Shown: piece by piece, positions 1-64,000 of the stretch | Numbering within the stretch: the first letter of the stretch is position 1 | How the letters are laid out: every line of letters begins with the position of its first letter | NCBI GenBank assembly: GCA_021736985.1 | Contig: JAIPEW010000015.1 | Span: 1,764 to 65,763, forward strand | Direction of reading: 5' to 3' | Length of the DNA stretch: 64,000 nucleotides | Origin: Clostridiales bacterium | Lineage (GTDB): Bacteria; Bacillota; Desulfotomaculia; Desulfotomaculales; VENG01 | Translations under genes and position numbers: made by a program | Notes under the pieces: generated by a model | Seen by the model: only the letters and a program-made list of their open reading frames with translations | The model's database searches: none | Told to the model about the DNA's origin: nothing

Positions 1-99
1 TTTTTGTCCTTCCCTGTATTCTCCCCTTATTATTCGTGTAGCTATATCCACCGCAATGGTAACATATTTTGCTAAATATGAATTGTTGTAATCATGCAT
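1..99 (-). CDS. hypothetical protein, N-terminal 33 codons only (gene continues past the window start)
   Basis: ATG at 97-99 on the reverse strand, preceded by GGAGAAAGGA (complement of 101-110). The open frame MHDYNNSYLAKYVTIAVDIATRIIRGEYREGQK runs off the window and is too short to assign a family. Confidence 0.4.
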   Translation of the reverse strand, partial: MHDYNNSYLAKYVTIAVDIATRIIRGEYREGQK

Positions 100-123
100 T
101 TCCTTTCTCCTTTATCCTGTTTA

Positions 124-1842
124 TTATAATTGCTTCACTTTTAGATTTCTAAAACGATTTATTGCCGCCATGATTTCCTGTTTACGAGGTAAGGCCAGAT
201 CTCCAGGGTGCTGGCCGTAAAAAGATGAAATTATATCTAATTCCTTTTGCTCAATATCGTCATAAATTTTGTCAATTATACTTGATAGGGATGATTCATT
301 ATCAACATAATTTTTAACAGCATATTTGATTATCTCTGATATAGCATTAGTTTGACTGCTGTCTACTAATTGTTCCACCTGTCCAAGATCTATATTCGAA
401 CGGCCATAAATTATACTGTTTAATCCTTTTGCTTTTACTTTCCCCTTAGGAGCCAGCTGAAAACAATCACCCTGAGGCGCCCGTTCTTTAACGCCGGAAA
501 AACTATCTTTCTTCTCCCGTATACGATCATTTTTATAATGTTCTGCAATTTCTTTCGCCTCTGCGGTAACATCCCCGGGGATATAATTTTGCATTCTAAT
601 TATATGGTCAGCAACCTCAAAATAATCCCCCGAACCTCCCACTACCAATATTGTTGATACCTTCATATTGTCATACAGCTCTCTAACCCTATCTATAAAT
701 GGAGTTATAGGTTCATTTTCTTTAGCTACAAGATTTTGCATCCTGCTGTCTCTAATCATAAAATTTGTAGCACTTGTATCTTCATCAAGCAAAAGCAGCT
801 GTGTTCCACTTTCCATGGCTTCTACAATATTTGCAGCCTGAGAAGTACTACCGCTGGCATTTTCCGAAGTGAAAGCAGATGTATCATCTTTATTAGGTAA
901 ATCATCAATAAACGCACTAATATCAACTTTTATGACACTGCGTCCATCTTCAGCGCGAATTTTGGCAGCACTAGGAGCAGTTGTTACCATTTCCCTTCCA
1001 TCTCCAGGAATATGATTATATATTCCTCTTTCAATCGCCCTGAGTAAAGTAGATTTACCATGATAACCTCCGCCTACTATCAGAGTGACCCCTTCTGGTA
1101 TCCCCATACCGGTCACCAGACCCTTATTGGGCAGTTCAAATGAGCATTTTAATTCTTCAGGTGTTTGAAAGGAAATAAGCCTCTCGTCTTTTAAAGGTTT
1201 ATCACTAATACCGCTTTCCCTGGGTAAAATTGCTTCGTTACCAATAAAAGAAACAAGACCCTTTTTATGCAGCTCGTTTCTAAGAAATTGCTGGTCTTCA
1301 GCTGTTTCAACATGCCTTTTTACCTGTTTTTTATTCATGTTTTTATATATTATAGAATTCTCTATAATTTTAGGAAGTTGATCAAAAAATATATAAAGAG
1401 CTTCTTTTCCCATTATAGTCCTGCCCTTTGCCGGAAGGCCTATAACAAACCGCGCCTCTACAATATTTTTATTCACAACGGCGGAAGTACGGTCAAGTAT
1501 TTCTTGCCCGCACCTGTCTATATTTACAGCGCTGCTTGTTCCACTCCCGCCAGGTTGTTTTCCCACATGATCCCTGCATTTTCTCCCAAACTCGCGAGTT
1601 ATATAATCTTCTACTGCAGTTCTCCGCGATTTACTGCTAAACAACTCACCAGGTATTCCTGCTGTACCTTGTTTTACAGTAACGCGCATTCTGCTGGGAG
1701 GGGCAAAGGGGTCACTTTGTATATTATCAATATGTAAAATATAATTACCAAAATCGTAAGATCCCTGTATAGATTTGTAAGCACCATATCCTTTTCTATC
1801 TATACTGCGAATTTGGTTCCTTAAATCATTTTGCCCTTTCAA
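124..1842 (-). CDS. stand-alone ABC-class ATPase domain protein (uncharacterised family)
   Basis: 572-aa ORF with a Walker A-like GGGYHGKST and a Walker B-like LLLLDEDTSATN. The N-terminal region is typical of the 'predicted ATPase of the ABC class' family. Confidence 0.8.
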   Translation of the reverse strand: MKGQNDLRNQIRSIDRKGYGAYKSIQGSYDFGNYILHIDNIQSDPFAPPSRMRVTVKQGTAGIPGELFSSKSRRTAVEDYITREFGRKCRDHVGKQPGGSGTSSAVNIDRCGQEILDRTSAVVNKNIVEARFVIGLPAKGRTIMGKEALYIFFDQLPKIIENSIIYKNMNKKQVKRHVETAEDQQFLRNELHKKGLVSFIGNEAILPRESGISDKPLKDERLISFQTPEELKCSFELPNKGLVTGMGIPEGVTLIVGGGYHGKSTLLRAIERGIYNHIPGDGREMVTTAPSAAKIRAEDGRSVIKVDISAFIDDLPNKDDTSAFTSENASGSTSQAANIVEAMESGTQLLLLDEDTSATNFMIRDSRMQNLVAKENEPITPFIDRVRELYDNMKVSTILVVGGSGDYFEVADHIIRMQNYIPGDVTAEAKEIAEHYKNDRIREKKDSFSGVKERAPQGDCFQLAPKGKVKAKGLNSIIYGRSNIDLGQVEQLVDSSQTNAISEIIKYAVKNYVDNESSLSSIIDKIYDDIEQKELDIISSFYGQHPGDLALPRKQEIMAAINRFRNLKVKQL

Positions 1843-1927
1843 AAAAGTCCCTCCTGTACATGTCCATATATTAAGAAATTTTTCATAACAACTGTATAAA
1901 GCATTTCCAAGTTATGCATTAAAATAT

Positions 1928-2596
1928 TTAGCTCCTGCAAGCTTGCAAAGCATTATTGCGAATAGTTTTAATTGCTTCAGCTTGATCGTGCGCTTTAAAT
2001 ATTGCAGATCCTGCTACCAGTACCCGGGCCCCTGCTGCAGCAGCGGCAGAAGCAGTGTCCTGGTTAATTCCACCATCTACTTCTATTTCCGCGTCTGATT
2101 CTATATTTTTTAACATATTTTTTGCAGCAGATATTTTGCGGACCATTTCTTCTATAAAGATTTGCCCCCCAAAACCCGGGTTAACTGTCATGATTAATAG
2201 GAGGTCTACCAACGGCAAAACATATTCTACTGCTGACAGAGAAGTAGCAGGATTTAAAGCCAGTCCGGCTTTAATTCCTTTTTCCTCTATACGTGCTAAC
2301 ACTCTATGTAAATGATTGCATGTTTCTGCATGTACCGTTATAATATCAGCCCCTGCACTGGCAAATTCATCAATATACAAATCCGGGTTTTCAATCATAA
2401 GATGAACATCAAAAATAAGCCGGGAATGCTTTCTAATATCCTTTATAACCAGCGGTCCAGCAGTAATATTAGGGACAAAATGCCCATCCATTACATCAAT
2501 GTGCAGGTAATCAGCGCCTGCATTTTCCACTTTCTGTATTTCCCCGGCAAGCATAGAAAAATCAGCAGATAGTATAGATGGTGCGATCTTAATCAG
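1928..2596 (-). CDS. rpe: ribulose-phosphate 3-epimerase
   Basis: Contains HIDVMDGHFVPN, VHLM and VNPGFGGQ motifs. The ORF-track ATG (2554) would delete the conserved IAPSILSADF first strand. The frame is open only back to CTG 2596 / ATT 2593, directly after an AAGGAG RBS, so the start is extended to a non-ATG codon. Confidence 0.85.
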   Translation of the reverse strand: MIKIAPSILSADFSMLAGEIQKVENAGADYLHIDVMDGHFVPNITAGPLVIKDIRKHSRLIFDVHLMIENPDLYIDEFASAGADIITVHAETCNHLHRVLARIEEKGIKAGLALNPATSLSAVEYVLPLVDLLLIMTVNPGFGGQIFIEEMVRKISAAKNMLKNIESDAEIEVDGGINQDTASAAAAAGARVLVAGSAIFKAHDQAEAIKTIRNNALQACRS

Positions 2597-2599
2597 TCA

Positions 2600-3469
2600 T
2601 CATCTCCTTTTATTTTTTAATTCTTCCAGTATCATTATATAACTTTTATAACGCGCAGAAGTAATTTTATTTTCCTCTACCGCCTCCTTTACCCCGCATC
2701 CAGGTTCTTTATAATGTAAACAGCTGTTAAAACGGCAGTAATCAGCATATTTTTGAAACTCAGGATAATAGTCTGCCAGGTTATAGATTGTAATACCGGC
2801 AGGCAAAAAAAGGTTCGAAAACCCGGGGGTGTCTGCTACCATACCATTATTATCCAGCTTTAAAAGTTCCACATGACGCGTGGTATGCCTGCCCTTTTTT
2901 AACTTACTGCTTAATTCTCCTGTTTTTAAAGAAAAGCCGGGTTGTATTGCATTTAACATGCTTGATTTGCCAACCCCGGAAGGACCGGCAAAAACAGATA
3001 ATTTATTTTTTAACAGGCTACAGACTTTTTCAACTCCTGTACCAGATGCTGCACTTACATTTATTACAGTATAACCAGCTTCTTTATATATACTTGAATA
3101 CTCCTCATAATCTTTTAAATCAACTTTATTAAAGCAAATTACAGAGTCAACACCTGCTGCCCGGGCTTGCAGCAAAAAACGATCCAGCAGATAAAGATTT
3201 GGTTCGGGCTGAACAACGCTAAAAATTATTACTACCATATCAATGTTTGCTACTGGCGGCCTTAGCAAATACACCCGCCGGGGCTCTAAGGATTCTATAA
3301 CCCCGGTGTCTTTATCCTCTACTGTTAGATTAACCTTGTCTCCTATTAAAACGTGTTCCTTTTTTAAGTTAAGCCTTCCTCTTAAGGTGCACTTATATTT
3401 AACCTGTCCGGTATCTACAAAATAATAACCGCCGTAGGCTTTATAGACTATCCCCTGTACCATGCTCAC
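2600..3469 (-). CDS. rsgA: ribosome small-subunit biogenesis GTPase RsgA
   Basis: Circularly permuted GTPase motifs (NKVDL ... GPSGVGKSS) and a C-terminal zinc-finger cysteine cluster. Sits in the same position as B. subtilis cpgA. Confidence 0.93.
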   Translation of the reverse strand: MSMVQGIVYKAYGGYYFVDTGQVKYKCTLRGRLNLKKEHVLIGDKVNLTVEDKDTGVIESLEPRRVYLLRPPVANIDMVVIIFSVVQPEPNLYLLDRFLLQARAAGVDSVICFNKVDLKDYEEYSSIYKEAGYTVINVSAASGTGVEKVCSLLKNKLSVFAGPSGVGKSSMLNAIQPGFSLKTGELSSKLKKGRHTTRHVELLKLDNNGMVADTPGFSNLFLPAGITIYNLADYYPEFQKYADYCRFNSCLHYKEPGCGVKEAVEENKITSARYKSYIMILEELKNKRR

Positions 3470-3473
3470 CTCT

Positions 3474-5315
3474 TCAGCTTACATTTTTAGAAACTTCTAA
3501 CTGTCCATCAATATATACTTCTATTTTTGCACTTCCCCGGTACTTAATATTCTTTTCAATTTTATCACCATGGGAATGTGAATTAGCATATACAATACGA
3601 TTGCCGTCAACATCATTTACTTTTATTCTTACCTCGTGCTGCTCCCCGTCGTCTGGTATTAAACTTTCATTTATTTTCACCCTGGACTCCTGGATATCTG
3701 GCCCGGGACCGCTGCTCAAATAAACTTTAACTTTTGAACTTTTCTCGATTTTATCTCCGGGCCCGGGAATCTGGCGGCTAACTCTTCCTTTAGGATACTG
3801 TTTACTGCTTTCCCAGAAAATTGAGAACTCCAATTTCTGGCTGCGTAAGGTCTCCAGGGCTTCTTCTTTGTCTTTACCTATTAGATCAGGAATTTTCATC
3901 GTTTCAGTCTCGGGGCCCTTGCTTAATGTAATCTTAACCTTGCTTCCCCTTTCTATTGACGCGCCCTTACCTGGAGATTGCTTAATTACATGTCCCTCTT
4001 CTACCTTATCGCTGTATTTTTTATTTATAGAGACACTTAATACCAGGCCTTCTCTCAACAAAGCCGCCGCAGCACTAGCCTGAGTCTTGCCAATCAAATC
4101 CGGAACTGTTCTCATATCCGGGCCTTTACTTACAGTAAGTTCAATATCACGCCCCGGCTTTACAGTATAGTTATCGGGACCAATATTCTGATATATAACA
4201 ATATTTTCCTCTTTTTCAGAATATATTTTTTCTACAACCTTTGCTTTTAAGCCCTTCTCTTCTAACTCAGAACGAGCCTTTTCCAGCGTCATATCTACAA
4301 CATTGGGAACTTCAATATTGGGCGTGTTCATATATTTATTGAAAGCATATATCCCGGATCCCGCTAATATAATAAATACCATCAAGATACCTGCTATTAT
4401 AAACAAGCGATTTGTTTTTTTCTTTTTTTCTCCGCTCACAGTATATACCACCTGGTTATTATCAAATATTAAATCATCATCTTTTTCTTGCTTTCCAGTA
4501 GATACCTTTAAAACCTCAACCATTTCCCCGGCACTTTTAAACCTGTTCTCTTGATTTTTATCCAGTGCCTTATGTACAGCTGCAGCAAGCCTACCGGGAA
4601 TACCGGGCACTGCTTCACCTACAGGAGCTGCAGTTTCATGAATATGCTTCATAGCTACCCCTATAGGAGTATCACCTTCAAAAGGCCGTGTTCCGGTAAG
4701 CATCTCATATATAACTACTCCCAGTGAATATATGTCAGAAGCAGGTCCGGCCAATTCCCCCCGGGCTTGCTCAGGACTCAGGTAATATACCGAACCCATA
4801 ACATTATCTCCATAAGTTAATGTAGTAGCTGAAACTTCTTTTGCTATACCGAAATCTGTCAACTTAGCCCTACCATCAATTGTTACCAGGATATTGTGCG
4901 GTTTGACATCACGGTGTATAATATTGTTTTCGTGAGCATGTCTAAGAGCTTCACATACCTGGCTGGCGAGATCAATTACTCGCTCCGGGGACATAGGAGC
5001 ATCTTTATTTATTATATTTTTTAAATTTTCACCTTCTATGTATTCCATTACTAGATAATGAATATCACCATCGGTACCTACATCATATATGTTAACAATA
5101 TGAGGATGAGACAAACGAGCAACTGATTGAGCCTCTTTTCGAAAACGGCTTATAAAAGAATCATCACTTGCATATTCTGAGCGAAGTATTTTTATCGTAA
5201 CCGTGCGGTCGAGATACTTATCTCTCGCCTTGTATACAACGGCCATTCCTCCCCCGCCCAATTTATGTAACAATTCATACCTGTTTCCTAGTGTTTCACC
5301 GGTCATTATTTTCAC
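3474..5315 (-). CDS. prkC: Ser/Thr protein kinase with TM segment and PASTA repeats
   Basis: Hanks kinase motifs (GGGGMAVVYKA, HRDVKPHNIL, DFG), a central TM helix, and three PASTA-like repeats plus a C-terminal beta-rich domain. Confidence 0.93.
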   Translation of the reverse strand: MKIMTGETLGNRYELLHKLGGGGMAVVYKARDKYLDRTVTIKILRSEYASDDSFISRFRKEAQSVARLSHPHIVNIYDVGTDGDIHYLVMEYIEGENLKNIINKDAPMSPERVIDLASQVCEALRHAHENNIIHRDVKPHNILVTIDGRAKLTDFGIAKEVSATTLTYGDNVMGSVYYLSPEQARGELAGPASDIYSLGVVIYEMLTGTRPFEGDTPIGVAMKHIHETAAPVGEAVPGIPGRLAAAVHKALDKNQENRFKSAGEMVEVLKVSTGKQEKDDDLIFDNNQVVYTVSGEKKKKTNRLFIIAGILMVFIILAGSGIYAFNKYMNTPNIEVPNVVDMTLEKARSELEEKGLKAKVVEKIYSEKEENIVIYQNIGPDNYTVKPGRDIELTVSKGPDMRTVPDLIGKTQASAAAALLREGLVLSVSINKKYSDKVEEGHVIKQSPGKGASIERGSKVKITLSKGPETETMKIPDLIGKDKEEALETLRSQKLEFSIFWESSKQYPKGRVSRQIPGPGDKIEKSSKVKVYLSSGPGPDIQESRVKINESLIPDDGEQHEVRIKVNDVDGNRIVYANSHSHGDKIEKNIKYRGSAKIEVYIDGQLEVSKNVS

Positions 5316-5442
5316 CTCGTGACAGGTAATATACTATCTGCAAACGTTATCTCACAATTAAGCATAAATAATGAACTAACACCCGCATCAAAATAGTGCT
5401 AGTCTCTCGGAGAGTAATAAAATAGTTCCATATTTAAAAAGC

Positions 5443-5550
5443 TTAATACTTTACATGAGAAAGGTAATTGGACACCAGACTGGTCCCTAAAATAACAACA
5501 GCCAATCCGGTTAATATTAAATAGGCCAGGCGAAGTATATATTTATTCAC
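5443..5550 (-). CDS. possible 35-aa single-pass membrane peptide
   Basis: GTG start overlaps the SEDS gene stop (TGTGAATAA) and lies 5 nt after AGGTGA. Product VNKYILRLAYLILTGLAVVILGTSLVSNYLSHVKY is hydrophobic. No homology support is available. Confidence 0.25.
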   Translation of the reverse strand: MNKYILRLAYLILTGLAVVILGTSLVSNYLSHVKY

Positions 5551-6823
5551 AAAAATCACCTGTTCGATGGGATATATTCATAAGTATCCCTATTAATAAG
5601 AAATTAGCAACCAGTGAACTACCGCCATAACTTATAAAAGGCAGCGTAACTCCTGTCAGAGGTAGTATTTTTATTACACCGGCTAGTATAACAATTGCCT
5701 GGATTCCCCATGCTGCAGTTATACCTGCAGCAAGAATGGTAAAAAACCTATCTTTAGAATTTAAAGCAATACTAAATCCCCTGTAAAACAAGATCATGTA
5801 CAAAAATACTACTCCTGCTCCCCCGGCAAGCCCCATTTCTTCACAAATAGCTGCATAAATAAAATCAGTATGTACAGCAGGAATAGAACCCGGGCTACCT
5901 GCACCCAGGCCGCTGCCAAATAATCCACCATTACTTATGGCAGATAAAGACTGTATAATTTGATAAGAAGAATCTTTTATTAAATTAGCTTGAAAGGGAT
6001 TTAACCAGATTTCCACGCGTGTGCTCACGCGCGGAAAAAAAATGTAACTGATTATCCCGGCAAGCAAAAATAAAACAGTTTCTCCTGCAATATAAGTCCA
6101 TTTTCCAGTAACTATATAAAACAATGCCCCTATAACTGCAAAATATATGACAGCCATTCCCAGGTCTTTTTGCAAAACTAATAGTCCAGGGAAAAGAAGC
6201 CATCCCCCCAGAAAAAGCATGTCGTCAATATTATTACTTTGTATTTTATTCTTTTGATTCAGTTCACCCTTCTCTGCAAAATAAGCTGCCCCAAATACTA
6301 TTAATAAAATTTTCACAAATTCTGACGGCTGCAGATAAAAGTGACCCAGATTCAGCCAGCTGCGTGCACCACCTATCTCAACGCCAAAAATTAAAGGTAA
6401 TAATAGACTTATAATTCCTACAGCAATAAAATAGTACTTGTATATAAAAATAAATTGATAATTTCTAATGCTAATCATTAAAATAACTGCAGCAAGTCCT
6501 ATTGCTGTCCAGGCTAACTGGTGAATACCGTAATAAATATTTAACCTGAATAAAAGTACCAGACCAGTACTTGAAAGCATAAATAACAGGGGCAACAGTA
6601 ATGGGTCGGGATAACCCCCCCGTAGTTGTTTTACAAAATATATTAAAAAAAAACCTGCGGGCATAATCATGGTTGCCGAAAAAAAACCCCAGCCCATTTC
6701 CGGAGTTAACAAAAAAATTGTAAACAATCCAGTAAACAAGTAAGCAGTTGCTAATATTAAAAGCCAGAATTCTAATTTGGGATTTTGCCCAGCACAGCAT
6801 GGCCCGGCCATATTATTCCACAC
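5543..6823 (-). CDS. SEDS-family peptidoglycan glycosyltransferase (FtsW/RodA/SpoVE)
   Basis: Polytopic membrane protein with SEDS signatures (GARSWLNLG.FYLQPSEF, PAVHTDFIYA, LPLTGVTLPFISYGGSS). Confidence 0.9.
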   Translation of the reverse strand: MWNNMAGPCCAGQNPKLEFWLLILATAYLFTGLFTIFLLTPEMGWGFFSATMIMPAGFFLIYFVKQLRGGYPDPLLLPLLFMLSSTGLVLLFRLNIYYGIHQLAWTAIGLAAVILMISIRNYQFIFIYKYYFIAVGIISLLLPLIFGVEIGGARSWLNLGHFYLQPSEFVKILLIVFGAAYFAEKGELNQKNKIQSNNIDDMLFLGGWLLFPGLLVLQKDLGMAVIYFAVIGALFYIVTGKWTYIAGETVLFLLAGIISYIFFPRVSTRVEIWLNPFQANLIKDSSYQIIQSLSAISNGGLFGSGLGAGSPGSIPAVHTDFIYAAICEEMGLAGGAGVVFLYMILFYRGFSIALNSKDRFFTILAAGITAAWGIQAIVILAGVIKILPLTGVTLPFISYGGSSLVANFLLIGILMNISHRTGDFCE

Positions 6824-7526
6824 CCAACACTATTAATGTAATATTGTCGCTTCCCCCGCGTTTTAGAGTTTCTTCTTGCAGAATCTCAACAGCATCACCC
6901 GGTTCATATTCCATAACTACCTGAAGTATCTCTTCACCCGGGACATGTTCTGTCAACCCGTCAGTACACAGTAATATTAAATCACCAGTACAAATATTAT
7001 ATTTAAATATATCTACTTCAAGCTGAGAAGAAGTTCCTACTGCCCTGGTAAGAACATTTCTCTGTTGATGTGACCTTGCTTCCAAAGATGTAATCTGTTT
7101 TTTACGTATTAACTCCTCTACCAAAGAGTGATCTTCCGTTAACCTGTAAATAGAAGAATCTCGTACCAGATAACACCGGCTGTCACCTACATTACCCACA
7201 GTCAACTCTTCCCCGCGAAAAATACAGGCACTAATAGTAGTACCCATGCCGTTGTAATTTTTATTGCTGTATCCCATATCATAGATTAATCTATTTGCTT
7301 TTAATATACTTAATTTCAAGATTGCACCTGGATCTTCTTTATCCAGGTCAGCTACTTCTAAGTCAGATTCAATACATTTAATCGCTTCATAACTTGCCAC
7401 TTCCCCAGCATTATGTCCTCCCATACCATCTGCAACTGCAAAAAAATTTAAGTCAGGGCGCATACAATAATAATCTTCATTTAAATTTCTTACTTTACCT
7501 ACATTAGTCACATGACTGCATTTCAT
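6813..7526 (-). CDS. prpC: PP2C-family Ser/Thr phosphatase
   Basis: Contains VADGMGGH, GMGTT, DGLT and SDNIT motifs. Overlaps the SEDS gene start and lies upstream of prkC. Confidence 0.92.
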   Translation of the reverse strand: MKCSHVTNVGKVRNLNEDYYCMRPDLNFFAVADGMGGHNAGEVASYEAIKCIESDLEVADLDKEDPGAILKLSILKANRLIYDMGYSNKNYNGMGTTISACIFRGEELTVGNVGDSRCYLVRDSSIYRLTEDHSLVEELIRKKQITSLEARSHQQRNVLTRAVGTSSQLEVDIFKYNICTGDLILLCTDGLTEHVPGEEILQVVMEYEPGDAVEILQEETLKRGGSDNITLIVLGVE

Positions 7527-7875
7527 GCCCCCACCTCACAAAAGCAAAATAAGCATTACCTATTTGCAAATAGTCCCCTTCTCTTAATAATTCAGGTTTT
7601 CTTACCAGGAAATTATTCAAATATAACTCCCCACTGCCGGATAAATCATCTATCCAGTAACAACCCTCCCTAAAAAATATAGAAGCACAACAATTGGCAT
7701 TCCCCGAGCTTAATGTTATAGTCATTTCCCTGCTCGCTTCGCTTAAATCAAGGGCAGTAATCTTATTATGATTCTTTTTACTTGACTGATGTTGTAATGA
7801 AAAAAACATTTTATACAGCGCAAAAAATAAAAATAAATACAGCATTATTAAAAATAAATATCTCAAAAAATGCAA
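7504..7875 (-). CDS. membrane-anchored FHA-domain protein
   Basis: N-terminal TM helix. The C-terminus matches the FHA pattern (ASIFFREG.YWIDDLSGSGELYLNN....LREGDYLQIGN..F.F). The start is uncertain: TTG 7875 lies after AAGGTGG, with GTG 7887 and ATG 7929 as alternatives. Confidence 0.7.
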   Translation of the reverse strand: MHFLRYLFLIMLYLFLFFALYKMFFSLQHQSSKKNHNKITALDLSEASREMTITLSSGNANCCASIFFREGCYWIDDLSGSGELYLNNFLVRKPELLREGDYLQIGNAYFAFVRWGHEMQSCD

Positions 7876-7889
7876 GATAAATTCCACCT

Positions 7890-8957
7890 TTAACGGCGGG
7901 TTAGTATACGCCGTCGAAGCTGCCCGCATGCAGCATCAATATCTGCTCCCAATTCTCTGCGCACTGTAACATTAATGTTCCTAGCCGTTAAAATATTTTT
8001 AAATTCCTCTATCCTGTTTTTAGGACTTTTTCTCACTCCCAGTTCGGGCACTTCATTTGCAGGAATTAAATTAACCAGGCAAAAAATGTTTTTTAGCTTA
8101 TGGGCTAATTCTCTGGCGTGTTCAGGCGCATCGTTAATATCATTTATTAGCGCATACTCAAAAGTTATTCGACGCTTGCTTCTTTCAGCATATTCCCGGC
8201 AGACCGGCAGTAAAACTGCAAGCGGGTACCTGTTATTTACGGGCATTAATGAATTTCTTATGTTATCATAAGCAGCATGGAGCGAAACCGCAAGTGTAAT
8301 AGAGAACCCCTCGCTGCACAATTTTCTAATCTGTGGAACTAACCCGCAAGTAGATAACGTTATACTCCTCTGGCTGATATTTAATCCCTGCTCTGAAGTT
8401 ATTCTGCTTATAAATTTAATTGTATTATCGTAATTGTCCAGCGGCTCACCGGAACCCATTAATACTACATTACTGATTCTCTCTCCTGTATCGTTTTGCA
8501 CAGCTATTACTTGTTCATATATTTCATAAGATTTTAAATCTCTTATCCAACCTTCCATACCCGATGCACATAAAGTGCATCCCATTTTACAACCTACTTG
8601 GGTAGAAACACATGCGGTCCTTCCGTGCTTATAAAGCATAAGCACACTCTCTACGGCATTACCGTCCTCCAACTCAAAAAGGTATTTCTTTGTGCCATCA
8701 TTTCTAGATACCTGCTTTTTAATTATTTTTAGATTGCCGGGATAACCTATTTCGTCCAACCTTGTACGTAAATCTAATGGCAAATCCGTCATTTCATGGA
8801 ACGAAGAAACACCTTTTTGAAACATCCATGTTGCAATTTGCCTGGATCTGAATTTTTTCTCTCCCATTTTCAGCATAATATCTTGAAGCTGGGATAAAGT
8901 TAATTCTTTAAAGCATATTTTCTTATCTAATGTTTTAAAATCCTGCTTATATTCCAT
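7890..8957 (-). CDS. rlmN: 23S rRNA/tRNA A2503 methyltransferase (radical SAM)
   Basis: Radical-SAM CxxxCxxC (GCKMGCTLCASG) and conserved RlmN C-terminal motifs (DIDAACGQL). Confidence 0.93.
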   Translation of the reverse strand: MEYKQDFKTLDKKICFKELTLSQLQDIMLKMGEKKFRSRQIATWMFQKGVSSFHEMTDLPLDLRTRLDEIGYPGNLKIIKKQVSRNDGTKKYLFELEDGNAVESVLMLYKHGRTACVSTQVGCKMGCTLCASGMEGWIRDLKSYEIYEQVIAVQNDTGERISNVVLMGSGEPLDNYDNTIKFISRITSEQGLNISQRSITLSTCGLVPQIRKLCSEGFSITLAVSLHAAYDNIRNSLMPVNNRYPLAVLLPVCREYAERSKRRITFEYALINDINDAPEHARELAHKLKNIFCLVNLIPANEVPELGVRKSPKNRIEEFKNILTARNINVTVRRELGADIDAACGQLRRRILTRR

Positions 8958-8996
8958 AATACTCTAACCTTTATCATATATTTTAGTCTAAAAATA

Positions 8997-10352
8997 TTAT
9001 TTATTGTCTTTTTTTTGCATGCGAGCCATATAAAAACCATCAGTATTATGTATATGTGGGAATAATTGAATATAACCCTTTTCCATGTCACCTATTTCTG
9101 ACGGCAGCAGTTCTTTAAAAGAACATAATGCAAAATTGTTATTTGCATGCAAAAAATCTTTAATAAGCTCATCATTTTCCTGCGGGGTAATTGTACATGT
9201 ACTATAAAGTAGTATCCCCCCGGGAACAAGACAGCGCGCAGCTTCTTCCATCATTTCTCTCTGCAGTTTTGCGATTTCATTAACCTGCTGTTCAGTTACC
9301 CGCCAGCGGGCATCCGGCCTTCTGCGTAATACACCAAGACCTGAACACGGAGCATCCAGTAATATGTAATCGGCCCAGTTCCGGTAATTATTAGCAAGTT
9401 TGCGTGCATCCTCCTGCACGGTTTCGACTATATTAATTCCCAACCTGCGGCAGTTGTCCATTACCAGTGACAGCTTGTGAGCAAATATATCACAGGCTAT
9501 AATTTTGCCGTTATTACCCATTAATTGTGCCAGGTGTGTACTTTTACCTCCGGGAGCACTGGCCATATCAATAACTTTTGCCCCCGGTCGCGGTGATAAG
9601 CCATGACCGGCCAGGATTGAACTTTCATCCTGCACTTGCATAAACCCTTCTGTAAGTGCACTTACATTCTCTAATCCTCCCGTATTGTTTAAAATAAGGC
9701 CTTCAGGGGCATAAGAAGTCTTTTCTACTGAAATCCCCTGTTCCGTTAACCAGGAAGAGAGCTCCGGTAGTGTTGTTTTTAGGGAATTAGCCCGCACCGT
9801 AAGTGGTGCTGCATTATTGTTTGCTTCACATAATCTTATTGTCTCTTCATACCCCAACCAATCCAGCCATTTGCGAACCATCCACTGCGGGTGAGAGTGG
9901 ACCAGTGATATGTACTCTACAGGATCTATTTCCGGGCCCGGAAAATTTATATTCTCCTTGCTGCGCGCAATATTGCGCAGCACCCCATTAACGTACTTAA
10001 CTGCACCGGGATTTCCGTAAGTCCGTGCCATTTCAGCACTTTCATTACAGGCAGCAGATACAGGAACACTGTCCATATAGAAAATCTGATAAAGCCCCAT
10101 GCGCAGTATATTCCTGGTAGCAGCTGTTTGTTTGCTCAACGGCTTTTTTAAAAATTGTTCTAAAATCCAGTCAAGTGTCTTTAAAGAACGTACAGTGCCA
10201 TAAACAAGCTCTGTTACAAATCTGCGATCAACATGCTTAAGATTAGCCCTACCCAGTTCCCCGCGCAGGGCTAAATTAGCATAAGCTTCTTTTTTCTCTA
10301 CATTTAATAATACTTTCAATGCTACTTCTCTTGCATTTAAGCCCTTTTTCAA
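8997..10352 (-). CDS. rsmB: 16S rRNA m5C967 methyltransferase
   Basis: N-terminal NusB-like domain followed by a SAM methyltransferase domain (DMASAPGGKS, DAPCSGLG, YSTCT). Confidence 0.92.
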   Translation of the reverse strand: MKKGLNAREVALKVLLNVEKKEAYANLALRGELGRANLKHVDRRFVTELVYGTVRSLKTLDWILEQFLKKPLSKQTAATRNILRMGLYQIFYMDSVPVSAACNESAEMARTYGNPGAVKYVNGVLRNIARSKENINFPGPEIDPVEYISLVHSHPQWMVRKWLDWLGYEETIRLCEANNNAAPLTVRANSLKTTLPELSSWLTEQGISVEKTSYAPEGLILNNTGGLENVSALTEGFMQVQDESSILAGHGLSPRPGAKVIDMASAPGGKSTHLAQLMGNNGKIIACDIFAHKLSLVMDNCRRLGINIVETVQEDARKLANNYRNWADYILLDAPCSGLGVLRRRPDARWRVTEQQVNEIAKLQREMMEEAARCLVPGGILLYSTCTITPQENDELIKDFLHANNNFALCSFKELLPSEIGDMEKGYIQLFPHIHNTDGFYMARMQKKDNK

Positions 10353-10358
10353 GTTTTT

Positions 10359-11129
10359 TCACTCCGTTGACAAAAAATAATTAATAGCTTCTTCTACCCT
10401 TGATAAATCAAAGCACGTATCAATACAAGGCCCGTTCGGGCGCATATTAGTAACTCCCAGCACCGGAATAGGACTGGTTTCCAGTATCCCACTGGAAAGA
10501 TCTCTTTCGCAGGCAATAGCCACAATAGCGCGCGGTTTGTACTCCTTAACATACTTGCGTGCCAGGGTACCTCCACTTGCAATACCAACATTTATACCAT
10601 ACTTTTCTCGTAATTTAATGATCGTATACACCTGGCATTTACCACACTTGCGGCAGTTTTCAATATTATTTGTTATCTTATACTGACAGCTGCTGTTTTG
10701 TATACAGTGAGGAGCCAGAAGCAGTAACTGTTCCGGTTTTAATTTCAACTGTCTTGCCATCACAATCTGGTTGTTAACTTGAACAAAAGACTTTCTAATA
10801 CGGGCCAGGTCAATTCTAAATATCCTACCAAGTACAAGGACAACCGGGAAGAAATTATTTAAAGCCATGCGCATAGGGCGCTGAAGCAGCGACATCGTTT
10901 TAGAAAACCACAGGGTAAGTATTATACCCGCCAGCCCTAAACCTGCTAACAATATGGCAGTTGCTATAAAAATAACAATTCCCATAAGAACCAGTTGATA
11001 TATTATCGAATGTTCAGGAGTAAAAATTAAATACCAGATTCCCGCTGCCAGGAGACCCGTACTCAGTACACACGCTCCCAGTAAACCAATAAACAACCTT
11101 TTTTTCTCGATTTTTTGCACAGTATACAT
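10359..11129 (-). CDS. DUF116-family membrane protein
   Basis: Two to three N-terminal TM helices followed by a Cys-rich C-terminal domain (CxxC pairs). Occupies the fmt-rsmB position seen in other Clostridia. Confidence 0.75.
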   Translation of the reverse strand: MYTVQKIEKKRLFIGLLGACVLSTGLLAAGIWYLIFTPEHSIIYQLVLMGIVIFIATAILLAGLGLAGIILTLWFSKTMSLLQRPMRMALNNFFPVVLVLGRIFRIDLARIRKSFVQVNNQIVMARQLKLKPEQLLLLAPHCIQNSSCQYKITNNIENCRKCGKCQVYTIIKLREKYGINVGIASGGTLARKYVKEYKPRAIVAIACERDLSSGILETSPIPVLGVTNMRPNGPCIDTCFDLSRVEEAINYFLSTE

Positions 11130-11144
11130 GCTGCATTTTCCTTT

Positions 11145-12086
11145 CTAAGAGCGCCCTAACATAGTCCCTTCCGGTAAAGAACGCCCCCTTAAAAAATCTG
11201 ACGCATTAACTTTTTTACCACCCTGGATTTGTAATTCAAGAATCCTAACCGTACCTACTCCTGTCTGAACTATAATATCACCCTTGTTTCCAGGCTCAAG
11301 CACCGTACCAGGCGTACTAGTTACGTCATTCGAATCCAGCACTTCTAATTTCCACACTTTTAGTACCTTACCATCATGAACAGTCCTTGCTCCTGGCCAG
11401 GGATTTAAGCCCCGGACCTTGTTTTTGACTTCAAGTGCAGTCTTTCCCCAATCTATAATCTCGTCTTCTCTAATCAAAGGTGGAGCATAAGTAGCTTCAC
11501 TGTCATTTTGTGGAGTACTTGAAATTTCCCCTTTTTCCATCCCATCAAGGGTATCCAGCAGCAAGCATGCTCCTTCTTCAGCCAGTCGATCATGCAAAAC
11601 TCCTGCTGTATCATCTTCATTCAAATCAACTTTTTTACCAAGCAAAACATTACCCGTGTCCATACCAGTATCCATCAGCATAGTGGACACGCCGCTGCAT
11701 TCTTCACCATTAATGAGCGCCCTGTGAATAGGCGCCGATCCCCTGTATTTGGGTAGTAATGAAGCATGAACATTTACACAACCTAACCCGGGGATATCCA
11801 GCAATTCACGTGGAAGTATTTTTCCATATGCTACTACAACTATCACCGTAGGTTCTATTTGTTTTATCTTATTTATAACTTCTTCAGAAGCTAACTTTTC
11901 CGGCTGGTAAACCGGTATACCTAAAATATTAGCTAATTTTTTTACCGGAGTTGAAGCTAATATCTTTCCCCTTCCCCGGGGTTTATCAGGTTGTGTAATA
12001 ACCATGCTTACTTTATGGGGGCTTTCTGCCAGGATTCTCAAAGAAGGAATTGCAAAATCGGGAGACCCCATGAAGACAATTCTCAT
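11145..12086 (-). CDS. fmt: methionyl-tRNA formyltransferase
   Basis: N-terminus MRIVFMGSPDFA, plus HASLLPKYRG and a C-terminal Fmt domain. Confidence 0.95.
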   Translation of the reverse strand: MRIVFMGSPDFAIPSLRILAESPHKVSMVITQPDKPRGRGKILASTPVKKLANILGIPVYQPEKLASEEVINKIKQIEPTVIVVVAYGKILPRELLDIPGLGCVNVHASLLPKYRGSAPIHRALINGEECSGVSTMLMDTGMDTGNVLLGKKVDLNEDDTAGVLHDRLAEEGACLLLDTLDGMEKGEISSTPQNDSEATYAPPLIREDEIIDWGKTALEVKNKVRGLNPWPGARTVHDGKVLKVWKLEVLDSNDVTSTPGTVLEPGNKGDIIVQTGVGTVRILELQIQGGKKVNASDFLRGRSLPEGTMLGRS

Positions 12087-12106
12087 ATATCTACCGCTCC
12101 AATTAT

Positions 12107-12562
12107 TTATTTTTCTTTTCTCAAGTTAATAGACTTATCAATAAAAAGTATTCCATTTAAATGATCTATTTCATGCTGCAGTGCCCTGGCAAACAATCCT
12201 GTTGCATTATAACTGACTTCTTCTCCTTTGCGGTTTAATCCCGAAACTTGTACTTCCAGCGGGCGATGCACATCACCCAACACCCCGGGGACACTGAGGC
12301 ACCCCTCAGTTTGTGTATCACTTCCCTGTACACTTTCTACTTTCGGATTTATAAGCTCAATTAAACCTTTGCCTACATCTACAATAATTACACGTTTTGA
12401 AATGCCAATCTGCGGTGCAGCCAACCCTACCCCGTTATATTCATACATTGTATCTTTCATATTATCCAGAAGCTTATAAATGTTATTCTCTATTGAAGGT
12501 ACCTGTTTGGCCTTTTTCCTTAATATTTCATCTTCTGCTACTACTATCTTATAAACAGCCAA
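12107..12562 (-). CDS. def: peptide deformylase
   Basis: Contains GVGLAAPQIG, EGCLS and HEIDH motifs. TTG start 7 nt after AAGGGGTG. Confidence 0.95.
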   Translation of the reverse strand: MAVYKIVVAEDEILRKKAKQVPSIENNIYKLLDNMKDTMYEYNGVGLAAPQIGISKRVIIVDVGKGLIELINPKVESVQGSDTQTEGCLSVPGVLGDVHRPLEVQVSGLNRKGEEVSYNATGLFARALQHEIDHLNGILFIDKSINLRKEK

Positions 12563-12584
12563 TTAAAACACCCCTTTATCAAGT

Positions 12585-13095
12585 AAATATCCACGTACCT
12601 TTAGCCCACAACTAAGTGTGAAAACTTTTTCAGCAACCTGGTAAATGTCGGTGTACTCGGAGCGAACATACGGAGGCACATTCACAAAGCATATGCGGCC
12701 GAGGAAAAGCGATTGAGCTAGAGTACCACCGGCCTAACAAAAACAAAGTTTTCTAACTAGACTCTAGACTTCCACGGTCCATGGTCCACAACGGAGTATG
12801 AAAACTCTTCTGACAGTTAGGTGGAGGTCCGGTGGTTTCCTCCAGTCCAGCACTCAGTGCGCTTTTAAAAATTGTGCTATAAGTAGTATATTTTTACTTC
12901 TGTCTTTCCTGCATTAGAAATGGGCTGAGTGCTGGACGTATTTTTACTGGGAGCAAAAAGTACGTTTTAGTGTAAGCGCACTCTAATACTGCACAACAAG
13001 TTTTTTTACGCCCTAAGCAGCCGGACTTTCGGCATTTTACGGGCTATGCAGCACACCCAGACTCCGCTACCTTCCGGAAGTCCACCAGCCCTTTT
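12585..13095 (-). repeat. mosaic intergenic repeat, copy A (inverted orientation, variant core, plus accessory module)
   Basis: The reverse complement carries the family left flank (GGAAGGTAGCGGAGTCTGGGTGTGCTGCATAGCCCGT, 13079-13043) and right flank (CCTCCACCTAACTGTCAGAAGAGTTTTCATACTCCGTTGTGG, 12828-12787). A different ~200-bp core lies between them. Junction modules are at 12585-12640 and 12771-12812. Confidence 0.85.
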
Positions 13096-13134
13096 AATTT
13101 GTAGATCTAATAACTTTTTTAGGAAGTTTACATA

Positions 13135-15366
13135 TTAAATCATACTGTATGGATCCACGTCTACACTAATCCCTGCATTCTTTCCTGTCCCAACAGATTT
13201 CACGCAATAATCATATGTTTTTTTAACAGCATCTCTCAAAATTTCTTCATCTTTACTCCACAATACTATATGCAACCGGTAATTTCCGCGAACTCTCGTA
13301 AGCGGTGCGGGGGAAGGTCCTACAGCTATAATTCCCTTATCTTCGTTTATATACCCCTGCAGTATCTTAAATGCTGCTTCTGCCAGGCTGTTCACCTTAT
13401 TTTCGTCTTTCCCGAAGAATAACAACCTTATCATTCGGCTGTACGGGGGATACTGCATTTCTTTTCGCACGTTCATTTCTTCTTTAAAAAACCCCTCGTA
13501 ATCGCCTGCTGCAGCAGCTGTAACAGCATAATGTTCCGGATTAAAAGTTTGTACAATAACTTCTCCACCGCTTTTTGCCCGCCCCGACCTGCCAGCAACC
13601 TGTGTTATTAATTGAAAAGTACGCTCTGCCGAGCGAAAATCAGGTATATACAATCCAGTATCAGCACTTATTATTCCTACAAGCGTTACACCGGAAAAAT
13701 TTAACCCCTTGGCCACCATTTGTGTTCCTATTAATATATCTGCTTTTCTTTCCTCAAAATCTTTTAAAATTCTGTAATGTGCACCTTTACGCCCAGTAGT
13801 ATCGGCATCCATGCGTATTATTCTGGCCTGCGGAAAAAGATCTTTAGCCTCTTTTTCCACTTTTTGAGTACCGGTTCCAAAATATCCAATATACTTGCTC
13901 CGGCAGCCCGGGCACAAACTAGGTGCCATTTGCGAATAGTTGCAGTAGTGGCAGCGCAGATCTCCCTGGTGGTGATAAGTAAGTGATATATCACAGTTGG
14001 GACATTTAAGTACCATACCGCACTCCCGGCATACAACAAAAGTATTAAACCCGCGCCTGTTTAAAAAGAGTATTACCTGTTCGTTGTCCTCCAACCTCTT
14101 ATTTACAGCATTAAACAGTTCAGAACCAAAAATTGCCTTATTACCCGAACTAAACTCTTTGCGCATATCAACTACCTTTACAAACGGGAGAGCAATGTTG
14201 TCTACCCGGTTATCCATTTTCAAAAGAGTATACGGGCCCTTATCCTTCGCACGGCAGTAACTTTCCAGGGATGGTGTAGCACTGCCAAGCACTACCGCTG
14301 CACTGTTAACATAAGCACGATAAAGTGCAACAGCCCGTGCATGGTAACGTGGAGATTCTCCCTGTTTATAAGTAAACTCATGTTCTTCATCAATAACAAT
14401 AATCCCCAGGTTATTTACGGGCGAAAATATCGCTGATCTTGTTCCCAGTATAACATCAGCGTGCCCCTGGGAAATCCTGTTCCACTCTTCGTACCTTTCT
14501 CCTTTAGACATACGGCTATGCAGCAGCGCTACCCTATTTCCCAGGCGTTCTTTAAAACACCTGATCATCTGCGGAGTAAGAGATATTTCAGGAACCAGTA
14601 CAATAGCAGATTTTTTTAGCTGCAGCGCACAATCAATGCAGCGCAGGTAAACCTCTGTTTTCCCACTGCCTGTAACACCGTGCAGCAAAAACACCTTGTG
14701 AACATTTTTTTGCAAATAAAAATTTATATTTTTAACTACTTTTGCTTGTTCCCCGGTTAACTCGGGCTTAACCGGAGAAATATAAGAAGTAGAATTTACA
14801 TCTGACATTACTTCTTTAAAATATAAATATCCCTTGCTAATTAAAGTATCTATAACTGTATATGATACACAGGCCTTTTCTGATAATTGTTTTTTAGTTA
14901 ATCCCGGACTGCGAGCTGTTGTATTAAGAACTGCGACCTGTTTTGGTGCCCTTCTAATCTCCCGGGTAACCCTGTTCAACTCTTCAATTGAAAAATTAAC
15001 ATAGTAATGCTTTTCCCTGCACGACCTTGTTTTATTTAGTACTGGATGAGCTATAGCCTGTAGCGTACGCTGGGGAGAACTGAAATAGTAACCGGATATC
15101 CACCTGGCAATACGCAGCTGCTCTTTAGTAAGAACCGGTTCCTGGTCAAGCAGCTTAATAATACTTTTTAATTTTCTATCAACACTTGTATCCTCTGCCA
15201 AACCGACTACAAAACCACTGGCTTGTCTATTCCCAAGGGGTATTAAAACTCTGCTGCCGACCAGGTTATCACTCTGCATTTCTTCAGGAATTTTATAATG
15301 CAGTGATTTTTGCATGCTAATGCCTCCGGTCTCAACTATGACTTCAGCTACCCTTGAGACTTGCAA
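13135..15366 (-). CDS. priA: primosomal replication-restart helicase PriA
   Basis: Walker A GVTGSGKTEVY, DEEH box, Cys-rich zinc-binding insert (CxxC x4). TTG start after AAGGTGA. Confidence 0.95.
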   Translation of the reverse strand: MQVSRVAEVIVETGGISMQKSLHYKIPEEMQSDNLVGSRVLIPLGNRQASGFVVGLAEDTSVDRKLKSIIKLLDQEPVLTKEQLRIARWISGYYFSSPQRTLQAIAHPVLNKTRSCREKHYYVNFSIEELNRVTREIRRAPKQVAVLNTTARSPGLTKKQLSEKACVSYTVIDTLISKGYLYFKEVMSDVNSTSYISPVKPELTGEQAKVVKNINFYLQKNVHKVFLLHGVTGSGKTEVYLRCIDCALQLKKSAIVLVPEISLTPQMIRCFKERLGNRVALLHSRMSKGERYEEWNRISQGHADVILGTRSAIFSPVNNLGIIVIDEEHEFTYKQGESPRYHARAVALYRAYVNSAAVVLGSATPSLESYCRAKDKGPYTLLKMDNRVDNIALPFVKVVDMRKEFSSGNKAIFGSELFNAVNKRLEDNEQVILFLNRRGFNTFVVCRECGMVLKCPNCDISLTYHHQGDLRCHYCNYSQMAPSLCPGCRSKYIGYFGTGTQKVEKEAKDLFPQARIIRMDADTTGRKGAHYRILKDFEERKADILIGTQMVAKGLNFSGVTLVGIISADTGLYIPDFRSAERTFQLITQVAGRSGRAKSGGEVIVQTFNPEHYAVTAAAAGDYEGFFKEEMNVRKEMQYPPYSRMIRLLFFGKDENKVNSLAEAAFKILQGYINEDKGIIAVGPSPAPLTRVRGNYRLHIVLWSKDEEILRDAVKKTYDYCVKSVGTGKNAGISVDVDPYSMI

Positions 15367-15433
15367 ATAAAATCACCTTCTAATATATCAAAAATTTAAA
15401 TTACATATATTATATATCATCAATATTGCGGCC

Positions 15434-15874
15434 TCAATCCATCTCTTTCCGTGTTAAATTATGCCTATCCGAGGGATTGAAACTTATATTCCAATCAGGA
15501 GGGGAAATATGTTGTCTTCCTTCGTTGTTATCTTGTGATACCCGGGGAGTATTACCGCTTACATTACCTGTACCGGGTTTACTATTTTCTGTAGATCGAA
15601 AACGTGGAGCGTGTACTATAGTAACGCTGTTTAAAATATTTTTTTCTTCTGATGTAATCTTTCCATGTTTATTATATTTTTTTTTCGTAATTTCCACCCT
15701 GGGAATAACCAGTGATACCTCGTGAGGGACACATAGATTTAATTTACGCTTAAGACACATGCTGACACCGTTGATTTTAATTTCTACCTCATCAACTTGC
15801 ACACCTGGATACAGCGGACATTCTGATTCTTCACCCTGCAACTTTTTTTTCCTTTTCCAGGGTAAATTAAACAT
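15434..15874 (-). CDS. hypothetical protein (orphan, basic N-terminus, low-complexity C-terminus)
   Basis: 146-aa ORF with a good RBS (GGGGGGATTTT-ATG). I recognise no family motif. Confidence 0.55.
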   Translation of the reverse strand: MFNLPWKRKKKLQGEESECPLYPGVQVDEVEIKINGVSMCLKRKLNLCVPHEVSLVIPRVEITKKKYNKHGKITSEEKNILNSVTIVHAPRFRSTENSKPGTGNVSGNTPRVSQDNNEGRQHISPPDWNISFNPSDRHNLTRKEMD

Positions 15875-15904
15875 AAAATCCCCCCGGTTTTTTAGATAAT
15901 TATA

Positions 15905-16276
15905 TTATCTAAACCGGAAATTTGTGACTCGGGAGAGGCAACGGCAAGCCCAATAGTTTACATATTCCGCTATAAACAAGTGCTTGTGGGCATTTAATTC
16001 GAAAACTCCCGTCCGATAACAATCTGCAAACCAAAAGGCCCAGTGAATTTCCAAAAGGTAGCGGAGCCTGGGGGGCATTGCATAGCCCGTCATTTGCAAA
16101 GTGTGATGTGGGAAGTGGGAAGTGTGACAATTTGAGGAAGTCTGCTGCATAGACTTCCTCTTTTTCCCACCTCTAATTCCCACTTCTCACCTCTGCCCTT
16201 TGCCCCGGTCCTCCACCCGGCTGTCAGAAGAATTTTCATACCCTGTTGTGGGCAAATACCCGCGGACGTTTAATTA
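15905..16276 (+). repeat. mosaic intergenic repeat, copy B
   Basis: Partial accessory module at 15921-16007, followed by a complete main unit at 16036-16276. Includes a perfect 9-bp apical hairpin, GAGGAAGTC (16134-16142) / GACTTCCTC (16152-16160). Confidence 0.9.
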
Positions 16277-16290
16277 TATTTTGAATGAGA

Positions 16291-16327
16291 ATACACACGG
16301 CAGCCGGTCGCAGGCTGCCGTGTGTAT
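16291..16327 (-). other. perfect 15-bp stem-loop abutting the coaBC stop codon
   Basis: ATACACACGGCAGCC-ggtcgca-GGCTGCCGTGTGTAT. No clear U-tract follows on either strand. Confidence 0.6.
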
Positions 16328-17520
16328 TACTTAAGTTTCTTTATATTATCTAGAATAATATGAGCTAGTTCGCTCTTACTAATTAACGGTAATTCTTTTA
16401 TTTCTCCACCGGGGAAAAGCAGTTTAGCCATATTATTGTCACTGTTAAAACCAGAACCTTTAATATGTACGTTGTTTGCAACAACCATGTCTAGATTTTT
16501 CTTTTGTATTTTTTTTACAGCGTTTTTTTCTAAGTTTTCTGTTTCAGCTGCAAACCCAATTAATAACTGCTTATTTTTTTTCTGCCCTAACTCCATTAGT
16601 ATATCAGTGTTTTTTTCCAATTCTAATACTAACTGGCCTGATTCTTTTTTTATTTTCTGCCCGGAAACTTCTTTCGGCTTATAATCTCCTACGGCTGCAG
16701 CTTTTATTACTACATCAACGGTTGAATAATGTTTAAGTACTTCATTATACATCTCACGGGCAGTAGCAGTTTCTACCAACTGAACTCCTGGAGGAGTAGC
16801 CGGGTGCAGCAGGCCGCTAACCAGTATTGTGCGTGCTCCTCTTTCGCAGGCAGCTCGTGCAAGGGCAAAACCCATTTTCCCGCTGCTTTTATTACTGATA
16901 AAGCGTACAGGATCTATTGGCTCCCTTGTTGCACCTGCAGTTACCAGTACAGTAAACCCGTTAAAATCCTGGTTTACGGTTAAATCTTTTTCTAGTTCTG
17001 AAATTATTTCAGGTATGTCCGGCAGGCGGCCGGGCCCGGTATCCCCACACGCCAAGTGCCCCTCCCCAGGTGTTAAAACACTATATCCAAGATCATTTAA
17101 TTTTTTTATATTTTCTTGCACAGCAGGATGCCGGTACATTTTAGAATTCATGGCAGGACAAATTAACACTGTACTTTCACAGCCCAGCAATAAAGCACTT
17201 AACAAGTCATCTGCCATTCCCAGGGCCGCTTTAGATAAAAAATTTGCAGTAGCGGGAGCGATTACTACTGCATCAGCTTTTTCAGCTAATTCTAAATGTG
17301 GAAACTTCCATCCGGGAGGAGATTCTAGAATATCCAGATGAACAGTATTTCCTGATATTGCTTCAAAAGTCAGCGGGCCCACAAACTGTTGCGCTGAATT
17401 ACTCATAACTACATAAACTTCCACACCCTGTTTTTTTAAAGCACTTACTAGATCAACTGCTCTAAAAGCTGCAATTCCACCAGTAACGCCTACTACAATT
17501 GTAAAACCTTTTAATTTCAT
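16327..17520 (-). CDS. coaBC: bifunctional phosphopantothenoylcysteine decarboxylase / synthetase
   Basis: N-terminal flavoprotein domain (GVTGGIAAF) and C-terminal CoaB domain (ISN.SSGKMG). Confidence 0.95.
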   Translation of the reverse strand: MKLKGFTIVVGVTGGIAAFRAVDLVSALKKQGVEVYVVMSNSAQQFVGPLTFEAISGNTVHLDILESPPGWKFPHLELAEKADAVVIAPATANFLSKAALGMADDLLSALLLGCESTVLICPAMNSKMYRHPAVQENIKKLNDLGYSVLTPGEGHLACGDTGPGRLPDIPEIISELEKDLTVNQDFNGFTVLVTAGATREPIDPVRFISNKSSGKMGFALARAACERGARTILVSGLLHPATPPGVQLVETATAREMYNEVLKHYSTVDVVIKAAAVGDYKPKEVSGQKIKKESGQLVLELEKNTDILMELGQKKNKQLLIGFAAETENLEKNAVKKIQKKNLDMVVANNVHIKGSGFNSDNNMAKLLFPGGEIKELPLISKSELAHIILDNIKKLK

Positions 17521-17720
17521 TATTTAATTCCTTGTTTAGTACGCCTAAAATTAATTTCATCATTTACAATTTCATTTAGAGACCGGCTTACTGGTTTAGT
17601 TTTATCATCTTCTTCATCTTTAGTTATAGCCCTTGCCCTTTTGGCAGTAACAACTACAAGGGAATAACGGCTGTCTACTTTTTCTAAAAGATGATCCAGA
17701 GATGGTTGATTCATAGCCAT
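17520..17720 (-). CDS. rpoZ: DNA-directed RNA polymerase subunit omega
   Basis: 66 aa containing SRYSLVVVTAKRARAI, in the conserved gmk-rpoZ-coaBC position. Confidence 0.92.
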   Translation of the reverse strand: MAMNQPSLDHLLEKVDSRYSLVVVTAKRARAITKDEEDDKTKPVSRSLNEIVNDEINFRRTKQGIK

Positions 17721-17739
17721 ACTGTTTCACCTCGCAATC

Positions 17740-18342
17740 TTATTCATACCAATCTGAATTTAGATTATGCTTGCCAGGCCTACAACTTTCCGCCTCTATT
17801 ATGCTGTTTAGCTTTCTGGCTGCAATTTCTACTTGATCGTTAATTATTATGTAGTTATACCTATCTATTAACTTAACTTCCTTTTTAGCCCAGTTCAAAC
17901 GCATTTTAATTTCTTCTGCAGGATCAGCGTTACGCTTGTAAAGCCTTTTGTATAAATCTTCTGGTGTAGGCGGTAAGATAAAAACCAATACAGCTTGCGG
18001 AAACCTATCTTTTAACTGGAGAGCCCCCTGCACATCTATTTCCAGTATAACATTAAAACCTTTATCCAACGCTGATTTAACAGGTTGCTGCGGAGTACCG
18101 TAATAATAATCATATACCCTGGCCCATTCTAACAATCTATTGTCCTTTATCATCTGTTCAAAATGTTCATTATCTATAAAATAATAATCTTTTCCGTCCA
18201 CTTCACCAGCCCGGGGACAGCGTGTAGTAGCAGACACAGAAAAAACGAAGTCGCTACGATAACTTTTTAACACCTTACGTACTGCCCCTTTTCCGGAACC
18301 TGACGGTCCGGATATTACAATAAGTTTTCCTTTTTTATTCAT
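17740..18342 (-). CDS. gmk: guanylate kinase
   Basis: P-loop ISGPSGSGKG plus conserved guanylate kinase core motifs. Confidence 0.95.
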   Translation of the reverse strand: MNKKGKLIVISGPSGSGKGAVRKVLKSYRSDFVFSVSATTRCPRAGEVDGKDYYFIDNEHFEQMIKDNRLLEWARVYDYYYGTPQQPVKSALDKGFNVILEIDVQGALQLKDRFPQAVLVFILPPTPEDLYKRLYKRNADPAEEIKMRLNWAKKEVKLIDRYNYIIINDQVEIAARKLNSIIEAESCRPGKHNLNSDWYE

Positions 18343-18343
18343 A

Positions 18344-18607
18344 TTATCCCCTGCTGGATTGTGATTCCTTGTTAATCAAACGCTGGGCAACAGTTTCCGG
18401 TTGAACAGCAGAAAGCAAAACATGATCACTGTCAGTAATTATTACTGCCCTGGTTCTTCTTCCATACGTAGCATCAATCAGCATTCCCCTATCCCGGGCT
18501 TCAGTAATAATCCTTTTTATGGGAGCTGATTCCGGACTTACAATTGCAATAATTCGGTTTGCAGAAACAATATTGCCAAACCCGATATTAATAAGCTTAA
18601 TTTCCAT
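18344..18607 (-). CDS. remA: RemA/YlzA (DUF370) DNA-binding regulator
   Basis: Near-colinear match to recalled B. subtilis RemA ([46 protein letters not shown]). Confidence 0.92.
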
Positions 18608-18631
18608 GTATTATCCTCCTTATATACTTCC

Positions 18632-19510
18632 CTATTCAACATTTTGAATTTGCTCGCGTATTTTTTCCAGCTCGCTCTTAACTTCTACTACTAGCTTGCC
18701 TATGACAGCGTCATTTGCCTTGGATGCAATTGTATTTATTTCTCTATTTACTTCCTGTGCCAGGAAGTCCATTTTACGCCCTACAGGTTCATTTGATTTA
18801 ATGCACTCAAACATCTGGTTAAAATGGCTGTCTAACCTGACCGTTTCTTCAGTAATATTTGAGCGCTCGGCAAAAATAACAACCTCGCTGTATAACCGGT
18901 CCTCATCAAAGTTGCTGCTGTCGCTCCATTCCTGCAGGCGATTTTGCATACGCCCATGGTATTCCTCAATAACTTGCGGAGCACGCTGTTCAATCTCTTT
19001 ATTGTAAGAATATATGTTGTTAATACGATCAATTAAATCTTGATACAGCTTTTCGCCTTCCACTTCTCTCATTTTTACTAAATCACTTAAGGCTTGACTG
19101 AGAGCCTGTTCGACAAATACCCACCACTCTTCCACATCTTCATTAAGCTCCTCGGCAACCAGTACGCCAGGAAAATTAATAATATCCTGTATAGAAGGCA
19201 TTTCCGTTAGCTGCAAACTATCCTTCAGCTCTTTCATTGCTTTATAATAAGATTCAGCCAGTGTTTTGTCAACTTTTACTGTTACCGGTCTTTCTTCATA
19301 ATCTTCAACAGTAAAAAAACCTTCCACCCTGCCCCGGGATATATAATCTTTGGAAAGACGTTTACACCTCTCTTCTAGAAAATTCATAGACTTGGGTAAT
19401 TTAAAAAACAATTCACAAAACCTGTGATTAACGGATTTTAATTCAACTGTAAACTTCTTACCCAGCCCAAAGGATTCTCCCCGGCCAAAACCTGTCATAC
19501 TCTTGATCAA
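18632..19510 (-). CDS. YicC/YloC-family stress-induced endoribonuclease
   Basis: N-terminus MIKSMTGFGRG, C-terminus EV.REINTI.SKAND....EQIQNVE, typical of the YicC family. Confidence 0.9.
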   Translation of the reverse strand: MIKSMTGFGRGESFGLGKKFTVELKSVNHRFCELFFKLPKSMNFLEERCKRLSKDYISRGRVEGFFTVEDYEERPVTVKVDKTLAESYYKAMKELKDSLQLTEMPSIQDIINFPGVLVAEELNEDVEEWWVFVEQALSQALSDLVKMREVEGEKLYQDLIDRINNIYSYNKEIEQRAPQVIEEYHGRMQNRLQEWSDSSNFDEDRLYSEVVIFAERSNITEETVRLDSHFNQMFECIKSNEPVGRKMDFLAQEVNREINTIASKANDAVIGKLVVEVKSELEKIREQIQNVE

Positions 19511-19708
19511 TTATTATCACCTTTTCTAGAACTATTTCAAATGCTGCAGGCATACGTATATTAAACACCTATTGCTATTAAAAGTGATTCTACTTTAAAT
19601 TAAAATATCCTTTGAAAAATAAAGTAAACTTTAGTATAAGTAAAAATATTTAAAAAAACTCACATCTACTCTTATATTTAGACTATATGGTGAAACATTA
19701 CCTGTCAA

Positions 19709-19738
19709 GAAAAAAAGCCCCTTCACAGGGCTTTTTTG
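19709..19738 (-). terminator. intrinsic terminator downstream of the aminotransferase gene (bidirectional A/T tracts)
   Basis: AAAAAAAGCCC-cttcaca-GGGCTTTTTT. Confidence 0.6.
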
Positions 19739-19747
19739 AGATATTTA

Positions 19748-20941
19748 TCATTGCAATTTATCAAGAAGTCTTCTTAACCTGTTTAACCCTTCTTCAATGC
19801 TGTTCATTGAGGTAGCATATGAAAGCCTGAAGCATTCATTTTCTCCAAAAGCAATCCCAGGTACCATGGCAACCTGTATTTCGTCAAGTGCCAGGGAAGC
19901 AAAGTCCGAGGCATTTTGTATTGTCTTATCATTAAATGATTTTCCAATTAAATCTTTTATGTTTGGGAAAACATAAAATGCACCGCCAGGAATATTGCAA
20001 GATATACCGGGCATTGATTTAAGAGACTCTACCATGTATTTCCTGCGTTCTGCAAACTGCTCGAGCATATTTTCAAGAGGAGCTTGAGAACCAGTTATTG
20101 CAGCCCGGGCCCCTGCCTGAGCAATTGAAGTTGGATTAGAAGTAGAATGGCTCTGCAAGTTAGCCATTGACCTGGCTACATTATGCGGTGCTGCAGTATA
20201 CCCAATCCGCCAACCAGTCATTGAATAAGACTTAGACATTCCATTTATTACAACAGTACAATCCTTAACCTGTGTATCCAAAGCCGCAATACTTATATGT
20301 TCTTGACCGTCGTAAACCAGCTTTTCATATATTTCATCAGATATGATATAAACATTATTTTTTACTAGTACTTCAGCCAGGGCTGATAATTCATCCCTGG
20401 TATAAACCGCTCCGGTTGGATTGCCGGGGCTGTTCAATATTATTAATCGCGTTTTGCTAGTTATTGCCTGCTGCAATTCTTCGGGAGTAACTTTAAAACC
20501 ATTTTCTTCCCTGGTTTTGATTGCTACCGGGGTAGCTCCCGCCAATTTTATTTGCTCGAGATAACTAACCCAGTAAGGAGCAGGAAGAAGAACTTCGTCC
20601 CCTTGCTGACATAATATCATAAAAGCATTATAAAGAGAGTGTTTTGCCCCGCAAGATACCACAATCTGATCCGACTCATAATCCAAACCGTTGTCCATGG
20701 AAAATTTCTCTATAATAGCTTTTTTTAAGGACGGTATTCCTGCAACCGGTGTATATTTTGTAGCTCCTTCTTTTAGAGCCTCTACCGCAGCCTTTTTAAT
20801 ATGTTCAGGCGTATCAAAGTCAGGCTCACCGGCACCAAAATTTATTACTTTTTTACCATCTGCTATCATTTGTTTCGCTTTAGCGTCAATTGCCAGTGTA
20901 GGCGAAGCGCTTATATTTTGCGCTCGCTGACTTATTTCCAT
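19748..20941 (-). CDS. class I PLP aminotransferase, aspartate aminotransferase-like
   Basis: Contains NPGNPTGAVY and SKSYSMTGWRIGY (PLP lysine) motifs. Exact substrate cannot be determined from the sequence. Confidence 0.8.
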   Translation of the reverse strand: MEISQRAQNISASPTLAIDAKAKQMIADGKKVINFGAGEPDFDTPEHIKKAAVEALKEGATKYTPVAGIPSLKKAIIEKFSMDNGLDYESDQIVVSCGAKHSLYNAFMILCQQGDEVLLPAPYWVSYLEQIKLAGATPVAIKTREENGFKVTPEELQQAITSKTRLIILNSPGNPTGAVYTRDELSALAEVLVKNNVYIISDEIYEKLVYDGQEHISIAALDTQVKDCTVVINGMSKSYSMTGWRIGYTAAPHNVARSMANLQSHSTSNPTSIAQAGARAAITGSQAPLENMLEQFAERRKYMVESLKSMPGISCNIPGGAFYVFPNIKDLIGKSFNDKTIQNASDFASLALDEIQVAMVPGIAFGENECFRLSYATSMNSIEEGLNRLRRLLDKLQ

Positions 20942-20955
20942 TACATTAACTCCTC

Positions 20956-22140
20956 CTAAAATTTAACAGCTCCAAGATTGTCCTTTATTCTCTGCATAGC
21001 CTCTTGTATACGCTCCTTAGAAACAGTCAGTGCTACCCTGAAATATCCCTGTCCCTGGACACCATACCCGGTACCGGGAGTAACTACGACTCCTGCTTTA
21101 TCCAGAACAGCCTCCATAAAGGACTCAGATGTATACCCGCTCGGTACAGGAACCCAGACATAAAAGGTAGACTTAGGTTTTTCCAAATTCCATCCCATAT
21201 CATTAAGTCCCTCAATTAAAACATCACGGCGTTCCTGGTATACATTACACATTTCTTTAACAAAATCATCAGTACCGTCAAGGCCCTTCATAGCAGCAAA
21301 TTGTACTGCTTCAAACTGCCCGGAATCCAAATTTGACTTTAAACGGCCCAGAGTACCTACTACATCCGGGTTACCTACAGCCCAACCTATACGCCATCCT
21401 GTCATGTTAAAAGTTTTAGAAACAGAGTGAAACTCAATGCCAACATCTTTCGCCCCAGGAATCTCTAAAAAACTCAACGGCTTGTACCCGTCAAAAGCAA
21501 TTTCAGAATAAGCTGCATCATGACAAACAAGTATATTATATTCTTTAGCAAAAGCAACCAGTTCTTTATAAAACTCCTCTGTAGCCACTGCCCCCGTTGG
21601 ATTATTGGGATAGTTTAAAAAGATCATTTTAGCCTTTTTAGCAACATCTGCAGGAATAGCATTAAGCTCCGGCAAGAAATCGTTTTCGGCTTTTAAAGGA
21701 ATATAGTAAGGCTCTGCTCCGGCCAGTATGGAACCACCGGAATAAACCGGGTAAGCAGGATCCGGTACAAGCACCGTATCACCGGGATTCAAATAACACC
21801 AGGATATGTGTGCAATCCCCTCTTTAGAACCAACTAAAGATACTACTTCCGATTGGGGATCTAAATCAACTCCAAAACGCCTTTTATACCAGTCAGCTAC
21901 TGATTTACGGTATTCAATCATTCCTACGGAAGAGGGATACCGGTGATTACCACCTTTTTCAGCTTCTTTCTTAAGTTCATCAATAATATAATCCGGTGTA
22001 GGCAAGTCGGGATCGCCTATTCCAAGGCTGATAATATCAACTCCAGCCTCTCGTTTCTCATCCAAAAGCTTCTCAATGCGTGCAAAAAGATAAGCAGGGA
22101 GATTTTTTACCCTTGTTGCTTCTTCAAACTGTAAAGTCAA
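20956..22140 (-). CDS. dapL: LL-diaminopimelate aminotransferase-like PLP enzyme
   Basis: N-terminus ([10 protein letters not shown]....K......[16 protein letters not shown]) and [15 protein letters not shown] resemble the DapL family. Lies adjacent to dapF. Confidence 0.7.
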
Positions 22141-22179
22141 ATTTAATACCTCCTTATTGATAGGACATTTAAGATTTAT

Positions 22180-23022
22180 TTATTTTAAAAAATACTCACC
22201 ACTAAATACTTCTACAGCCGGGCCGGTCATGTAAACATTATTATCATTTTCCGACCAATTTATGTCCAGTGAGCCTCCCGGCAGGTGAACAGAAACTTTC
22301 CTGTTCGTATACCCGCAAAGATTAGCTGCCACTGCCGAGGCGCAAGCCCCTGTTCCACATGCTAAAGTAGGACCTGCCCCCCTCTCCCAGACACGCACCT
22401 GTATTTCTGACCTGCTTAGTACTTGAACGAATTCTGCATTAATTTTAGCAGGAAAAACTTCATGGTTTTCTATCCCTGGGCCCTGTTGATCAAGAGAGAT
22501 TTCTTCAACAACAGGGACAAATATTACCCCGTGAGGGTTTCCCATGGAAACACATGTAATATTAAATTCATGATCATCAACTTTTAATTTTTCGTCTACA
22601 ACTTTACCCGGGGGCCCGTTCATAGGAATATTCTCCCTGTCTAATTTAGGTTCCCCCATCTTAACTTTTACAGCATAAACTTCATCCTTATCATTAACTA
22701 TAACTTCAGGTACTATAATACCTGCCCCGGTTTCAACATTAATTTTTTTCTTATTTACAATTCCATTTTCATAAACATATTTACCCACACACCGAATAGC
22801 ATTGCCGCACATTTCTGCTTCGCTGCCATCCGAATTAATAATTTGCATACGAATGTCGGCAATATTACTGTGTTTTATAAGAACCAGGCCATCTGCACCT
22901 ATACCAAAATTGCGATTACATATCTTTTGGGCAAGCGGTGCTAGTTCACCAGGAAGTTTCTCGTTCCCGGCATCAATTAGTACAAAATCATTTCCCAACC
23001 CCTGAACTTTTTTAAAATGCAA
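22180..23022 (-). CDS. dapF: diaminopimelate epimerase
   Basis: [10 protein letters not shown] and both catalytic Cys motifs ([16 protein letters not shown]). Start moved to a TTG 6-7 nt after GAGGGTGA. Confidence 0.92.
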
Positions 23023-23132
23023 CAAAATCACCCTCGATGAAAAAAATAAGAACAATAAAATAATATATTAATACTTCTATAAAAAAACAAGTTTCCTTCT
23101 AAAATTAATAAAGTTTATTGCATTTTTTTTGT

Positions 23133-25880
23133 TTATATCTTTAAATAAGCTATTTTTTCTCGTATCAGTAAGCGTAAATGTCTAAACGCAATCCCTAAAA
23201 CAACAGGGGCAGTAGAGAATAATAAAATAACCAGCCAGTGGTATGATTTCAATGGAACAGTATGAAAAATGGGCTGCAATATAGGAATATAAGTAACTGC
23301 AAGCTGCAATCCTACAGATATAGCTACTGCCAGCAAAAGGTATTTATTTTTAAATATCCCCACTTCTAATAATGATTGATGTTCAGATCTGCACGCAAAT
23401 ACAAAAAACAATTGAAAAAATACAAGTGTATTAAACGCTACTGTTCTAGCCATATCCAATTCCAGGCCGCTGTTTAAATAAGTTAAGAAGAAAATTACCA
23501 GTGTACCTACGGCAAAAACAACCCCAGTCCCCATTATTCTCCAACCTAACCCGTGGCTGAAAACACCTTCATCCGGTTCCCTGGGCTGCCTGGACATTAC
23601 ATTTTTTTCTATTGGTTCAATTCCCAGGGCCATGGCAGGCAAGCCATCAGTCACCAGGTTCATCCACAGTATCTGCAGCGGCAAAAGCGGGAGTGGTAAT
23701 CCTGACAAAACAGCCAGAAACATCACTAAAACTTCGCCCACATTACATGACAAAAGATAACGAATAAACTTTCTTATATTGTCATATATACCCCTTCCCT
23801 CTTCAACTGCTCCTACTATAGTTTTAAAGTTATCATCAGCCAGAATCATGGCAGATGATTCTTTCGTAACATCAGTACCTGTAGTACCCATTGAGATCCC
23901 TATATCAGCTTCTTTTACTGCCGGGGCATCATTCACACCATCACCAGTCATGGCTACAATATGCCCATTAGACTTTAGTGCCCGTACAATTCTCAATTTG
24001 TGTTTTGGAGAGACCCTGGCATATACAGCACCGCTGTTTACAGCTTTCTGCAGCTGCTTATCATCCATATTATCCAGTTCTGAACCGGTAAAAACCTGGT
24101 CACTGCTCTTTTCCATGATACCAATTTCTTTTGACACTGCCCTGGCAGTATCCCGGTGGTCTCCCGTAATCATTATTGTCTTTATCCCGGCTTTTTTACA
24201 TGTCGATACTGCTTGTACAGCAGCAGGACGCGGAGGATCCATTATTCCTGCCAGGCCGACAAAGACCAGTGATGATTCTACCTGGTTTTCATCTAAATAA
24301 TCTTCCTGCGCAGAATGCTCCCGGTAAGCAAGACCTAAAACTCGCAGTGCATTACCGGCCATTTCGTTATTACTCTGCAATATTCTTTCTTTTACATCTC
24401 CAGTCAGCGGTATAATTTTACCCTCTTTAAGATAATGAGTACACAGGTTAAGAATAACGTCAGGCGCTCCCTTTGTATAGGAATAGTACTTTCCACTTTT
24501 ATGATAATATACTGCAGTCATGCGTTTTCGTTCGGACTCAAAAGGAATTTCTTTAACACGTGTATACTCACCTTCCAAATGACCTTTCCAGTAACCAGCT
24601 TTTGCTGCCATAACCATAAGGGCTCCCTCGGTAGGATCGCCGGATATATTCCATATACTTTCCTTTTTATTAATAAGCTTTCTAAAAAAACCTCCTACCG
24701 CGATATTTCCCCTGTATAAAGTTGCATTATTGCACAGTGAAGCGATGCTCATAAACATCTTAAAATCATTGTCTTTTTCACCATGCATATTGAATTCACC
24801 ATGCGGCTCATACCCTTCTCCAGTCACGTGAACTTGTTTACCTGCAATTAAAGCTTTTCTAACTGTCATCTCGTTCTGAGTAAGAGTACCTGTTTTATCT
24901 GAGCAAATTGCAGTCGCACAGCCAAGAGTTTCCACGGCAGGCAGCTTTCTTACTACAGCATTTCTTTTAATCATACGCTGTACGCCCAGGGCCAGGGAAA
25001 CAGTAACAATTGCCGGCAGCCCTTCAGGAATAGCAGCTACAGCCAGGCTTATACCAGCCAAAAACATCTGGTAAACTGGAATCCCCCGAAAAACACCGAC
25101 TAATACTACTAATATGCAAATTAATAAACAGAAACTGACCAGCCATGTACCCAACTGAGTTAACCGGCGCTGCAGCGGTGTTTGCACCGTTTCAGCTTCT
25201 TGAATCAAACCTGCTATTTGCCCCATTTCTGTGGCCATACCGGTAGACACTACAACTCCTTTGCCTCTTCCCCGGGTAATTACAGTACCCATGTAGCACA
25301 TATTATAAATGTCTCCCAGGCTTGTCTCACTTTCTATATTTCCTTCCTGCTTTTTTACGGGGTTTGATTCTCCGGTTAATGCCGATTCCTCTACCTGTAA
25401 ATTAAAAGATTCTACTAACCTCACATCTGCAGGCACTTTGTCCCCTGCTCCTAAAAAAACAATATCCCCTGGGACAAGCTTCTCAGCGGAAACTTTTCTT
25501 TCTGTACCATTACGTATAACTCTTGCTTCCGGCGCAGTTAACTGCTTTAATGCTTCCATGGAACGTTCAGCCTTGTATTCTTGGACCATCCCCAGGATAC
25601 CATTGATAACTACTATAATCATTATCGTTACTGCATCAGATATCTCGCCCAGGAAAACACTAATTAAAGTAGCTGCAAGAAGTACAATAACCATAAAATC
25701 CTTGAATTGATTTACAAATATCTGCCATAAAGGAACACCCGGTGAATGTGCTATTTCATTTGGGCCAAAACTTTTTTTCCTTTCCTCCGCATCTTTATCA
25801 CTCAGACCTTTTTGCAGGTTAGTACTTAATTTTTTTAATAAATGATTTAAATCATACTGGTACCAGTGTCCAGCCAACAA
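23133..25880 (-). CDS. P-type Ca2+-transporting ATPase (YloB-like)
   Basis: Contains DKTGTLT, TGES, MTGDGVNDAP and ten predicted TM segments. Same position as B. subtilis yloB. Confidence 0.93.
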   Translation of the reverse strand: MLAGHWYQYDLNHLLKKLSTNLQKGLSDKDAEERKKSFGPNEIAHSPGVPLWQIFVNQFKDFMVIVLLAATLISVFLGEISDAVTIMIIVVINGILGMVQEYKAERSMEALKQLTAPEARVIRNGTERKVSAEKLVPGDIVFLGAGDKVPADVRLVESFNLQVEESALTGESNPVKKQEGNIESETSLGDIYNMCYMGTVITRGRGKGVVVSTGMATEMGQIAGLIQEAETVQTPLQRRLTQLGTWLVSFCLLICILVVLVGVFRGIPVYQMFLAGISLAVAAIPEGLPAIVTVSLALGVQRMIKRNAVVRKLPAVETLGCATAICSDKTGTLTQNEMTVRKALIAGKQVHVTGEGYEPHGEFNMHGEKDNDFKMFMSIASLCNNATLYRGNIAVGGFFRKLINKKESIWNISGDPTEGALMVMAAKAGYWKGHLEGEYTRVKEIPFESERKRMTAVYYHKSGKYYSYTKGAPDVILNLCTHYLKEGKIIPLTGDVKERILQSNNEMAGNALRVLGLAYREHSAQEDYLDENQVESSLVFVGLAGIMDPPRPAAVQAVSTCKKAGIKTIMITGDHRDTARAVSKEIGIMEKSSDQVFTGSELDNMDDKQLQKAVNSGAVYARVSPKHKLRIVRALKSNGHIVAMTGDGVNDAPAVKEADIGISMGTTGTDVTKESSAMILADDNFKTIVGAVEEGRGIYDNIRKFIRYLLSCNVGEVLVMFLAVLSGLPLPLLPLQILWMNLVTDGLPAMALGIEPIEKNVMSRQPREPDEGVFSHGLGWRIMGTGVVFAVGTLVIFFLTYLNSGLELDMARTVAFNTLVFFQLFFVFACRSEHQSLLEVGIFKNKYLLLAVAISVGLQLAVTYIPILQPIFHTVPLKSYHWLVILLFSTAPVVLGIAFRHLRLLIREKIAYLKI

Positions 25881-25929
25881 TATTACCCCCTTTATTTTCC
25901 AATTTTATTGTAAACATATTCAGCAAAGC

Positions 25930-25957
25930 AAAAAAAAATGCCCCCTTTTGGAGACAT
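25930..25957 (-). terminator. intrinsic terminator after the 72-aa gene
   Basis: Reverse strand reads ATGTCTCC-aaaa-GGGGGCAT followed by T9. Confidence 0.65.
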
Positions 25958-25979
25958 ACTTTTAGAAAATATATAAAAA

Positions 25980-26198
25980 CTACTGCTTTATATATTTTAC
26001 TTTACACCAGGGCAAGCGAACACGCATCCCGGGTTTATAGTATTGTTCACGTGGATCAACCCGGATTATTTTGAAAGTAACCGTAAATTCCCCGGCAGAA
26101 ATAACCCGGGCAAACTTGTAATATGTGTCCCGGGGCCAAAGCTGTACATGAGTACCTACCTGTAATTTTCTTTTTTTCAAGTTTCCCGGCGACGGCAT
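25980..26198 (-). CDS. hypothetical small basic protein (72 aa)
   Basis: RBS GGGGTGA 6 nt before the ATG, with its own terminator. No motif recognised. Confidence 0.55.
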   Translation of the reverse strand: MPSPGNLKKRKLQVGTHVQLWPRDTYYKFARVISAGEFTVTFKIIRVDPREQYYKPGMRVRLPWCKVKYIKQ

Positions 26199-26276
26199 TA
26201 AGCTTCACCCCAACTCATAGTAAATTTAATTATAACTTGTAAATTTCTATAATTACACCCCTTAATAAATTATTTC

Positions 26277-26305
26277 TTGGATGCTTAAAAATTTAATGCT
26301 ATACT
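26277..26305 (+). promoter_or_regulatory. putative sigma-A promoter of rqcH
   Basis: TTGGAT-17 nt-TATACT. Confidence 0.45.
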
Positions 26306-26338
26306 GTTACAAGTATAAAACTAGATGAGGTGGTACTT

Positions 26339-28123
26339 ATGCCTTTTGATGGCTTAATGCTGGCAGCTGTTCGTAGTGAATTAGAAGAAAAACTAACCGG
26401 TGCAAGAATTGAAAAAATTTACCAGCCTGAACAAAATGATATATACTTGCACTTAAGCCGTCCAAGGGAACGGCATCGCCTTGTTATAAGCGCCCATCCA
26501 CGTGATGCCCGGGCGCATATGGCAGTTGAAAAGAGTAAAAATGCACAGCACCCACCTCTTTTCTGCATGGTATTGAGAAAACACCTGGAAGGCGGTATTA
26601 TAAAATCTTTTACTCAACCATCACTGGAAAGAATTCTTAAAATTGATATAAAAGCTAAGGACGAACTGGGCCATTTTGTTAAAAAGATTTTAATATGCGA
26701 ATTTATGGGCAAACACAGCAATATAATACTTCTTGATCCGGAAAACGGCAGTATAATTGACGGTATTAGAAAATATTCACATGCTGTAAGCAGGCACAGG
26801 GAGGTATTGCCGGGGAGGCAGTATATTACTCCTCCCTCTCAAGAAAAATTGTCCTTATTAAACCTGCATGAAACTGCTTTTAGAAATATACTGCTAAATT
26901 CTCCCCTGGACAATAAAGTAGAAAAGGTTATTCAATCACGCCTGGAAGGAATTAGCAGCGTTATGAGCAGAGAAATCGTATACAGGGCGGGCTTACCGGC
27001 CAGCCAAACAGTAAATTATTGCGGTGAACATGAAATGCGCATACTGTGGCAAACACTGGAATTAATCACAGGTAATTTATCCGAAAACAGTTTTAATCCT
27101 ACCTTGATAACTGACAATGAAGATACTCCAGTTGATTTCTCTGCTTTCGACCTTGCTATCTACGAAAACTACGTTAAAAAACACGAGCAAGCCAGCAATA
27201 TACTGGAAAGTTTTTTTAGCAGGCTAAAAAAACAAAGGCTTATTGAAGCAGAAAAACAATCACTTTCTACATTGCTTAATAAGGAAATAAAGCGAGTAAA
27301 AAAGAAAATCAAACTACAACATGATAGCTCTCAAAAAGCTCAAAATGCTGACATGTACCGAATAAAAGGAGAACTTTTGTCTGCAAATTTTTACCAGCTA
27401 AAAAAGGGGCTGTCACAAATAACTGCGGAGGATTTCTACAGTGAAGCAGGGGATAAAATAAGTATTGCACTAAATCCTAACTTAACACCCTCGGAGAATG
27501 TACAAGCATACTTCAAAAAATATACTAAAGCCAGAAACACCCGTACCAAGTCTTTAGAACAAGCCCAAAAAAACCAGCTGGAATTAGATTACCTCCAGGG
27601 AGTGTTAACTGCCCTGGAACAATCAACTGAACTCATAAACTTGCGAGAAATAAGGCAAGAACTAGTTGAGCAGGGATATATAAAAACAGAAAGACACAAT
27701 ATCAAAAAAACAAAAGAAAAACAGCCAGAATCACAGCCTAAACATTTTGTTTCCAGTGACGGGTTCACTATCCTGGTTGGCAGAAATAATAAGCAAAACG
27801 ACAGGCTAACCATGAAAATAGCTACCAGCAAAGACATATGGCTTCACACTAAAGAAATTGCCGGCTCTCACGTAATAATTAAATGCGAAAACGCCCCGGT
27901 TCCTGATCAAACAATATTCCAAGCAGCTGTACTTGCAGCTTATCACAGCCAGGCACGCGACTCACAAAATGTCCCGGTAGATTACACGCAAAGAAAAAAT
28001 GTAAAAAAACCCCGTGGTGTTAAGCCGGGATACGTAATTTATGAACAACAGCAAACAGCCGTAGTTACTCCCAACGAAAAACTAGTAAACTCGCTTATTA
28101 ATAATGACATAAAAATTAATTAA
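26339..28123 (+). CDS. rqcH: ribosome quality-control factor RqcH (FbpA/YloA, NFACT family)
   Basis: N-terminus MPFDGL, NFACT-N/R architecture, C-terminal DIWLHTKEIAGSHVII. ATG at 26339 lies 5 nt after GAGGTGG. Confidence 0.92.
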   Translation: MPFDGLMLAAVRSELEEKLTGARIEKIYQPEQNDIYLHLSRPRERHRLVISAHPRDARAHMAVEKSKNAQHPPLFCMVLRKHLEGGIIKSFTQPSLERILKIDIKAKDELGHFVKKILICEFMGKHSNIILLDPENGSIIDGIRKYSHAVSRHREVLPGRQYITPPSQEKLSLLNLHETAFRNILLNSPLDNKVEKVIQSRLEGISSVMSREIVYRAGLPASQTVNYCGEHEMRILWQTLELITGNLSENSFNPTLITDNEDTPVDFSAFDLAIYENYVKKHEQASNILESFFSRLKKQRLIEAEKQSLSTLLNKEIKRVKKKIKLQHDSSQKAQNADMYRIKGELLSANFYQLKKGLSQITAEDFYSEAGDKISIALNPNLTPSENVQAYFKKYTKARNTRTKSLEQAQKNQLELDYLQGVLTALEQSTELINLREIRQELVEQGYIKTERHNIKKTKEKQPESQPKHFVSSDGFTILVGRNNKQNDRLTMKIATSKDIWLHTKEIAGSHVIIKCENAPVPDQTIFQAAVLAAYHSQARDSQNVPVDYTQRKNVKKPRGVKPGYVIYEQQQTAVVTPNEKLVNSLINNDIKIN

Positions 28124-28227
28124 TACCCTGGTAATTGCCGGCATGGAAACTAATTGAAGTATAATATTATTAAATTAACAAAAAATAATAGGTAGTTGCT
28201 GTCCCACACCCCAAAGGAGGTTGGCTA

Positions 28228-28404
28228 ATGGCTCGAAGAAAAGGTATAATGTCAGAACAGTTAAAATATGAATTAGCCGAAGAATTAGGGGTTGGAGAAG
28301 TAGTGCGCACCGAAGGATTTGGAAACGTTTCCTCCAGGAATTGCGGTAACCTGGTGCGCCTGGCTATCGAAAAAGCCGGAGAATCCACATTAAAGGGACA
28401 GTAA
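28228..28404 (+). CDS. alpha/beta-type small acid-soluble spore protein
   Basis: 58 codons, below the ORF-track cutoff. Product MARRKGIMSEQLKYELAEELGVGEVVRTEGFGNVSSRNCGNLVRLAIEKAGESTLKGQ contains the two conserved SASP blocks (K.E.A.E.G and G...S...G..V). RBS AAAGGAGG at 28213-28220. Confidence 0.9.
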   Translation: MARRKGIMSEQLKYELAEELGVGEVVRTEGFGNVSSRNCGNLVRLAIEKAGESTLKGQ

Positions 28405-28407
28405 CAT

Positions 28408-28444
28408 TAAAAAGAGGAGATGCATAATGCATCTCCTCTTTTAT
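28408..28444. terminator. bidirectional intrinsic terminator between convergent genes
   Basis: AAAAGAGGAGATGCA-taa-TGCATCTCCTCTTTT. Confidence 0.8.
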
Positions 28445-28472
28445 TAAAAGCCGGTACTTAACAAGGTTAGTT

Positions 28473-29153
28473 TTATACCCTCTGCCAGACCCTGATACTG
28501 GGTACATATAAGTAACTGAAAGCTGTTCCCTCTTCAAAATATTTATAGTCAATAACATACCCGGAAGGATCGATACACAACTCCCCTGTACAATCCCACC
28601 TGGAGCAAAAAATCTCGTTATACAATATTACATTTTTAAAATTTGTTTTATTAGTATCCAAAAAATGTATAAACTTATCGATTACTTTAAGTGCACTCTC
28701 CTGGTCACGTGAATAATCCCAGGCACCATACTTTTCTTCAGACATAATGCTGCGCATAAGATAAGGATCATACACCATAACACTATCAAAAAGACCGTAA
28801 TTAATAACATTACTGCTGCAAGTCCATTCTTTTAAATTTACCAGCTTAATTCTTATATGCTTGAGCGTAGACTCCAAGCAATCTTTATCAAGTACGGTAG
28901 CACAGCATGTATCATACCCCAAATAAATATCATGTTGCCTGCAAACGTTTGCTGCACAGGTTCCCAGTATATTATTACGCTTTAAAAGAATATGATTATT
29001 ATAAAGACAAAAACGTTTCTCTTTTATCAAATCCCGTGGAACTTCTTTTAATTGCTTAAAGCACTCATCCAAATAAATTCTTTCCAGCATATCAAAACCA
29101 AAATCACATGCCATTTCTTCATTATTATAATCAATTGCCGCTATGTAATACAA
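28473..29153 (-). CDS. hypothetical Cys/Tyr/Asn-rich protein (orphan)
   Basis: 226-aa ORF. The only in-frame start near the 5' end is a TTG 3 nt after GGGGGGAGG (poor spacing), and the next ATG is 13 codons in. No motif recognised. Confidence 0.5.
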   Translation of the reverse strand: MYYIAAIDYNNEEMACDFGFDMLERIYLDECFKQLKEVPRDLIKEKRFCLYNNHILLKRNNILGTCAANVCRQHDIYLGYDTCCATVLDKDCLESTLKHIRIKLVNLKEWTCSSNVINYGLFDSVMVYDPYLMRSIMSEEKYGAWDYSRDQESALKVIDKFIHFLDTNKTNFKNVILYNEIFCSRWDCTGELCIDPSGYVIDYKYFEEGTAFSYLYVPSIRVWQRV

Positions 29154-29297
29154 ACGTCCTCCCCCCTGTATTACGGTTAATGATACTCTTTTACTGCCGT
29201 AATTACAACGATATATAATGTCATAGTTTGAGAACTTTTATATGTACTTAACGACACTTTTCACATCAACAGTATATTACTCTAAACAATTTGAGCA

Positions 29298-29325
29298 TAA
29301 AAAATGTGCCCTTTGCGGGACACAT
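29298..29325 (-). terminator. intrinsic terminator after the ferredoxin gene (end of the cbi transcription unit)
   Basis: Reverse strand reads ATGTGTCCC-gcaaa-GGGCACAT followed by TTTTTT. Confidence 0.65.
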
Positions 29326-29405
29326 AATATATATTAAGCTCCTAAAACAATCTATGCACATTAAGCATAAAAAACTGGTCAGGTTAACATTTGTTCTCTG
29401 ACTAA

Positions 29406-29813
29406 TTAGACTTGACGCCTACCCATTCTTCTTCCCCTGCCTTTTCTACATCCTCGCCTACCTGCTCCTCTACCCTGGTAATTACAAGATTTATTATTAT
29501 TCTTTTCACTAGACCGGTTTTGTAAATAATTAGACACCAGTTCAGCCGCTACCGGAACCAAACCTGCCAGGGCCGAAACAATTTTATTTTGACTGGTATT
29601 AACTTGCACAGGAGATGAAGACTGTTCAGTACGCTCAGGCACACTGACCTCACACACAGCTCCCTGGGGACAAACTTCTTCGCATATACCACATGCATTA
29701 CACAATTTTTGATCAATTTGCGCTTTATCATTGCTAAGACTAATTGCTGACCGGGGACAATTTTTTGTGCAGCTACCGCAACCTATACACTTGGATTGAT
29801 CTATATAAAACAT
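29406..29813 (-). CDS. 2x[4Fe-4S] ferredoxin domain protein with Arg/Gly-rich C-terminal tail
   Basis: Two cluster motifs, CIGCGSCTKNCP and CNACGICEEVCP. Tail reads GRGAGRRGCRKGRGRRMGRRQV. Start moved to the ATG at 29813, after GGTGGAG. Confidence 0.8.
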   Translation of the reverse strand: MFYIDQSKCIGCGSCTKNCPRSAISLSNDKAQIDQKLCNACGICEEVCPQGAVCEVSVPERTEQSSSPVQVNTSQNKIVSALAGLVPVAAELVSNYLQNRSSEKNNNKSCNYQGRGAGRRGCRKGRGRRMGRRQV

Positions 29814-29880
29814 AACTAACTCCACCTTTTTTAAACATATGTCTATAATTACAGTATCAATTAAGTACACCCGTGTCAAG

Positions 29881-30645
29881 TTAGATATCATAAAGATATT
29901 TATAATTACAAAATTTTACTCCAATATCTAAAAGTCTTTTTTTTGTTTCTGAGGCACAAAGTATGTTTAATTCTTTTTCCCTGCCTTCAACATAACTACT
30001 TTTTTGGCACAATTCAAGATCAATCATTGCAGGATGCGTCATTAATTCCGCCACTTTAAATTTATTCCTGCAGGCTTCTTCCATAAAACTTATTAAAACA
30101 TCGAGTGTAGCATTCCTATCTATCCAATTACCACAAAAGTATTCAGGAGTCGGGATGTGCAATTTCTCTAACGAAGTTCTCATTTCATTATTAATACTTC
30201 TTACGGGTAGCTTGAATTCACGGTTCACTTTCAGCAAAGCTTCAAATACATCAGAGTGGAAATGTACATGGTGATGAGTATCCAGGTGGGTTAATAAGTC
30301 TATTTTAGTGCTGGCTTTTATAACTTGCATGCGCAATTCGGTACTGATTTCATTTATATTCAACTTCTTTTTAAATAACAAATCTTTTGAGATAAAAAAT
30401 CCTTTGTCATCTACCAGTGTAGGTACTTTGTCAGCCGGGCAGACAGGCTTACCACTTGTTAAAACCAGGTGCACTCCTGTACTGGGTATTACTTTACTAT
30501 TTAAAAGCCTTAACGCGTGTTCTGCAGCAGGCTGGTTTATCATCAGGGTAGTACTATTTACAATGCCCTGGCTAAAAGCCAGGGCAATTCCGTTATTTAC
30601 ACCTTTAGAGTACCCGAGATCATCAGCATTCACAATTAATTTCAA
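29881..30645 (-). CDS. YdjC/ChbG-family carbohydrate deacetylase
   Basis: N-terminus MKLIVNADDLGYS.GVN.GI, plus H.H.H metal-site histidines (THLDTHHHVH). Confidence 0.8.
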   Translation of the reverse strand: MKLIVNADDLGYSKGVNNGIALAFSQGIVNSTTLMINQPAAEHALRLLNSKVIPSTGVHLVLTSGKPVCPADKVPTLVDDKGFFISKDLLFKKKLNINEISTELRMQVIKASTKIDLLTHLDTHHHVHFHSDVFEALLKVNREFKLPVRSINNEMRTSLEKLHIPTPEYFCGNWIDRNATLDVLISFMEEACRNKFKVAELMTHPAMIDLELCQKSSYVEGREKELNILCASETKKRLLDIGVKFCNYKYLYDI

Positions 30646-30663
30646 ATGGCATACTCCCTGGTA

Positions 30664-31308
30664 TTATATGTTTTTATCTCCGGATTCTATAACATATTCA
30701 AGCATTGCATTGATTACAGCTGCTGCGATAGGACTTCCTCCCCGCGTGCCTGGAAGAGTTATGTAAGGAAGATCAAATTTTAAAAGATCTTCTTTAGACT
30801 GTGCCGCACCGACAAACCCTACCGGAACTCCTATTATCAGTGCAGGCCAGCATACTTCCCGGCTCACCAGGGATAACAATTCAAAGAGGGCAGTAGGCGC
30901 GTTTCCTATTGCTACCAGCTGCCCGTTCATTTCATTACTATTTATTCTTATCGCTGCTGCTGCCCTGGTAATATTTTCTTTTTTTGCCTTTTCTTTTACC
31001 CGGGGTGATGCAATATCACATAGTGCCTCCGAACTAAACTTGCTCAATGCATGCTTATTAATACCGGAGCAAATCATGTTCACATCAGTATATATATTGC
31101 TTCCCTTTTTTAAAGCTTCTATACCTTTTTCAACAGCATCTTCTGAAAACTTAACTTGATCAGCCAGGGACGGATCTCCGGAAGTATGGATTATTCTTTT
31201 TACCACGTTCTTTTCCTGGAGAGACAGATCTATCCCTTTCATATATTGCTCAATTATTTCCATGCTTTCTTTCATTATGGAACCCGGATTCCAATTAATA
31301 ACACCCAT
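30664..31308 (-). CDS. cbiC: cobalt-precorrin-8 methylmutase
   Basis: HTSGD motif and CbiC/CobH fold length. Last canonical gene of the cbi operon. Confidence 0.9.
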   Translation of the reverse strand: MGVINWNPGSIMKESMEIIEQYMKGIDLSLQEKNVVKRIIHTSGDPSLADQVKFSEDAVEKGIEALKKGSNIYTDVNMICSGINKHALSKFSSEALCDIASPRVKEKAKKENITRAAAAIRINSNEMNGQLVAIGNAPTALFELLSLVSREVCWPALIIGVPVGFVGAAQSKEDLLKFDLPYITLPGTRGGSPIAAAVINAMLEYVIESGDKNI

Positions 31309-31310
31309 GC

Positions 31311-31694
31311 TTAATCCTCCTGAATGACCTGGCTGGCATTTCTGGCCCTGTCTATTATAATATCTGCTATCCTGGGATCTGCACCCATGTGACCCGCCAT
31401 TACAAATTCCACGTTAGGATTACTTGTTTTCTGCAATAATAACTTGCTGGGAATATCTCTTTTTATATGATTACCGGTAACTAAAAATATAGGTACTACT
31501 ACAATTCTATTTGCACCGGCAGCAATAAGGTTTTCTACTGCTTCTCCCAGGCTGGGTTCACCAAAAGATAAGTATCCTACTTCATAAAGGCCTTCTCCAT
31601 ATCTTTCTTTAACTTGTTCAGCTATATCTATTATAAGCTGGTTCGCTTCTTCACGGCGGCTGCCGTGTCCGAGCAAAAGAATACCCTCTTTCAT
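31311..31694 (-). CDS. cbiX: sirohydrochlorin cobaltochelatase, short form (CbiX-S type)
   Basis: 127 aa. LLLGHGSR motif and a second conserved His (AGHMG). Operon context supports the call. Confidence 0.8.
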   Translation of the reverse strand: MKEGILLLGHGSRREEANQLIIDIAEQVKERYGEGLYEVGYLSFGEPSLGEAVENLIAAGANRIVVVPIFLVTGNHIKRDIPSKLLLQKTSNPNVEFVMAGHMGADPRIADIIIDRARNASQVIQED

Positions 31695-31709
31695 TAAAAT
31701 CGCCTCACT

Positions 31710-32480
31710 TTACTCATTATTTATAATCTTATTAACCTGAAAGACTACTTCTTCCGGGGAATTGACTTTCATGGGATATTCGAAACAGGGACGCATCCAT
31801 ATTACTATAGGAATTTCTAAATCTACAGCTGCATTTATTTTATTTTCCACTCCCCCTGCAGAACCACTCTCTTTGGTAATTACCACCCCGGTTCCACAGC
31901 TTAAAAAAAGTTCCCTGTTAAGACCCCGGGAAAAGGGCCCTTGCACAGCTATAATCTGGGCCGGGCTCAATCCCATGTCCCTGCACCTGAACAGTACTTC
32001 CGGGTCCGGTAAAACCCTGGCTATTACCCGCACATCTCTCCGGGCAGCTTTCTCCACAATAACAGGTAAGTTCTTGCTGCCCAGGGTGCTAAATAGTGTT
32101 TTTTCTTCATCAATTGCTAACTCAACTGCTTCATTAAAATCATAAGCTTTTCTAACGAGCGGGTGATCAGGAATCTCTGCCGCTGGCCTTTCCAACCTTA
32201 TATAATTTACTTTTTTCCGGCTGCACAATTCAAGCAATGTCCGGGTTATATTAACTGCATAAGGATGCGTAGCATCTATTACAGCATCAAATCCCTTATC
32301 CAGCAGGCAAGATAATTGATCTTCATTTAATTGGCCGCATAAAATACTTGTTAAACTGCAGTCATTTAACAACTTTTTCCCGTATTCCGTCGCTGTAGAA
32401 GCTGTTACTTTAAACCCGGCACTCGTCAGAGCAGAAGCTGCTTGCCTGCCTTCCCCGGTTCCGGCCAGAACCAGTATCAA
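31710..32480 (-). CDS. cbiJ: cobalt-precorrin-6A reductase
   Basis: N-terminus MILVLAGTGEGR, typical of CbiJ/CobK. Confidence 0.88.
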   Translation of the reverse strand: MILVLAGTGEGRQAASALTSAGFKVTASTATEYGKKLLNDCSLTSILCGQLNEDQLSCLLDKGFDAVIDATHPYAVNITRTLLELCSRKKVNYIRLERPAAEIPDHPLVRKAYDFNEAVELAIDEEKTLFSTLGSKNLPVIVEKAARRDVRVIARVLPDPEVLFRCRDMGLSPAQIIAVQGPFSRGLNRELFLSCGTGVVITKESGSAGGVENKINAAVDLEIPIVIWMRPCFEYPMKVNSPEEVVFQVNKIINNE

Positions 32481-33187
32481 AATATATATCCCCTTGGAGT
32501 AACAATACAGCCATTTTTCACAGTAGTTTCCGAATTACCTATTATCACAGTAGTTAACATGTCTATTTCGCTTTTTAACATGTCCTGCAGAGTAGTTATT
32601 GTCTTTTCCTCTTCTCCCCGGTTTGCTTTACGTACTATTCCCACCGGGGTATCAGGCGTACGGTGCCACAGGATAACTTCCCGGGCTGTCTTTATATTAT
32701 CCGGACGTCCTTTACTCCTGGGATTATAAAGAACAATAACAAAGTTCCCCAGGGCAGCAGCTTCAATACGCTCAACCATTTGTTTCCACGGAGTAAGAAT
32801 ATCACTCAAACTTATAGAAGCAAAATCATTAACTATAGGTGCTCCAATCGAAGCTGCTGCTGCGCTGGCAGCAGTTACACCGGGAACAATCTCTACCGGC
32901 ACTTTCCCGGAAACTACCTCCAGTATTATCCCGGCCATTCCATATACACCAGGGTCACCACTGGACACTACAGCTACAGTTTTGTCCTGCTCTGCAATTT
33001 CCAGGGCCTGCCGGGCCCGGTCAACTTCTTTTCTCATTCCAGAAGATACAATTTCCTTGTCTCCAGTTAAATCACTAATTAACTCGAGATAAGTTTCATA
33101 ACCAGTTACTGCGTCGCATTCTTTGACAGCCTGTACCGCCTGTGGTGTCATACATTCCCTGTCTCCAGGACCTAATCCCACCACCAC
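32477..33187 (-). CDS. cbiH: cobalt-precorrin-3B C17-methyltransferase
   Basis: Class III tetrapyrrole methylase (VVGLGPGD, SSGDPGVYGM). Start moved to GTG 33187, after AGAGGA, because the longer ORF overlaps cbiG. Confidence 0.88.
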   Translation of the reverse strand: MVVGLGPGDRECMTPQAVQAVKECDAVTGYETYLELISDLTGDKEIVSSGMRKEVDRARQALEIAEQDKTVAVVSSGDPGVYGMAGIILEVVSGKVPVEIVPGVTAASAAAASIGAPIVNDFASISLSDILTPWKQMVERIEAAALGNFVIVLYNPRSKGRPDNIKTAREVILWHRTPDTPVGIVRKANRGEEEKTITTLQDMLKSEIDMLTTVIIGNSETTVKNGCIVTPRGYIF

Positions 33188-34224
33188 AATTTTTCCTCTG
33201 CCACTGCCACAGTCACCGGGCCTAGTTTCATTTTGTGAACTACAATTCTGCCCGGGCTGGTAGCTAGTATTGCAGCCGGTTCGCATACTCCACCAACTCC
33301 TATTGTTTTTTTTACAAATTCTGATTCCTCGTAACTTACCTGCAGTTCTTGTACTTGCTTACGTGAAATAACTTTTACAGGCAAGTCATATAAATCAGCA
33401 GCCCGGCAAATTCCAGCTTCATTTGCTTTTAAATCAATAGTTGCCAGGGCTGTTAATCTCTTTACACCTTCTGTAATACCTGACAGCGCTTCTTCCAGCG
33501 CTTTTTTTACATCACTGCAAGATACTCCCCGCCGGCATCCAATACCGGCTACCAGGTTCCGCGGAAGAAAGTATAATGCATCTTTGTCATAATTCTTTAT
33601 CTCCCTGTCTATAATAACTTTTCTCTTTACATCTTCACCGTTATCCCGGTACAAAAAACCCCCAACTTTATCTCGAGGCACCGGCCAGCGGCTTAACAGC
33701 CGTACCTGCTCGCCTTCAGCAAGAGAACGATTTATTTTTTTTACCATTGAAAAAGGCACTGGAACACAATGCAGCTGCCCGGCCAGTAAATCTGCAGCAT
33801 GCGCATTGACAACATCTGTTGCAGTAGTAATGACCGGGGTACCGCCGGTTATACGGGCAGCTTTCTCCGCCAGTTCATTTGCACCACCTACATGCCCGGA
33901 GATCAGGCTAACAGCAAAAGAACCGCCTTCATCAATAACTACTACCGCCGGATCACTGAGCTTTGACTCCAGCAAAAGAGCAATAGTACGTACTACTATC
34001 CCTGCTGCCATGATAAACAGTAATCCACCGTATGTATTAAAAGCATTTTGTACTGTCTTTGAAAAGTTTTCAAAATACAGTGCCCGGCTGTTTTCCATCC
34101 CTTTAAACCTGGCTGGCAAATACAAGTCTGCACCTGTTTCACCTGCTATTTTATTAGCCAGCGCTGCGCCGCCGGAAGTCAAGGCAAATACTGCCAGTTT
34201 ACTCCCGCGACTTTCTATACTCAT
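33172..34224 (-). CDS. cbiG: cobalt-precorrin-5A hydrolase
   Basis: CbiG N- and C-terminal domains (ISGHVGGAN; GVGC.RG). ATG at 34224 lies 7 nt after AAGGGG. Confidence 0.88.
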   Translation of the reverse strand: MSIESRGSKLAVFALTSGGAALANKIAGETGADLYLPARFKGMENSRALYFENFSKTVQNAFNTYGGLLFIMAAGIVVRTIALLLESKLSDPAVVVIDEGGSFAVSLISGHVGGANELAEKAARITGGTPVITTATDVVNAHAADLLAGQLHCVPVPFSMVKKINRSLAEGEQVRLLSRWPVPRDKVGGFLYRDNGEDVKRKVIIDREIKNYDKDALYFLPRNLVAGIGCRRGVSCSDVKKALEEALSGITEGVKRLTALATIDLKANEAGICRAADLYDLPVKVISRKQVQELQVSYEESEFVKKTIGVGGVCEPAAILATSPGRIVVHKMKLGPVTVAVAEEKLWWWD

Positions 34225-34948
34225 GGCTAAACCCCTTATCATACAGTTTTGACAGACCATTTTTGCTGAGGAATTCACCAACAAAAATCAGGGCTGTTTT
34301 TTTTATTCCAGCCTCTTTTACCAGGCCGGGAAGATGCTGCAATTCCCCTTGCAATATTCTTTCCCCCGGCCAGGATACTTTTTCCACTACAGCTACCGGA
34401 GTACCAGCTGGATATTCCCTGCACAGTTCTTCTACAACTTTATCAACCATGCCTGCAGAAAGGAATACAGCCATTGTAGACCTGTGTTTGGCCAGATCCC
34501 GCAACTTTTCAGTTTCCGGCACGGGAGTACGTCCTTCCATCCTTGTGATAATCACTGTCTGAGTACCATCCGGAACCGTAAACTCCCTTTTCAAAGCAGC
34601 ACCTGCAGCTAAAAATGAACTGACCCCCGGAACAACTTCATAGTCAATTCCCATTTTATCCAGCTTATTCATTTGTTCGCCTATAGCGCCATAAAGACAT
34701 GGATCCCCTGTATGCAGGCGTACCACTTCTGCTCCTACCTGGTGCATTTTAGCCATCAAACTTACCATAGCACTCAGATCCATCTCCGCGCTGTTTTCAA
34801 CCCGGGCCCCTTCTTTGCAATAATCCAACAGCTGAGGGTTAACCAGGGAACCGGCGTAAATCACCAGGTCGGCTGCTTGCAGCAGCTTGTATCCCTTGAG
34901 AGTAATAAGCTCCGGGTCTCCTGCACCTGCTCCTACGAAATATATCAT
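34199..34948 (-). CDS. cbiF: cobalt-precorrin-4 C11-methyltransferase
   Basis: MIYFVGAGAGDPELIT and HTGDP.LYGA motifs. Confidence 0.92.
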   Translation of the reverse strand: MIYFVGAGAGDPELITLKGYKLLQAADLVIYAGSLVNPQLLDYCKEGARVENSAEMDLSAMVSLMAKMHQVGAEVVRLHTGDPCLYGAIGEQMNKLDKMGIDYEVVPGVSSFLAAGAALKREFTVPDGTQTVIITRMEGRTPVPETEKLRDLAKHRSTMAVFLSAGMVDKVVEELCREYPAGTPVAVVEKVSWPGERILQGELQHLPGLVKEAGIKKTALIFVGEFLSKNGLSKLYDKGFSHEYRKSRE

Positions 34949-35673
34949 TTATTTTCACCGCCTTGATCATTGCGTTTAACTAGCATAGCTGAAAGATAAT
35001 CCTGGCGAGTCCCCCTGAGGCTCTCCATGTTAGTTGTAAAAAAACCGTCTTCCAGGCCGTACTTACATGCAAAAGCAGCATTACCTGCCAGTCCTTTTTC
35101 GTCGAGAACTTTTAATACTTTCTCGAGCTGTTTGCCGGCTTTTAAAATCATTACATTATCAAATTCTTCTAATACTCTCTTAAGATCTTCTTCCGGCTGC
35201 AAGGCCGGAACCACGGCAAATTTCTCCTCGCTCTCAGCCAGGGGTACCTGCATCCAGCAAGAAACAGCATTTATAGAACTAATACCTGGAATAATCTCTA
35301 CATTAACTTTAGGATTAATTTCACGCAAGAATTTAAGCAAATAAGTAAAGGTACTGTACATAGTTGGATCCCCGAGAGTTATAAAAGCAACATCCTGCCC
35401 GCGTTGAAGTTCACTATCAATTTTTCGTGCAGCTTCCAACTGGTGTTCTTTAAGTTTCTGCTGGTCTCGAGTCATGGGAAGCAGGAGTTCTATAACTGTC
35501 CATTCTTTTCCTACGGCCCCTGAAGCTATAGAAAAGGCCAGGCTGTTTTTTTCATTCCCCGACTTAGGTACGCATAAAATACTTATTTCACCAAGTACCC
35601 GCCGGGCTTTCATAGTAAGCAGTTCCGGGTCACCGGGACCAACACCCACCCCGTAAAATTTTCCCACAGACAT
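34945..35673 (-). CDS. cbiL: cobalt-precorrin-2 C20-methyltransferase
   Basis: GVGVGPGDPELLT and TLGDPTMYST motifs. Confidence 0.9.
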   Translation of the reverse strand: MSVGKFYGVGVGPGDPELLTMKARRVLGEISILCVPKSGNEKNSLAFSIASGAVGKEWTVIELLLPMTRDQQKLKEHQLEAARKIDSELQRGQDVAFITLGDPTMYSTFTYLLKFLREINPKVNVEIIPGISSINAVSCWMQVPLAESEEKFAVVPALQPEEDLKRVLEEFDNVMILKAGKQLEKVLKVLDEKGLAGNAAFACKYGLEDGFFTTNMESLRGTRQDYLSAMLVKRNDQGGENK

Positions 35674-36275
35674 TAATTAGTCTCCCTTCTTTGAGCACAT
35701 ATTACCTGCACAGGATTATGAGAATGCCACATGTAAACCCTGCCCCGGGAATTAGCTTTGGCAATATTGACGCTGGTTATATCTATATCTTTAAAATCGT
35801 GTTTTTCCATGAATTTTATTACTTCGGGCCCTGTATCCATAGTAATACTGCTGGCAACCAGCCGCCCTCCCGGCTTTAATTTATTGTATACTTCTTCAAG
35901 TACTTGCTTTATTGCTCCCCCACTTCCACCTATAAATATTCTGTCAGCAAGGGGTAAGTCCTCCAGGGCCCCGGGAGCACTTCCAGGTACAATTATTACT
36001 TTCGGTGTTTCAAATAAATCTATGTTTTCCCTTAAACTTTCTATTGCTTCTACTTTTTTTTCTACTGCATAAACTCTCTGGCAGCCCATAAGAGCACACT
36101 CAACACTGACTGAACCTGTCCCCGCACCTATATCATAGATTACTGCCCCGGGAAACGGGCAGATACGTGAGAGTACTACAGCCCTTACATCCTGCTTGGT
36201 CATAGGAATACCGTCTGCTCGCTTAAACAGTTGATCAGGTATACCGGGTGATGTATACGGCCAGTTTTTATTCAT
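35673..36275 (-). CDS. cbiT: cobalt-precorrin-6B C15-methyltransferase (decarboxylating)
   Basis: SAM-binding DIGAGTGSVS motif. Size and position fit CbiT. Confidence 0.88.
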   Translation of the reverse strand: MNKNWPYTSPGIPDQLFKRADGIPMTKQDVRAVVLSRICPFPGAVIYDIGAGTGSVSVECALMGCQRVYAVEKKVEAIESLRENIDLFETPKVIIVPGSAPGALEDLPLADRIFIGGSGGAIKQVLEEVYNKLKPGGRLVASSITMDTGPEVIKFMEKHDFKDIDITSVNIAKANSRGRVYMWHSHNPVQVICAQRRETN

Positions 36276-36897
36276 AATTAATCACCATCACAGAAGGCGA
36301 AGTATCATCATTACCCTCAGCCAGTTTCTGTAAAGATATAAATAACAACTCCTCGCCGGCATAAGAAAGATTTTTTCCTACTGCCACGGGCCTGTCCCTG
36401 CATCCCTTATTTAAAAGGTACTCGGCTACCCGGGAAGGTGAGTATTCACTTCCGGTAAGTACCGCTACTGTATTTCCTGATTCAACTAATTGATCTACTC
36501 CTTCAGGTGCCCTTCCATGCAGGCTAATCACTGAAGCATCCTGCCAAGGTTTCTTAAGCCTGGCAAACATGAGCTGTACAGAACTTACGCCGGGCACAAA
36601 TTCCATAATTTCTAGAGGCAATTTTTTAGCAAGATAAGCTGCCAGGCTGTAAATACCCGTGTCTCCTGATACCAGGACTACCAGTTTTTTTGATTTATAA
36701 TTGTTTTTTATGTAATTAACTACTCCTGCTAAGTCTCTATCTACTATATATTTTTCCTGTTCCGGCCCGGCAAAAGTATCTAAAAGCCTTTTTCCGCCTA
36801 TCAAGACTTCTGCACCACTAATTTTTTCTTTTCCCAGTCCGGTCAAATACGCCGGGTGCCCGGGCCCTGTCCCCACAACTATCAAACTTTCTGCCAA
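36268..36897 (-). CDS. cbiE: cobalt-precorrin-7 C5-methyltransferase
   Basis: VVGTGPG and SGDTGIYS motifs. Confidence 0.88.
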   Translation of the reverse strand: MAESLIVVGTGPGHPAYLTGLGKEKISGAEVLIGGKRLLDTFAGPEQEKYIVDRDLAGVVNYIKNNYKSKKLVVLVSGDTGIYSLAAYLAKKLPLEIMEFVPGVSSVQLMFARLKKPWQDASVISLHGRAPEGVDQLVESGNTVAVLTGSEYSPSRVAEYLLNKGCRDRPVAVGKNLSYAGEELLFISLQKLAEGNDDTSPSVMVINYE

Positions 36898-37997
36898 CCC
36901 AATTCACTCCCTATCTCTACTGCCCCTTTATCAAACCCAATAACACCGCCGGAAAAAGCATACAATATTGTACCGACCTTAATGCTATTGCTGCAGTACT
37001 GTACTGCACGCCTGCTGGCTGCAGATGCAATAGAATTATATACTTCTTCCATGCCTCTTTCTTTTAAAAGCTGCACTGATTCCTCTGCCGTGTTAAGCTG
37101 CATTATTTTTTTCACCAGCTCCTTTTCAGCACCTAGCACAGCTGCATGAGCAGCCAGCGTTTCCCGCCTGGCATCAGCCAGGCGGCTGTGCGTAAGGAAA
37201 ATGCCTGCAGCTACCTTAAGCAGTTTTCCAAGATGACCGAAAAGTATAACACCTTCAAACCCTTTTCGAGCACTTTGTTCCAACATTTCACCTATGTAAT
37301 TACTTGTTTCCATTACAGTTTCAGGATAAAAACCCAGTGATTCAGCTTTATTTCGTCCCATGCGCCCGGGAGTTAACACGCCAAACCGGTATCCCAGGGC
37401 AATTACCTGGTCTATCTGCGGCACCAGGGACCTTATATACGCATCATCGGACATTGGCTTTACTATACCCGTAGTACCTAGTATGGAAATGCCGTTTTTT
37501 ATACCTAATTTAGGGTTCAACGTTTTTTCTGCCAGTTGTTCGCCACCCTGTGCTTCTATGGTAATTGATGCTCCTTTTTTCTCTCCCAGCAGCTGGACTG
37601 CTTCATATTTAATCATAGCACGGGGTACAGGGTTTATGGCCGGTTCACCTAATGGCACTGAAAGGCCGGGCCTGGTAACTGTACCTACTCCTTTACCACC
37701 GTAAATTGATAAATCCCCTTCTTTAAGAGTAACACGGGCAGTAATCTCCATGTTATTAGTTACATCAGGGTCATCACCGGCATCTTTAACTATTGAAGCT
37801 TCCGCCTCTCCTGCCTGGCAAACGACCTTTTTAACCGGCAGAGTCAAAGTGCTCCCTCCGGGAATATTGATATCAACTTTATCCAATTTTCTACCCTCTA
37901 AAAGCACTGTCAGAGCAGCCCTGGCTGCTGCTGCTGCACAACTTCCTGTAGTATAGCCGCTGCGCAGCTCAAATTTCCCGGATTTATCGTATACCAT
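36882..37997 (-). CDS. cbiD: cobalt-precorrin-5B C1-methyltransferase
   Basis: N-terminus LRSGYTTGSCAAAA, characteristic of CbiD. Confidence 0.9.
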   Translation of the reverse strand: MVYDKSGKFELRSGYTTGSCAAAAARAALTVLLEGRKLDKVDINIPGGSTLTLPVKKVVCQAGEAEASIVKDAGDDPDVTNNMEITARVTLKEGDLSIYGGKGVGTVTRPGLSVPLGEPAINPVPRAMIKYEAVQLLGEKKGASITIEAQGGEQLAEKTLNPKLGIKNGISILGTTGIVKPMSDDAYIRSLVPQIDQVIALGYRFGVLTPGRMGRNKAESLGFYPETVMETSNYIGEMLEQSARKGFEGVILFGHLGKLLKVAAGIFLTHSRLADARRETLAAHAAVLGAEKELVKKIMQLNTAEESVQLLKERGMEEVYNSIASAASRRAVQYCSNSIKVGTILYAFSGGVIGFDKGAVEIGSELGWQKV

Positions 37998-39364
37998 TAT
38001 TTACTCCTCTTGGCACAGGCATGTAAGAAATTATTAGCTGCAGCAGGGTTAAACCGTAGATGTAAATGCACATAAGATGCCAGGAGATTATTATCTACAT
38101 AACCTTCCTTTCTACCATCCTCACCCTTACCGCCATATAACTGGTATGCAGAACTATTTTCACCAGGAACTGATATTTGAGAGTAATGAAACTCGTGTCC
38201 TTTTATTTCATCTCCCGGTGAAGCCAGTATACTTTCCTGCCGGGGAAAAGCTCTCACATAACCCAGTGCCGCTAATTTATTTTGCATTTGCACCTGTCCC
38301 GGCACCAGGCCCACTCCCGGATATGTTTTACCTTCAAAATCTTTTAATTCTTCCATCAAGTACATTAACCCGCCGCACTCCGCATACAGCGGTATACCGC
38401 TGTAATGTGCCCGGCGTAAACAATCTTTCATTTTATTATTTTGGGCCAGTTTGGTTAAAAACATTTCCGGAAAACCCCCGCCTAAATATATACCATGTAT
38501 ATTAGATGGTAGAGAATCATCATGCAGGGGACTAAAATATATTAACCTGGCACCCAGTTCTTGCAAGTAATTTAAGCTGTCTTGATAATAAAAGTTAAAA
38601 GCTTCGTCACGGGCCACAGCCAGGTTGACAGAAAATTGCTCACTATGTTCTGTGCATAATCCAGGTTCAAAATCCGGAGCACTTTGAGCCAGTTTATACA
38701 CCGACTTTAAATCTACATCTTCTTCTACGGCCAGCGCAAGTTCTTCTACTATGCCATCCAATTCCCCCTGCTCTGCAGCAGGCAGCAGCCCCAGGTGCCT
38801 TTCCGGCATGGTCATTCCGGGGCGCCTTTTAACTGCACCCAGCACTGGCAGCCCCAGTTCTCCTTCTGCAACATCACGCAGGTTTTTAACATGCATAGCA
38901 CTCCCTACGTTATTGAATATCACTCCTGCCACATTTACTCTTGGATCAAAATCCCGGTATCCCTTGAGTAAAGCTCCACAGCTGCGCGACATACCACGGG
39001 AATTTACCACCAGTACCACGGGGGCCCGGAGCAGGCGGGAAACATGTGCAGTACTACCGCAATCACTATTTTTAACACCGTCGAAAAGACCCATTACTCC
39101 TTCTACAACGGCAACAGCACTTTCCCGTGTATTACGGTAAAAAACTTCTTTTACAATATCACCGGTTCCCATCCAGGCATCCAGATTATGAGAATATGCT
39201 CCTGCCGCCACCCTGTGAAGTCCCGGATCAATATAATCAGGACCTACTTTATAAGGCTGTACTTTATACCCATTTTTCCTCAATGCAGCCAGCAGCCCCA
39301 GGGTAAGTGTTGTTTTTCCAGCTCCACTATGCGTTCCGGCCAGTACCAACCGGGGAATGTTCAT
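37997..39364 (-). CDS. cbiA: cobyrinate a,c-diamide synthase
   Basis: GTHSGAGKTT P-loop and a C-terminal glutamine amidotransferase domain (AECGGLMYL). ATG at 39364 follows GGAGGT. The longer track ORF runs into the riboswitch. Confidence 0.92.
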   Translation of the reverse strand: MNIPRLVLAGTHSGAGKTTLTLGLLAALRKNGYKVQPYKVGPDYIDPGLHRVAAGAYSHNLDAWMGTGDIVKEVFYRNTRESAVAVVEGVMGLFDGVKNSDCGSTAHVSRLLRAPVVLVVNSRGMSRSCGALLKGYRDFDPRVNVAGVIFNNVGSAMHVKNLRDVAEGELGLPVLGAVKRRPGMTMPERHLGLLPAAEQGELDGIVEELALAVEEDVDLKSVYKLAQSAPDFEPGLCTEHSEQFSVNLAVARDEAFNFYYQDSLNYLQELGARLIYFSPLHDDSLPSNIHGIYLGGGFPEMFLTKLAQNNKMKDCLRRAHYSGIPLYAECGGLMYLMEELKDFEGKTYPGVGLVPGQVQMQNKLAALGYVRAFPRQESILASPGDEIKGHEFHYSQISVPGENSSAYQLYGGKGEDGRKEGYVDNNLLASYVHLHLRFNPAAANNFLHACAKRSK

Positions 39365-39377
39365 ATTATAACCTCCG

Positions 39378-39655
39378 AAAATTAAAAGCTCCTTACACAA
39401 AGGCAAGGAGTTTATATGCGGTATAAGTAATATGCTTTTAATACCGGCTAAGACTCGCCTCTCCTCGAAGGGGTCTAAAATAAGCACAGGCAGGTTTCCT
39501 GGCTTCCGGATCTTCCTTCCCCTACACCTTCCCGCCCGTTTCGTTTCGGGCAGTGGCTGTTTAGTAAGAGTTGTCCCCGGTTACAGTGGCGGGCCCGCTT
39601 AGGATTCACACCTAATTCCCTATACCCCAAAGGCACCTGTACCTTATTTTTTATT
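39378..39655 (-). promoter_or_regulatory. cobalamin riboswitch with terminator expression platform
   Basis: Reverse strand contains AGGGAATTAGGTGTGAATCCTAAGCGGGCCCGCCACTGTAACCGGGGA and the B12 box AGCCACTGCCCGAAA...GGGCGGGAAGG. It is followed by the terminator CTCCTT-gcctttgtgt-AAGGAG + CTTTTAATTTT (39389-39410). Confidence 0.9.
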
Positions 39656-39667
39656 AACTTTCTTAAA

Positions 39668-39696
39668 ATTATAATTAATTTTTCTATAAAAAACAA
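39668..39696 (-). promoter_or_regulatory. putative sigma-A promoter of the riboswitch-cbi operon
   Basis: Reverse strand reads TTGTTT-17 nt-TATAAT. Confidence 0.5.
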
Positions 39697-39717
39697 GAAC
39701 AAGAATTTATAATAAGT

Positions 39718-40677
39718 TTATCTGCTATTTATTTCTTTGTGCAGATCCCACAATTCTCCGGCCAGCTTTTCAACATGATCCTTACCCCTGTAACCGTTTT
39801 CCAGGACATCCAGCCAGCGCCCGGGGATTGCATTTTTCCCGTGATATCCTCCGGCAATCGCGCCGCACATAGCACCAATCGTATCGGTATCACCACCCAG
39901 CCCAACTGCGCAGACAAGGGCATTTTCAAAACTGGTATGGTTAGATAAAAAAGCATAAATAGCAGTACACACGGATTTATGTGCCTGCACCCCGTTGCCA
40001 AGAGTAGTTATAACTTCTCCGTGCTCCTCTTTATTTTCTATCAATTTTTCAACTTGTTTTAGTACATGCACATACTCATCTGAGATTGGTTTAATAAAAT
40101 CTTTTAACTGGTATATAAAATTTTGGACATCTAATTTTCCCTGCTCATTTCCTACGGCCAGGCTTACTGCCCTGGCCTGTAATACAGCACCAGCCAGGCC
40201 CAGGGGATGCTGGTGCGTTATATAACTACTGCCCCGGGCAACCTCGATCAATTTTCCAGGATCATTGTAATACAGGCATCCTACTGGAGCTATACGCATA
40301 GAAGCACCATTGCCAAACGAACCACCTGAAAAAACCATGGCACCTGCCCGGTACCATTCCACGCCTTTCTTTATTAAAGACAATGTCTGCAAAGCACCGC
40401 CGCCGTATCCCCTGCGAACATCACAATTTTCAGCCAGAGCCCGGGCCATATCCGGCCCGTTAAACCCTGTATTTTTTATTAGTGATTCAGCTACGCCAAT
40501 CATTAATTCCGTATCATCAGTATATGTACCTCTACCCAGGCGAGCTTCCAGCATATCCCTTATCTCGCCGTATTTAGAAGTTATAATATCATGATCCCAG
40601 CCCTCAACCGGCATACCCAGAGCATCACCGGTAAATGTACCCAGCAGGGCCCCGGCAAACTTATCCTTCCCGGGCAA
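39718..40677 (-). CDS. ADP-ribosylglycohydrolase family protein
   Basis: N-terminal G.LLG...GDALG.P.E motif and C-terminal GGDTDT.GA..GA..G motif of the DraG/ARH family. TTG start. Confidence 0.8.
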   Translation of the reverse strand: MPGKDKFAGALLGTFTGDALGMPVEGWDHDIITSKYGEIRDMLEARLGRGTYTDDTELMIGVAESLIKNTGFNGPDMARALAENCDVRRGYGGGALQTLSLIKKGVEWYRAGAMVFSGGSFGNGASMRIAPVGCLYYNDPGKLIEVARGSSYITHQHPLGLAGAVLQARAVSLAVGNEQGKLDVQNFIYQLKDFIKPISDEYVHVLKQVEKLIENKEEHGEVITTLGNGVQAHKSVCTAIYAFLSNHTSFENALVCAVGLGGDTDTIGAMCGAIAGGYHGKNAIPGRWLDVLENGYRGKDHVEKLAGELWDLHKEINSR

Positions 40678-40771
40678 TTACATGCACCGCCTTCAGATTC
40701 AGAATTTTTGTAAAACTTCTATTTGTTTTCTCTAAATCCTGCAGATCTCTGAAAAATAAATTATTTCCTAC

Positions 40772-41494
40772 TTACTCTCCTGCTGTCATTTCTTGTAATA
40801 TACCCGCTGCTGCTTTTGCCGGGTCTGGTGCTGCAATAATAGGACGCCCCACTACTAAATATGCTGCACCTGCATTTACTGCATCAAGCGGGGTTACTAT
40901 TCTTTTTTGGTCACCTGCAGCTGATCCTGCCGGGCGAATCCCGGGAGTGATTATTTTAAAATCTTCTCTACAAGTATTTTTTATAACCGGGGCTTCCCGT
41001 GCTGAAGACACTACCCCGTGCAAACCGGCATCTTGCGCCATTAAAGACCAGTGATGCACCTGGTCTTTAACTTCTCCGGAGATACACAGCTCGTTATTTA
41101 ATTCCTGCTTACCAATACTGGTAAGTATAGTCACTGCAACAACCAGCGGGCACTGTTTTCCCATGCGTACAGATTCGTCTTCTGCAGCTTGCGCTGCAGC
41201 TTTCATCATATCCTTTCCCCCAGCTGCGTGAACATTTATTATAGATGCTCCGCAACCCGTCAATTTCTTAACAGCCCGGGACACAGTATTAGGAATGTCG
41301 TGAATTTTTAGATCAACAAAGACTTCTCCGCCCTGTTCCCGGACTATATTAATAATACCGGGCCCACAGCTGTAAAAAAGCTCCATGCCTATTTTAAACA
41401 TTCCCACGTAAGGAGTTAATATTCTTGTTAAATCCAGCGCTTTTTCTTTGCTGTCTACGTCCAGCGCAGCTATCAAGCGTTTTCTAGCTTCCAC
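40772..41494 (-). CDS. pyrF: orotidine-5'-phosphate decarboxylase
   Basis: LIAALDV, DLK.HDIPNT and VVGRPI motifs. GTG start after GGGGGG. Confidence 0.93.
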   Translation of the reverse strand: MEARKRLIAALDVDSKEKALDLTRILTPYVGMFKIGMELFYSCGPGIINIVREQGGEVFVDLKIHDIPNTVSRAVKKLTGCGASIINVHAAGGKDMMKAAAQAAEDESVRMGKQCPLVVAVTILTSIGKQELNNELCISGEVKDQVHHWSLMAQDAGLHGVVSSAREAPVIKNTCREDFKIITPGIRPAGSAAGDQKRIVTPLDAVNAGAAYLVVGRPIIAAPDPAKAAAGILQEMTAGE

Positions 41495-41515
41495 ATTGAT
41501 CCCCCCTGAACTTAA

Positions 41516-42436
41516 CTAGTGAGCTCTGCCAATAAGATCTTTTATGTCTGCAATATCATTATCTATCAAGTACTTTTCCAGGTTTTCAATTATATCCATA
41601 GTTGCCGTAGGATTTATAAAATTGCCTGTACCTACAGCCACGACAGAAGCTCCTGCCATTATAAACTCTAAAGCGTCTTCGGCAGTAGTAATACCTCCTA
41701 TCCCAATAATCGGCAAGTCAATTTCCCGGTAGACCTGCCATACTGACCTTACTGCAACAGGTTTTACAGCAGGACCGCTCAACCCTCCAAAGTTATTTCC
41801 CAGGGAAGGACGCATAGTATTTATATCAATTTTCATTCCCAGCAGTGTATTAATCATAGATAAAGCATCCGCCCCGGCTCTAGCTACTTTTTCTGCCACT
41901 TTAACTATGCTGGAAACATTGGGAGACAATTTTATTATAACCGGAAGATTGGTACTTGCCTTTACTGCCCCGGCAACTTCTGCAGCAGACTCCGGATCAC
42001 TACCGAACTGTAGCCCGCCTTTTTTTACATTAGGACAGGATATGTTTACCTCGATACCCGCAGCACAGGAATTATTTAGTTTTTGAGCCAGTTTAGCATA
42101 ATCAGCCGGGGTATCGCCGGAAATATTTACAATTACAGGCACATTTTTATTTTGCAGATGCGGCAGTATTTCATTCACCACGGTTTCTATACCTGGATTC
42201 TGCAAGCCGATGGCATTGAGTATACCGCAAGGAGTTTCCTCTATGCGCGGCGGGGGATTACCTTGACGCGGGTGCAGAGTAGTACCTTTCACAACCAGCG
42301 CACCCAGCCGAGAAAGATCAACATAATCAGCATATTCATTCCCAAAACCAAAAGTGCCTGAAGCTGTAGCTACCGGGTTTTGCATTTTTATACCTGCAAT
42401 ATCAACTGCTAGATTTACATTTTTATTCATTTCCAC
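41516..42436 (-). CDS. pyrD: dihydroorotate dehydrogenase 1B, catalytic subunit
   Basis: NPV..ASGTFG, NISCPN and GGI....DA.EF..AGAS motifs. Confidence 0.93.
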   Translation of the reverse strand: MEMNKNVNLAVDIAGIKMQNPVATASGTFGFGNEYADYVDLSRLGALVVKGTTLHPRQGNPPPRIEETPCGILNAIGLQNPGIETVVNEILPHLQNKNVPVIVNISGDTPADYAKLAQKLNNSCAAGIEVNISCPNVKKGGLQFGSDPESAAEVAGAVKASTNLPVIIKLSPNVSSIVKVAEKVARAGADALSMINTLLGMKIDINTMRPSLGNNFGGLSGPAVKPVAVRSVWQVYREIDLPIIGIGGITTAEDALEFIMAGASVVAVGTGNFINPTATMDIIENLEKYLIDNDIADIKDLIGRAH

Positions 42437-43206
42437 ACCACCTCACCGGCAGAAAAAACCGGGCCGTCAACACAAACACGGCTGTATGTATATTCTTTTT
42501 CTTTTTCTTGATATGTCTTGCACACACATGAAAGGCATGCACCTACACCACAGCCCATTTTTTCTTCCAGGGAAAACTGGCCGGCAGCTTTATTTTCTTC
42601 CATGTCCCCGGCCAATTTCTTTAACATGGGAACCGGGCCGCAGGCAAACACCTGCACATCCTTATTAAGATAAGGCAAGCAGGTATCCGTAACCGGGCCC
42701 CGGTACCCCGCAGAACCATCGTCAGTAGCTGTACGTACGCAGTGGCCCAGAGCTTTTATGTCCTCCACTGCCAGGAGATGCTCTGAAGAACTTGCTCCTA
42801 TGAAAACGTCCACCTGCATTTGCATCCCTGATAATTCTTGCAGTAAAAAATAGAGCGGTGCAGCGCCAATACCACCGCCAACCACCAGCGGGGTACCGCT
42901 GCAAGACATATTAAAACCATGTCCCAGCGGGCCCATAACATCTAACTTATCCAGGCTGTCCAACATGGACGTACCGCGCCCTGCTTTTCTATAAAGCATA
43001 CTTATGGTTTTACCGCTTCTTTGGACTGCATGTATACTAATAGGGCGGCGAAGCAGTGGATCCATTGTGCCAGAACACTTTACATGTAAAAACTGCCCTG
43101 GCTTTGCTCCTGCAGCCAGCTCCGGGGCATATAATTTTAACAAACCGTAACACGGCTTAATTTGTTTTTTTTCTATAATATCAAAAGTTTTTTTTACGGG
43201 CTTCAT
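42427..43206 (-). CDS. pyrK: dihydroorotate dehydrogenase electron-transfer subunit
   Basis: FAD/NAD-binding domain (RRPISI) plus a C-terminal 2Fe-2S motif, CG.G.C..C. Confidence 0.9.
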   Translation of the reverse strand: MKPVKKTFDIIEKKQIKPCYGLLKLYAPELAAGAKPGQFLHVKCSGTMDPLLRRPISIHAVQRSGKTISMLYRKAGRGTSMLDSLDKLDVMGPLGHGFNMSCSGTPLVVGGGIGAAPLYFLLQELSGMQMQVDVFIGASSSEHLLAVEDIKALGHCVRTATDDGSAGYRGPVTDTCLPYLNKDVQVFACGPVPMLKKLAGDMEENKAAGQFSLEEKMGCGVGACLSCVCKTYQEKEKEYTYSRVCVDGPVFSAGEVVWK

Positions 43207-43272
43207 TATTTTTTTTCCTCCTGCCGCGCTGGTTTTAATAACCCCCCGGGTTCTTCCGGGGGGTAGTAATAA

Positions 43273-46200
43273 CTAGGCATGATAATCCTGCAGCGCTATA
43301 ATGTCCATTCCAAAACCTTCTTTAAACTCTCTCAACACTTCAAGTGCTGCCTTAGCTGTATCCAGCGACGTTAATGCAGGAACTCCCATTTCCACGACCG
43401 CCCTGCGAATGCGGAAACCATCTCTTTCCGGAACCTTGCCCTTTGTCAAGGTGTTCACTACCAGGTGAATTTTTTGCGCCCGCAGCAAGTCTACTATATG
43501 TGGGGAACCTTCTCCAATCTTGTTGACTCTTTCAACACTGAGCCCCTTCTTCTCAAAATAATCAGCAGTTCCCCCCGTAGCACAGATATTATAACCCAGT
43601 TCTGAAAAACCTTTAAAGATATCATATGCTTCTTCTTTATCCTTGTCCGCTATAGTAGCCAGGATTGTACCCCGGGACGGGAACACGTTGCCTGCAGCAG
43701 CTAAAGCTTTGTATAACGCGGCAGGATAAGAACGGGCAACTCCCATTACTTCTCCGGTCGATTTCATTTCTGGGCCGAGAGAAATATCAACATCCACCAG
43801 CTTGGCGAAGCTAAATACAGGTGCTTTTACTCCCACTATGCCGGGCTCGTCGTAAAGCCCTCCTTCATAGCCCATCTCCCTGAGCTTCCTCCCCATAATA
43901 ACTTTGGTAGCAAGGTTTACTGCAGGAATATTAGAAATTTTACTCATATACGGCACAGTACGGCTGGCCCTGGGATTAACTTCAAGCACGTACAGGTCAC
44001 CATTATATAACACGTACTGTATATTAATCATACCTCTTACATTAAGCTCCAGGGCCAGCCGTGTAGTATAATCCAATATTTTATCTTTAATAGACTGGTC
44101 GAGCCCGTTGGGTGGATAAGCAGCAATGCTGTCGCCCGAGTGTACCCCTGCTCTTTCTATGTGCTTCATTATGCCGGGAATTAAGACTCTTTCACCATCA
44201 GCAACTGCATCTACTTCCAGTTCTACACCCAGGAAATATTTATCAACTAATACAGGGTGTTCCGGGGTTATTAATACAGCGTTATTCATGTAATTGCGCA
44301 GCTCATCCATGTTATAAACAATCTCCATGGCTCTGCCGCCAAGCACATACGACGGGCGTACAAGCACCGGAAAACCAAGGTCCAGGGCAATTTGCTCGGC
44401 CTGATCAAAAGAAAACGCAGTACCTCCCGGCGGGCGGGGAATATCCAGGTCATTCAGCATGGAATCAAAACGCTCCCGGTCTTCTGCCCTGTCTATGTCT
44501 TCCATTGATGTACCCAGTACTTTAACATCTTCCTTGCTAAGTTGTTCGGCCAGGTTAATAGCCGTCTGCCCGCCGAACTGTACAATTATTCCCTCCGGCT
44601 TTTCCTTTTCCAGTACATTTAATACATCTTCTAAAACAAGGGGTTCAAAGTATAATCTATCTGAAGTATCAAAATCGGTGCTAACCGTTTCCGGGTTATT
44701 ATTTAAAATAATAGCCTCTATGTTTTCCTGGCGCAGCGCCCAAACAGAATGCACGCAGCAATAGTCAAATTCAATTCCCTGGCCGATTCGAATGGGCCCA
44801 CCGCCTAAAACAATTACCTTTTTATTATCTCCCGTTTTTACTTCATCTTCTTGTTCGTAACAGGAATAATAATAAGGAGTCTGGGCTTCAAATTCTGCAG
44901 CACAAGTATCAACCATCTTGTAAACCGGCTTCACCCCGTGAAAGGCAAACATTTCACGAACCTCTTTTTCTGTCATACCAGTTACTTCAGCAATATACTT
45001 ATCTGATATCCCTGTTTTCTTTACATCCTGCAGTAGTTTTGGAGCTAATACATTTTTCCCGAGCTGGCGAAGTGTTTCTTCCAACTGCACAATGTTATGT
45101 ATTTTCTGCAGAAAAAAGCGGTCAACTCTAGTTATATTAAATATGCGCTCCATTAACATCCCGCGTCTAAGCGCCTCGGCAACTACAAACAACCTCTGGT
45201 CATCAGGGTAACGGAGTCTACTTTCAATTTTCGCATCGGACATTTCTCTTAGTTCCGGTATAATCAAACTGTGCAAGCCTATCTCCAGGGAACGCACGGC
45301 CTTCATAACAGCTTCCTCCATAGTGCGTCCTATAGACATAACCTCACCGGTTGCCTTCATCTGCGTCCCCAGCGAGCGGTCACCCAGTATAAACTTGTCA
45401 AAGGGCCAGCGGGGAAACTTGATTACAACATAATCTATGGTAGGTTCAAAACTGGCATAAGTTTTTCCGGTAACAGCATTTCTAATTTGATCCAGGGTTA
45501 AACCGACGGCTATCTTGGTAGCTACCTTGGCAATAGGATAACCTGTAGCCTTGGAAGCCAGAGCCGAAGATCTTGACACTCTGGGGTTTACTTCTATGAC
45601 GTAATAATCAAAACTCTGGGGATCAAGTGCAAACTGTACATTACATCCTCCCTCTACTCCAAGGGCACGAATAATTTTCAGGGAAGCAGTACGCAGCAGC
45701 TGGTACTCAACATCACTCAAAGTTTGAGCTGGAGCAGTTACTATACTGTCACCGGTATGAATACCCATTGGATCAAGGTTTTCCATGCTGCATATAGTTA
45801 TACAGTTATCATTGCTGTCCCGCATAACTTCAAACTCTATCTCTTTCCAGCCCACTACACACTTTTCTATAAGCGCCTGGTTAATTATGCTGGCATTAAG
45901 TCCTCTACTGGTAGTATCTATTAAGTCTTCCATACTATCTACAATGCCGCCCCCGGTACCTCCCAGAGTATAAGCAGGGCGCACAACCAGCGGGAAGCCT
46001 ATTTTTTTTGCGAAATCAACTGCATCTTCCACTGTACTAACAATAGTGCTTTCAGGAACCGGCTCATTAATGTTGGCCATGGTAGATTTGAACTCTTCCC
46101 GGTCTTCAGCACGCTCAATGGCTTCCAGTTGAGTTCCCAGCAATTCAACACTTTCTTCCTGCAAAACACCTTCTTTTGATAACTTTAAAGCCATGTTTAG

Positions 46201-46485
46201 ACCTATCTGGCCGCCCAGGCTTGGAAGAAGACCGTCAGGCTTTTCTTCCCGTATTACTTTTTTTACAAATTCTTGAGTTATCGGTTCTATATATACCCGG
46301 TCAGCCATGTTAGCATCAGTCATTATAGTAGCCGGATTGCTGTTAATCAGGATTACTTCCAGTCCTTCTTCTTTGAGAGCCTGACAGGCCTGTGTACCTG
46401 CATAATCAAATTCAGCAGCCTGTCCTATTATAATAGGCCCTGAACCAATAACCATTACTTTTTTTATATCTTTTTTGCTTGCCAT
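43273..46485 (-). CDS. carB: carbamoyl-phosphate synthase large subunit
   Basis: 1070 aa with duplicated ATP-grasp halves and an MGS-like C-terminal domain. Confidence 0.96.
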
Positions 46486-46486
46486 A

Positions 46487-47575
46487 TTACTTACCCTCCC
46501 CTGGAAGCATCATTTTCATAAACGAGTCAAAAAGGTAATCTGATTCTTGCGGTCCCGGAGCTCCCTCCGGGTGATATTGAACTGAAAATACTGGTAAACT
46601 GTTGTGCTTGAGTCCTTCCACGGTGTTATCATTTAAATTTATATGCGTTACTGAAACATCCAGCCCGGCCAGGCTATTTTCATCTACAGAAAAACCGTGA
46701 TTGTGAGAAGAGATATAAACTTTTTCATTCTGTAAATCTTTTACGGGATGGTTTGCGCCACGATGCCCAAACTTCATTTTATAAGTTTTTGCTCCCAGGG
46801 CCTGGGCAATAACCTGGTGTCCAAGGCAAATGCCGAACACAGGGGCCCTGCGGCTTATCAATTCTTTTACTGTCTCTACAGCATAAGGAACATTTTCAGG
46901 ATCCCCGGGCCCGTTGGACAGCATTACCCCCGCGGGCTCAAGTTCCAGTATATCGCTTGCATCCGTGCTTGCAGGAACTACTACAACTTCGCACCCGCGC
47001 TGCGAGAACCTGCGTATAATATTTAACTTAGAACCAAAGTCCATCAGCACTACCCGCGGACCTTCACCGGATACTGTAAAAGACTCCCGGCAGGTTACTT
47101 CAGGCACCCAATTTTGAGTGCTGTAATCCGGACAAGCACGTGCTTTTTCAATTACCTTTTCTTTATTATTTGTATTTGTTTTAATAGCAGCCCGCATAGT
47201 TCCATGATCGCGGAGGTGCCGGGTAAGAGCCCGGGTATCTATGCCGGCTATTCCTATAATCCCCTGCTTTGCCAGAAAATCCGACAACCGGTAAGTGGCA
47301 CGCCAATTACTTGGGTAATCACTTTTTTCCCTTACTACAAAACCGCGTATAAAAGACCTGTCTGCCTCGTAATCCTCCCTATTTATTCCATAATTGCCAA
47401 CAAGAGGATAGGTCATTACAACTATTTGACCGCAATAAGAAGGATCAGTGAGGACTTCCTGGTATCCTGTCATCCCTGTATTAAATACAGCCTCACCGCA
47501 TTGATCTCCCTCTGCACCAAAAGCCTGACCCTCAAAAACTGTTCCATCTTCCAGGGCTAATAATGCCTTCAACAA
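46487..47575 (-). CDS. carA: carbamoyl-phosphate synthase small (glutaminase) subunit
   Basis: Catalytic GICLGHQ and H.PE triad motifs. Confidence 0.95.
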
Positions 47576-47595
47576 AAAGCACCTCCGCTAAACTT

Positions 47596-48870
47596 TTAAT
47601 GTTTGTATACCATAATGCCGTTTAAAATAGTTATTAAAACTTTGCCAGTCAACTTTTTTCCTGCAAAAGGTGTATTTTTACTTCTGCCGGCAAAAAACTC
47701 CGGGTCTACTTCCCACTCTTTGTTTGGTTCAATTGCAATAATATCAGCAGGCATACCGGGCACCAGCGTACCAGCACATATCCCCAGTATCCGTGCCGGG
47801 TTTAAAGTAATTTTAGCCACAGCATCCTCAACATTTAAAATCCCCGGTTTAACAAGCTCATTCCAGATCAGCCCGGCAGCAGTCTCCACTCCTGCAATGC
47901 CAAACGGGGCCAGGTCATATTCCACATCTTTTTCTTCCATAGTATGCGGCGCGTGATCAGTGGCAATTACATCTATAGTACCGTCGGCCAACCCTTCTTT
48001 TACTGCTTCCACGTCTTTTGCCTCGCGCAGGGGCGGGTTAACCTTGGTAAAAGTGTTGTAACCTTTAACTGCTTCGTGAGTCAGCGTGAAATGATGAGGA
48101 GCAACTTCTGCAGTCACATTCACTCCCCGTGCTTTTGCCTCTCTTACAAGCTGAATAGAACGGGCAGTACTTACATGCGCTATATGAAGGCGGCATCCAG
48201 TTTCTTCTGCTAAAATAATATCTCTTGCTACCATCACCTCTTCTGCCGAAGCAGGTATTCCCTTTAATCCTAGTGCAGTAGAAACAGCACCTTCATGCAT
48301 AACTCCTTCGCCTGCTAAATCCAGGTTTTCACAATGAGAGATTACCGGCAGGTCAAGCATGGAAGCATACTGCATGGCCCTGCGCATAACTCCGGCACTG
48401 TTCACCGGGCGCCCGTCATCAGATATAGCTGCGGCACCAGCATCTTTCAACTCGGCAATTTCTGATAGTAGTTTCCCCTCGCTGTTCTTGGTTATAGCAC
48501 CAACAGGATAGACCCTGGCATTTCCTGCTTCCTTTGCCCTGTTTAAAATAAAATTAATTACAGAAGCATTATCTGCCACAGGATTAGTATTAGGCATGCA
48601 GGCTACTGATGTAACCCCGCCTCTTAAAGCAGCAAAAGTTCCTGTTTGTATAGTTTCTTTTGCTTCAAATCCCGGTTCCCTGAGATGAACATGCATGTCC
48701 ACAATCCCCGGCATAACAATTTTTCCAGCTGCATCTATAATCTCTGCATCCGGGGACTCCAAACTTTCCCCTACAGAAGCTATCTTAGCGTTCTCCGTTA
48801 ATACATCGCAGTTTTTTTTAATATTCCTTGCAGGGTCAATCACAATTCCGTTTTTAATCAACAGGCACAC
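47596..48870 (-). CDS. pyrC: dihydroorotase
   Basis: [10 protein letters not shown] and DHAPH motifs. Start set to GTG 48870, 8 nt after GGAGGTGA; the track start at 48882 has no usable spacing. Confidence 0.9.
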
Positions 48871-49798
48871 TACTAGCTTCACCTCCCCTGGCCAAAAGGT
48901 ACAACACGGCCATCCTAACTGCTACACCGTTATTTACCTGGGCCTGTATTACTGACTGCTTGCAATCTGCTGCATCACAGGTAATCTCTACTCCCCTGTT
49001 AACGGGCCCGGGATGCATAACTACCGCCTCGCTAGAAGCAAGTTTTAACCGCTCTTTATTAATACCATAAAGGCGGGCATACTCCCGCAGCCCCGGGAAA
49101 AGTCCTTCTTCCTGCCTTTCCTTTTGTATTCTCAACACATAGATTATGTCAGCCCCATCCAGGGCCTCGTCCAGGTTGTTGTACACCCGGGCTCCCAGTT
49201 CTTCTATCCCCGGAGGAACAAGAGTTGTTGGCCCACACACACTAACCCGGGCACCCATCTTTTTAAAAGCCAGTATACCAGACCTGGCTACCCTGCTGTG
49301 CATAATATCTCCAACAACAACAATCTGCAGTCCTTTTATCGTCCCTTTTACCTCCTGGACAGTAAACAGATCTAAAAGAGACTGGGTTGGGTGCTCATGC
49401 GCACCATCTCCCGCGTTAACTACAGGAAAAGGGACTGTCTGAGCCATCATCGCAGCAGCGCCCGGCATAGGATGCCTTAATATTATTACATCAGCCCCCA
49501 GTGCCTCCAAGGTTCGTGCCGTATCTTTAAGACTCTCTCCCTTGGAAACACTGCTAGCACTCCCCGATACGTTTACGCCCTCAGCACTCAAGTATTTTGC
49601 TGCTAATTCAAAAGATGTCCGCGTACGCGTACTGGGTTCATAAAATACATTTGCTACAGTACGTCCCTTGAGGGTAGGCACTTTTTTTATAGGCCGGGAT
49701 ATTATTTCCTTCATGGGTCGTGCTGTATCCAGTATATACTGTATTTCCATCTCACTCATATGCTCTATCCCGATCAAGTCTTTGCCTCGCAGTGTCAA
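48854..49798 (-). CDS. pyrB: aspartate carbamoyltransferase catalytic subunit
   Basis: STRTR and HP.Q motifs. TTG start after AAGGAGG. Confidence 0.94.
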
Positions 49799-49821
49799 GT
49801 CAGATCCTCCTTATTGCTTAT

Positions 49822-49915
49822 AAAAAAACCTCGTCCGGATATATTCCAAACGAGGCCACCAAAGGTTTAGCGAACATCCCTTGGCAGCCTCTCTGGACCG
49901 CTTAAAAGGACAGCA
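49822..49915 (-). promoter_or_regulatory. PyrR-dependent transcription attenuator (pyrR-pyrB intercistronic)
   Basis: Reverse strand carries the PyrR binding loop GGTCCAGAGAGGCTGCC (49899-49883). It is followed by the terminator CCTCGT..ACGAGG + T7 (49855-49822). Confidence 0.85.
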
Positions 49916-49921
49916 TTTTTA

Positions 49922-50600
<679 letters not shown>

Positions 50601-50654
50601 ACGAGGATAGCAAATATATTCTTATAAGTCAACCGTATTTACAATAAATTAAGA

Positions 50655-50930
50655 TTATATTTTATTAATTCCCCAAAAAATAAGTGTTATACCTATTAAG
50701 ATTAACAGCATACCCTGAGAAGATACTTTTCCTGCCAGGCCTACCAGGCCGAGTGAAGTAACAATTATTAGAATAGCAGGCCCAACCAGAGCCAGGAGTG
50801 AATTTATTTTAAAAGCAGTTTCTATTTTGCCAAAATACAACATTAACATAGCCGCTGTGAATTCAATGATAGCAGATATTAATCTTACTGCAGCCATTGA
50901 AAATACAATCTTATCAAAAACATGAAACAT
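50655..50930 (-). CDS. YqhV-like small membrane protein (DUF2619)
   Basis: Three TM helices, similar to recalled B. subtilis YqhV (R..S..IE.TAA..ML ... N.......GP.I.I). ATG at 50930 lies 5 nt after GGAGGG. Confidence 0.7.
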   Translation of the reverse strand: MFHVFDKIVFSMAAVRLISAIIEFTAAMLMLYFGKIETAFKINSLLALVGPAILIIVTSLGLVGLAGKVSSQGMLLILIGITLIFWGINKI

Positions 50931-51045
50931 TTTATCCCTCCGGCAAAACAACCTGCTTTAATCTACTTATGCCAGAATACTATTTAAAATGCATACCCAT
51001 TAACGTAAAGAGATAAAATATGTATGTTTGAAAGGATGTGAAAAT

Positions 51046-52341
51046 ATGCAGTCATCTACAGGAAAATCACTGGCCGCATTATCAACGATTCCTTTTGTAA
51101 TGGTTTTAGGAAACTCCATGATTATACCGGTACTTCCACAAATTCAAAAAGCATTAAATATCAATGAATTTCAATTAGGTCTAATAATAACCTTGTTTTC
51201 TATCCCGGCAGGCATAATAATCCCTCTGGCTGGTTTTTTCTCCGATCATTACGGGAGAAAAAAAGTAATAATTCCATCGTTAATCATATACGGCATAGGA
51301 GGAATTGTAGCAGGAACATCCTACTGGTTGCTGGGAAAAAACTCATACGGGCTTTTGCTGGGGGGGAGAATTATCCAGGGGATCGGGGCAGCAGGCACTG
51401 CTCCCATTGCCATGGCGCTTACGGGAGATCTTTTCACCGGGCAAAGCCGCAGCCGTTCCCTGGGAATCATTGAAACTGCCAACGGTTTTGGTAAAGTCGC
51501 CAGTCCCATCCTGGGCTCACTGGTGGGACTCATCGCCTGGTTTGCTACTTTTCTCTTTTTTCCTGTCATAGTCTTACCGGCACTGCTTGGTATAGCATTC
51601 TTAGTAGTAGAACCTGATAAAGAACTCCCAACTCCTGATATAAAAAAATACTTCAAGTCGATAGTAAATATCTTTGAAGAAAAAGCAAGCATGTTGTTTG
51701 CTTCTTTTTTAGGCGGAATGGTTGTCCTTTTGCTGCTTTTCGGGGTTCTTTTTTTTCTAAGCGATTTCCTGGAGAAAACATACCACCTTACAGGTGTAAT
51801 CAAAGGTGCTGCACTGGCTATCCCGGTTCTATTCATGTGTGTTTCTTCCTTTGTTACTGGAACAATTATAAAAAGACAAATAACTTTAATGAAATGGGTA
51901 GTAGTATCTGGATTGCTGCTTATATGTTTGTCACTCGGGCTGCTGGGTGCATTACAAAATACTATCCTTTTCTTCAGCATGATATCACTTGCAGGAGTAG
52001 GTACCGGCATGGTACTGCCCTGCCTTAACACGCTTATAACCAGTTCTGTAAAGTCTGAGCGCAGGGGATTAATAACATCGTTATATGGAAGCGTGCGATT
52101 TTTTGGGGTTGCAGCGGGCCCACCTATATTTGGAGCACTGATGGGGATTGGAAGACCTACCATGTTTTTCTCAGCTTCCGGCCTGGCTATTATTACAACA
52201 ATTGTTGCCTTACTATTCATCCGAGCAAAGGAAATACAAAAAGTAAGCGAGCAGCCCGAAGTAACCAGGGAAATGCCCGCTATTATTCCCGAATTTGTTT
52301 TTGAACCAGCACCAGCCCGAAAACCAGAGCCGGAAAAATAA
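51046..52341 (+). CDS. MFS transporter
   Basis: 12 TM segments and MFS motif A (FSDHYGRKKV). ATG at 51046 follows AAGGA. Confidence 0.85.
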   Translation: MQSSTGKSLAALSTIPFVMVLGNSMIIPVLPQIQKALNINEFQLGLIITLFSIPAGIIIPLAGFFSDHYGRKKVIIPSLIIYGIGGIVAGTSYWLLGKNSYGLLLGGRIIQGIGAAGTAPIAMALTGDLFTGQSRSRSLGIIETANGFGKVASPILGSLVGLIAWFATFLFFPVIVLPALLGIAFLVVEPDKELPTPDIKKYFKSIVNIFEEKASMLFASFLGGMVVLLLLFGVLFFLSDFLEKTYHLTGVIKGAALAIPVLFMCVSSFVTGTIIKRQITLMKWVVVSGLLLICLSLGLLGALQNTILFFSMISLAGVGTGMVLPCLNTLITSSVKSERRGLITSLYGSVRFFGVAAGPPIFGALMGIGRPTMFFSASGLAIITTIVALLFIRAKEIQKVSEQPEVTREMPAIIPEFVFEPAPARKPEPEK

Positions 52342-52374
52342 CTTTTTCACGCACTGCAAATAGACGCTATGATT

Positions 52375-52636
52375 CTGAACGCAGATAACAATCTGCAAAT
52401 TAAAGGGCCGGGGATTTCTGGAAAGTAGCAGAGTCCAGGTCGCTGCATAGCCCATCATTTGTGAAGTGGGAGGTGGGAAGTGTGACAATTTGAGGAAGTC
52501 TGCTGCGTAAACTTTTTCTTTTTCCCACCTCTAATTTCCCACTTCTCACCTCTGCCCTTTGCCCCGGTCCTCCACCTGGCTGTCCAGAAAAATTTTTCAT
52601 ACTCCATTGCAAACCAGAGGCCCGTGAAAGTTTAAT
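52375..52636 (+). repeat. mosaic intergenic repeat, copy C
   Basis: Full main unit. Its 3' junction module (GTTTAATT) overlaps the stop codon of the convergent gene at 52632. Confidence 0.9.
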
Positions 52637-53591
52637 TCTCAGGGTAAAGTAAAGGGTTTAGATATCTCTTCACCAAACTCTCCCCGTACTCACCAGATGG
52701 CGCCCAATTACCCCCCAGTTCCTCAAAGGAAGAAGCTCTTCCTTTAATTACAGAAAAATGCCTGGGGTCCGTTGTAACATTCTTGGGATAACCCGGGGCC
52801 CCGGCATATAAGGCCAGGTGATCCAGGTGAGCTGCCACCCCATCTTCCCAGGTATTAAATTTCTGGTGAGCCCCGGGATCATTGTTTGCGCCCCCCTCAT
52901 GTATTTTCATGCCGCAGGGATTTTTATAATTCTCTGACACCACTCCGTTAAACTTGCCAAACCCGGTTTCCTTTGCTGCCTGGGCATAAGCACCCGCCGG
53001 GTTCACTCCACCGTGGCTATCAACCAGTTCCCAGTAAAGCTCAGCGAGCTCTATAAAAACGTCGCTGGCTCCCCGGCTTTTTGCCCACTGCTGCGCTTGT
53101 TTTACACCAATTTTTGCCGAACTTATAATAGGAGTATTATTGCTTTTATCTTGTTCTTTAGTTAATTTATCAAATGAAATTAAAACCGTTTTAGTATTCT
53201 CGTTCCAGCTTACTTTTGCACCGAGCGACTCGCTTACAAACCTGACTGGAACCATAGTTTTTCCTTTTATTATTACAGCAGGCTGCTGTAATATAATTTT
53301 ATCACTATTAACTTTTACTTCTTTATACCCCGGCTTCAACTTTATTACCGTATTGTCCCTGATAGCGACCACTCTCTTTTCTTTTGACTCCCAGGTTACA
53401 GAAGCTCCCAGGGAATTAAAAATTTCACGAACCGGCAGCATCACTCTATTATCAATAATTTGCGGCAGGCAGGTATAATCTTGTGCCTCTCCATTAATTT
53501 TTACAGCAATGCTGCTGCCGGCAAAAGCATAATTACTACTTAACAAAAGCAATAATAAAAAAACAAATAAAATTGTAGTTATGTTTCTCAC
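52632..53591 (-). CDS. secreted cell-wall hydrolase: copper-amine-oxidase-like N-domain plus glucosaminidase domain
   Basis: Signal peptide, a 'stalk' domain pattern (ING......P.I.N.R.M.PVR.....G..V.W), and a C-terminal LytD-type glucosaminidase-like region. Confidence 0.7.
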   Translation of the reverse strand: MRNITTILFVFLLLLLLSSNYAFAGSSIAVKINGEAQDYTCLPQIIDNRVMLPVREIFNSLGASVTWESKEKRVVAIRDNTVIKLKPGYKEVKVNSDKIILQQPAVIIKGKTMVPVRFVSESLGAKVSWNENTKTVLISFDKLTKEQDKSNNTPIISSAKIGVKQAQQWAKSRGASDVFIELAELYWELVDSHGGVNPAGAYAQAAKETGFGKFNGVVSENYKNPCGMKIHEGGANNDPGAHQKFNTWEDGVAAHLDHLALYAGAPGYPKNVTTDPRHFSVIKGRASSFEELGGNWAPSGEYGESLVKRYLNPLLYPEN

Positions 53592-53719
53592 TTATGTCAC
53601 TCCAATAGCATTATTTTTTTATTTAATTCTTTATTATACAAAAAAAACCTTTTTCATATAAATTTTTATAAAAAATAATAAAAGATCGGTTTTGCCGGTT
53701 TATTTCCACAGTTGATACA

Positions 53720-53810
53720 CTAAACTTTAACAAGCCTTTCGCCCACAACAAAAAATGAAAGCTACAGGCTAAGCAACGCATCTGAACCGCTCCACTCCGC
53801 CCTTTCTATG
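53720..53810 (-). repeat. mosaic repeat, core-less degenerate copy F
   Basis: The reverse complement GAAAGGGCGGAGTGGAGCGGTTCAGATGCGTTGCTTAGCCTGT|AGCTTTCATTTTTTGTTGTGGGCGAAAGG joins the family left flank directly to the junction module. Confidence 0.6.
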
Positions 53811-53948
53811 AAGTAGCGTTTTAAAACCAGGGTTTTCTGATAAAACTATTAAAATAATTTTAAAATCTAAAATATTGTTATTTAATATAAAAAAACTTAT
53901 AATATTTTTTGTTATTCATATATATTGCAGAAATAGGAGGAAGTTTGT

Positions 53949-55292
53949 ATGTACCAAAGAGAAAACTGGGCTTCAAGAGTAGGTTTTATTTTAGCAGCAG
54001 CAGGCTCAGCCATAGGCCTGGGGAATATCTGGCGATTTCCTTATATGGTGGGAGAAAACGGTGGTGCAGCTTTTCTTTTTATTTATTTAATTGCTATCAT
54101 ACTTATTGGTTATCCCACGATTGTCAATGAAATGATTATTGGTAGGAAAACTCATCTTAACCCCGTAGGAGCATTCAAATCAATCGCCCCCGGAGCACCA
54201 TGGTGGCTGGTAGGCGCCATGGGGGTATTTAGTGGATTCCTTATATTATCTTATTATTCCGTTGTAGGCGGGTGGTCTCTGGCTTATATTTATAAAACAG
54301 TGATAGGCGTTCTTAATGTTGGGGCAAGCGAATTTGATACGCTCTTCGCAAACCATATAACCAATCCTATAGAACCCATAATATGGCACGGGATATTTAT
54401 GGCTTTGACCACAAGCATTGTAGCTGCCGGAATAGTTAAAGGCATCCAGCGCTCAGTACAGGTATTAATGCCACTATTATTTATTATACTGGTCTTACTC
54501 ATGGCACGGGCAGTAACGTTACAGGGTGCAGGAGAAGGACTGGCATTTTTATTAAAACCTGATTTCAGTGAAATCACTTCCAGCACGTTCCTGGACGCCA
54601 TTTCCCAGGCATTTTTCACCCTGAGCCTGGGCATGGGATGTATGATAACTTACGGGAGTTATATACGTGATAAAGATGAAATACCAGGAAGCGCCGCATC
54701 CGTAATCGGGCTGGATACATTGGTCGCTGTAATGGCAGGGTTTGCCATTTTTCCGGCAGTATTTGCCCTCGGGTTCACGCCTAACGCCGGGCCCGGCCTT
54801 ACCTTCATCACCCTGCCGGCCGTATTTTCTAAGATTCCCCTGGGAATATTTTTTGGATTTTTATTCTTTGCCCTCTTAACCGTGGCTGCACTAACTTCAG
54901 CCTTTTCCCTTCTGGAAGTAGTAGTAGCCTGGCTAATCGACGAATACAAATGGTCCCGCACCAAGGCCACAATAACCCTTGGTATATTGATATTTCTTGC
55001 GGGGATACCTTCCAGCCTCGGTTATAGTACTTTAAGCAGTTTTAGCTTCCTGGGTATGGATGTTTTAGACACTTACGATTGGCTGACCAACTCAATATTG
55101 CTGCCATTCGGAGGTTTGTTGACAGCTATTTTTACCGGTTACATATGGGGTACCAAAAATGCTATTAAAGAGGGGAATAAAAATAACCCTAAAATCCTGC
55201 TGGGCTCCTGGTGGAGTTTTCTGATACGCTATGTTATACCTGCAGTAATATTTATCATAATGTTAGCAGGAATTTGGGATACTTTTAAATAA
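53949..55292 (+). CDS. sodium-dependent transporter, neurotransmitter:sodium symporter (SNF) family
   Basis: N-terminal signature W.SR.GFILAAAGSAIGLGNIWRFPY. RBS AGGAGGAAG. Confidence 0.92.
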   Translation: MYQRENWASRVGFILAAAGSAIGLGNIWRFPYMVGENGGAAFLFIYLIAIILIGYPTIVNEMIIGRKTHLNPVGAFKSIAPGAPWWLVGAMGVFSGFLILSYYSVVGGWSLAYIYKTVIGVLNVGASEFDTLFANHITNPIEPIIWHGIFMALTTSIVAAGIVKGIQRSVQVLMPLLFIILVLLMARAVTLQGAGEGLAFLLKPDFSEITSSTFLDAISQAFFTLSLGMGCMITYGSYIRDKDEIPGSAASVIGLDTLVAVMAGFAIFPAVFALGFTPNAGPGLTFITLPAVFSKIPLGIFFGFLFFALLTVAALTSAFSLLEVVVAWLIDEYKWSRTKATITLGILIFLAGIPSSLGYSTLSSFSFLGMDVLDTYDWLTNSILLPFGGLLTAIFTGYIWGTKNAIKEGNKNNPKILLGSWWSFLIRYVIPAVIFIIMLAGIWDTFK

Positions 55293-55293
55293 C

Positions 55294-55336
55294 AAGTAAG
55301 CTGGGATAAATTCCCGGCTTACTTATTATTTGTTTT
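55294..55336 (+). terminator. intrinsic terminator of the SNF transporter gene
   Basis: 13-bp stem AAGTAAGCTGGGA / TCCCGGCTTACTT followed by ATTATTTGTTTT. Confidence 0.8.
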
Positions 55337-55341
55337 AAATA

Positions 55342-55603
55342 GAAAACTACCTAAAAACTATGGCCAGGGCCGGGGGATTTCCGGAAGGTAGCGGAGTCCG
55401 GGTGCGCTGCATAGCCCGTCATTTGCGAAGTGTGATGTGGGAAGTGTGATAATTTGAGGAAGTTATGAAGACTTTTTCTTTTTCCCACCTCTAATTTCCC
55501 ACTTCTCACCTCTGTCCTTTGCCCCGGTTCTCCACCTGGCTGTCAGAAGAGTTTTCATATTCCGTTGTGGGCCTAACGATCGTGGGCATTTAATTCTAAA
55601 ACT
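55342..55603 (+). repeat. mosaic intergenic repeat, copy D (archetype)
   Basis: Complete unit running from GAAAACTACC through the left flank, 5' arm, apical loop, pyrimidine-rich 3' arm, CTGTCAGAAGAGTTTTCATA, GTTGTGGGC..CGTGGGCATTTAATTCTAAAAC. A further degenerate fragment lies at 55673-55705. Confidence 0.9.
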
Positions 55604-55822
55604 AACCTCACCAATTGGATTAACTGGTATTTAGACACTGCCTCTTCAAGGATAAACTGTAAAACAAATTTTCAGAACGGAGTTTTCGATTTAGAATTTA
55701 AAATTTTTTTATAAACTTTATATTTTTGAATTTTTAGTATCTAAATAAACATATACTCGAAAAAAGTTATTAATTTTTTGTAAGGAATGTAAAACTTATT
55801 GATTGTACGTTCCTCCCACCCT

Positions 55823-55851
55823 TTGACATCTACCTCTGCTAACAGTAAAAT
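55823..55851 (+). promoter_or_regulatory. near-consensus sigma-A promoter
   Basis: TTGACA (55823-55828), 17 nt spacer, TAAAAT (55846-55851). Confidence 0.6.
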
Positions 55852-55876
55852 AAAAACATAAGATAGTTGCGTTATA

Positions 55877-55930
55877 GGCTTCTTGGAGGTAGTTCACAGG
55901 TTGTATTACCTTCAAGAAGCCATTTTTATC
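55877..55930 (+). terminator. strong terminator-like hairpin in the leader upstream of the PAP2-sqd genes
   Basis: 15-bp stem GGCTTCTTGGAGGTA / TACCTTCAAGAAGCC (one G-U pair) followed by ATTTTTAT. Confidence 0.6.
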
Positions 55931-56010
55931 AAGCAAACTATATTATAATCATTAAAATTAAGAATTATAATATATAACTATTATATTTAGTATTTAAAGG
56001 AGTGCTCAGA

Positions 56011-56520
56011 GTGTCTAAATTTATTAATTTTGTCACAAACAGTGATAAAATACTTTTTAACTTGATAAACGGAATAAGGAGCACCATACTAGATATTATC
56101 ATGCCTGTTTTTACTTTATACGGAAGCATCTGGTTTGCAGTAAGCATTAGTATTCTTTTGCTTTACTTTCAGCTAGAACTAGGAATAAAGATATCTGCTG
56201 CATTAATTACCAGTACTCTAATAGTACAAATTATAAAGAACCTGACTAACAGGCACAGGCCATTTATAGAAAACCCGGATTGCCAGACATTGGGCCACCT
56301 TTTTAAAGACTATTCTTTTCCGTCAGGGCATACATGTGCAGCTTGCACCATATCTATTGTTTTATCATACGGTTTTCCCGGGTTAACAAAGCTGTGGATT
56401 TTCCTGGCAATCTTCACCGGCATATCGAGGGTCTACCAGGGGCACCATTATCCAACTGATGTTTTAGCCGGCACTATAATCGGTTGTCTCGCAGGACTTT
56501 TAAGCCTGTCATTATTATAA
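56011..56520 (+). CDS. PAP2-family lipid phosphate phosphatase
   Basis: PAP2 motifs K....R.RP, PSGH and SR......HH..D. GTG at 56011 lies 9 nt after AAAGGAG. Confidence 0.85.
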   Translation: MSKFINFVTNSDKILFNLINGIRSTILDIIMPVFTLYGSIWFAVSISILLLYFQLELGIKISAALITSTLIVQIIKNLTNRHRPFIENPDCQTLGHLFKDYSFPSGHTCAACTISIVLSYGFPGLTKLWIFLAIFTGISRVYQGHHYPTDVLAGTIIGCLAGLLSLSLL

Positions 56521-56646
56521 ATTTATTTTTCTTGACATATTATCAATATTTATAGATTGATAAATGAACAAGAATTATGCTAGTGTATTGTAGAAACCTG
56601 ACAGCACAATCAACATTTAACATTTATTTTTAAAGGGAGTGATTAT

Positions 56647-57795
56647 ATGAAAATTATTGTTGCCGGAGGAGACGGCTTCTGCGGTTGGCCAACTTCTCTC
56701 TATCTTTCAGAACAGGGACATGAAGTATATATCATTGACAACCTTAAACGCAGGGATTGGGATACAGAACTTGAAAGCCAGTCAATAACTCCTATAAAAA
56801 CTCTAGAAGATAGAGTAAACTGCTGGGAAGAAACTACCGGCAAAAAAATTAAGATGTACATAGGAGACCTGCAGGATTATGACTTTTTATCTTCTGTATT
56901 TAAAGAAGTTCATCCTGATGCCTTTGTACATTTCGCAGAACAACGTGCTGCGCCATATTCCATGATAGACAGAGAACATGCTGTCTTTACCCAGGTAAAC
57001 AACGTAATAGGTACTTTAAATGTACTTTATGCCATGAGGGAATACACACCTGAATGTCACATGATAAAACTGGGTACAATGGGAGAGTACGGAACTCCAA
57101 ATATAGATATTGAAGAAGGGTACATAACTATAGAACACAAGGGTAGAAAAGACACTCTTCCATTTCCAAAACAACCAGGCTCTTTTTACCATCTATCCAA
57201 GGTTCACGACAGCAACAATATCATGTTTGCCTGCCGCGTATGGGGACTTAAAGCCACCGATTTAAACCAGGGAGTTGTTTACGGAGTACAAACTCATCAA
57301 ACCCGCAAAGATCCTCGCCTGGTAAATCGTTTTGACTTTGATGGCGTATTTGGAACTGCCCTGAACCGTTTCTGTGTACAGGCCGCTACAGGATCAGATA
57401 TAACCGTATACGGTCAGGGAGGACAAACCAGAGGATTCATTGACATAGAAGACACCATCAGGTGTATAGAGCTTGCCGCTCTTAACCCGCCCGAATCCGG
57501 TGATTTCCGGGTATTTAACCAATTCACAGAAGAGTTTTCGGTTCAAGATCTAGCAGAAAAAGTTTACAAGATTACTGATAACATGAATCTTAACCCTAAT
57601 ATTGTACATCTAGAAAACCCGCGGGTTGAAAAAGAAGTACATTATTACAATGCAATTCACACGCAATTAATGGATCTAGGACTGAAACCTCACTATCTTA
57701 CCGATGCCCGTTTAGAAGAACTGGTTAAACATGTACAGGAAAACAAAGACCGGGTATTGTATGATAAAATACTGCCAACCATTAAGTGGCGCTAA
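56647..57795 (+). CDS. sqdB: UDP-sulfoquinovose synthase (SQD1/SqdB family SDR)
   Basis: Long colinear blocks recalled from plant SQD1: GGDGFCGW, EQRAAPYSMID, NNVIGTLNVL, KLGTMGEYGTPNIDIEEGYITI, FYHLSKVHDS, ATDLNQGVVYG. Confidence 0.88.
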   Translation: MKIIVAGGDGFCGWPTSLYLSEQGHEVYIIDNLKRRDWDTELESQSITPIKTLEDRVNCWEETTGKKIKMYIGDLQDYDFLSSVFKEVHPDAFVHFAEQRAAPYSMIDREHAVFTQVNNVIGTLNVLYAMREYTPECHMIKLGTMGEYGTPNIDIEEGYITIEHKGRKDTLPFPKQPGSFYHLSKVHDSNNIMFACRVWGLKATDLNQGVVYGVQTHQTRKDPRLVNRFDFDGVFGTALNRFCVQAATGSDITVYGQGGQTRGFIDIEDTIRCIELAALNPPESGDFRVFNQFTEEFSVQDLAEKVYKITDNMNLNPNIVHLENPRVEKEVHYYNAIHTQLMDLGLKPHYLTDARLEELVKHVQENKDRVLYDKILPTIKWR

Positions 57796-57819
57796 AAACT
57801 ATACAGGCTGGAGATAACT

Positions 57820-58950
57820 ATGCGTATTGCAATATTTACAGAAACTTTTTTGCCAATGACCGATGGGATTGTAACCAGGCTTACGGCCAGTATAAATCAA
57901 CTTCTTGAACTCGGCGAAGAAGTAATGATACTGGCACCAGGTAAAGAAGAAGGAGAATATAAGGGAGCACCGGTAATACGTGTGCCTGGAATACCACTTA
58001 TAGTATATCCTGAAAAACAATTCACTTTTCCTCATCCTGTTATCTCGAAAGCACTTAAAGAATTCCAGCCAGATATTATTCATTCTGTAAACCCGGTAAA
58101 CCTGGGAGCATACGGCGTTTATTACGCAAAAAAACACAATTTACCGCTTATAGGCTCTTACCATACAAATACAATAGATTACTTGAACTATTACAAGCTA
58201 AGTTTCTTAAAACCCATGGGGTGGAAATATATACGCTGGCTGCATAACCAGTCCCTGTTTAATTTATGTACATCTAAAAAAACACAACAAGAATTAAAAA
58301 AACAAGGCATAAACAGAGTATATTACTGGGAAAAGGGCGTCGATACTGAAAAATTCAGCCCCCGGTATGCTTCACATGAAATGCGCTACAAGTTAAGCGG
58401 AGGACAACCGGAAAAAACCCTGTTTATATCCGTAGGACGTTTAGGATATGAAAAAGAACTGGAAAAATTGCGACCTGCCCTGGACTACATTCCTAACAGC
58501 TGCCTTGCCCTGGTTGGTGACGGCCCGGCACGTAAATACCTGGAAGAGGTGTTTCAAGGAACTAATACTGTATTTACAGGTTTCCTGTATGGAGAAGAAT
58601 TAGCAGCAGCTTATGCATCCTCAGATGTATTCGTACTTCCTTCTACTACTGAAACGCTAGGATTAGTTCTTCTCGAAGCTATGGCCTGTGGGATACCGGC
58701 CATAGCTGTTAATAACGGGCCGCCTGCAGAAATAGTAAAGGATGAAGTATCAGGCTCAGTCTTTTCTGAAACAGGTGAACCAGGTATTGTCCAGGTAATG
58801 TCGCACCTTGCAGAAGATAAAGATTTGAGACAAAACCTGGGTGAAAATGCACTAAAAATCTGTAAAAAAGAATTTGGATGGCGCAAACCAACTCTTCAAT
58901 TACTTGATTATTATTACCAGGCTAAAAGAGAATGGCAGGGACAGTGTTAG
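57820..58950 (+). CDS. sqdX: GT4 glycosyltransferase, SqdX/SQD2-like (sulfoquinovosyl-diacylglycerol synthase candidate)
   Basis: N-terminus MRIAIFTETFLPMTDGIVTRL resembles cyanobacterial SqdX. GT4 E.....E motif (TETLGLVLLEAMACG). Lies 24 nt downstream of sqdB. Confidence 0.75.
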   Translation: MRIAIFTETFLPMTDGIVTRLTASINQLLELGEEVMILAPGKEEGEYKGAPVIRVPGIPLIVYPEKQFTFPHPVISKALKEFQPDIIHSVNPVNLGAYGVYYAKKHNLPLIGSYHTNTIDYLNYYKLSFLKPMGWKYIRWLHNQSLFNLCTSKKTQQELKKQGINRVYYWEKGVDTEKFSPRYASHEMRYKLSGGQPEKTLFISVGRLGYEKELEKLRPALDYIPNSCLALVGDGPARKYLEEVFQGTNTVFTGFLYGEELAAAYASSDVFVLPSTTETLGLVLLEAMACGIPAIAVNNGPPAEIVKDEVSGSVFSETGEPGIVQVMSHLAEDKDLRQNLGENALKICKKEFGWRKPTLQLLDYYYQAKREWQGQC

Positions 58951-58951
58951 A

Positions 58952-60232
58952 TTACACTTCTCTGCTATTTTTTTTCTTTTGCTCTAGATTAAAAAATATT
59001 TCTGCAAACACTTTTTCTCTTCCGTTATTTTGAGGTTCATAATACTTTCTATCTTTGATCCGGTCAGGAAGGTACTGCTGATTTACCCAATTATTTGTAT
59101 AGTCATGAGGATATTTATAATCATTTCCGCGGCCTAACCTGGCAGCTCCTTTATAATGGCTGTCTTTTAGATGCATTGGAACTTCACCGGTAGCCCCACT
59201 TCTAATGTCCTCAATCACCTTGTTTAATGCTTCGTATGCACTGTTAGACTTGGGTGAAAGGCACAGTTCAATAACAGCTACGGCCAGGGGGGTCCGGGCC
59301 TCGGGAAGTCCCAACCGCTCAGCAGCCTGGCATGCAGAAACAACCCTGCTCCCTACGCCGGGATTAGCTAATCCAATATCCTCATAAGCAATCACCATTA
59401 ACCTGCGTAAAACTGGGGTTAAATCGCCGCCCTCAAGTATTTGTCCCAGGTAATGTATTGCCGCATGAACATCACTCCCGCGAATAGACTTATGAAAAGC
59501 ACTGAGCATATCATAATAGTTATCCCCATTTTTATCGAACCCCACGGCTTTCTTATACATGCATTCCTCCGCTGCCTGCATATCAACGCTGATTTTACCT
59601 GCTTCGGGAACAGCTGATAACACGGCTAACTCCAGTGCATTTAAAGAAGAACGCATATCTCCACCTGCTGCAAAAGATATAAAGTCGAATACATCTTCTG
59701 CAATGTTTACATCATATAATCCAAGGCCGTTTGTTTTATCTGTTAATGCACGGTTCAACCCTTTTTTTATCTCTTCAGCAGATAAAGACTTGAGCTCGTA
59801 TATTTGGCACCTGGAGCGTATAGTAGGATTTACATCATGATAAGGATTTTCGGTAGTAGCTCCTATTAATATAATCAGCCCGCTTTCTATATAAGGCAGC
59901 AAATAGTCCTGCTGAGCCTTGTTAAACCGGTGTATTTCATCGACGAAAAGCATAGATCTTCCTTGCTGCCTTGCTTTTTTTACAACAGTTTCCATGTCCT
60001 TTTTACCTGAATCTACAGCGTTAATTGCATAAAAAGGAAAGCCTGTAGTACCTGAAATTGCTCTTGCAATTGATGTTTTTCCCGTACCCGGCGGGCCATA
60101 TAATATCATGGGAGAAATCCGCCCTGCTTTTATCATGCGGTTTATTATTTTCCCTTCAGCAAGCAGGTGCTGTTGGCCAACAACTTCATTTATGTTCCCT
60201 GGTCTCATTCTGGACGCCAATGGTTTTTCCAT
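58952..60232 (-). CDS. rarA: replication-associated recombination protein A (AAA+ ATPase)
   Basis: RPGNINEVVGQQHL, GPPGTGKTS and DEIHRFNK motifs plus the MgsA C-terminal domain. Confidence 0.93.
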   Translation of the reverse strand: MEKPLASRMRPGNINEVVGQQHLLAEGKIINRMIKAGRISPMILYGPPGTGKTSIARAISGTTGFPFYAINAVDSGKKDMETVVKKARQQGRSMLFVDEIHRFNKAQQDYLLPYIESGLIILIGATTENPYHDVNPTIRSRCQIYELKSLSAEEIKKGLNRALTDKTNGLGLYDVNIAEDVFDFISFAAGGDMRSSLNALELAVLSAVPEAGKISVDMQAAEECMYKKAVGFDKNGDNYYDMLSAFHKSIRGSDVHAAIHYLGQILEGGDLTPVLRRLMVIAYEDIGLANPGVGSRVVSACQAAERLGLPEARTPLAVAVIELCLSPKSNSAYEALNKVIEDIRSGATGEVPMHLKDSHYKGAARLGRGNDYKYPHDYTNNWVNQQYLPDRIKDRKYYEPQNNGREKVFAEIFFNLEQKKKNSREV

Positions 60233-60253
60233 TTTATCCGTTCTCCTTTAGTT

Positions 60254-60668
60254 TGAAAACTTTGTTTTTGCTACTTGCCATTGACCCTCATTCGCTCCGT
60301 TTACCTCAAAGGCCAAACTAAAGCTAAGATTCAAGTCGCTCTCTCCGGAGCAACAGCAAGCTTAGTAGTTTTCATACTCCGGTGTGAACCGGAGGCTCGT
60401 GGGCGTTTTAATTTGAAAACTCTCTAAAAAGCTATGGTACTAAACGCAGGGTAAATTGAAAAGGCGTTGGATTGTTGCGTTGCTCAACCCGTCATTTGCG
60501 AAATATGATATGAAAGGTGGGAAGTGTGACAATTTGAGGAAGTCTGCTGCGTAGAGTTTTTCTTTTTCCCACCTCTAATTTCCACTTCTCACCTCTGCCC
60601 TTTACCCCGCCCTCCACCCTACTGTCAGAAGAGTTTTCATACAGCCAGAAACTCGTAAATATTTAATA
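60254..60668 (+). repeat. mosaic intergenic repeat, copy E (accessory module + main unit)
   Basis: Accessory module at 60255-60421 and main unit at 60422-60668. The 3' end overlaps the pheA stop codon at 60663-60665. Confidence 0.9.
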
Positions 60669-61793
60669 CATACATCTATGAGAAATAATTTCATGCTGGC
60701 GGGTAACAGAGTAATTTAGAATAATTTTAAATATTTCGCTTGCTACATAAGGATCAATACCTTTTTCCCTGGATTCTTGAGCTGCATTTTCTATGATTTC
60801 TTTTTCTCGGATTATATCTTTTATTCCATGCTTTTCTTTATAACAAGCAGCACGGTCAGTTAATTTCATTCTGTGATCCAGGAGTTCTAACAGTTTTTTA
60901 TCTACAACGTCAATGTCCCGGCGCAAATCCTGGAGTGTTTTCTCTATAGAGTAATTACAGATGCTTGTTTGTTCAGAATAATAAGACCCTGCTACTCTGA
61001 ATGTACTGCATTTATTTTTTATATTATCCATTACAATTTTTACTCGAGTATCATGTATATGCCCGCAAAAGTCAACAGTAAATATATATTCTCCTAGTTT
61101 TTTCTTGGAAGGTCGCGATTCTATCCTTGTCAAGTTAATATCTTGTAAAGCAAACTCGTTTAGTACTGCATTAAGGGCCCCCGGCCTGTCACTAATAGTA
61201 AAAATTACAGTAGTTTTGCAGTTCTTAATATATTTTATTTCCTCTTTGCCCAACAGGAAAAACCTGGTTACATTTTCAGAACCATTACCCGGATCATCTT
61301 CTAAAATTTGCAGGCGATATCTTCTGGCCGCTGCTTCCGAAGCCAGTGCTGCCCATGGGCGATTACTTTTGGATACTTCTTTTGCTGCATGAGCAGTACT
61401 AGCTGTTTCCACGAGGGTCGCCCCGGGTAGATTATTTTCCAAATAGCTTCTGCACTGGGCAAGTGCCTGGGGATGAGAGAATATTTTTCTAATATCTTTC
61501 ATGGCTACACCTGGTGGTACCAGTAAACAGTGCCGAACAGGCAGCAGTACTTCCCTGCATATTTTCAAATCTTTATATCTTATTAAAAGATCCATTGTTT
61601 GCCCTACCGGGCCTTCGTTTGAATTTTCTACAGGGAGTAAACCATTTTCCCACCATGCTTCCGTAATACCCCGGCATACTTCCTCCAGTGTATTGCAAGG
61701 TACAGTATATTTTTTATTCCACTGAAGATTACAGGTTACTGCTTCTTCGGAAAATGTTCCCTGCGGTCCTAAAAAAGCAATTCTATTTTCCAT
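60663..61793 (-). CDS. pheA: bifunctional prephenate dehydratase / chorismate mutase (PDT-ACT-CM order)
   Basis: PDT domain (IAFLGPQGTFSEEA), ACT domain (DRPGAL...L......INLT.IESRP), and a C-terminal AroQ-type chorismate mutase helix pattern (LR..ID..D..LL.LL..R). ATG at 61793 lies 5 nt after GAGGTGG. Confidence 0.88.
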   Translation of the reverse strand: MENRIAFLGPQGTFSEEAVTCNLQWNKKYTVPCNTLEEVCRGITEAWWENGLLPVENSNEGPVGQTMDLLIRYKDLKICREVLLPVRHCLLVPPGVAMKDIRKIFSHPQALAQCRSYLENNLPGATLVETASTAHAAKEVSKSNRPWAALASEAAARRYRLQILEDDPGNGSENVTRFFLLGKEEIKYIKNCKTTVIFTISDRPGALNAVLNEFALQDINLTRIESRPSKKKLGEYIFTVDFCGHIHDTRVKIVMDNIKNKCSTFRVAGSYYSEQTSICNYSIEKTLQDLRRDIDVVDKKLLELLDHRMKLTDRAACYKEKHGIKDIIREKEIIENAAQESREKGIDPYVASEIFKIILNYSVTRQHEIISHRCMY

Positions 61794-61836
61794 AATTTCC
61801 ACCTCGTAAATAGTAACATTTTTAAAAAGTTTTTAC

Positions 61837-61889
61837 AGGTGAGGGTAATACTTGCATTATTTATGCAACCGCTTCCCCTCACCTTTTTT
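61837..61889 (+). other. nested hairpin with T-tract on the plus strand, between aroF and pheA
   Basis: AGGTGAGGG...(inner TTGCAT/ATGCAA)...CCCTCACCT followed by TTTTTT. The U-tract follows the stem only in plus-sense RNA. Confidence 0.5.
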
Positions 61890-61927
61890 CATGCTATAAT
61901 ATTGTTTCTCGTATATAACAGTATTTT

Positions 61928-62956
61928 CTATACAACAGCTGGAGATAATTTGCCATTGATAACCCTGGACAGTTCTTCAATCTTACCAGCAAGAGTATAC
62001 ATTTCTTCGGGATACAAAGACTGGGGCCCGTCACTCAAGGCCTCCATGGGCTCCGGATGCATTTCTATTATCAAGCCGTCTGCCCCGGCTGCAATTGCAG
62101 CCATGGACATGGGGGAAACTAATTCCCGTTTTCCCGTACCATGGCTGGGATCTACTATCACAGGCAAGTGGCTCAACTCTTTTACCAGGGGAACAGCACT
62201 TAAATCAAGGGTATTGCGCGTATATTTTTCAAAACTCCTTATTCCACGTTCGCACAGCACAACATCAGGGTTACCCTCCGATAATATATATTCAGCTGAC
62301 ATAAGCCATTCTTCTACTGTAGCTGAAAGGCCCCTTTTTAAAAGAACTGGTTTGCCGCACCGGCCTACAGCTTTTAGCAGCTTAAAATTCTGCATATTCC
62401 TGGTTCCTATTTGCAGCATATCTACATAATTTAAAGCAATTTCCAGGCTGTGCTCATCCATTACTTCTGTCACTGCAGCCAGCCCGTTTTGTTCAGCTGC
62501 TTCTGCCATGTACTCCAGTCCTTTTTCTTCAAGTCCCTGGAAACTGTACGGTGATGTTCTCGGCTTGTAAGCTCCTCCCCTTAAAATACTTGCACCTGCA
62601 CCTGCAGCATGATATGCTGCAGCCTGAATTTGTTCCCTGCTCTCAACAGCACACGGGCCTGCAATTAACACTGGTTCACTTTCACCAAAAACGCTGCCTT
62701 TAACGTCAATACATGTATTACTCTCATGAACTTCCCTGCTGACCAGCTTGAATGGCTTCATGATAGAAATTACTTCCTTAACCCCGGGTAAAGTCTCCAG
62801 GTTCAAAACTTTAAGTGATTTTCTGTCTCCTACGGCACCAATAACAATTCTTTTAACACCTTTAATCAAGTAAGATTGAAAACCAAAACCAGTTAATTTA
62901 TCTTTTACAGCATTAACTTCTGCTTCACCTGCATTTACATCCATAACAATAACCAT
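61928..62956 (-). CDS. aroF: 3-deoxy-7-phosphoheptulonate (DAHP) synthase, type I-beta with N-terminal regulatory domain
   Basis: Core motifs GPCAVES, LRGGA.KPRTSPY, KRG and DPSH. ATG at 62956 follows GAAGGAGG. The longer track ORF reads through the T-box terminator. Confidence 0.9.
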   Translation of the reverse strand: MVIVMDVNAGEAEVNAVKDKLTGFGFQSYLIKGVKRIVIGAVGDRKSLKVLNLETLPGVKEVISIMKPFKLVSREVHESNTCIDVKGSVFGESEPVLIAGPCAVESREQIQAAAYHAAGAGASILRGGAYKPRTSPYSFQGLEEKGLEYMAEAAEQNGLAAVTEVMDEHSLEIALNYVDMLQIGTRNMQNFKLLKAVGRCGKPVLLKRGLSATVEEWLMSAEYILSEGNPDVVLCERGIRSFEKYTRNTLDLSAVPLVKELSHLPVIVDPSHGTGKRELVSPMSMAAIAAGADGLIIEMHPEPMEALSDGPQSLYPEEMYTLAGKIEELSRVINGKLSPAVV

Positions 62957-62988
62957 GCAAATTCCTCCTTCAATTTTTAAATATAAAT

Positions 62989-63398
62989 AAAAAAAACCGC
63001 TGCTCGCCCCCATGAGGACGAAAGCAGCGGCTTCCGCGGTACCACCTCGCTTGGTCATAAAGACCCACTAAGCAGGTACGGGAATAAATAATTCTCTAAT
63101 AAAATAAAAAAATTTTTCGCCTTAGGGACGAAAAATTTCGCGTTACCACCCTAGTTGGCATATATAAATGCCCACTTCTCTGGTAAGGTACGGGAACATT
63201 GATTACTCCGATACCCCTTTCCTTTTAACGGTGGAAATTTCCGTCACGGCCTACTTAATGATCGTGTTCAGCCGTGCAGTTCAGGAGAGAACTTCAGCAA
63301 GTCGTGTATTAGGAGTGCTCTCAGTCCACGACACTCTTTCCCTGTAAAACTGGGGCCTACCTACTTTTCTCCATCATCACCAGTACTTATTAAATTTT
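62989..63398 (-). promoter_or_regulatory. T-box leader with two successive T-box/terminator modules
   Basis: Reverse strand shows Stem I elements, T-box core AACTAGGGTGGTAACGCG (63156-63139) with a terminator, and a second core AAGCGAGGTGGTACCGCGG (63052-63034) with a terminator CCGCTGCT..AGCAGCGG + T8. Confidence 0.85.
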
Positions 63399-63402
63399 AT
63401 AT

Positions 63403-63432
63403 ATATTAGCATGAAACAACCTTACCCGTCAA
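63403..63432 (-). promoter_or_regulatory. putative sigma-A promoter of the T-box-aroF-pheA unit
   Basis: Reverse strand reads TTGACG-18 nt-TAATAT. Confidence 0.55.
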
Positions 63433-63448
63433 CGTAATTATTATTAAT

Positions 63449-64000
63449 TTAATTTAAAATTAAATTTGGTAAAAAAGTAGCAATCGACGGAAAAGATATT
63501 AAAATAATTAAGCAGATAACTAAAGATAATAAAAATGGCCATATACCCTTAAAAATTAATTCCAGGGGAATTTCCGGGGCAACCCCCTTAATAATATACA
63601 CGTTCATTCCTACTGGTGGAGTAATTACTCCCATGGCTACTACAATAACTATTATTACACCGAACCATACAGGATTATAACCGAGGATATCTACTACGAC
63701 GGGATAAAATACAGGTATAGTAAGTAGAATCAGTGCCAGGGCATCAATGAAACACCCAAGCAGTAAATAAATACCCAGTATTACTGCTATTACAGCAAAA
63801 GACGGCAGGGGTAAAGCACCGGTCCATTCCGCGAAAGCAGTAGGGATGCCGCTGATTGCCATGAAGCGGCCAAAAACAGATGCCCCGGCTACCAGCAGCA
63901 TAATCATGGCCGCAGTCCGGGTAGTATCATAAAGGGATTTTTTAAACCCATCCCAGCTTAAGCGTTTTTCTAAAAGAGCCACACCAAGAATACCTGCTGC
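63449..64000 (-). CDS. TRAP transporter large permease (DctM family), C-terminal part; gene starts beyond the window end
   Basis: Hydrophobic C-terminal ~180 aa with a DctM-like pattern. The frame stays open to the window edge. Confidence 0.8.
   Translation of the reverse strand, partial: AAGILGVALLEKRLSWDGFKKSLYDTTRTAAMIMLLVAGASVFGRFMAISGIPTAFAEWTGALPLPSFAVIAVILGIYLLLGCFIDALALILLTIPVFYPVVVDILGYNPVWFGVIIVIVVAMGVITPPVGMNVYIIKGVAPEIPLELIFKGIWPFLLSLVICLIILISFPSIATFLPNLILN

Follow-up and report, generated by a model that had tools for sequence, protein, structure and literature searches.

In the 64-kb stretch of DNA analysed here (the window), the genes priA, def and fmt form a tightly packed cluster that opens, between priA and def, into a single long spacer. 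Within that spacer lies a segment of about 200 nt (12841-13040) held between two flanks that recur at other loci of the window, which raises the question of what this segment is and how it came to lie between two housekeeping genes. A reading made from the letters alone (the sequence-only reading) had described the locus as copy A of a repeat family, with the family flanks acting as a scaffold around a core completely different from that of the other copies, and had suggested a search of the core against Rfam and a comparison of the priA-def spacer in related genomes.

The priA-def spacer in the window and in its relatives

The three genes lie on the minus strand in the order priA (13135-15366), def (12107-12562) and fmt (11145-12086), and the gap of about 570 bp noticed in the letters measures 572 bp (12563-13134). 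The PriA encoded in the window is ~50% identical to the PriA proteins of Desulfallas, Desulfoscipio and Pelotomaculum and 59-65% identical to those of a handful of metagenomic relatives. When priA neighbourhoods were compared, the distance from the priA stop codon to the def start was 17-61 bp in all eight related lineages sampled (17 bp in L022, L026, L057 and L127, 18 bp in L056, 19 bp in L025, 33 bp in L129 and 61 bp in L128), and the suggested comparison of the spacer therefore points to an insertion in the window.

The junction itself reads ...ATGATG TAA AAAAGGGGTG...GTG in the relatives and ...ATGATT TAA TATGTAAACTTCC ... CTTGATAAAGGGGTGTTTTAA TTG in the window. The ancestral junction sequences, ATGAT.TAA and AAAGGGGTG..start, survive at both sides of the extra material, which indicates that an ancestral priA-def junction was split by ~550 bp. 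Judged from these comparisons, the whole 572-bp spacer is an insertion: ~550 bp of minus-strand sequence belonging to the repeat family separates the stop codon of priA from the ribosome-binding site of def (AAAGGGGTG, 12577-12569; the def start codon, TTG, is 12562-12560). Two units are present in it, A and X-A, and behind each stands a module of ~52 nt that we call RE. The extent of the insertion, the second unit (X-A, 12743-12620) and the two RE modules (12806-12757 and 12626-12574) all lie beyond what the sequence-only reading had described. For annotation, the 572-bp gap is to be read as a repeat insertion, neither a missed gene nor a riboswitch.

On its left side the insertion meets priA in TTTAATATGTAAAC (13126..13139, minus strand), a sequence that takes in the priA stop codon (13137-13135) and is similar to the final 14 nt of an RE module (CATTTAATTCTAAAAC); copy D shows a comparable sequence at its own left edge (55332-55347). 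TAAA possibly flanks copy A as a target-site duplication, the relatives being too diverged to supply an exact empty site. In the Logan collection, short-read contigs from this organism stop precisely within the family flanks, the behaviour that a genomic repeat would produce. A promoter/terminator scan of the spacer (12563-13134) found no terminator-like site and no minus-strand promoter, and a def promoter carried inside the insertion was rejected on the latter ground.

A modular repeat family across the window

At least six bodies and 8-9 RE modules were found in 64 kb, copy numbers that cover this 64 kb of the genome, with the A-type core counted within the same stretch. Copy A, at about 12770-13110 on the minus strand, has both flanks in common with the family. 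On the plus strand, copy B (15955..16277; alternatively about 16010-16290) consists of an RE module (B0), a body with a long-hairpin core and a further RE module (B1); copies C (52384..52643) and D (55332..55604; alternatively 55355-55602) are each a body followed by RE, D with a 7-bp direct repeat, AAAACTA, at 55343-55349 and 55598-55604; and an array at 60249..60673 has the order X-E (60249-60368), RE, E (60440-60673), RE. Copy F (53716..53835, minus strand) is a weak match in which a left-flank-like hairpin is fused directly to RE, with no core. The units measure 110-330 nt, their orientation relative to the neighbouring genes is mixed, those neighbours, with ~40% of the window's ORFs scanned, are housekeeping genes, and no reading frame is conserved between copies. 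Several copies are degenerate or truncated, B retaining four of the seven pairs of the closing helix P1 described below, E having no left flank and F no core.

At least four body types can be distinguished (A-type, B-E type, X-A and X-E), besides core-less F, and an RE module stands after each. The core of the B-E type is a ~110-nt hairpin with a purine arm and a pyrimidine arm, and X-A and X-E have only their opening ~25 nt in common. RE (consensus GTTTTCATACTCCGTTGTGGGCC..CGTGGGCATTTAATTCnAAAAC, ~52 nt) is placed after every body, before B and E, and after core-less F. The stem sequence of its hairpin varies between copies with the pairing kept, and weak terminator-like hairpins followed by T-rich tracts occur within it. 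Every body starts with GAAAAC(T) (GTAAAC in A) and ends with (A)GTTTTC, and these ends can pair over 7-9 bp; GAAAACT...AGTTTTC brackets each body, but the conserved RE falls outside that pair. A, B, D, E, F, X-A and X-E all have AAAC at their left boundary; this sequence and the RE hairpin could be the conserved target and a subterminal hairpin of an IS200/IS605-derived element, but tandem RE modules explain both equally well. The unit boundaries have no convincing promoter or terminator. We also considered RE as a sigma-70 promoter (TTGTGG-18-TTTAAT), a candidate that the promoter scan does not pick up.

To place the family among known elements, we searched nucleotide, RNA and protein collections. 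With Rfam 15, the whole window at gathering score gave only a T-box and a cobalamin riboswitch, both away from the repeat elements; at E<=10, no relevant family was found on A, D, E/X-E or the homologous element in L025 described below, and the suggested search of the core against Rfam likewise yielded no family match, even at E<=10. IS605-orfB, HEARO and other transposon-associated RNA families matched none of A, D, E and the L025 element at gathering score or at E<=10. A right-flank pattern, CTCCACCNNNCTGTCN{5,10}TTTTCATA, gave 19 single unrelated matches in GTDB representative genomes and 29 matches in JGI metagenomes, none of them confirmed by blastn/nhmmer; as an exact pattern it is too specific, failing to match even the L025 element, and its result is not proof of absence elsewhere. 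Scans of viral contigs with A/L025 consensus motifs returned nothing real, blastn in distant mode gave no match of the spacer to plasmids and phages, and neither exact look-up of 10 repeat-derived ORFs nor a homology search found them in protein collections. RarA, tried as a route to the loci syntenic with copies C-F, gave matches dominated by Bacilli at equal identity. No transposase or integrase family was matched among 19 of the ~50 plausible ORFs of the window and one ORF of L025, and the literature on repeat motifs and on MITEs in Desulfotomaculum yielded nothing.

Other classes of element were considered and rejected. ARAGORN found no tRNA or tmRNA from which the repeats could derive, and Rfam lent no support to apparent resemblances to SRP RNA (CCGGAAGGUAGCGG), to the c-di-GMP-II riboswitch or to domain V of group II introns. 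The ends of integron attC cassettes are RYYYAAC ... GTTRRRY, with an intI gene nearby. RE begins with GTTTTCA and ends with GAAAAC, which reverses this order and puts pyrimidines at positions that call for purines, and no integrase was found among the scanned ORFs.

Copy A, its interior and its structural frame

That copy A keeps the family flanks, as the sequence-only reading held, is borne out by matches to copy D of 90.7% over 54 nt on the left side (13092-13039 vs 55366-55419, E 4e-15) and 88% over 50 nt on the right (12832-12783 vs 55524-55573, E 7e-12), and the module profiles agree, the left flank being present in A-D and the right flank in A-E. Read along the minus strand, the body of unit A (13125-12807) opens with a left leader (TTCCTAAAAAAGTTATTAGATCTACAAATTAAAAGGG, 13089..13125), parts of which are common to B/C (ATCTnCAAAttAAA) and to D/E (CCTAAAAA), as judged from alignment and a left-flank profile match at 13109-13037. 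A conserved 5' domain follows (13041..13088), comprising the 5' strands of helices P1a (CUGGUGG, 13088-13082) and P1b (CUUCC, 13080-13076), the P2 hairpin (UAGCGG..CUGCAUA, 13069-13045) and GCCC (13044-13041). The P3 region (GUAAAAUGCC..CUUAGGGCGU, 13005..13040) makes up the opening 35-36 nt of what had been delimited as the core; it encloses an inner GCCG/CGGC hairpin (13033-13020), is kept in the L025 element and is missing from B-E. The part found only in copy A (12844..13004) is AT-rich; one hairpin occupies 12964-12937, and a perfect 13-bp inverted repeat (12937-12925/12857-12845) forms the base of another, of 93 nt. Beyond it lie the P1 3' strand, GGAGG-AAA-CCACCGG (12829..12843), a 15-mer that also occurs in the L025 element and is represented by GCCCCGG in B-E, and the right flank (ACCUCCACCUAACUGUCAGAAGA, 12807..12828), which is common to B-E.

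Two RE modules and the second unit complete the minus-strand insertion. RE module A1 (12757..12806) begins with GTTTTCATAC (GTTTTC = 12805-12800) and matches the nhmmer RE profile with E 3e-11. X-A (12620..12743) has a different body, closed by GAAAACUUU / AAAGUUUUC, whose opening ~25 nt match X-E, and RE module A2 (12574..12626; RE profile E 6.4e-11) adjoins the def ribosome-binding site.

The internal pairings attributed to the core fared unequally. The 13-bp pair GTCCAGCACTCAG (12845-12857) / CTGAGTGCTGGAC (12925-12937) is indeed perfect, with a length attained in 1/1000 dinucleotide shuffles, and bounds a 93-bp AT-rich segment, the repeat being perfect over 13 bp and 79% over 24 nt. The 9-bp hairpin at 12937-12964 is likewise real, with one bulged C, -8.9 kcal/mol and a z-score of -5.9. 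A 9-bp pair, AGTGCGCTT / AAGCGCACT, does cross the 13-bp helix in the pseudoknot-like manner described, but it lies at 12856-12864 / 12974-12982, one position from where it had been placed, and is expected by chance in 8.4% of shuffles; alone, this crossing helix is not beyond chance. The GCCGGACTTTCGGC hairpin (GCCG/CGGC) is also present, but at 13020-13033 and not at 13018-13031, two positions off, and its stem is only 4 bp. On the family (minus) strand the core as a whole folds at -60.9 kcal/mol (z -3.45), which 0/200 shuffles equal, and on the plus strand the z-score is -2.1. In these predictions 12857-12845 pairs with 12937-12925 (perfectly) or with GUCCGGCUGCUUAG at 13026-13013 (with G-U pairs), and alternative conformers within copy A are possible.

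The only homolog found outside the window is an element in L025 (JGI contig Ga0187647_1000300; PriA 63% identical) at L025:7500-7735. It corresponds to ~290 extra nt, relative to L056 and L022, in the spacer between MarR and the gene for a 123-aa protein, and is, from this sequence comparison, a second and independent insertion, in another genus. As a query against the whole window, the L025 element matched copy A only, leaving B-E unmatched. A first match (13090-13005, E 2e-4) spans the left flank and 35 nt of the core, ending at CTTAGGGCGT, and a second, collinear match (12847-12810) includes the identical 15-mer GGAGGAAACCACCGG (12843-12829); just before GGAGGAAACCACCGG, L025 has only a short hairpin.

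These matches modify the claim of a completely different core. The claim stands relative to B-E, whose core profile has no match in copy A at E<=10, and the A core (12841-13040) has no second match in the window better than E 0.3 and none in ~1.4 Mb of other loci; it does not stand for 13040-13005, which is homologous to the L025 element. On this comparison, part of the supposedly unrelated core of copy A is family sequence that is missing from B-E, and ~12844-13004 is unique to A. Because L025 resembles A and not B-E, the A-type may be the older form and B-E derived, the reverse of the polarity assumed by the sequence-only reading.

The flanks of copy A are predicted to form a common set of helices with those of the other copies. 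P1a joins CUGGUGG (13088-13082) to CCACCGG (12835-12829) in copy A and reads GCCGGGG/CCCCGGU in C and D, with a U-A vs G-C difference relative to A; it pairs 7/7 in A, L025, C and D and 6/7 in E (GCAGGGU / ACCCCGC), and is degenerate in B (4/7). The minimum free energy (MFE) folds of A, D and L025 are all closed by P1, those of A and L025 through P1a (CYGGUGG / CCACCGG) and P1b (YUUCC / GGAGG, with an AAA bulge), and P1 forms from the flanks in A, C, D, E and L025 regardless of the interior. In P2 (UAGCGG..CUGCaUA) the four inner pairs are preserved in every copy; where the bases differ, A and D have G-U, C has A-U, L025 has G-C, and B and F have two G-U. The G-U pairs make the structure strand-specific. 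P3 (GCCC/GGGC) with its inner hairpin is predicted by local folds in A and L025, and the outer GAAAACU/AGUUUUC helix is used in the MFE folds of X-A, X-E and the L025 element. RNAalifold, applied to flank constructs, gave a competing pairing, GGA..CCGG / CCGG..UCC, with one compensatory A-U -> C-G change in L025; under either the P1 or the RNAalifold model, the flanks pair with each other. Relative to shuffles, the folds have z-scores of -3.8 for A, -3.45 for the A core and -3.1 for L025, and the family strand of A and L025 folds somewhat better than the complement.

Because P1 pairs the flanks and P2 keeps its pairing through base changes, the flanks are, in these models, a structural frame around a swappable interior. 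The notion of a scaffold for alternative cargo is upheld as a structural description, in that the P1 frame holds different interiors, the interior being cargo in that sense alone; to call it unrelated was an overstatement, as the L025 element shares the edges of the core.

Nature of the element and competing explanations

We think it probable that the segment 12841-13040 is the variable interior of copy A in a lineage-restricted, non-autonomous, modular, non-coding and strongly folded interspersed repeat that resembles MITEs and BOX elements. The family itself is not yet described, though it is an ordinary kind of selfish repeat. Such a repeat would be mobilised in trans, now or formerly, by an enzyme not encoded in the window, for which the structured frame or the RE end would be the recognition site. 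Interiors, which would not be needed for spread, could for that reason be exchanged or remodelled, through recombination between copies and local palindrome growth, and the unique ~160 nt of copy A (12844-13004, with the 13-bp-repeat hairpin) may have arisen by such remodelling. Since the element lies on the sense strand of a spacer that has neither a terminator-like site nor a minus-strand promoter, the priA-def-fmt mRNA would include it as a large folded segment between cistrons (-107 kcal/mol), which could alter def expression or mRNA stability but probably has no dedicated host function. The locus is a clean case of a folded selfish repeat inside the essential priA-def-fmt operon with the flanking stop codon and ribosome-binding site intact, and offers a natural test of how much intercistronic structure this operon tolerates.

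The closest parallel in design is offered by the BOX elements of Streptococcus pneumoniae and S. suis, modular repeats of boxA, boxB(n) and boxC whose terminal modules pair in the predicted RNA and whose middle module may be missing, repeated or exchanged for another (Croucher et al. 2011, PMC3049150). In S. suis, BOX families combine seven subsequences in different permutations; BOX elements occupy a narrow lineage, terminal inverted repeats (TIR) and target-site duplications (TSD) have been reported for them, and in transcribed regions their structure may affect co-transcribed genes (PMC3049150). The window family likewise consists of separable, non-coding intergenic modules in permutations (flanks, RE, A- and B-type cores, X bodies, core-less F), with terminal modules that pair, an interior dispensable for the frame, a narrow lineage and an insertion in a transcribed region. 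Unlike BOX, it has larger units (110-330 nt) that form a multi-stem junction and not a simple stem-loop, it carries an extra constant ~52-nt 3' RE module, and its host differs at the phylum level. By analogy, the window family appears to work like BOX and other mosaic repeats, a likeness of design and not of family membership.

Parallels of a second kind are found in intergenic repeats of Neisseria, the NIMEs, in which a short constant inverted repeat stands on both sides of every variable unit. NIMEs, together with the BIMEs of enterobacteria, are named in PMC3184786. As in these systems, unlike bodies are separated in the window by one constant short motif, which also occurs in solitary copies, and tandem arrays mix units (A with X-A, X-E with E). 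Here, however, RE is ~52 nt and not a simple palindrome, the bodies themselves are large structured units, and there is no evident link to pilin-type recombination or to REP-associated transposases.

MITEs and the IS200/IS605-derived PATEs are non-autonomous elements that retain only the structured ends of a transposon. The window family resembles them in being small, partly AT-rich, highly base-paired, multi-copy and non-coding, in its insertion polymorphism (eight relatives have no element at the priA-def site, and at the MarR spacer L025 carries one where L056 and L022 do not), and in the short conserved GAAAAC or GTAAAC at the left boundary of every window unit. It differs in that no autonomous partner is seen in the window, the candidate GAAAACT/AGTTTTC repeats bracket the body and not RE, and no Rfam transposon-associated RNA family matches. 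Several points weigh against the interspersed-repeat reading. An enzyme for mobilisation was not identified, nor were terminal inverted repeats or a target-site duplication that could be called clear; covariation is drawn from ~6 copies and one outside homolog; and G-U pairs and a multi-stem architecture, along with the somewhat better folding of the family strand, look more like selected RNA than like a typical DNA-transposon MITE.

The same architecture is what would be expected if the units were genes for a structured non-coding RNA family, for example RNAs that serve a transposon-encoded or defence protein as guides or adaptors, an explanation that we consider unlikely but worth weighing seriously. 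The frame of P1, P2 and RE would then be a protein-binding scaffold, the interior a specificity or cargo domain, and copy A one allele. Consistent with this are the helices with G-U pairs, whose pairing is kept through base changes on one strand only, the better folding of the family strand than of its complement, the multi-stem junction closed by the 5' and 3' ends, with an outer GAAAACU/AGUUUUC helix in every unit, that of L025 included, the constant 3' module with weak terminator-like hairpins and T-rich tracts, and a frame conserved between two genera. However, no Rfam family matches at E<=10, no partner protein gene adjoins any copy among the ORFs scanned, unit boundaries have no convincing promoter or terminator, B (P1 4/7), E (no left flank) and F (no core) are degenerate, and the mixed orientation and sporadic presence in relatives fit insertion. 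Helices that stay paired through base changes in two genera around interchangeable interiors raise the question whether mobility or an RNA function is what the structure is selected for.

A distinctly unlikely origin for the interior of copy A is a nested insertion, in which an unrelated 93-bp palindromic element (12845-12937) with perfect 13-bp terminal inverted repeats entered an element of the A/L025 type. The perfect 13-bp repeat (24 nt at 79%) around a 93-bp AT-rich segment has the appearance of such an event, and its perfection inside an otherwise diverged element suggests a recent origin; L025, moreover, holds only a short hairpin just before GGAGGAAACCACCGG. Yet the 93-bp segment has no second copy in the window or in the other loci compared, no target-site duplication is visible at its ends, and a terminal hairpin at that position is also part of the L025 architecture.

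More improbable, though not negligible, is that the units are cassettes of an unrecognised system, each a structured body with an RE site (two YGTGGRC repeats and a TTTAAT-N-AAAAC core), with bodies swapped at RE-like cores. Bodies would be inserted and exchanged by site-specific recombination or through an RNA or single-strand intermediate, and such a system could account for the sequences resembling an RE tail at the left edges of A and D, for arrays that join unlike bodies, and for RE copies that stand alone. If it were so, the frame would be a true scaffold for interchangeable RNA domains, serving as guides or adaptors of a partner protein encoded elsewhere.

Two further explanations have very little probability. 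A host cis-regulatory RNA for def-fmt, an attenuator or processing site with mutually exclusive helices, would suit an element on the sense strand between priA and def in which 13026-13013 and 12937-12925 compete for 12857-12845; it is excluded in practice by the absence of the element from 8/8 relatives, with their 17-61 bp junctions, and also contends with a spacer that holds no terminator-like site and no minus-strand promoter and with the same modules at unrelated loci in both orientations. Equally improbable is that the core is meaningless filler with chance pairings, for although the 9-bp crossing helix and the 4-bp hairpin fall within chance expectation and the central ~160 nt have no homolog, the 13-bp perfect repeat is attained in 1/1000 shuffles, the core fold (z -3.45) is matched by 0/200 shuffles, the hairpin at 12937-12964 has a z-score of -5.9, and the edges of the core are kept in L025.

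A homolog of the element in a related lineage

Among the loci of related lineages fetched around priA, one (L025; JGI 3300017698, contig Ga0187647_1000300) carries on its minus strand, at 7500-7735, a homolog of the repeat element, one copy of which (copy A) lies in the priA-def spacer of the window. Its host is a relative with 63% PriA identity. The element, which has a fold z of -3.1, is a ~290-nt insertion in its own right, bounded on one side by a MarR gene and on the other by the promoter of a Cys-rich gene of 123 aa. The window form to which it is similar is copy A, not copies B-E.

Unit junctions and the coaBC region

The left junctions of units A (13126-13139) and D (55332-55347) resemble the final 14-16 nt (TTTAAT-N3-4-AAAC) of RE, the constant module found 3' of each repeat body. 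At unit A, this RE-tail-like junction overlaps the priA stop codon, and the window PriA ends in ...SMI versus ...SMM or ...NMM in the relatives (three read). Unit D has a 7-bp direct repeat, AAAACTA, on both sides (55343-55349 and 55598-55604).

Between coaBC and a small ORF upstream of priA, L025 and two further related loci, L022 and L056, carry three genes (locus positions ~7000-9900): one of 123 aa, a MarR gene and one with a PALP domain. The window lacks all three, and at 15875-16326 RE and copy B stand in their place. A terminator-like hairpin, a strong 16-bp palindrome (16290-16328), lies directly downstream of coaBC and adjoins the end of copy B.

Bodies and cores of the family

In two further bodies, X-A (12620-12743, minus strand) and X-E (60249-60368, plus strand), the common sequence is confined to the first ~25 nt (AGTTnGAAAACTTTGTTTTTG) and the subsequent RE, and a GAAAACU/AGUUUUC helix closes both of them. 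A short, core-less form, F (53716-53835, minus strand; weak profile matches, E 0.0075 and 0.8), consists of a left-flank-like hairpin fused directly to an RE-like motif, and is located upstream of a cell-wall hydrolase-like gene (52632-53591).

The interior common to copies B-E (16090-16200, 52456-52558, 55419-55518 and 60492-60601) forms a long hairpin whose 5' arm is rich in purines (GTGGGAAGTGGGAAGTGTGA..) and whose 3' arm is rich in pyrimidines (..TTTCCCACTTCTCACCTCT). With arms of this composition, triplex or H-DNA might be favoured as well (compare PMC4666352). Within copy E, the antisense (minus) strand holds a promoter-like site, TTGTCA-16-TATCAT (60505-60532; 10/12 matches), that is directed at the rarA/mgsA gene (58952-60232) and may therefore be a repeat-borne promoter.

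Known RNA elements elsewhere in the window

Two minus-strand elements were assigned to Rfam families. A T-box leader (63121-63386; RF00230, 117.8 bits) lies upstream of a DAHP synthase gene (61928-63058), and a cobalamin riboswitch (39472-39655; RF00174, 114.5 bits) heads a run of ~14 minus-strand ORFs (28-39 kb).

Follow-up and report, generated by a model that had tools for sequence, protein, structure and literature searches.

A modular, lineage-restricted family of small non-coding mobile repeats, probably MITE-like, in the intergenic spacers of a chromosomal housekeeping region

The repeats dispersed over the window (i.e., the whole 64-kb stretch of DNA that was analyzed) are a real, non-coding, lineage-restricted family of small mobile repeats. 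Our main reading, to which we give a probability of roughly 0.55, is that the family consists of modular, lineage-restricted, small non-autonomous MITE-like elements. The family matched nothing described. Its short inverted repeats, its TTTAR junctions, the presence of filled and empty sites, and the clustering and nesting of its units place it, on anatomy, within a known kind, the MITE/BOX-like mobile repeats. The first-pass annotation had left the repeats unassigned, which stands in that no Rfam, phage or plasmid match was found, but not as to kind; the family is less exotic than that annotation implied.

Distribution and architecture of the repeats

The window is a core chromosomal housekeeping region carrying priA, def, fmt, rsmB, rlmN, coaBC, pheA, aroG, and rarA together with the cbi and pyr operons, and its other ORFs mostly follow the gene order annotated in relatives. 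Among 40 ORFs of the window scanned with Pfam there was no transposase, integrase, reverse transcriptase or cas gene, in agreement with the first-pass annotation. A T-box and a cobalamin riboswitch were identified elsewhere in the window at the Rfam gathering threshold.

In total, at least ten units were found at seven intergenic places, occupying about 2.3 kb (3.6%) of the 64-kb window. The ten units included four type 1 units (A, B, D, and E), one variant unit (inv), four type 2 units, and one mini unit, and ranged in length from 105 to 390 nt. Six loci had been reported previously; all six are real and were present at or near the coordinates given, but the family is larger than that count, and its junction module occurs nine times, not six. 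The modules beyond the earlier six were located upstream of A (15954-16007), upstream of E (60366-60421), and at 12573-12627 on the minus strand, the last of these between inv and def. All units were intergenic and lay in either orientation, clusters were arranged head to tail, and every large intergenic spacer of the window except the T-box leader was filled by units. Four of the five type 1-like units were on the plus strand, which is the C-rich, lagging-type strand here; over the nine module-bearing units, leaving out the mini unit, six were on one strand. The earlier description of the repeats as repeated, mosaic, hairpin-forming, and intergenic was borne out. The units, and the parts of the archetype unit D, were as follows:

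55334-55603, plus strand: type 1 unit D (archetype), with junction motif TTTAAATAGAAAACT at 55334-55348
55370-55410, plus strand: 5' scaffold of D, with the 5' strand of helix P1 (CCGGGG) at 55370-55375
55391-55394 and 55407-55410, plus strand: small hairpin P2' of D, GCGG pairing with CTGC
55437-55463, plus strand: purine-rich 5' arm of D, GTGGGAAGTGTGA(C/T)AATTTGAGGAAGT, of GAAGTGG-type heptads
55464-55478, plus strand: apical loop and 3' side of the apical stem of D, with the T5CT5 run next
55473-55527, plus strand: pyrimidine-rich 3' arm of D and 3' strand of P1 (CCCCGG at 55522-55527)
55540-55559, plus strand: right inverted repeat block of D, CTGTCAGAAGAGTTTTCATA, inverted partner of the left end TGAAAACT
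55560-55594, plus strand: variable ~30-nt extension (TTGTGGGC..CGTGGGCA) and terminal TTTAAT of D, the 3' part of the junction module
55589-55594, plus strand: TTTAAT at the right edge of D, followed by TC and then TAAAACT
55589-55700, plus strand: mini or decayed unit adjoining D, bounded by TAAAACT ... AGTTTTCG and by the 9-bp inverted repeat AATTCTAAA / TTTAGAATT
52369-52636, plus strand: type 1 unit B, with a degenerate left junction (TATGATTCTGAACG)
16001-16277, plus strand: type 1 unit A, with the best-formed hairpin (z = -6.2) and an extra heptad in the 5' arm
15905-16007 (start approximate), plus strand: truncated type 2 unit directly upstream of A, with module m1 at 15954-16007
60415-60667, plus strand: type 1 unit E, whose 5' scaffold is the most decayed of type 1
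60247-60421, plus strand: type 2 unit directly upstream of E, with module m3 at 60366-60421
12754-13139, minus strand: variant unit inv, with left end, scaffold, right inverted repeat, and module (m7) as in type 1
12573-12753, minus strand: type 2 unit with module m8, between inv and the def ribosome-binding site
53706-53850, minus strand: solitary decayed type 2 unit, with module m9 at 53710-53764

Comparison of the window with itself recovered the four plus-strand copies and the inverted copy. Using blastn, copy D was 87% identical to B over 208 nt, 83% to A over 219 nt, and 82% to E over 168 nt, and matched the ends of inv at 91% over 54 nt and 88% over 50 nt. A profile built from A, B, D, and E scored those four copies at E = 1e-78 to 1e-89. 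The 20-mer CTGTCAGAAGAGTTTTCATA occurred four times in the window at three or fewer mismatches, against 0.01 occurrences expected. The profile of the ~55-nt junction module found its nine copies at E = 3e-15 to 8e-6 and no other match in the window. The four shared blocks were as quoted in the first-pass annotation, including the near-invariant 3' arm (92-98% identity between copies); the 5' arm was 96-100% identical among A, B, D, and E.

The units are modular. Type 2 is a second, shorter unit class with its own short interior; only its termini and module are common with type 1, the module end being shared in all four copies, and both full-length type 2 copies begin with GAAAACTTTGTTTTTG. What had been taken for a core-less relic at 53720-53810 is present, but as the solitary decayed type 2 unit. 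In type 1 units and inv the two halves of the scaffold pair and enclose the interior. The interior of inv (~190 nt) is a branched insert unrelated to the interior of type 1, while its ends and scaffold are those of type 1; the interior is therefore exchangeable.

Insertion sites in related genomes

The nearest relatives compared had 59-65% PriA identity, and proteins of Desulfallas, Desulfoscipio, and Pelotomaculum were about 50% identical. In five relatives the gap between priA and def was 17-19 nt, as against 572 nt here. The 572-nt block consisted entirely of inv and a type 2 unit, which account for the whole difference: the priA stop codon had not shifted, and directly after the last unit came the ribosome-binding site native to def, AAAGGGGTG. 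Since priA and def are 17-19 nt apart in relatives and split here, the insertions have probably changed the operon structure. Across the relatives' syntenic loci (13-22 kb each) there was no type 1 copy, module or other repeat family. For the B, D, and E loci, a search with RarA yielded no homologues but distant ones from Bacillaceae.

One relative (L014; JGI 3300017698), a different genus with a PriA 63% identical to that of this genome, contained a single homologous element of ~250 nt (7497-7745, minus strand), with a MarR gene on one side and a small zinc-ribbon-like gene on the other. This spacer was 374 nt long in L014 and 105-114 nt in two other relatives (L011 and L018). The L014 element is homologous to inv, with which it shares GGTGG.CTTTCCGGA..AGCGGAG, AGCCCGT.AAAT, CTTAGGGCGT, an ending in ...GGTTTCCATTTAAT, and the exact 15-mer GGAGGAAACCACCGG. 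It was flanked by TTTAG on both sides and ended in ...CCATTTAATA followed by TTTAGTTAAT, with which the downstream gene's shared promoter sequence takes up again. The ~30-nt extension after the right repeat was absent from the L014 element, and its interior was a branched insert, unlike the type 1 hairpin.

The comparison of filled with empty sites that had been proposed earlier gave two orthologous sites that are empty in relatives, and these comparisons of spacers show the units to be insertions relative to related genomes. Measured against what is usual for MITEs, the units are small (under ~500 bp) and have no coding capacity, and the family is dispersed (ten units at seven sites) and polymorphic for insertion at the two orthologous sites; an autonomous IS with matching ends was found neither in the window nor in scans of GTDB and IMG/VR with the right end. 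A Logan contig (SRR12088346) with an identical SNF-family transporter spanned only 52547-55383 of the window and broke inside B and D, as expected in a short-read assembly for a repeat with many copies in the genome.

It is hardly credible that the copies are non-mobile, i.e., decaying local duplications or chance similarity of low-complexity DNA. Such an origin would fit the copies seen spanning <48 kb of one contig, with none in the public collections searched. It does not fit unrelated spacers occupied in both orientations by units with precise common ends, flanking genes that are syntenic with relatives lacking the units, a homologous element at a different site in another genus, or the breaks of an independent assembly inside the repeats.

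Unit ends and junctions

The left end of every unit is (T/A)TGAAAACT, preceded by TTTAAT or TTTAG. An inverted copy of this end, AGTTTTCAT(A), is found near the other end of every unit, where it starts the module. The core of the inverted repeat is 8-12 nt, with an imperfect extension up to ~24 nt; in inv, 17 of ~24 aligned positions match, and in E, 20 of ~26. Six TGAAAACT...AGTTTTCA pairs at no more than one mismatch delimited six units, and the relatives' sequences contained no comparable near-exact pair. The right inverted repeat is subterminal, with ~35 nt more following it: ~30 variable nt (TTGTGGGC-N8-CGTGGGCA) and then TTTAAT, in which most units terminate. The shortness of the inverted repeats and the non-terminal position of the right one are features that count against a MITE-like reading.

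The heptamers GAAAACT and AGTTTTC had been proposed as the bounds of the units. At the left this holds for A, D, and E, which open with GAAAACT, but inv opens with GTAAACT, and GAAAACT was present 3' of some modules only, where it more likely marks the beginning of the unit that follows. The motif TTTAAT-NN-GAAAACT at no more than one mismatch occurred at six places in the window, and all six were left edges of units. Three of these had no preceding module: the sites after the priA stop codon, the SNF terminator, and the mgsA ribosome-binding site, the last being adjoined by the type 2 unit at 60247-60421, which starts with TTTAGTTTGAAAACT. TTTAA or TTTAG was found at both edges of D, of the block formed by inv and its type 2 neighbor, of the E block, and of the L014 element. 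Because the right TTTAR is a constant part of the element, a target-site duplication and a site-specific junction look alike at these edges.

The terminal TTTAAT holds TAA on both strands, and three neighboring genes (priA, the gene ending at 52632, and pheA) use or overlap it as their stop codon. In B it provides the stop codon of the minus-strand gene 52632-53591, and in E it overlaps that of the pheA-like gene (60663-60665). Both of these cases had been noticed previously; the priA stop codon (13135-13137) can be added, as it lies within the TTTAAT at the left edge of inv, which begins immediately 3' of it.

The module showed no conserved fold. Only one of eight modules folded significantly as ssDNA, and the consensus fold contained six weak pairs with zero covariation. 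At the left end only small, variable palindromes were found. These results bear on two alternatives to a MITE-like element. The first, which we hold to be quite improbable, is that the units are cassettes of a site-specific recombination system and are not moved by a DDE enzyme, with ..GTGGGCA-TTTAAT-NN-GAAAACT.. as an attP/attC-like site that recombines with TTTAR; the head-to-tail arrays would then share one junction in the manner of integron cassettes. The arrays are indeed strictly head to tail with a full junction between units, a TTTAR core is present at both outer junctions, the interior is exchangeable between constant ends, and the AGTTTTC that opens the module and the GAAAACT after it recall the R''/R' geometry of attC. 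Yet the module has no conserved fold (one of eight significant as ssDNA), the presumed core lacks dyad symmetry, the arrays consist of two units only, the cassettes would carry no genes, and there is no integrase in the window.

The second alternative is a non-autonomous relative of IS200/IS605-type elements, similar to PATEs, in which a Y1 TnpA would move single strands and insert them 3' of TTTAR(NN) without duplication, the right end re-creating the target. A fixed pentanucleotide to the left of every unit with a similar one ending the unit, the head-to-tail pile-ups, a hairpin potential that tolerates G-T pairs, and the location of four of five type 1-like units on the C-rich, lagging-type strand would all be accommodated. 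We nevertheless consider this origin very improbable: conserved subterminal hairpins are absent at both ends, inverted repeats are present at the unit ends, no Rfam match was obtained, and the orientation bias over the module-bearing units is just six of nine.

Coding capacity and database searches

ORFs within the copies occupy three different frames because of indels of 1, 2, 4, and 7 nt, and a protein-coding reading was rejected as the frames are not conserved between copies. A search with the longest repeat ORF gave no homologue, and exact look-ups of two repeat ORFs gave none. Frameshifting indels inside the best conserved part argue that the elements are non-coding, as the first-pass annotation had concluded. 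The 7-nt indel that it cited between B and D, however, is misplaced: B and D are in register, and the extra heptad lies in A and E.

The Rfam check suggested with that annotation was run. No family matched the units at the gathering threshold, and permissive scans of each locus likewise gave no family, returning only sub-threshold hairpin look-alikes (miRNA precursors). Two likenesses seen by eye, to SRP RNA helix 8 (UCCGGAAGG.AGC) and to RNase P CR-I (GAAAGUCCGG..UAGGGC), were unsupported by covariance models. As to other known sites and ends, ARAGORN found no tRNA or tmRNA fragments that could serve as att sites, and a Tn7-like end (TGTGGGC) was without an inverted partner. A dif/Xer site was considered for ATATGTAAACT, which we take to resemble the XerD arm of Bacillus subtilis, and was rejected as 11-mer matches occurred at chance level (40 found, 37 expected); GC skew indicated no replication terminus within the window.

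The 20-nt right end gave chance matches only in GTDB (185,579 species genomes) and none in IMG/VR. Patterns of the family gave nothing above chance in GTDB, JGI metagenomes, and IMG/VR, and BLAST against phages and plasmids found no similar DNA.

Conservation and folding of the interior

The type 1 interior is a long imperfect hairpin of GAAGTGG/CCACTTC heptads: its 5' arm repeats with a period of 7 and is partnered by a pyrimidine-rich 3' arm. The copies differ in length by 7 nt, A and E having an extra heptad that B and D lack and that the other arm does not compensate. Folded on the sense strand, the core had z-scores of -6.2 (A), -2.7 (B), -2.3 (D), and -1.2 (E); antisense-strand folds were weaker in A, B, and D, E being the exception. 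The inv unit and the L014 element folded at z of about -2.9 to -3.7. The apical stem has a G-C pair in A and a G-U pair in B, D, and E.

Conservation was uneven along the type 1 units. Within the hairpin arms, 2-5 of 79 positions differed between copies (94-97% identity), as against 35-60 of ~117 positions (30-52%) in the flanks, which take in the 5' scaffold, the module interior, and the portion of the 5' arm that varies (Fisher p = 5e-5 to 5e-14). This is not the pattern left by a simple transposition burst and subsequent neutral decay, and the arms appear to be held alike by either selection or gene conversion. The substitution spectrum between copies was one of ordinary transitions (G>A 26, C>T 18, T>C 12, A>G 7), on which diversity-generating or deaminase-type hypermutation of the variable module was rejected.

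Two helices of the scaffold changed in a compensatory manner. For P1, the L014 element and inv have CYGGUGG:CCACCGG where D and B have CCGGGG:CCCCGG, a U-A pair being swapped for G-C. In P2' (GCRG:CYGC) the third pair varies: the L014 element has G-C there, B has A-U, and inv, D, and A have G-U. Some of the pairing in both helices is lost in A and/or E, and RNAalifold on the four type 1 copies gave a covariation term of about 0. Across two genera and six sequences, these changes are no more than suggestive of a selected RNA or ssDNA structure. Like the uneven conservation of arms and flanks, the compensatory helix changes are a point against the MITE-like reading.

A sigma-70-type promoter was not called at eight of nine modules, and the degenerate m9 alone overlapped a marginal 9/12 match; the module was therefore rejected as a sigma-70 promoter (TTGTGG-17-TTTAAT) or sporulation-sigma promoter. 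The -10-like TTTAAT has T, not A, at position 2. In a consensus scan of the units, a promoter-like site was found upstream of B only and a terminator-like hairpin in A only. The apical stem of A together with T5CT5 scores as terminator-like on the plus strand; the stems of B, D, and E are weaker and G-U-rich.

These data weigh on the possibility that the repeats are multicopy structured sRNA genes read from the given strand, with P1 and P2' as the conserved fold and mobility secondary, a reading that we regard as unlikely. By analogy with LhrC, purine-rich ribosome-binding sites would be the pairing targets of the C/U-rich 3' arm (CCCACCUC, UCACCUC, CCUCCACC). The better folding of the sense strand in A, B, and D agrees with such a role, as do the G-C/G-U switch of the apical stem, which keeps pairing on the sense strand only, the P1 swap, and the P2' series of G-C, G-U, and A-U. 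The folds of inv and the L014 element, arms far more conserved than flanks, and scaffold blocks (including exact GGAGGAAACCACCGG) shared with a genome of 63% PriA identity point the same way. Against this, eight of nine modules lack a called sigma-70-type promoter. The terminator-like hairpin, called in copy A only, lies in the middle of the conserved region, so that the best conserved 3' arm would be left out of the terminated transcript. The covariation is anecdotal with 4-6 sequences and its RNAalifold term about 0, P1 and P2' are broken in A and/or E, the orientation to neighboring genes is arbitrary, and there is no Rfam match.

Mobility and RNA function could also be combined, and we judge it distinctly unlikely that the unit is a mobile, modular non-coding RNA gene whose scaffold is a structured RNA or ssDNA intermediate and whose heptad payload is kept by selection. 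The scaffold, which is shared between genera and carries an exchangeable payload domain, would comprise P1, P2', the block AGCCCGUNAAAU and, in elements of the inv type, also GGAGGAAACCACCGG, and the payload would act on the host, e.g., by sequestering ribosome-binding sites or ending antisense transcription. The family would in that case not be plain selfish DNA.

Proposed mechanism of mobility

Under the MITE-like reading, we think mobilization in trans by an enzyme encoded elsewhere the likeliest mechanism, at slightly better than even odds. A transposase or recombinase from elsewhere in the genome would recognize the TGAAAACT-type ends and move the units, insertion would target TTTAR sites, and every insertion would regenerate a TTTAR. 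Such regeneration would explain both the tandem pile-ups and the three stop codons in terminal TTTAAT. The hairpin interior may be kept alike by gene conversion or by doing something, possibly as an RNA or ssDNA hairpin and possibly as a one-way terminator.

The repeat family explains all unusually long spacers of a tightly packed region, the T-box leader apart, as well as the breaks in the short-read assembly and the ending of three genes in one TTTAAT. As a MITE-like family it is new and comes from an uncultured lineage related to Desulfotomaculia, for which no described small repeats were found. If the helix changes and the arm conservation are confirmed, such a small mobile element, with a selected RNA or DNA structure as its cargo, would be a rarity.

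Comparison with known systems

Integron attC sites are recognized by an R''-L''/L'-R' hairpin, with the IntI integrase and attI nearby. The repeats resemble integron cassettes in that head-to-tail units end in a ~55-nt module, content is exchangeable between constant ends, and the module opens with 7 nt that recur in inverse form directly after it. They differ in having no attC bottom-strand hairpin, no ORFs, and no IntI or attI, and in being scattered over many intergenic sites and not gathered in one array. An assignment to integron cassettes or attC was rejected on the module, which has no conserved fold, and on the lack of an integrase in the window.

PATEs lack inverted terminal repeats and have a conserved subterminal hairpin at either end, and REP/BIME sequences are imperfect palindromes of 20-40 nt with a GTAG-type head and alternating orientation in clusters. 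Like PATEs and REP/BIME-RAYT systems, the repeats here are short, non-coding, and intergenic, with a fixed sequence at the left junction, head-to-tail clustering, and hairpins. In contrast to PATEs, subterminal hairpins are not conserved, inverted terminal repeats are present, and the window has no Y1 transposase; a PATE was rejected on the fold found in one of eight modules only and on the inverted repeats. REP/BIME was rejected as the units are 105-390 nt long, stand head to tail, and share no GTAG-type palindrome.

LhrC1-5 of Listeria are multicopy CU-rich regulatory sRNAs of Firmicutes. Both families have several similar copies, some of them in tandem, C/U-rich stretches fit for ribosome-binding sites, and a hairpin with a U-run. 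In the repeats described here, however, no promoter was detected, the CU-rich arm comes after the terminator-like hairpin, and the copies are insertions with transposon-like ends.

The inverted repeats of Correia elements (CREE) of Neisseria are 26 nt long, as against a core of 8-12 nt here. There is no sequence similarity between the two, and the right repeat here has a ~35-nt extension. Compared with MITEs, a TA or TTTAR duplication is here inseparable from a site-specific junction, and no parent IS was found. The likeness to bacterial MITEs and Correia elements lies in a size of 100-400 bp, many non-coding copies that lie between genes in either orientation, terminal inverted repeats (subterminal on the right here), a fixed target rich in A and T, a strong tendency to form hairpins, the ability to carry promoter or terminator signals, and filled and empty sites between related genomes, traits that were drawn for this comparison from PMC10969869.

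Pneumococcal BOX, RUP, and SPRITE repeats and other MITEs are small repeats that cluster and nest, some of them carrying terminator-like hairpins (PMC10969869). Like them, the repeats described here have constant end modules that pair around a middle that varies (boxA-boxB(n)-boxC in BOX), are predicted to form stable RNA hairpins, include a terminator-like hairpin of the kind found in SPRITE, and occur in bunches (PMC10969869). Sequence and host are unrelated, and the middle consists here of 7-nt repeats. Whereas BOX varies in the copy number of boxB, the middle is here swapped whole. We know of no counterpart in BOX, RUP, or SPRITE to the junction motif TTTAAT-NN-GAAAACT. By analogy of anatomy, the family most resembles the Correia elements and the pneumococcal BOX/RUP/SPRITE repeats, which are its closest relations in kind.

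Repeat Units at Gene Ends and at Assembly Breaks

The TAA stop codons of priA, of a gene encoding a Cu_amine_oxidN1/glucosaminidase protein and of a pheA-like gene fell within TTTAAT, the motif found at the edges of the repeat units.

13135-13137, TAA stop within an edge TTTAAT
52632-52634, TAA stop within an edge TTTAAT
60663-60665, TAA stop within an edge TTTAAT

Two explanations present themselves: gene ends frequently carry the target motif, or the stop was supplied by the element. When the organism was assembled independently from short reads, a 2837-bp contig (Logan SRR12088346; L010) corresponded to window positions 52547-55383 and ended inside the long repeat B at one side and inside the long repeat D at the other. 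These breaks suggest that the genome contains many more copies of the repeat.

The Variant Unit and Its Homolog in a Relative

The interior of the variant unit 'inv', which differs from that of the type 1 units, contained two interleaved inverted repeats (i.e., GTGCGC..GCGCAC interleaved with GTCCAGCACTCAG..CTGAGTGCTGGAC).

12935-12947 / 12850-12862, inverted repeat, approximate, minus-strand reading
12975-12985 / 12863-12870, inverted repeat, approximate, minus-strand reading

The two repeats cannot form together as nested helices; they would therefore represent alternative structures or else a pseudoknot. The scaffold of 'inv' was homologous to an element in the syntenic locus of a relative (L014; host genome PriA identity 63%).

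L014, 7497-7745, minus strand, single element of ~250 nt (JGI 3300017698 contig Ga0187647_1000300)

This element was neighbored by a MarR gene on one side and a 123-aa gene on the other, and the spacer harboring it was only 105-114 nt long in the relatives L011 and L018. Its predicted fold had an energy of -94 kcal/mol (z = -3.7), and it had no match in Rfam.

Gene Content Between coaBC and priA

In L011, L014 and L018 (7300-9400), the interval from coaBC to the small gene lying upstream of priA contained two to three additional genes, namely the zinc-ribbon-like gene of 123 aa, MarR, and a gene for a PALP enzyme. Two other relatives (L015 and L019) carried the PALP enzyme alone. These genes were missing at window positions 15875-16326, where only the long unit A and a remnant of a shorter type 2 unit were present; their absence may reflect a deletion or rearrangement linked to the repeats. 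The stretch separating unit A from the coaBC end contained a hairpin.

16290-16328, perfect 16-bp G+C-rich hairpin (AATACACACGGCAGCC...GGCTGCCGTGTGTATT)

Read on the minus strand, this hairpin is probably the coaBC terminator and is not a member of the repeat family.

Base Composition and Known RNA Regulators

The cbi and pyr/car operons (30000-50000) had a G+C content of 43-45%, compared with 38-41% in the remaining window. GC skew was strongly negative (-0.15 to -0.22) across most of the window and approached zero at 52-60 kb, where genes change strand. Two known RNA regulators were present.

39472-39655, minus strand, cobalamin riboswitch (114 bits)
63121-63386, minus strand, T-box leader (118 bits, exceeding the gathering score)

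The cobalamin riboswitch headed the cbi (cobalamin synthesis) operon, and a 75-aa ORF overlapping it (39475-39702) is probably spurious. The T-box leader was located upstream of a DAHP synthase gene (61928-63058) adjoining the pheA-like gene, an arrangement suggesting that aromatic amino-acid synthesis is controlled by tRNA sensing.

Follow-up and report, generated by a model that had tools for sequence, protein, structure and literature searches.

A partially tandem T-box leader with one Stem I and two discriminator-terminator modules upstream of aroF-pheA

T-boxes are the textbook example of RNAs that sense which tRNA is present and also whether it is charged. In the window analysed here, meaning the whole 64-kb stretch of DNA, the leader of the phenylalanine-biosynthesis operon aroF-pheA is located on the minus strand and has a complete T-box (unit 1) followed by a second copy of the discriminator and terminator (unit 2). 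All sequence elements quoted in an earlier sequence-only reading of this DNA were located on that strand, and the two genes it had placed downstream are confirmed by profile matches to a DAHP synthase and to a prephenate dehydratase/chorismate mutase. The features of the locus are the following:

63403..63432, minus strand: promoter-like site TTGACG-18-(TG)TAATAT, a consensus match only
63121..63386, minus strand: unit 1, complete Phe T-box with Stem I, Stem II, IIA/B pseudoknot, linker hairpin, Stem III and antiterminator, as matched by RF00230
63085..63105, minus strand: spacer between the units, 21 nt, AU-rich and unconserved (11-47 nt in relatives)
63084-62989, minus strand: unit 2, with copy 2 of the 11-mer, purine string, Stem III, T-box bulge, A1, A2 and a terminator with U8
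62968-62964, minus strand: ribosome-binding site GGAGG, ahead of aroF
61928..62968 including the ribosome-binding site, minus strand: aroF, DAHP synthase with an N-terminal FXD domain, ATG at 62956 (NCBIfam NF006421, 486.8 bits; Pfam domains)
60663..61793, minus strand: pheA, prephenate dehydratase with an ACT domain and a C-terminal chorismate mutase (NF008865, 277.8 bits)

The chorismate mutase match covers residues 290-369 of PheA, and the ATG at 61793 is the likely start of pheA, as judged from the sequence. The promoter-like site with its TG extension (63432-63403) is the sole sigma-70-like match in 62900-63500; the earlier reading had described this promoter within 62989-63398, and the site is indeed present, but just beyond that range. 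The same scan found no promoter-like site in the spacer between unit 1 and unit 2, and an internal promoter there was thus rejected. Leader-peptide attenuation was also rejected, as the spacer reads as too short for it.

Unit 1 is composed of the following elements, all on the minus strand:

63279..63378, minus strand: Stem I, with K-turn GAUGA, specifier loop AAAAGUA / GAAGUUCU, AGGGA box and distal loop GGACUGAGAGC, from the covariance-model alignment
63289..63291, minus strand: specifier codon, read as UUC (Phe) in the register GAA-G-UUC-U, from the codon columns of the RF00230 alignment
63277-63245, minus strand: Stem II, from the covariance-model alignment
63244-63216, minus strand: Stem IIA/B with F-box CCGUUA, from the covariance-model alignment
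63185..63215, minus strand: linker hairpin, with 5' strand GGUAUCGGA (63215-63207) and, as 3' strand, copy 1 of UUCCCGUACCU (63196-63186)
63157..63172, minus strand: Stem III, GGCAU-UUAUAU-AUGCC, with the purine string AGAGAAGUG before it, from the covariance-model alignment
63152-63139, minus strand: T-box core 1, AGGGUGGUAACGCG, from the sequence
63124..63152, minus strand: antiterminator 1, with A1 AGGG/CCCU, bulge UGGUAAC and A2 GCGAA/UUCGU, -6.2 kcal/mol
63106..63139, minus strand: terminator 1, AU-rich 13-bp stem and U7, from the terminator scan (hairpin 63139-63109, -7.5 kcal/mol)

This unit is an ordinary member of the canonical transcriptional T-boxes (RF00230; tyrS and glyQS of B. 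subtilis), as seen by its full-length match to model positions 1-219 of 219, which scores 117.8 bits where the gathering score is 93 (E 1.3e-26). Its Stem I carries the K-turn, the AGUA/GAA loop, a codon matching the pathway and an aligned distal platform, and the IIB pairing can be read from the sequence between GGAAA and the loop UUUCC. Besides these similarities, the leader differs from a canonical T-box in three respects: IIA/B and Stem III are separated by an additional, conserved hairpin in the linker (GGUAUCGGA/UCCCGUACC), the specifier is followed by U and not by the purine that is usual and conserved there, and a second discriminator and terminator come after unit 1. Both strands of the linker hairpin are nearly invariant among the 14 lineages described below, with a conserved C.C mismatch, 87.2% of the cells being paired and 4 pairs having changed on both sides. 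The segment TTCCCGTACCTTACCAGAGAAGTGGG, formerly taken as Stem III, is present but corresponds to the 3' strand of this hairpin plus the purine string, the true Stem III being located at 63172-63157.

Regarding the specifier, the earlier reading hesitated between UUC (Phe) and a register giving GUU. The first is borne out by the codon columns of RF00230 and by a related aroF leader (L026) that reads GAA-A-UAC-A (Tyr) in an identical 8-nt layout, while GUU (Val) is disfavoured by the covariance-model register, by that UAC analogue and by the content of the operon. In addition, GAAGUUCU is invariant in 14 of 14 leaders, 12 of which are upstream of aroF-pheA. The register reads Phe and the ambiguity largely resolves. 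No tRNA gene was found in the 64-kb window, and because a tRNA-Phe gene is absent from it, the match to A73 and to a GAA anticodon is an assumption.

The second unit begins after the 21-nt spacer and has the following elements:

63074..63084, minus strand: copy 2 of UUCCCGUACCU, first element of the unit, with no local 5' partner in the window
63053..63072, minus strand: purine string (C)UUAGUG and Stem III (GGUC-UUUAU-GACC, 63065-63053), then AA, an RRRxG-Stem III-AA match
63048-63031, minus strand: T-box core 2, GAGGUGGUACCGCGGAAG, from the sequence
63014..63048, minus strand: antiterminator 2, with A1 GAGG/CCUC, bulge UGGUACC and A2 GCGGAAG/CUUUCGU, -12.0 kcal/mol
62989..63030, minus strand: terminator 2, CCGCUGCU..CGUCCUC-AUGG-GGGGCG-AGCAGCGG and U8 (hairpin 63030-62997, U8 62996-62989), -22.4 kcal/mol

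The identity of the 11-mer that opens this unit, already pointed out in the earlier reading, is confirmed: TTCCCGTACCT is present at two sites of the 64-kb window and at no other (63196-63186 and 63084-63074), with about 0.03 occurrences expected by chance. What follows it is a canonical discriminator. The RRRxG-Stem III-AA motif, defined as part of the structural discriminator (PMC7583486), reads UAGUG-GGUC..GACC-AA here, GAGUG being the family consensus and the form of most relatives. The bulge has 7 nt, with UGGN at its 5' edge, and adjoins A1 (GAGG-UGGUACC-GCG), and the base of A2 carries a G.U wobble that is G.U in 10 of 10 sequences (columns 64-85), a pair that takes part in the steric sieve of the T-box discriminator. 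Since both bulges read UGGU, one discriminator base (A73) would fit each of them. The sequence-only reading favoured a second unit that senses the acceptor end only, perhaps that of a tRNA docked on the upstream Stem I, and such sensing would agree with the full structural discriminator having been retained.

Stem I, specifier and Stem II are all absent from unit 2. The RF00230 search that the sequence-only reading had proposed returned one full match (unit 1) and one truncated match, unit 2 searched alone aligning to positions 108-219 with a truncated 5' end and 28.5 bits (below the gathering score of 93; E 4e-5). This alignment is confident from AGUGG/Stem III onwards and of low posterior probability in the columns upstream; in one relative (L207), unit 2 has a local match to positions 153-216 with 38.9 bits. 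As very short Stem I T-boxes exist (ultrashort, actinobacterial translational), unit 2 could have its own compact or unconventional Stem I and specifier hidden in the spacer, but this is exceedingly improbable, since only 21 nt (11-47 in relatives) separate the U tract of terminator 1 from copy 2, the spacer is AU-rich, unconserved and without structure in the window, and a complete compact Stem I was looked for there with the covariance model and was absent. The second unit therefore lacks Stem I and specifier loop, as had been claimed, while the 55-nt gap reported along with that claim counts from the first T-box core. The window spacer also holds no 5' partner for copy 2, the best duplex having -1.0 kcal/mol and being equalled by 103 of 200 shuffles, and a local hairpin for copy 2 as a universal trait was rejected, as a partner that beats the shuffles was found in 4 of the 14 lineages only.

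Terminator 2 and A1/A2 share the strand CUUUCGUCCUC and are mutually exclusive, the terminator being more stable: folding the whole of unit 2 gives -45.4 kcal/mol for the terminator form and -16.3 kcal/mol for the antiterminator form. In the window, terminator 2 also exceeds terminator 1 in strength (-22.4 vs -7.5 kcal/mol), as it does in six of the eight relatives in which the full terminator-2 hairpin was captured.

Fourteen lineages with AroF 62-100% identical, gathered through the AroF orthologues and including cultured Desulfotomaculaceae and Peptococcaceae, all have one Stem I and two antiterminator/terminator modules upstream of aroF; named hosts of this layout are Desulfotomaculum nigrificans, Desulfofundulus salinus and Pelotomaculum terephthalicicum. 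Only one full RF00230 match is present per leader examined, so that the leaders are not fully tandem; the 14 lineages are partially tandem, with neither a gene nor a promoter between the modules, except that the second module of L215 appears to use a Shine-Dalgarno sequestrator in place of a U-tract terminator. The two units keep distinct signatures, the bulge being UGGUAAC in 12 of 14 lineages for unit 1 and UGGUACC in all 14 for unit 2, with A2 helices that differ consistently between them. Over the A1-bulge-A2 segment (38 alignment columns), mean identity across genomes is 0.83 among first units and 0.82 among second units, and 0.65 between the two units, within as well as between genomes. 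This pattern points to a single old duplication, both of whose copies have been kept by purifying selection, and a recent duplication or gene conversion as the origin of the identical 11-mers was rejected, as the 0.65 identity is the same within and between genomes.

The sequence-only reading had offered, as a fallback, that the second unit acts as a constitutive terminator, and a decaying partial duplication, working now as a terminator or attenuator with no tRNA input, could explain both its score below the Rfam gathering threshold (28.5 vs 93 bits) and the far more stable terminator form. This is very unlikely, because orthologous leaders present the opposite of a disrupted antiterminator. 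In the 10 aligned lineages, 97.2% of the cells of the unit 2 discriminator fold are paired, with 7 pairs changed on both sides; none of 500 shuffles was as good, and slid controls fall to 45-66%. Both sides changed in 5 of the 7 pairs of Stem III, and A1 covaries (GAGG/CCUC vs GGGG/CCCC), these compensatory changes preserving the pairing, while A2 and the bulge are invariant. Moreover, conservation across genomes equals that of unit 1, and a constitutive strong terminator directly ahead of essential biosynthetic genes would silence them. The maintained fold and the conservation thus speak strongly against unit 2 being a copy in decay or a simple constitutive terminator. In D. nigrificans (L215), unit 2 has no U-tract terminator and the 3' strand of A1 pairs with the Shine-Dalgarno sequence, so that it seems to be a sequestrator of this site and a translational switch; that the switch was re-wired and the discriminator kept argues that the discriminator is in use.

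Fully tandem T-boxes are known from the trp operons of several Firmicutes and from thrZ of B. subtilis, and they resemble the present leader in having serial attenuators that sense the same tRNA in one leader; nevertheless, every unit there comes with a Stem I and a specifier and can recruit a tRNA for itself, and unit 2 has neither Stem I nor specifier. For such 'double T-boxes', serial attenuators were proposed to give a sharper, multiplicative response (PMC9413887). The earlier statement that known tandem T-boxes repeat complete units does not cover the literature, as a 2020 review (PMC7583486) already mentions 'partially tandem T-boxes' and lists their modes of action as an open question. 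The present layout is this recorded class, having one specifier-bearing Stem I and then two antiterminator/terminator modules, with nothing essential that differs. Vitreschak, Mironov, Lyubetsky and Gelfand reportedly described a T-box structural class with duplicated terminator-antiterminator elements (RNA 2008;14:717). What is added here is the aroF-pheA family in 14 lineages, with one old duplication and both copies under selection, the content of the duplicated piece, in which the whole structural discriminator is joined to the 3' strand of the linker hairpin, and the D. nigrificans variant with a second unit seemingly sequestering the Shine-Dalgarno sequence. The translational T-boxes of actinobacterial ileS, with an ultrashort Stem I, also show a strongly reduced decoding module and a constant discriminator (PMC7583486), although they keep an apical-loop specifier and Stem II, whereas unit 2 has no decoding element and in the window would act through a terminator.

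Considering the conserved two-unit architecture and its maintained fold, a partially tandem ('one-and-a-half') Phe T-box controlling aroF-pheA via two successive attenuation checkpoints is the preferred reading, with a probability of roughly 0.55. The specificity for tRNA-Phe and the logic of unit 1 would follow from homology to characterised T-boxes: Stem I would decode tRNA-Phe through the UUC specifier, then discriminator 1 would test its 3' end, and an uncharged tRNA would allow antiterminator 1 to form and RNA polymerase to pass the weak terminator 1. Unit 2, as an old conserved duplicate of the discriminator only, fused to a much stronger terminator, would be OFF by default, and read-through of terminator 2 would need a second uncharged NCCA end stabilising antiterminator 2. 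Lacking a decoding module, unit 2 would most likely obtain this 3' end from a tRNA-Phe that the single Stem I/II platform, upstream on the same transcript, has brought in, so that unit 2 would most likely be a second serial check of a tRNA 3' end, probably with the tRNA-Phe held upstream and handed over in cis. Two positive readings about 100-150 nt apart would then be required, resulting in less leak and in a sharper response to phenylalanine starvation.

Some points count against this reading, among them the U that follows the specifier and the assumed match to A73 and to a GAA anticodon. Stem I is considered 'obligate' for T-boxes (PMC7583486) and transcriptional T-boxes need rapid tRNA capture, therefore a discriminator lacking Stem I may bind too weakly or slowly unless the tRNA is delivered in cis. 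In addition, the full T-box-tRNA complex of glyQ is reportedly ultrastable (half-life about 1 h), and a tRNA locked on antiterminator 1 might be too slow in releasing the 3' end that unit 2 needs.

Alternatively, unit 2 could be a general sensor with no specifier, independent of unit 1 and responding to any free uncharged A73 tRNA that matches UGGU, in which case the operon would need both tRNA-Phe starvation, seen by unit 1, and a high pool of uncharged tRNA, seen by unit 2. The isolated discriminator has been described as sufficient for sensing aminoacylation (PMC7583486), unit 2 has no decoding element, and an unconserved spacer of 11 to 47 nt argues against a fixed geometry between the units. 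However, low affinity and on-rate would be expected for a kinetic transcriptional switch lacking the Stem I contacts with anticodon and elbow, and such a sensor leaves unexplained the strict conservation of the leading UUCCCGUAC strand of unit 2, which is identical to the strand linking discriminator 1 to the platform; this explanation is thus regarded as unlikely.

That same strand is the basis of a special case of the in-cis reading, in which copy 2 of UUCCCGUACC would displace copy 1 from the 5' strand GGGUAUCGGAAU, a tentative idea of low probability. Discriminator 2 would then sit on the Stem I-II-IIA/B-tRNA platform exactly where discriminator 1 had been, with the discriminator of unit 1 looping out as terminator hairpin 1, which is likewise doubtful. 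Copy 2 is kept in all 14 lineages, even though five of them (the window, L212, L215, L217 and L218) have no local partner for it, and of all 15-mers downstream it pairs best with the 5' strand in 12 of the 14 leaders. When paired with the 5' strand of unit 1, copy 2 performs as copy 1 does, with 88.3% vs 87.2% of cells paired, 5 vs 4 pairs changed on both sides and duplexes of -12.0 vs -11.9 kcal/mol in the window; shuffles as good numbered 2 of 500 vs 1 of 500, related sequences being able to beat shuffles with no structure at all. Two changes of the 5' strand are matched by copy 2 only (GGACU/AGUCC in L215 and GGAAA/UUUCC in L216). Nevertheless, the complementarity of copy 2 is inherited from the duplication, and the covariation between it and the 5' strand has little power, as the core is almost invariant. 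In addition, three or four lineages (L001/L209, L210 and L213) have uncompensated changes at the helix end, copy 2 does have a good 5' partner nearby in L204, L205, L207 and L210, and the exchange carries a cost in loop entropy, with no driver seen in the sequence alone. If true, a single specifier would be enough for the charge of one tethered tRNA-Phe to be checked twice in succession. To our knowledge, such a co-transcriptional relay has not been described for any riboswitch.

In the current model Stem I is obligatory for tRNA capture. The aroF-pheA family is a clean and well-conserved test case, having 14 lineages, three named species, defined module boundaries, distinct unit signatures and one apparent translational variant. 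It could show whether a discriminator works with no decoding domain of its own and whether a single tRNA, once bound, can be read a second time. The influence of attenuators in series on the dose response of an amino-acid pathway could be studied with it as well.

As for the distribution of the layout, an AroF-based genome scan gave a single close relative (L001) that has it, while more distant aroF loci mostly have no T-box, L067 and L026 having single ones. A metagenome scan with the unit-2-specific pattern GAGGTGGTACCGCGGAAG-N4-16-TTTCGTCCTC returned 120 unrelated single T-boxes and no orthologues; in none of the 120 is a second core or CCGTAC present upstream, and two weak downstream cores were counted as non-tandem, one lying in coding sequence (L176) and the other being a two-mismatch match (L150). 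These 120 single T-boxes show that, where this core is shared, a tandem layout is rare.

The leader of aroF-pheA, read on the minus strand, consists of a complete Phe T-box (unit 1) followed by a partial one (unit 2, 62989-63084), and all sequences quoted in a previous sequence-only reading were found on this strand of the window. Its parts are listed below.

Parts of the aroF-pheA leader in order, minus strand (parts within unit 1 from covariance-model alignment)
63432-63403, minus: promoter-like site TTGACG-18-TAATAT, the sole sigma-70-like site in 62900-63500
63386-63121, minus: unit 1, full-length T-box (RF00230), 117.8 bits against a gathering score of 93
Unit 1, minus: K-turn GAUGA
Unit 1, minus: specifier loop, 5' side AAAAGUA, 3' side GAAGUUCU
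Unit 1, minus: AGGGA box and distal loop
Unit 1, minus: Stem II
Unit 1, minus: Stem IIA with F-box CCGUUA
Unit 1, minus: Stem III, GGCAU/AUGCC
Unit 1, minus: T-box sequence AGGGUGGUAACGCG and 3' strand UUCGUCCCU
63139-63109, minus: terminator 1, then U7; AU-rich, weak (-7.5 kcal/mol)
63105-63085, minus: spacer between the units, 21 nt, AU-rich
63084-63074, minus: start of unit 2, UUCCCGUACCU
3' of UUCCCGUACCU, minus: short purine string of unit 2
63065-63053, minus: Stem III-2 of unit 2, GGUC/GACC, then AA
Unit 2, minus: helix A1, GAGG/CCUC
Unit 2, minus: bulge UGGUACC
Unit 2, minus: helix A2, GCGGAAG/CUUUCGU
63030-62997, minus: terminator 2, strong (-22.4 kcal/mol), then U8 at 62996-62989
ATG at 62956, minus: aroF, preceded by the RBS GGAGG
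60663-61793, minus: pheA, downstream of aroF; prephenate dehydratase with C-terminal chorismate mutase domain

Unit 1 is an ordinary member of RF00230. The sequence-only reading had proposed a second unit devoid of Stem I, together with an RF00230 search as a check; unit 1 was matched at full length, while unit 2 alone gave only a 5'-truncated T-box (model positions 108-219, 28.5 bits, E 4e-5), whose confident alignment starts at AGUGG/Stem III and contains no counterpart of Stem I. A compact Stem I was also searched for in the spacer and not found, and 21 nt, instead of the 55 nt previously read, separate the first U tract from unit 2. In the 64 kb there are exactly two copies of the 11-mer TTCCCGTACCT, against about 0.03 expected; the segment formerly labelled Stem III combines the purine string with the 3' strand of a linker hairpin. 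Considering the structural definition of the discriminator (RRRxG-Stem III-AA, helices A1 and A2 and the bulge; PMC7583486), every feature is present in unit 2, with none of the decoding domain. Unit 2 is then a complete discriminator with a terminator, without Stem I, Stem II and IIA/B. Its default state is predicted to be OFF, as the terminator form of the whole unit folds at -45.4 kcal/mol versus -16.3 kcal/mol for the antiterminator form.

Regarding the specifier, which had been considered ambiguous between UUC (Phe) and GUU (Val), GAA-G-UUC-U occupies the RF00230 consensus columns GAA-a-uuc-a, and this register is fixed by the single T-box of another aroF homologue (L026), where GAA-A-UAC-A places a Tyr codon and the canonical purine in an equal 8-nt layout. 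In addition, GAAGUUCU is unchanged across 14/14 related leaders, the operon is Phe-making, and UUC is overwhelmingly used by Phe T-boxes, with UUU at only about 1% in Bacillales (PMC7778990). Together these points argue for reading the specifier as UUC and not as GUU. The base 3' of UUC (63288, minus strand) is U in 14/14 leaders and C in the single T-box L067, deviating from the conserved purine; a possible pairing partner for this U is the A that comes after the GGAG stem in the 5' part of the specifier loop.

AroF homologues retrieved from the protein database were 62-73% identical, and 13 were inspected on their own contigs. The AroF genome scan gave one close relative with the one-and-a-half layout (L001, a Clostridiales MAG, 70% identical) and single T-boxes at L067 and L026. 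Every related leader (alignment A1 plus further leaders, 14 lineages) shares a five-part order: complete Phe T-box, terminator 1, a short and unconserved spacer of 11-47 nt, a Stem I-less second discriminator and a second OFF hairpin. Carriers include Desulfotomaculum nigrificans, Desulfofundulus salinus and Pelotomaculum terephthalicicum, from two NCBI families. In L205, L210, L212, L213 and L217, RF00230 aligns best at full length when Stem I is connected directly with the second discriminator, the first then appearing as an insertion; therefore, automated annotation reports one over-long T-box (ca. 390-425 nt), hiding the partial tandem. A second core was found near 0/120 unrelated metagenomic T-boxes sharing the core motif, so the layout is specific to the aroF leader family and not a general tendency. 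The second OFF hairpin is a terminator in all lineages but D. nigrificans (L215, 1090-1203), where the discriminator is kept, the U-tract terminator is absent and the A1 3' strand (UCCCUUGUAGAUUU...) pairs with the Shine-Dalgarno-containing AAAUUUACGGAGGGA (-20.3 kcal/mol). As judged from this fold, the second checkpoint seems to have passed there from transcriptional to translational control.

The two units carry distinct signatures: bulge UGGUAAC in 12/14 lineages with A2 GCGGAAAGC...GCUUCUCGU in unit 1, and bulge UGGUACC in 14/14 with A2 GCGGAAG...CUUUCGU in unit 2. In the 38 alignment columns of the antiterminator segment (A1-bulge-A2), mean identity between genomes is 0.83 for unit 1 and 0.82 for unit 2, against 0.65 between the units, both within the same genome and between different ones. 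These values fit a single duplication predating the lineage split, without gene conversion, with both copies under purifying selection. The antiterminator-state structure of unit 2 (Stem III, A1, A2) is 97.2% paired in alignment A2 (10 lineages), with seven pairs changed on both sides; 0/500 shuffles reach any main measure, and slid controls drop to 45-66% paired. Covariation occurs in 5/7 Stem III pairs, A1 alternates between GAGG/CCUC and GGGG/CCCC, and A2 is unchanged in all 10, including the G.U pair at its base. Thus, a decaying antiterminator was not found in the orthologues, the unit-2 pairing being maintained.

By homology, unit 1 would recruit tRNA-Phe through UUC and the distal platform, and the polymerase would pass terminator 1 only with an uncharged tRNA 3' end. 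In unit 2, antiterminator 2 would compete with a much stronger terminator and would presumably need an uncharged NCCA end for stability. Unit 2 may sample free uncharged A73 tRNAs, as a general starvation input; however, because it cannot decode and transcriptional T-boxes are reviewed as needing fast tRNA capture through Stem I, the most economical source of this end would be the tRNA-Phe that the upstream Stem I/II already holds on the same transcript. The 3' end of this tRNA would be freed again once antiterminator 1, behind the polymerase, has given way to terminator hairpin 1. The two serial readings would multiply, resulting in a lower leak and a steeper response, a logic proposed earlier for full double T-boxes (PMC9413887). 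The main objection is that the full T-box-tRNA complex, reported to be ultrastable, could prevent release of the 3' end from unit 1. Taken as a whole, the original observation is confirmed and its interpretation is supported in part only.

Between the IIA/B pseudoknot and Stem III, unit 1 carries the linker hairpin (63185-63215, minus strand; GGUAUCGGA(A)/(U)UCCCGUACC), in which the 5' strand GGGUAUCGGAAU follows the pseudoknot and UUCCCGUACC is the 3' strand. It lies outside the RF00230 consensus, aligning as a 38-nt insertion, and its strands are nearly invariant in 14 lineages, with a conserved mid-helix C.C (or C.U) mismatch; a related form is seen in the Tyr T-box of L026. Of these two strands, only the 3' one is repeated at the start of unit 2, and this copy is conserved in 14/14 lineages. 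A local 5' partner for this copy beats shuffles in only four lineages (L204, L205, L207, L210) and is absent in the window, L212, L215, L217 and L218. Copy 2 fits the unit-1 5' strand equally well as copy 1 (88.3% and 87.2% of cells paired, five and four pairs changed on both sides, 2/500 and 1/500 shuffles as good, respectively), and 5'-strand changes in L215 (GGACU/AGUCC) and L216 (GGAAA/UUUCC) are matched by copy 2 alone. Such a fit could reflect a strand swap by which discriminator 1 would give up the one unit-1 platform to discriminator 2, but this is unlikely, since the complementarity is inherited from the duplication, the hardly varying core leaves little covariation power, some helix-end changes are uncompensated and the shuffle test is permissive for related sequences.

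The one-and-a-half layout is already known and not new. Partially tandem T-boxes are mentioned in a 2020 review (PMC7583486), and Vitreschak et al. (RNA 2008) reportedly described a structural T-box class "containing duplicated terminator-antiterminator elements". The aroF-pheA leader differs from fully tandem T-boxes, as each leader yields one full RF00230 match, and from translational T-boxes with an ultrashort Stem I, which retain a specifier, unlike unit 2. As their modules are well delimited, cultured species with names are among the carriers and one natural variant seems to be translational, these leaders are a good system for how partially tandem T-boxes work.

Both genes lie under one T-box, and thus the first committed step of the common pathway and the Phe branch are jointly controlled. 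AroF (61928-62956, minus) has an N-terminal ferredoxin-like domain (PF18152), and PheA comprises prephenate dehydratase, ACT and C-terminal chorismate mutase, an order reversed relative to the E. coli P-protein; the ORF list starts it from the GTG at 61802, but the likely start is the ATG at 61793. The aroF-pheA gap (61794-61927, minus) is about 130 nt, compared to about 10-25 nt or overlapping genes in relatives, and contains a stable hairpin AGGUGAGGG...CCCUCACCU (61883-61837; region z = -3.3) followed by GUAAAAACUUUUU, which may serve as an attenuator within the operon, as a terminator or in RNA stability. In P. terephthalicicum (L217, 2217-3417), the one-and-a-half T-box precedes an aroF that has tRNA-Leu(GAG) and a phage-type integrase downstream in place of pheA, which points to a rearrangement or integration site. 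The sole other gathering-level Rfam match in the window is a cobalamin riboswitch (RF00174, 39472-39655, minus, 114.5 bits). At 56647-58950 (plus), a UDP-sulfoquinovose synthase homologue (NF041015, 497.5 bits, below the cut-off of 575) adjoins a GT4 glycosyltransferase, a hint that this Clostridia-type MAG makes sulfoquinovosyl glycolipids.
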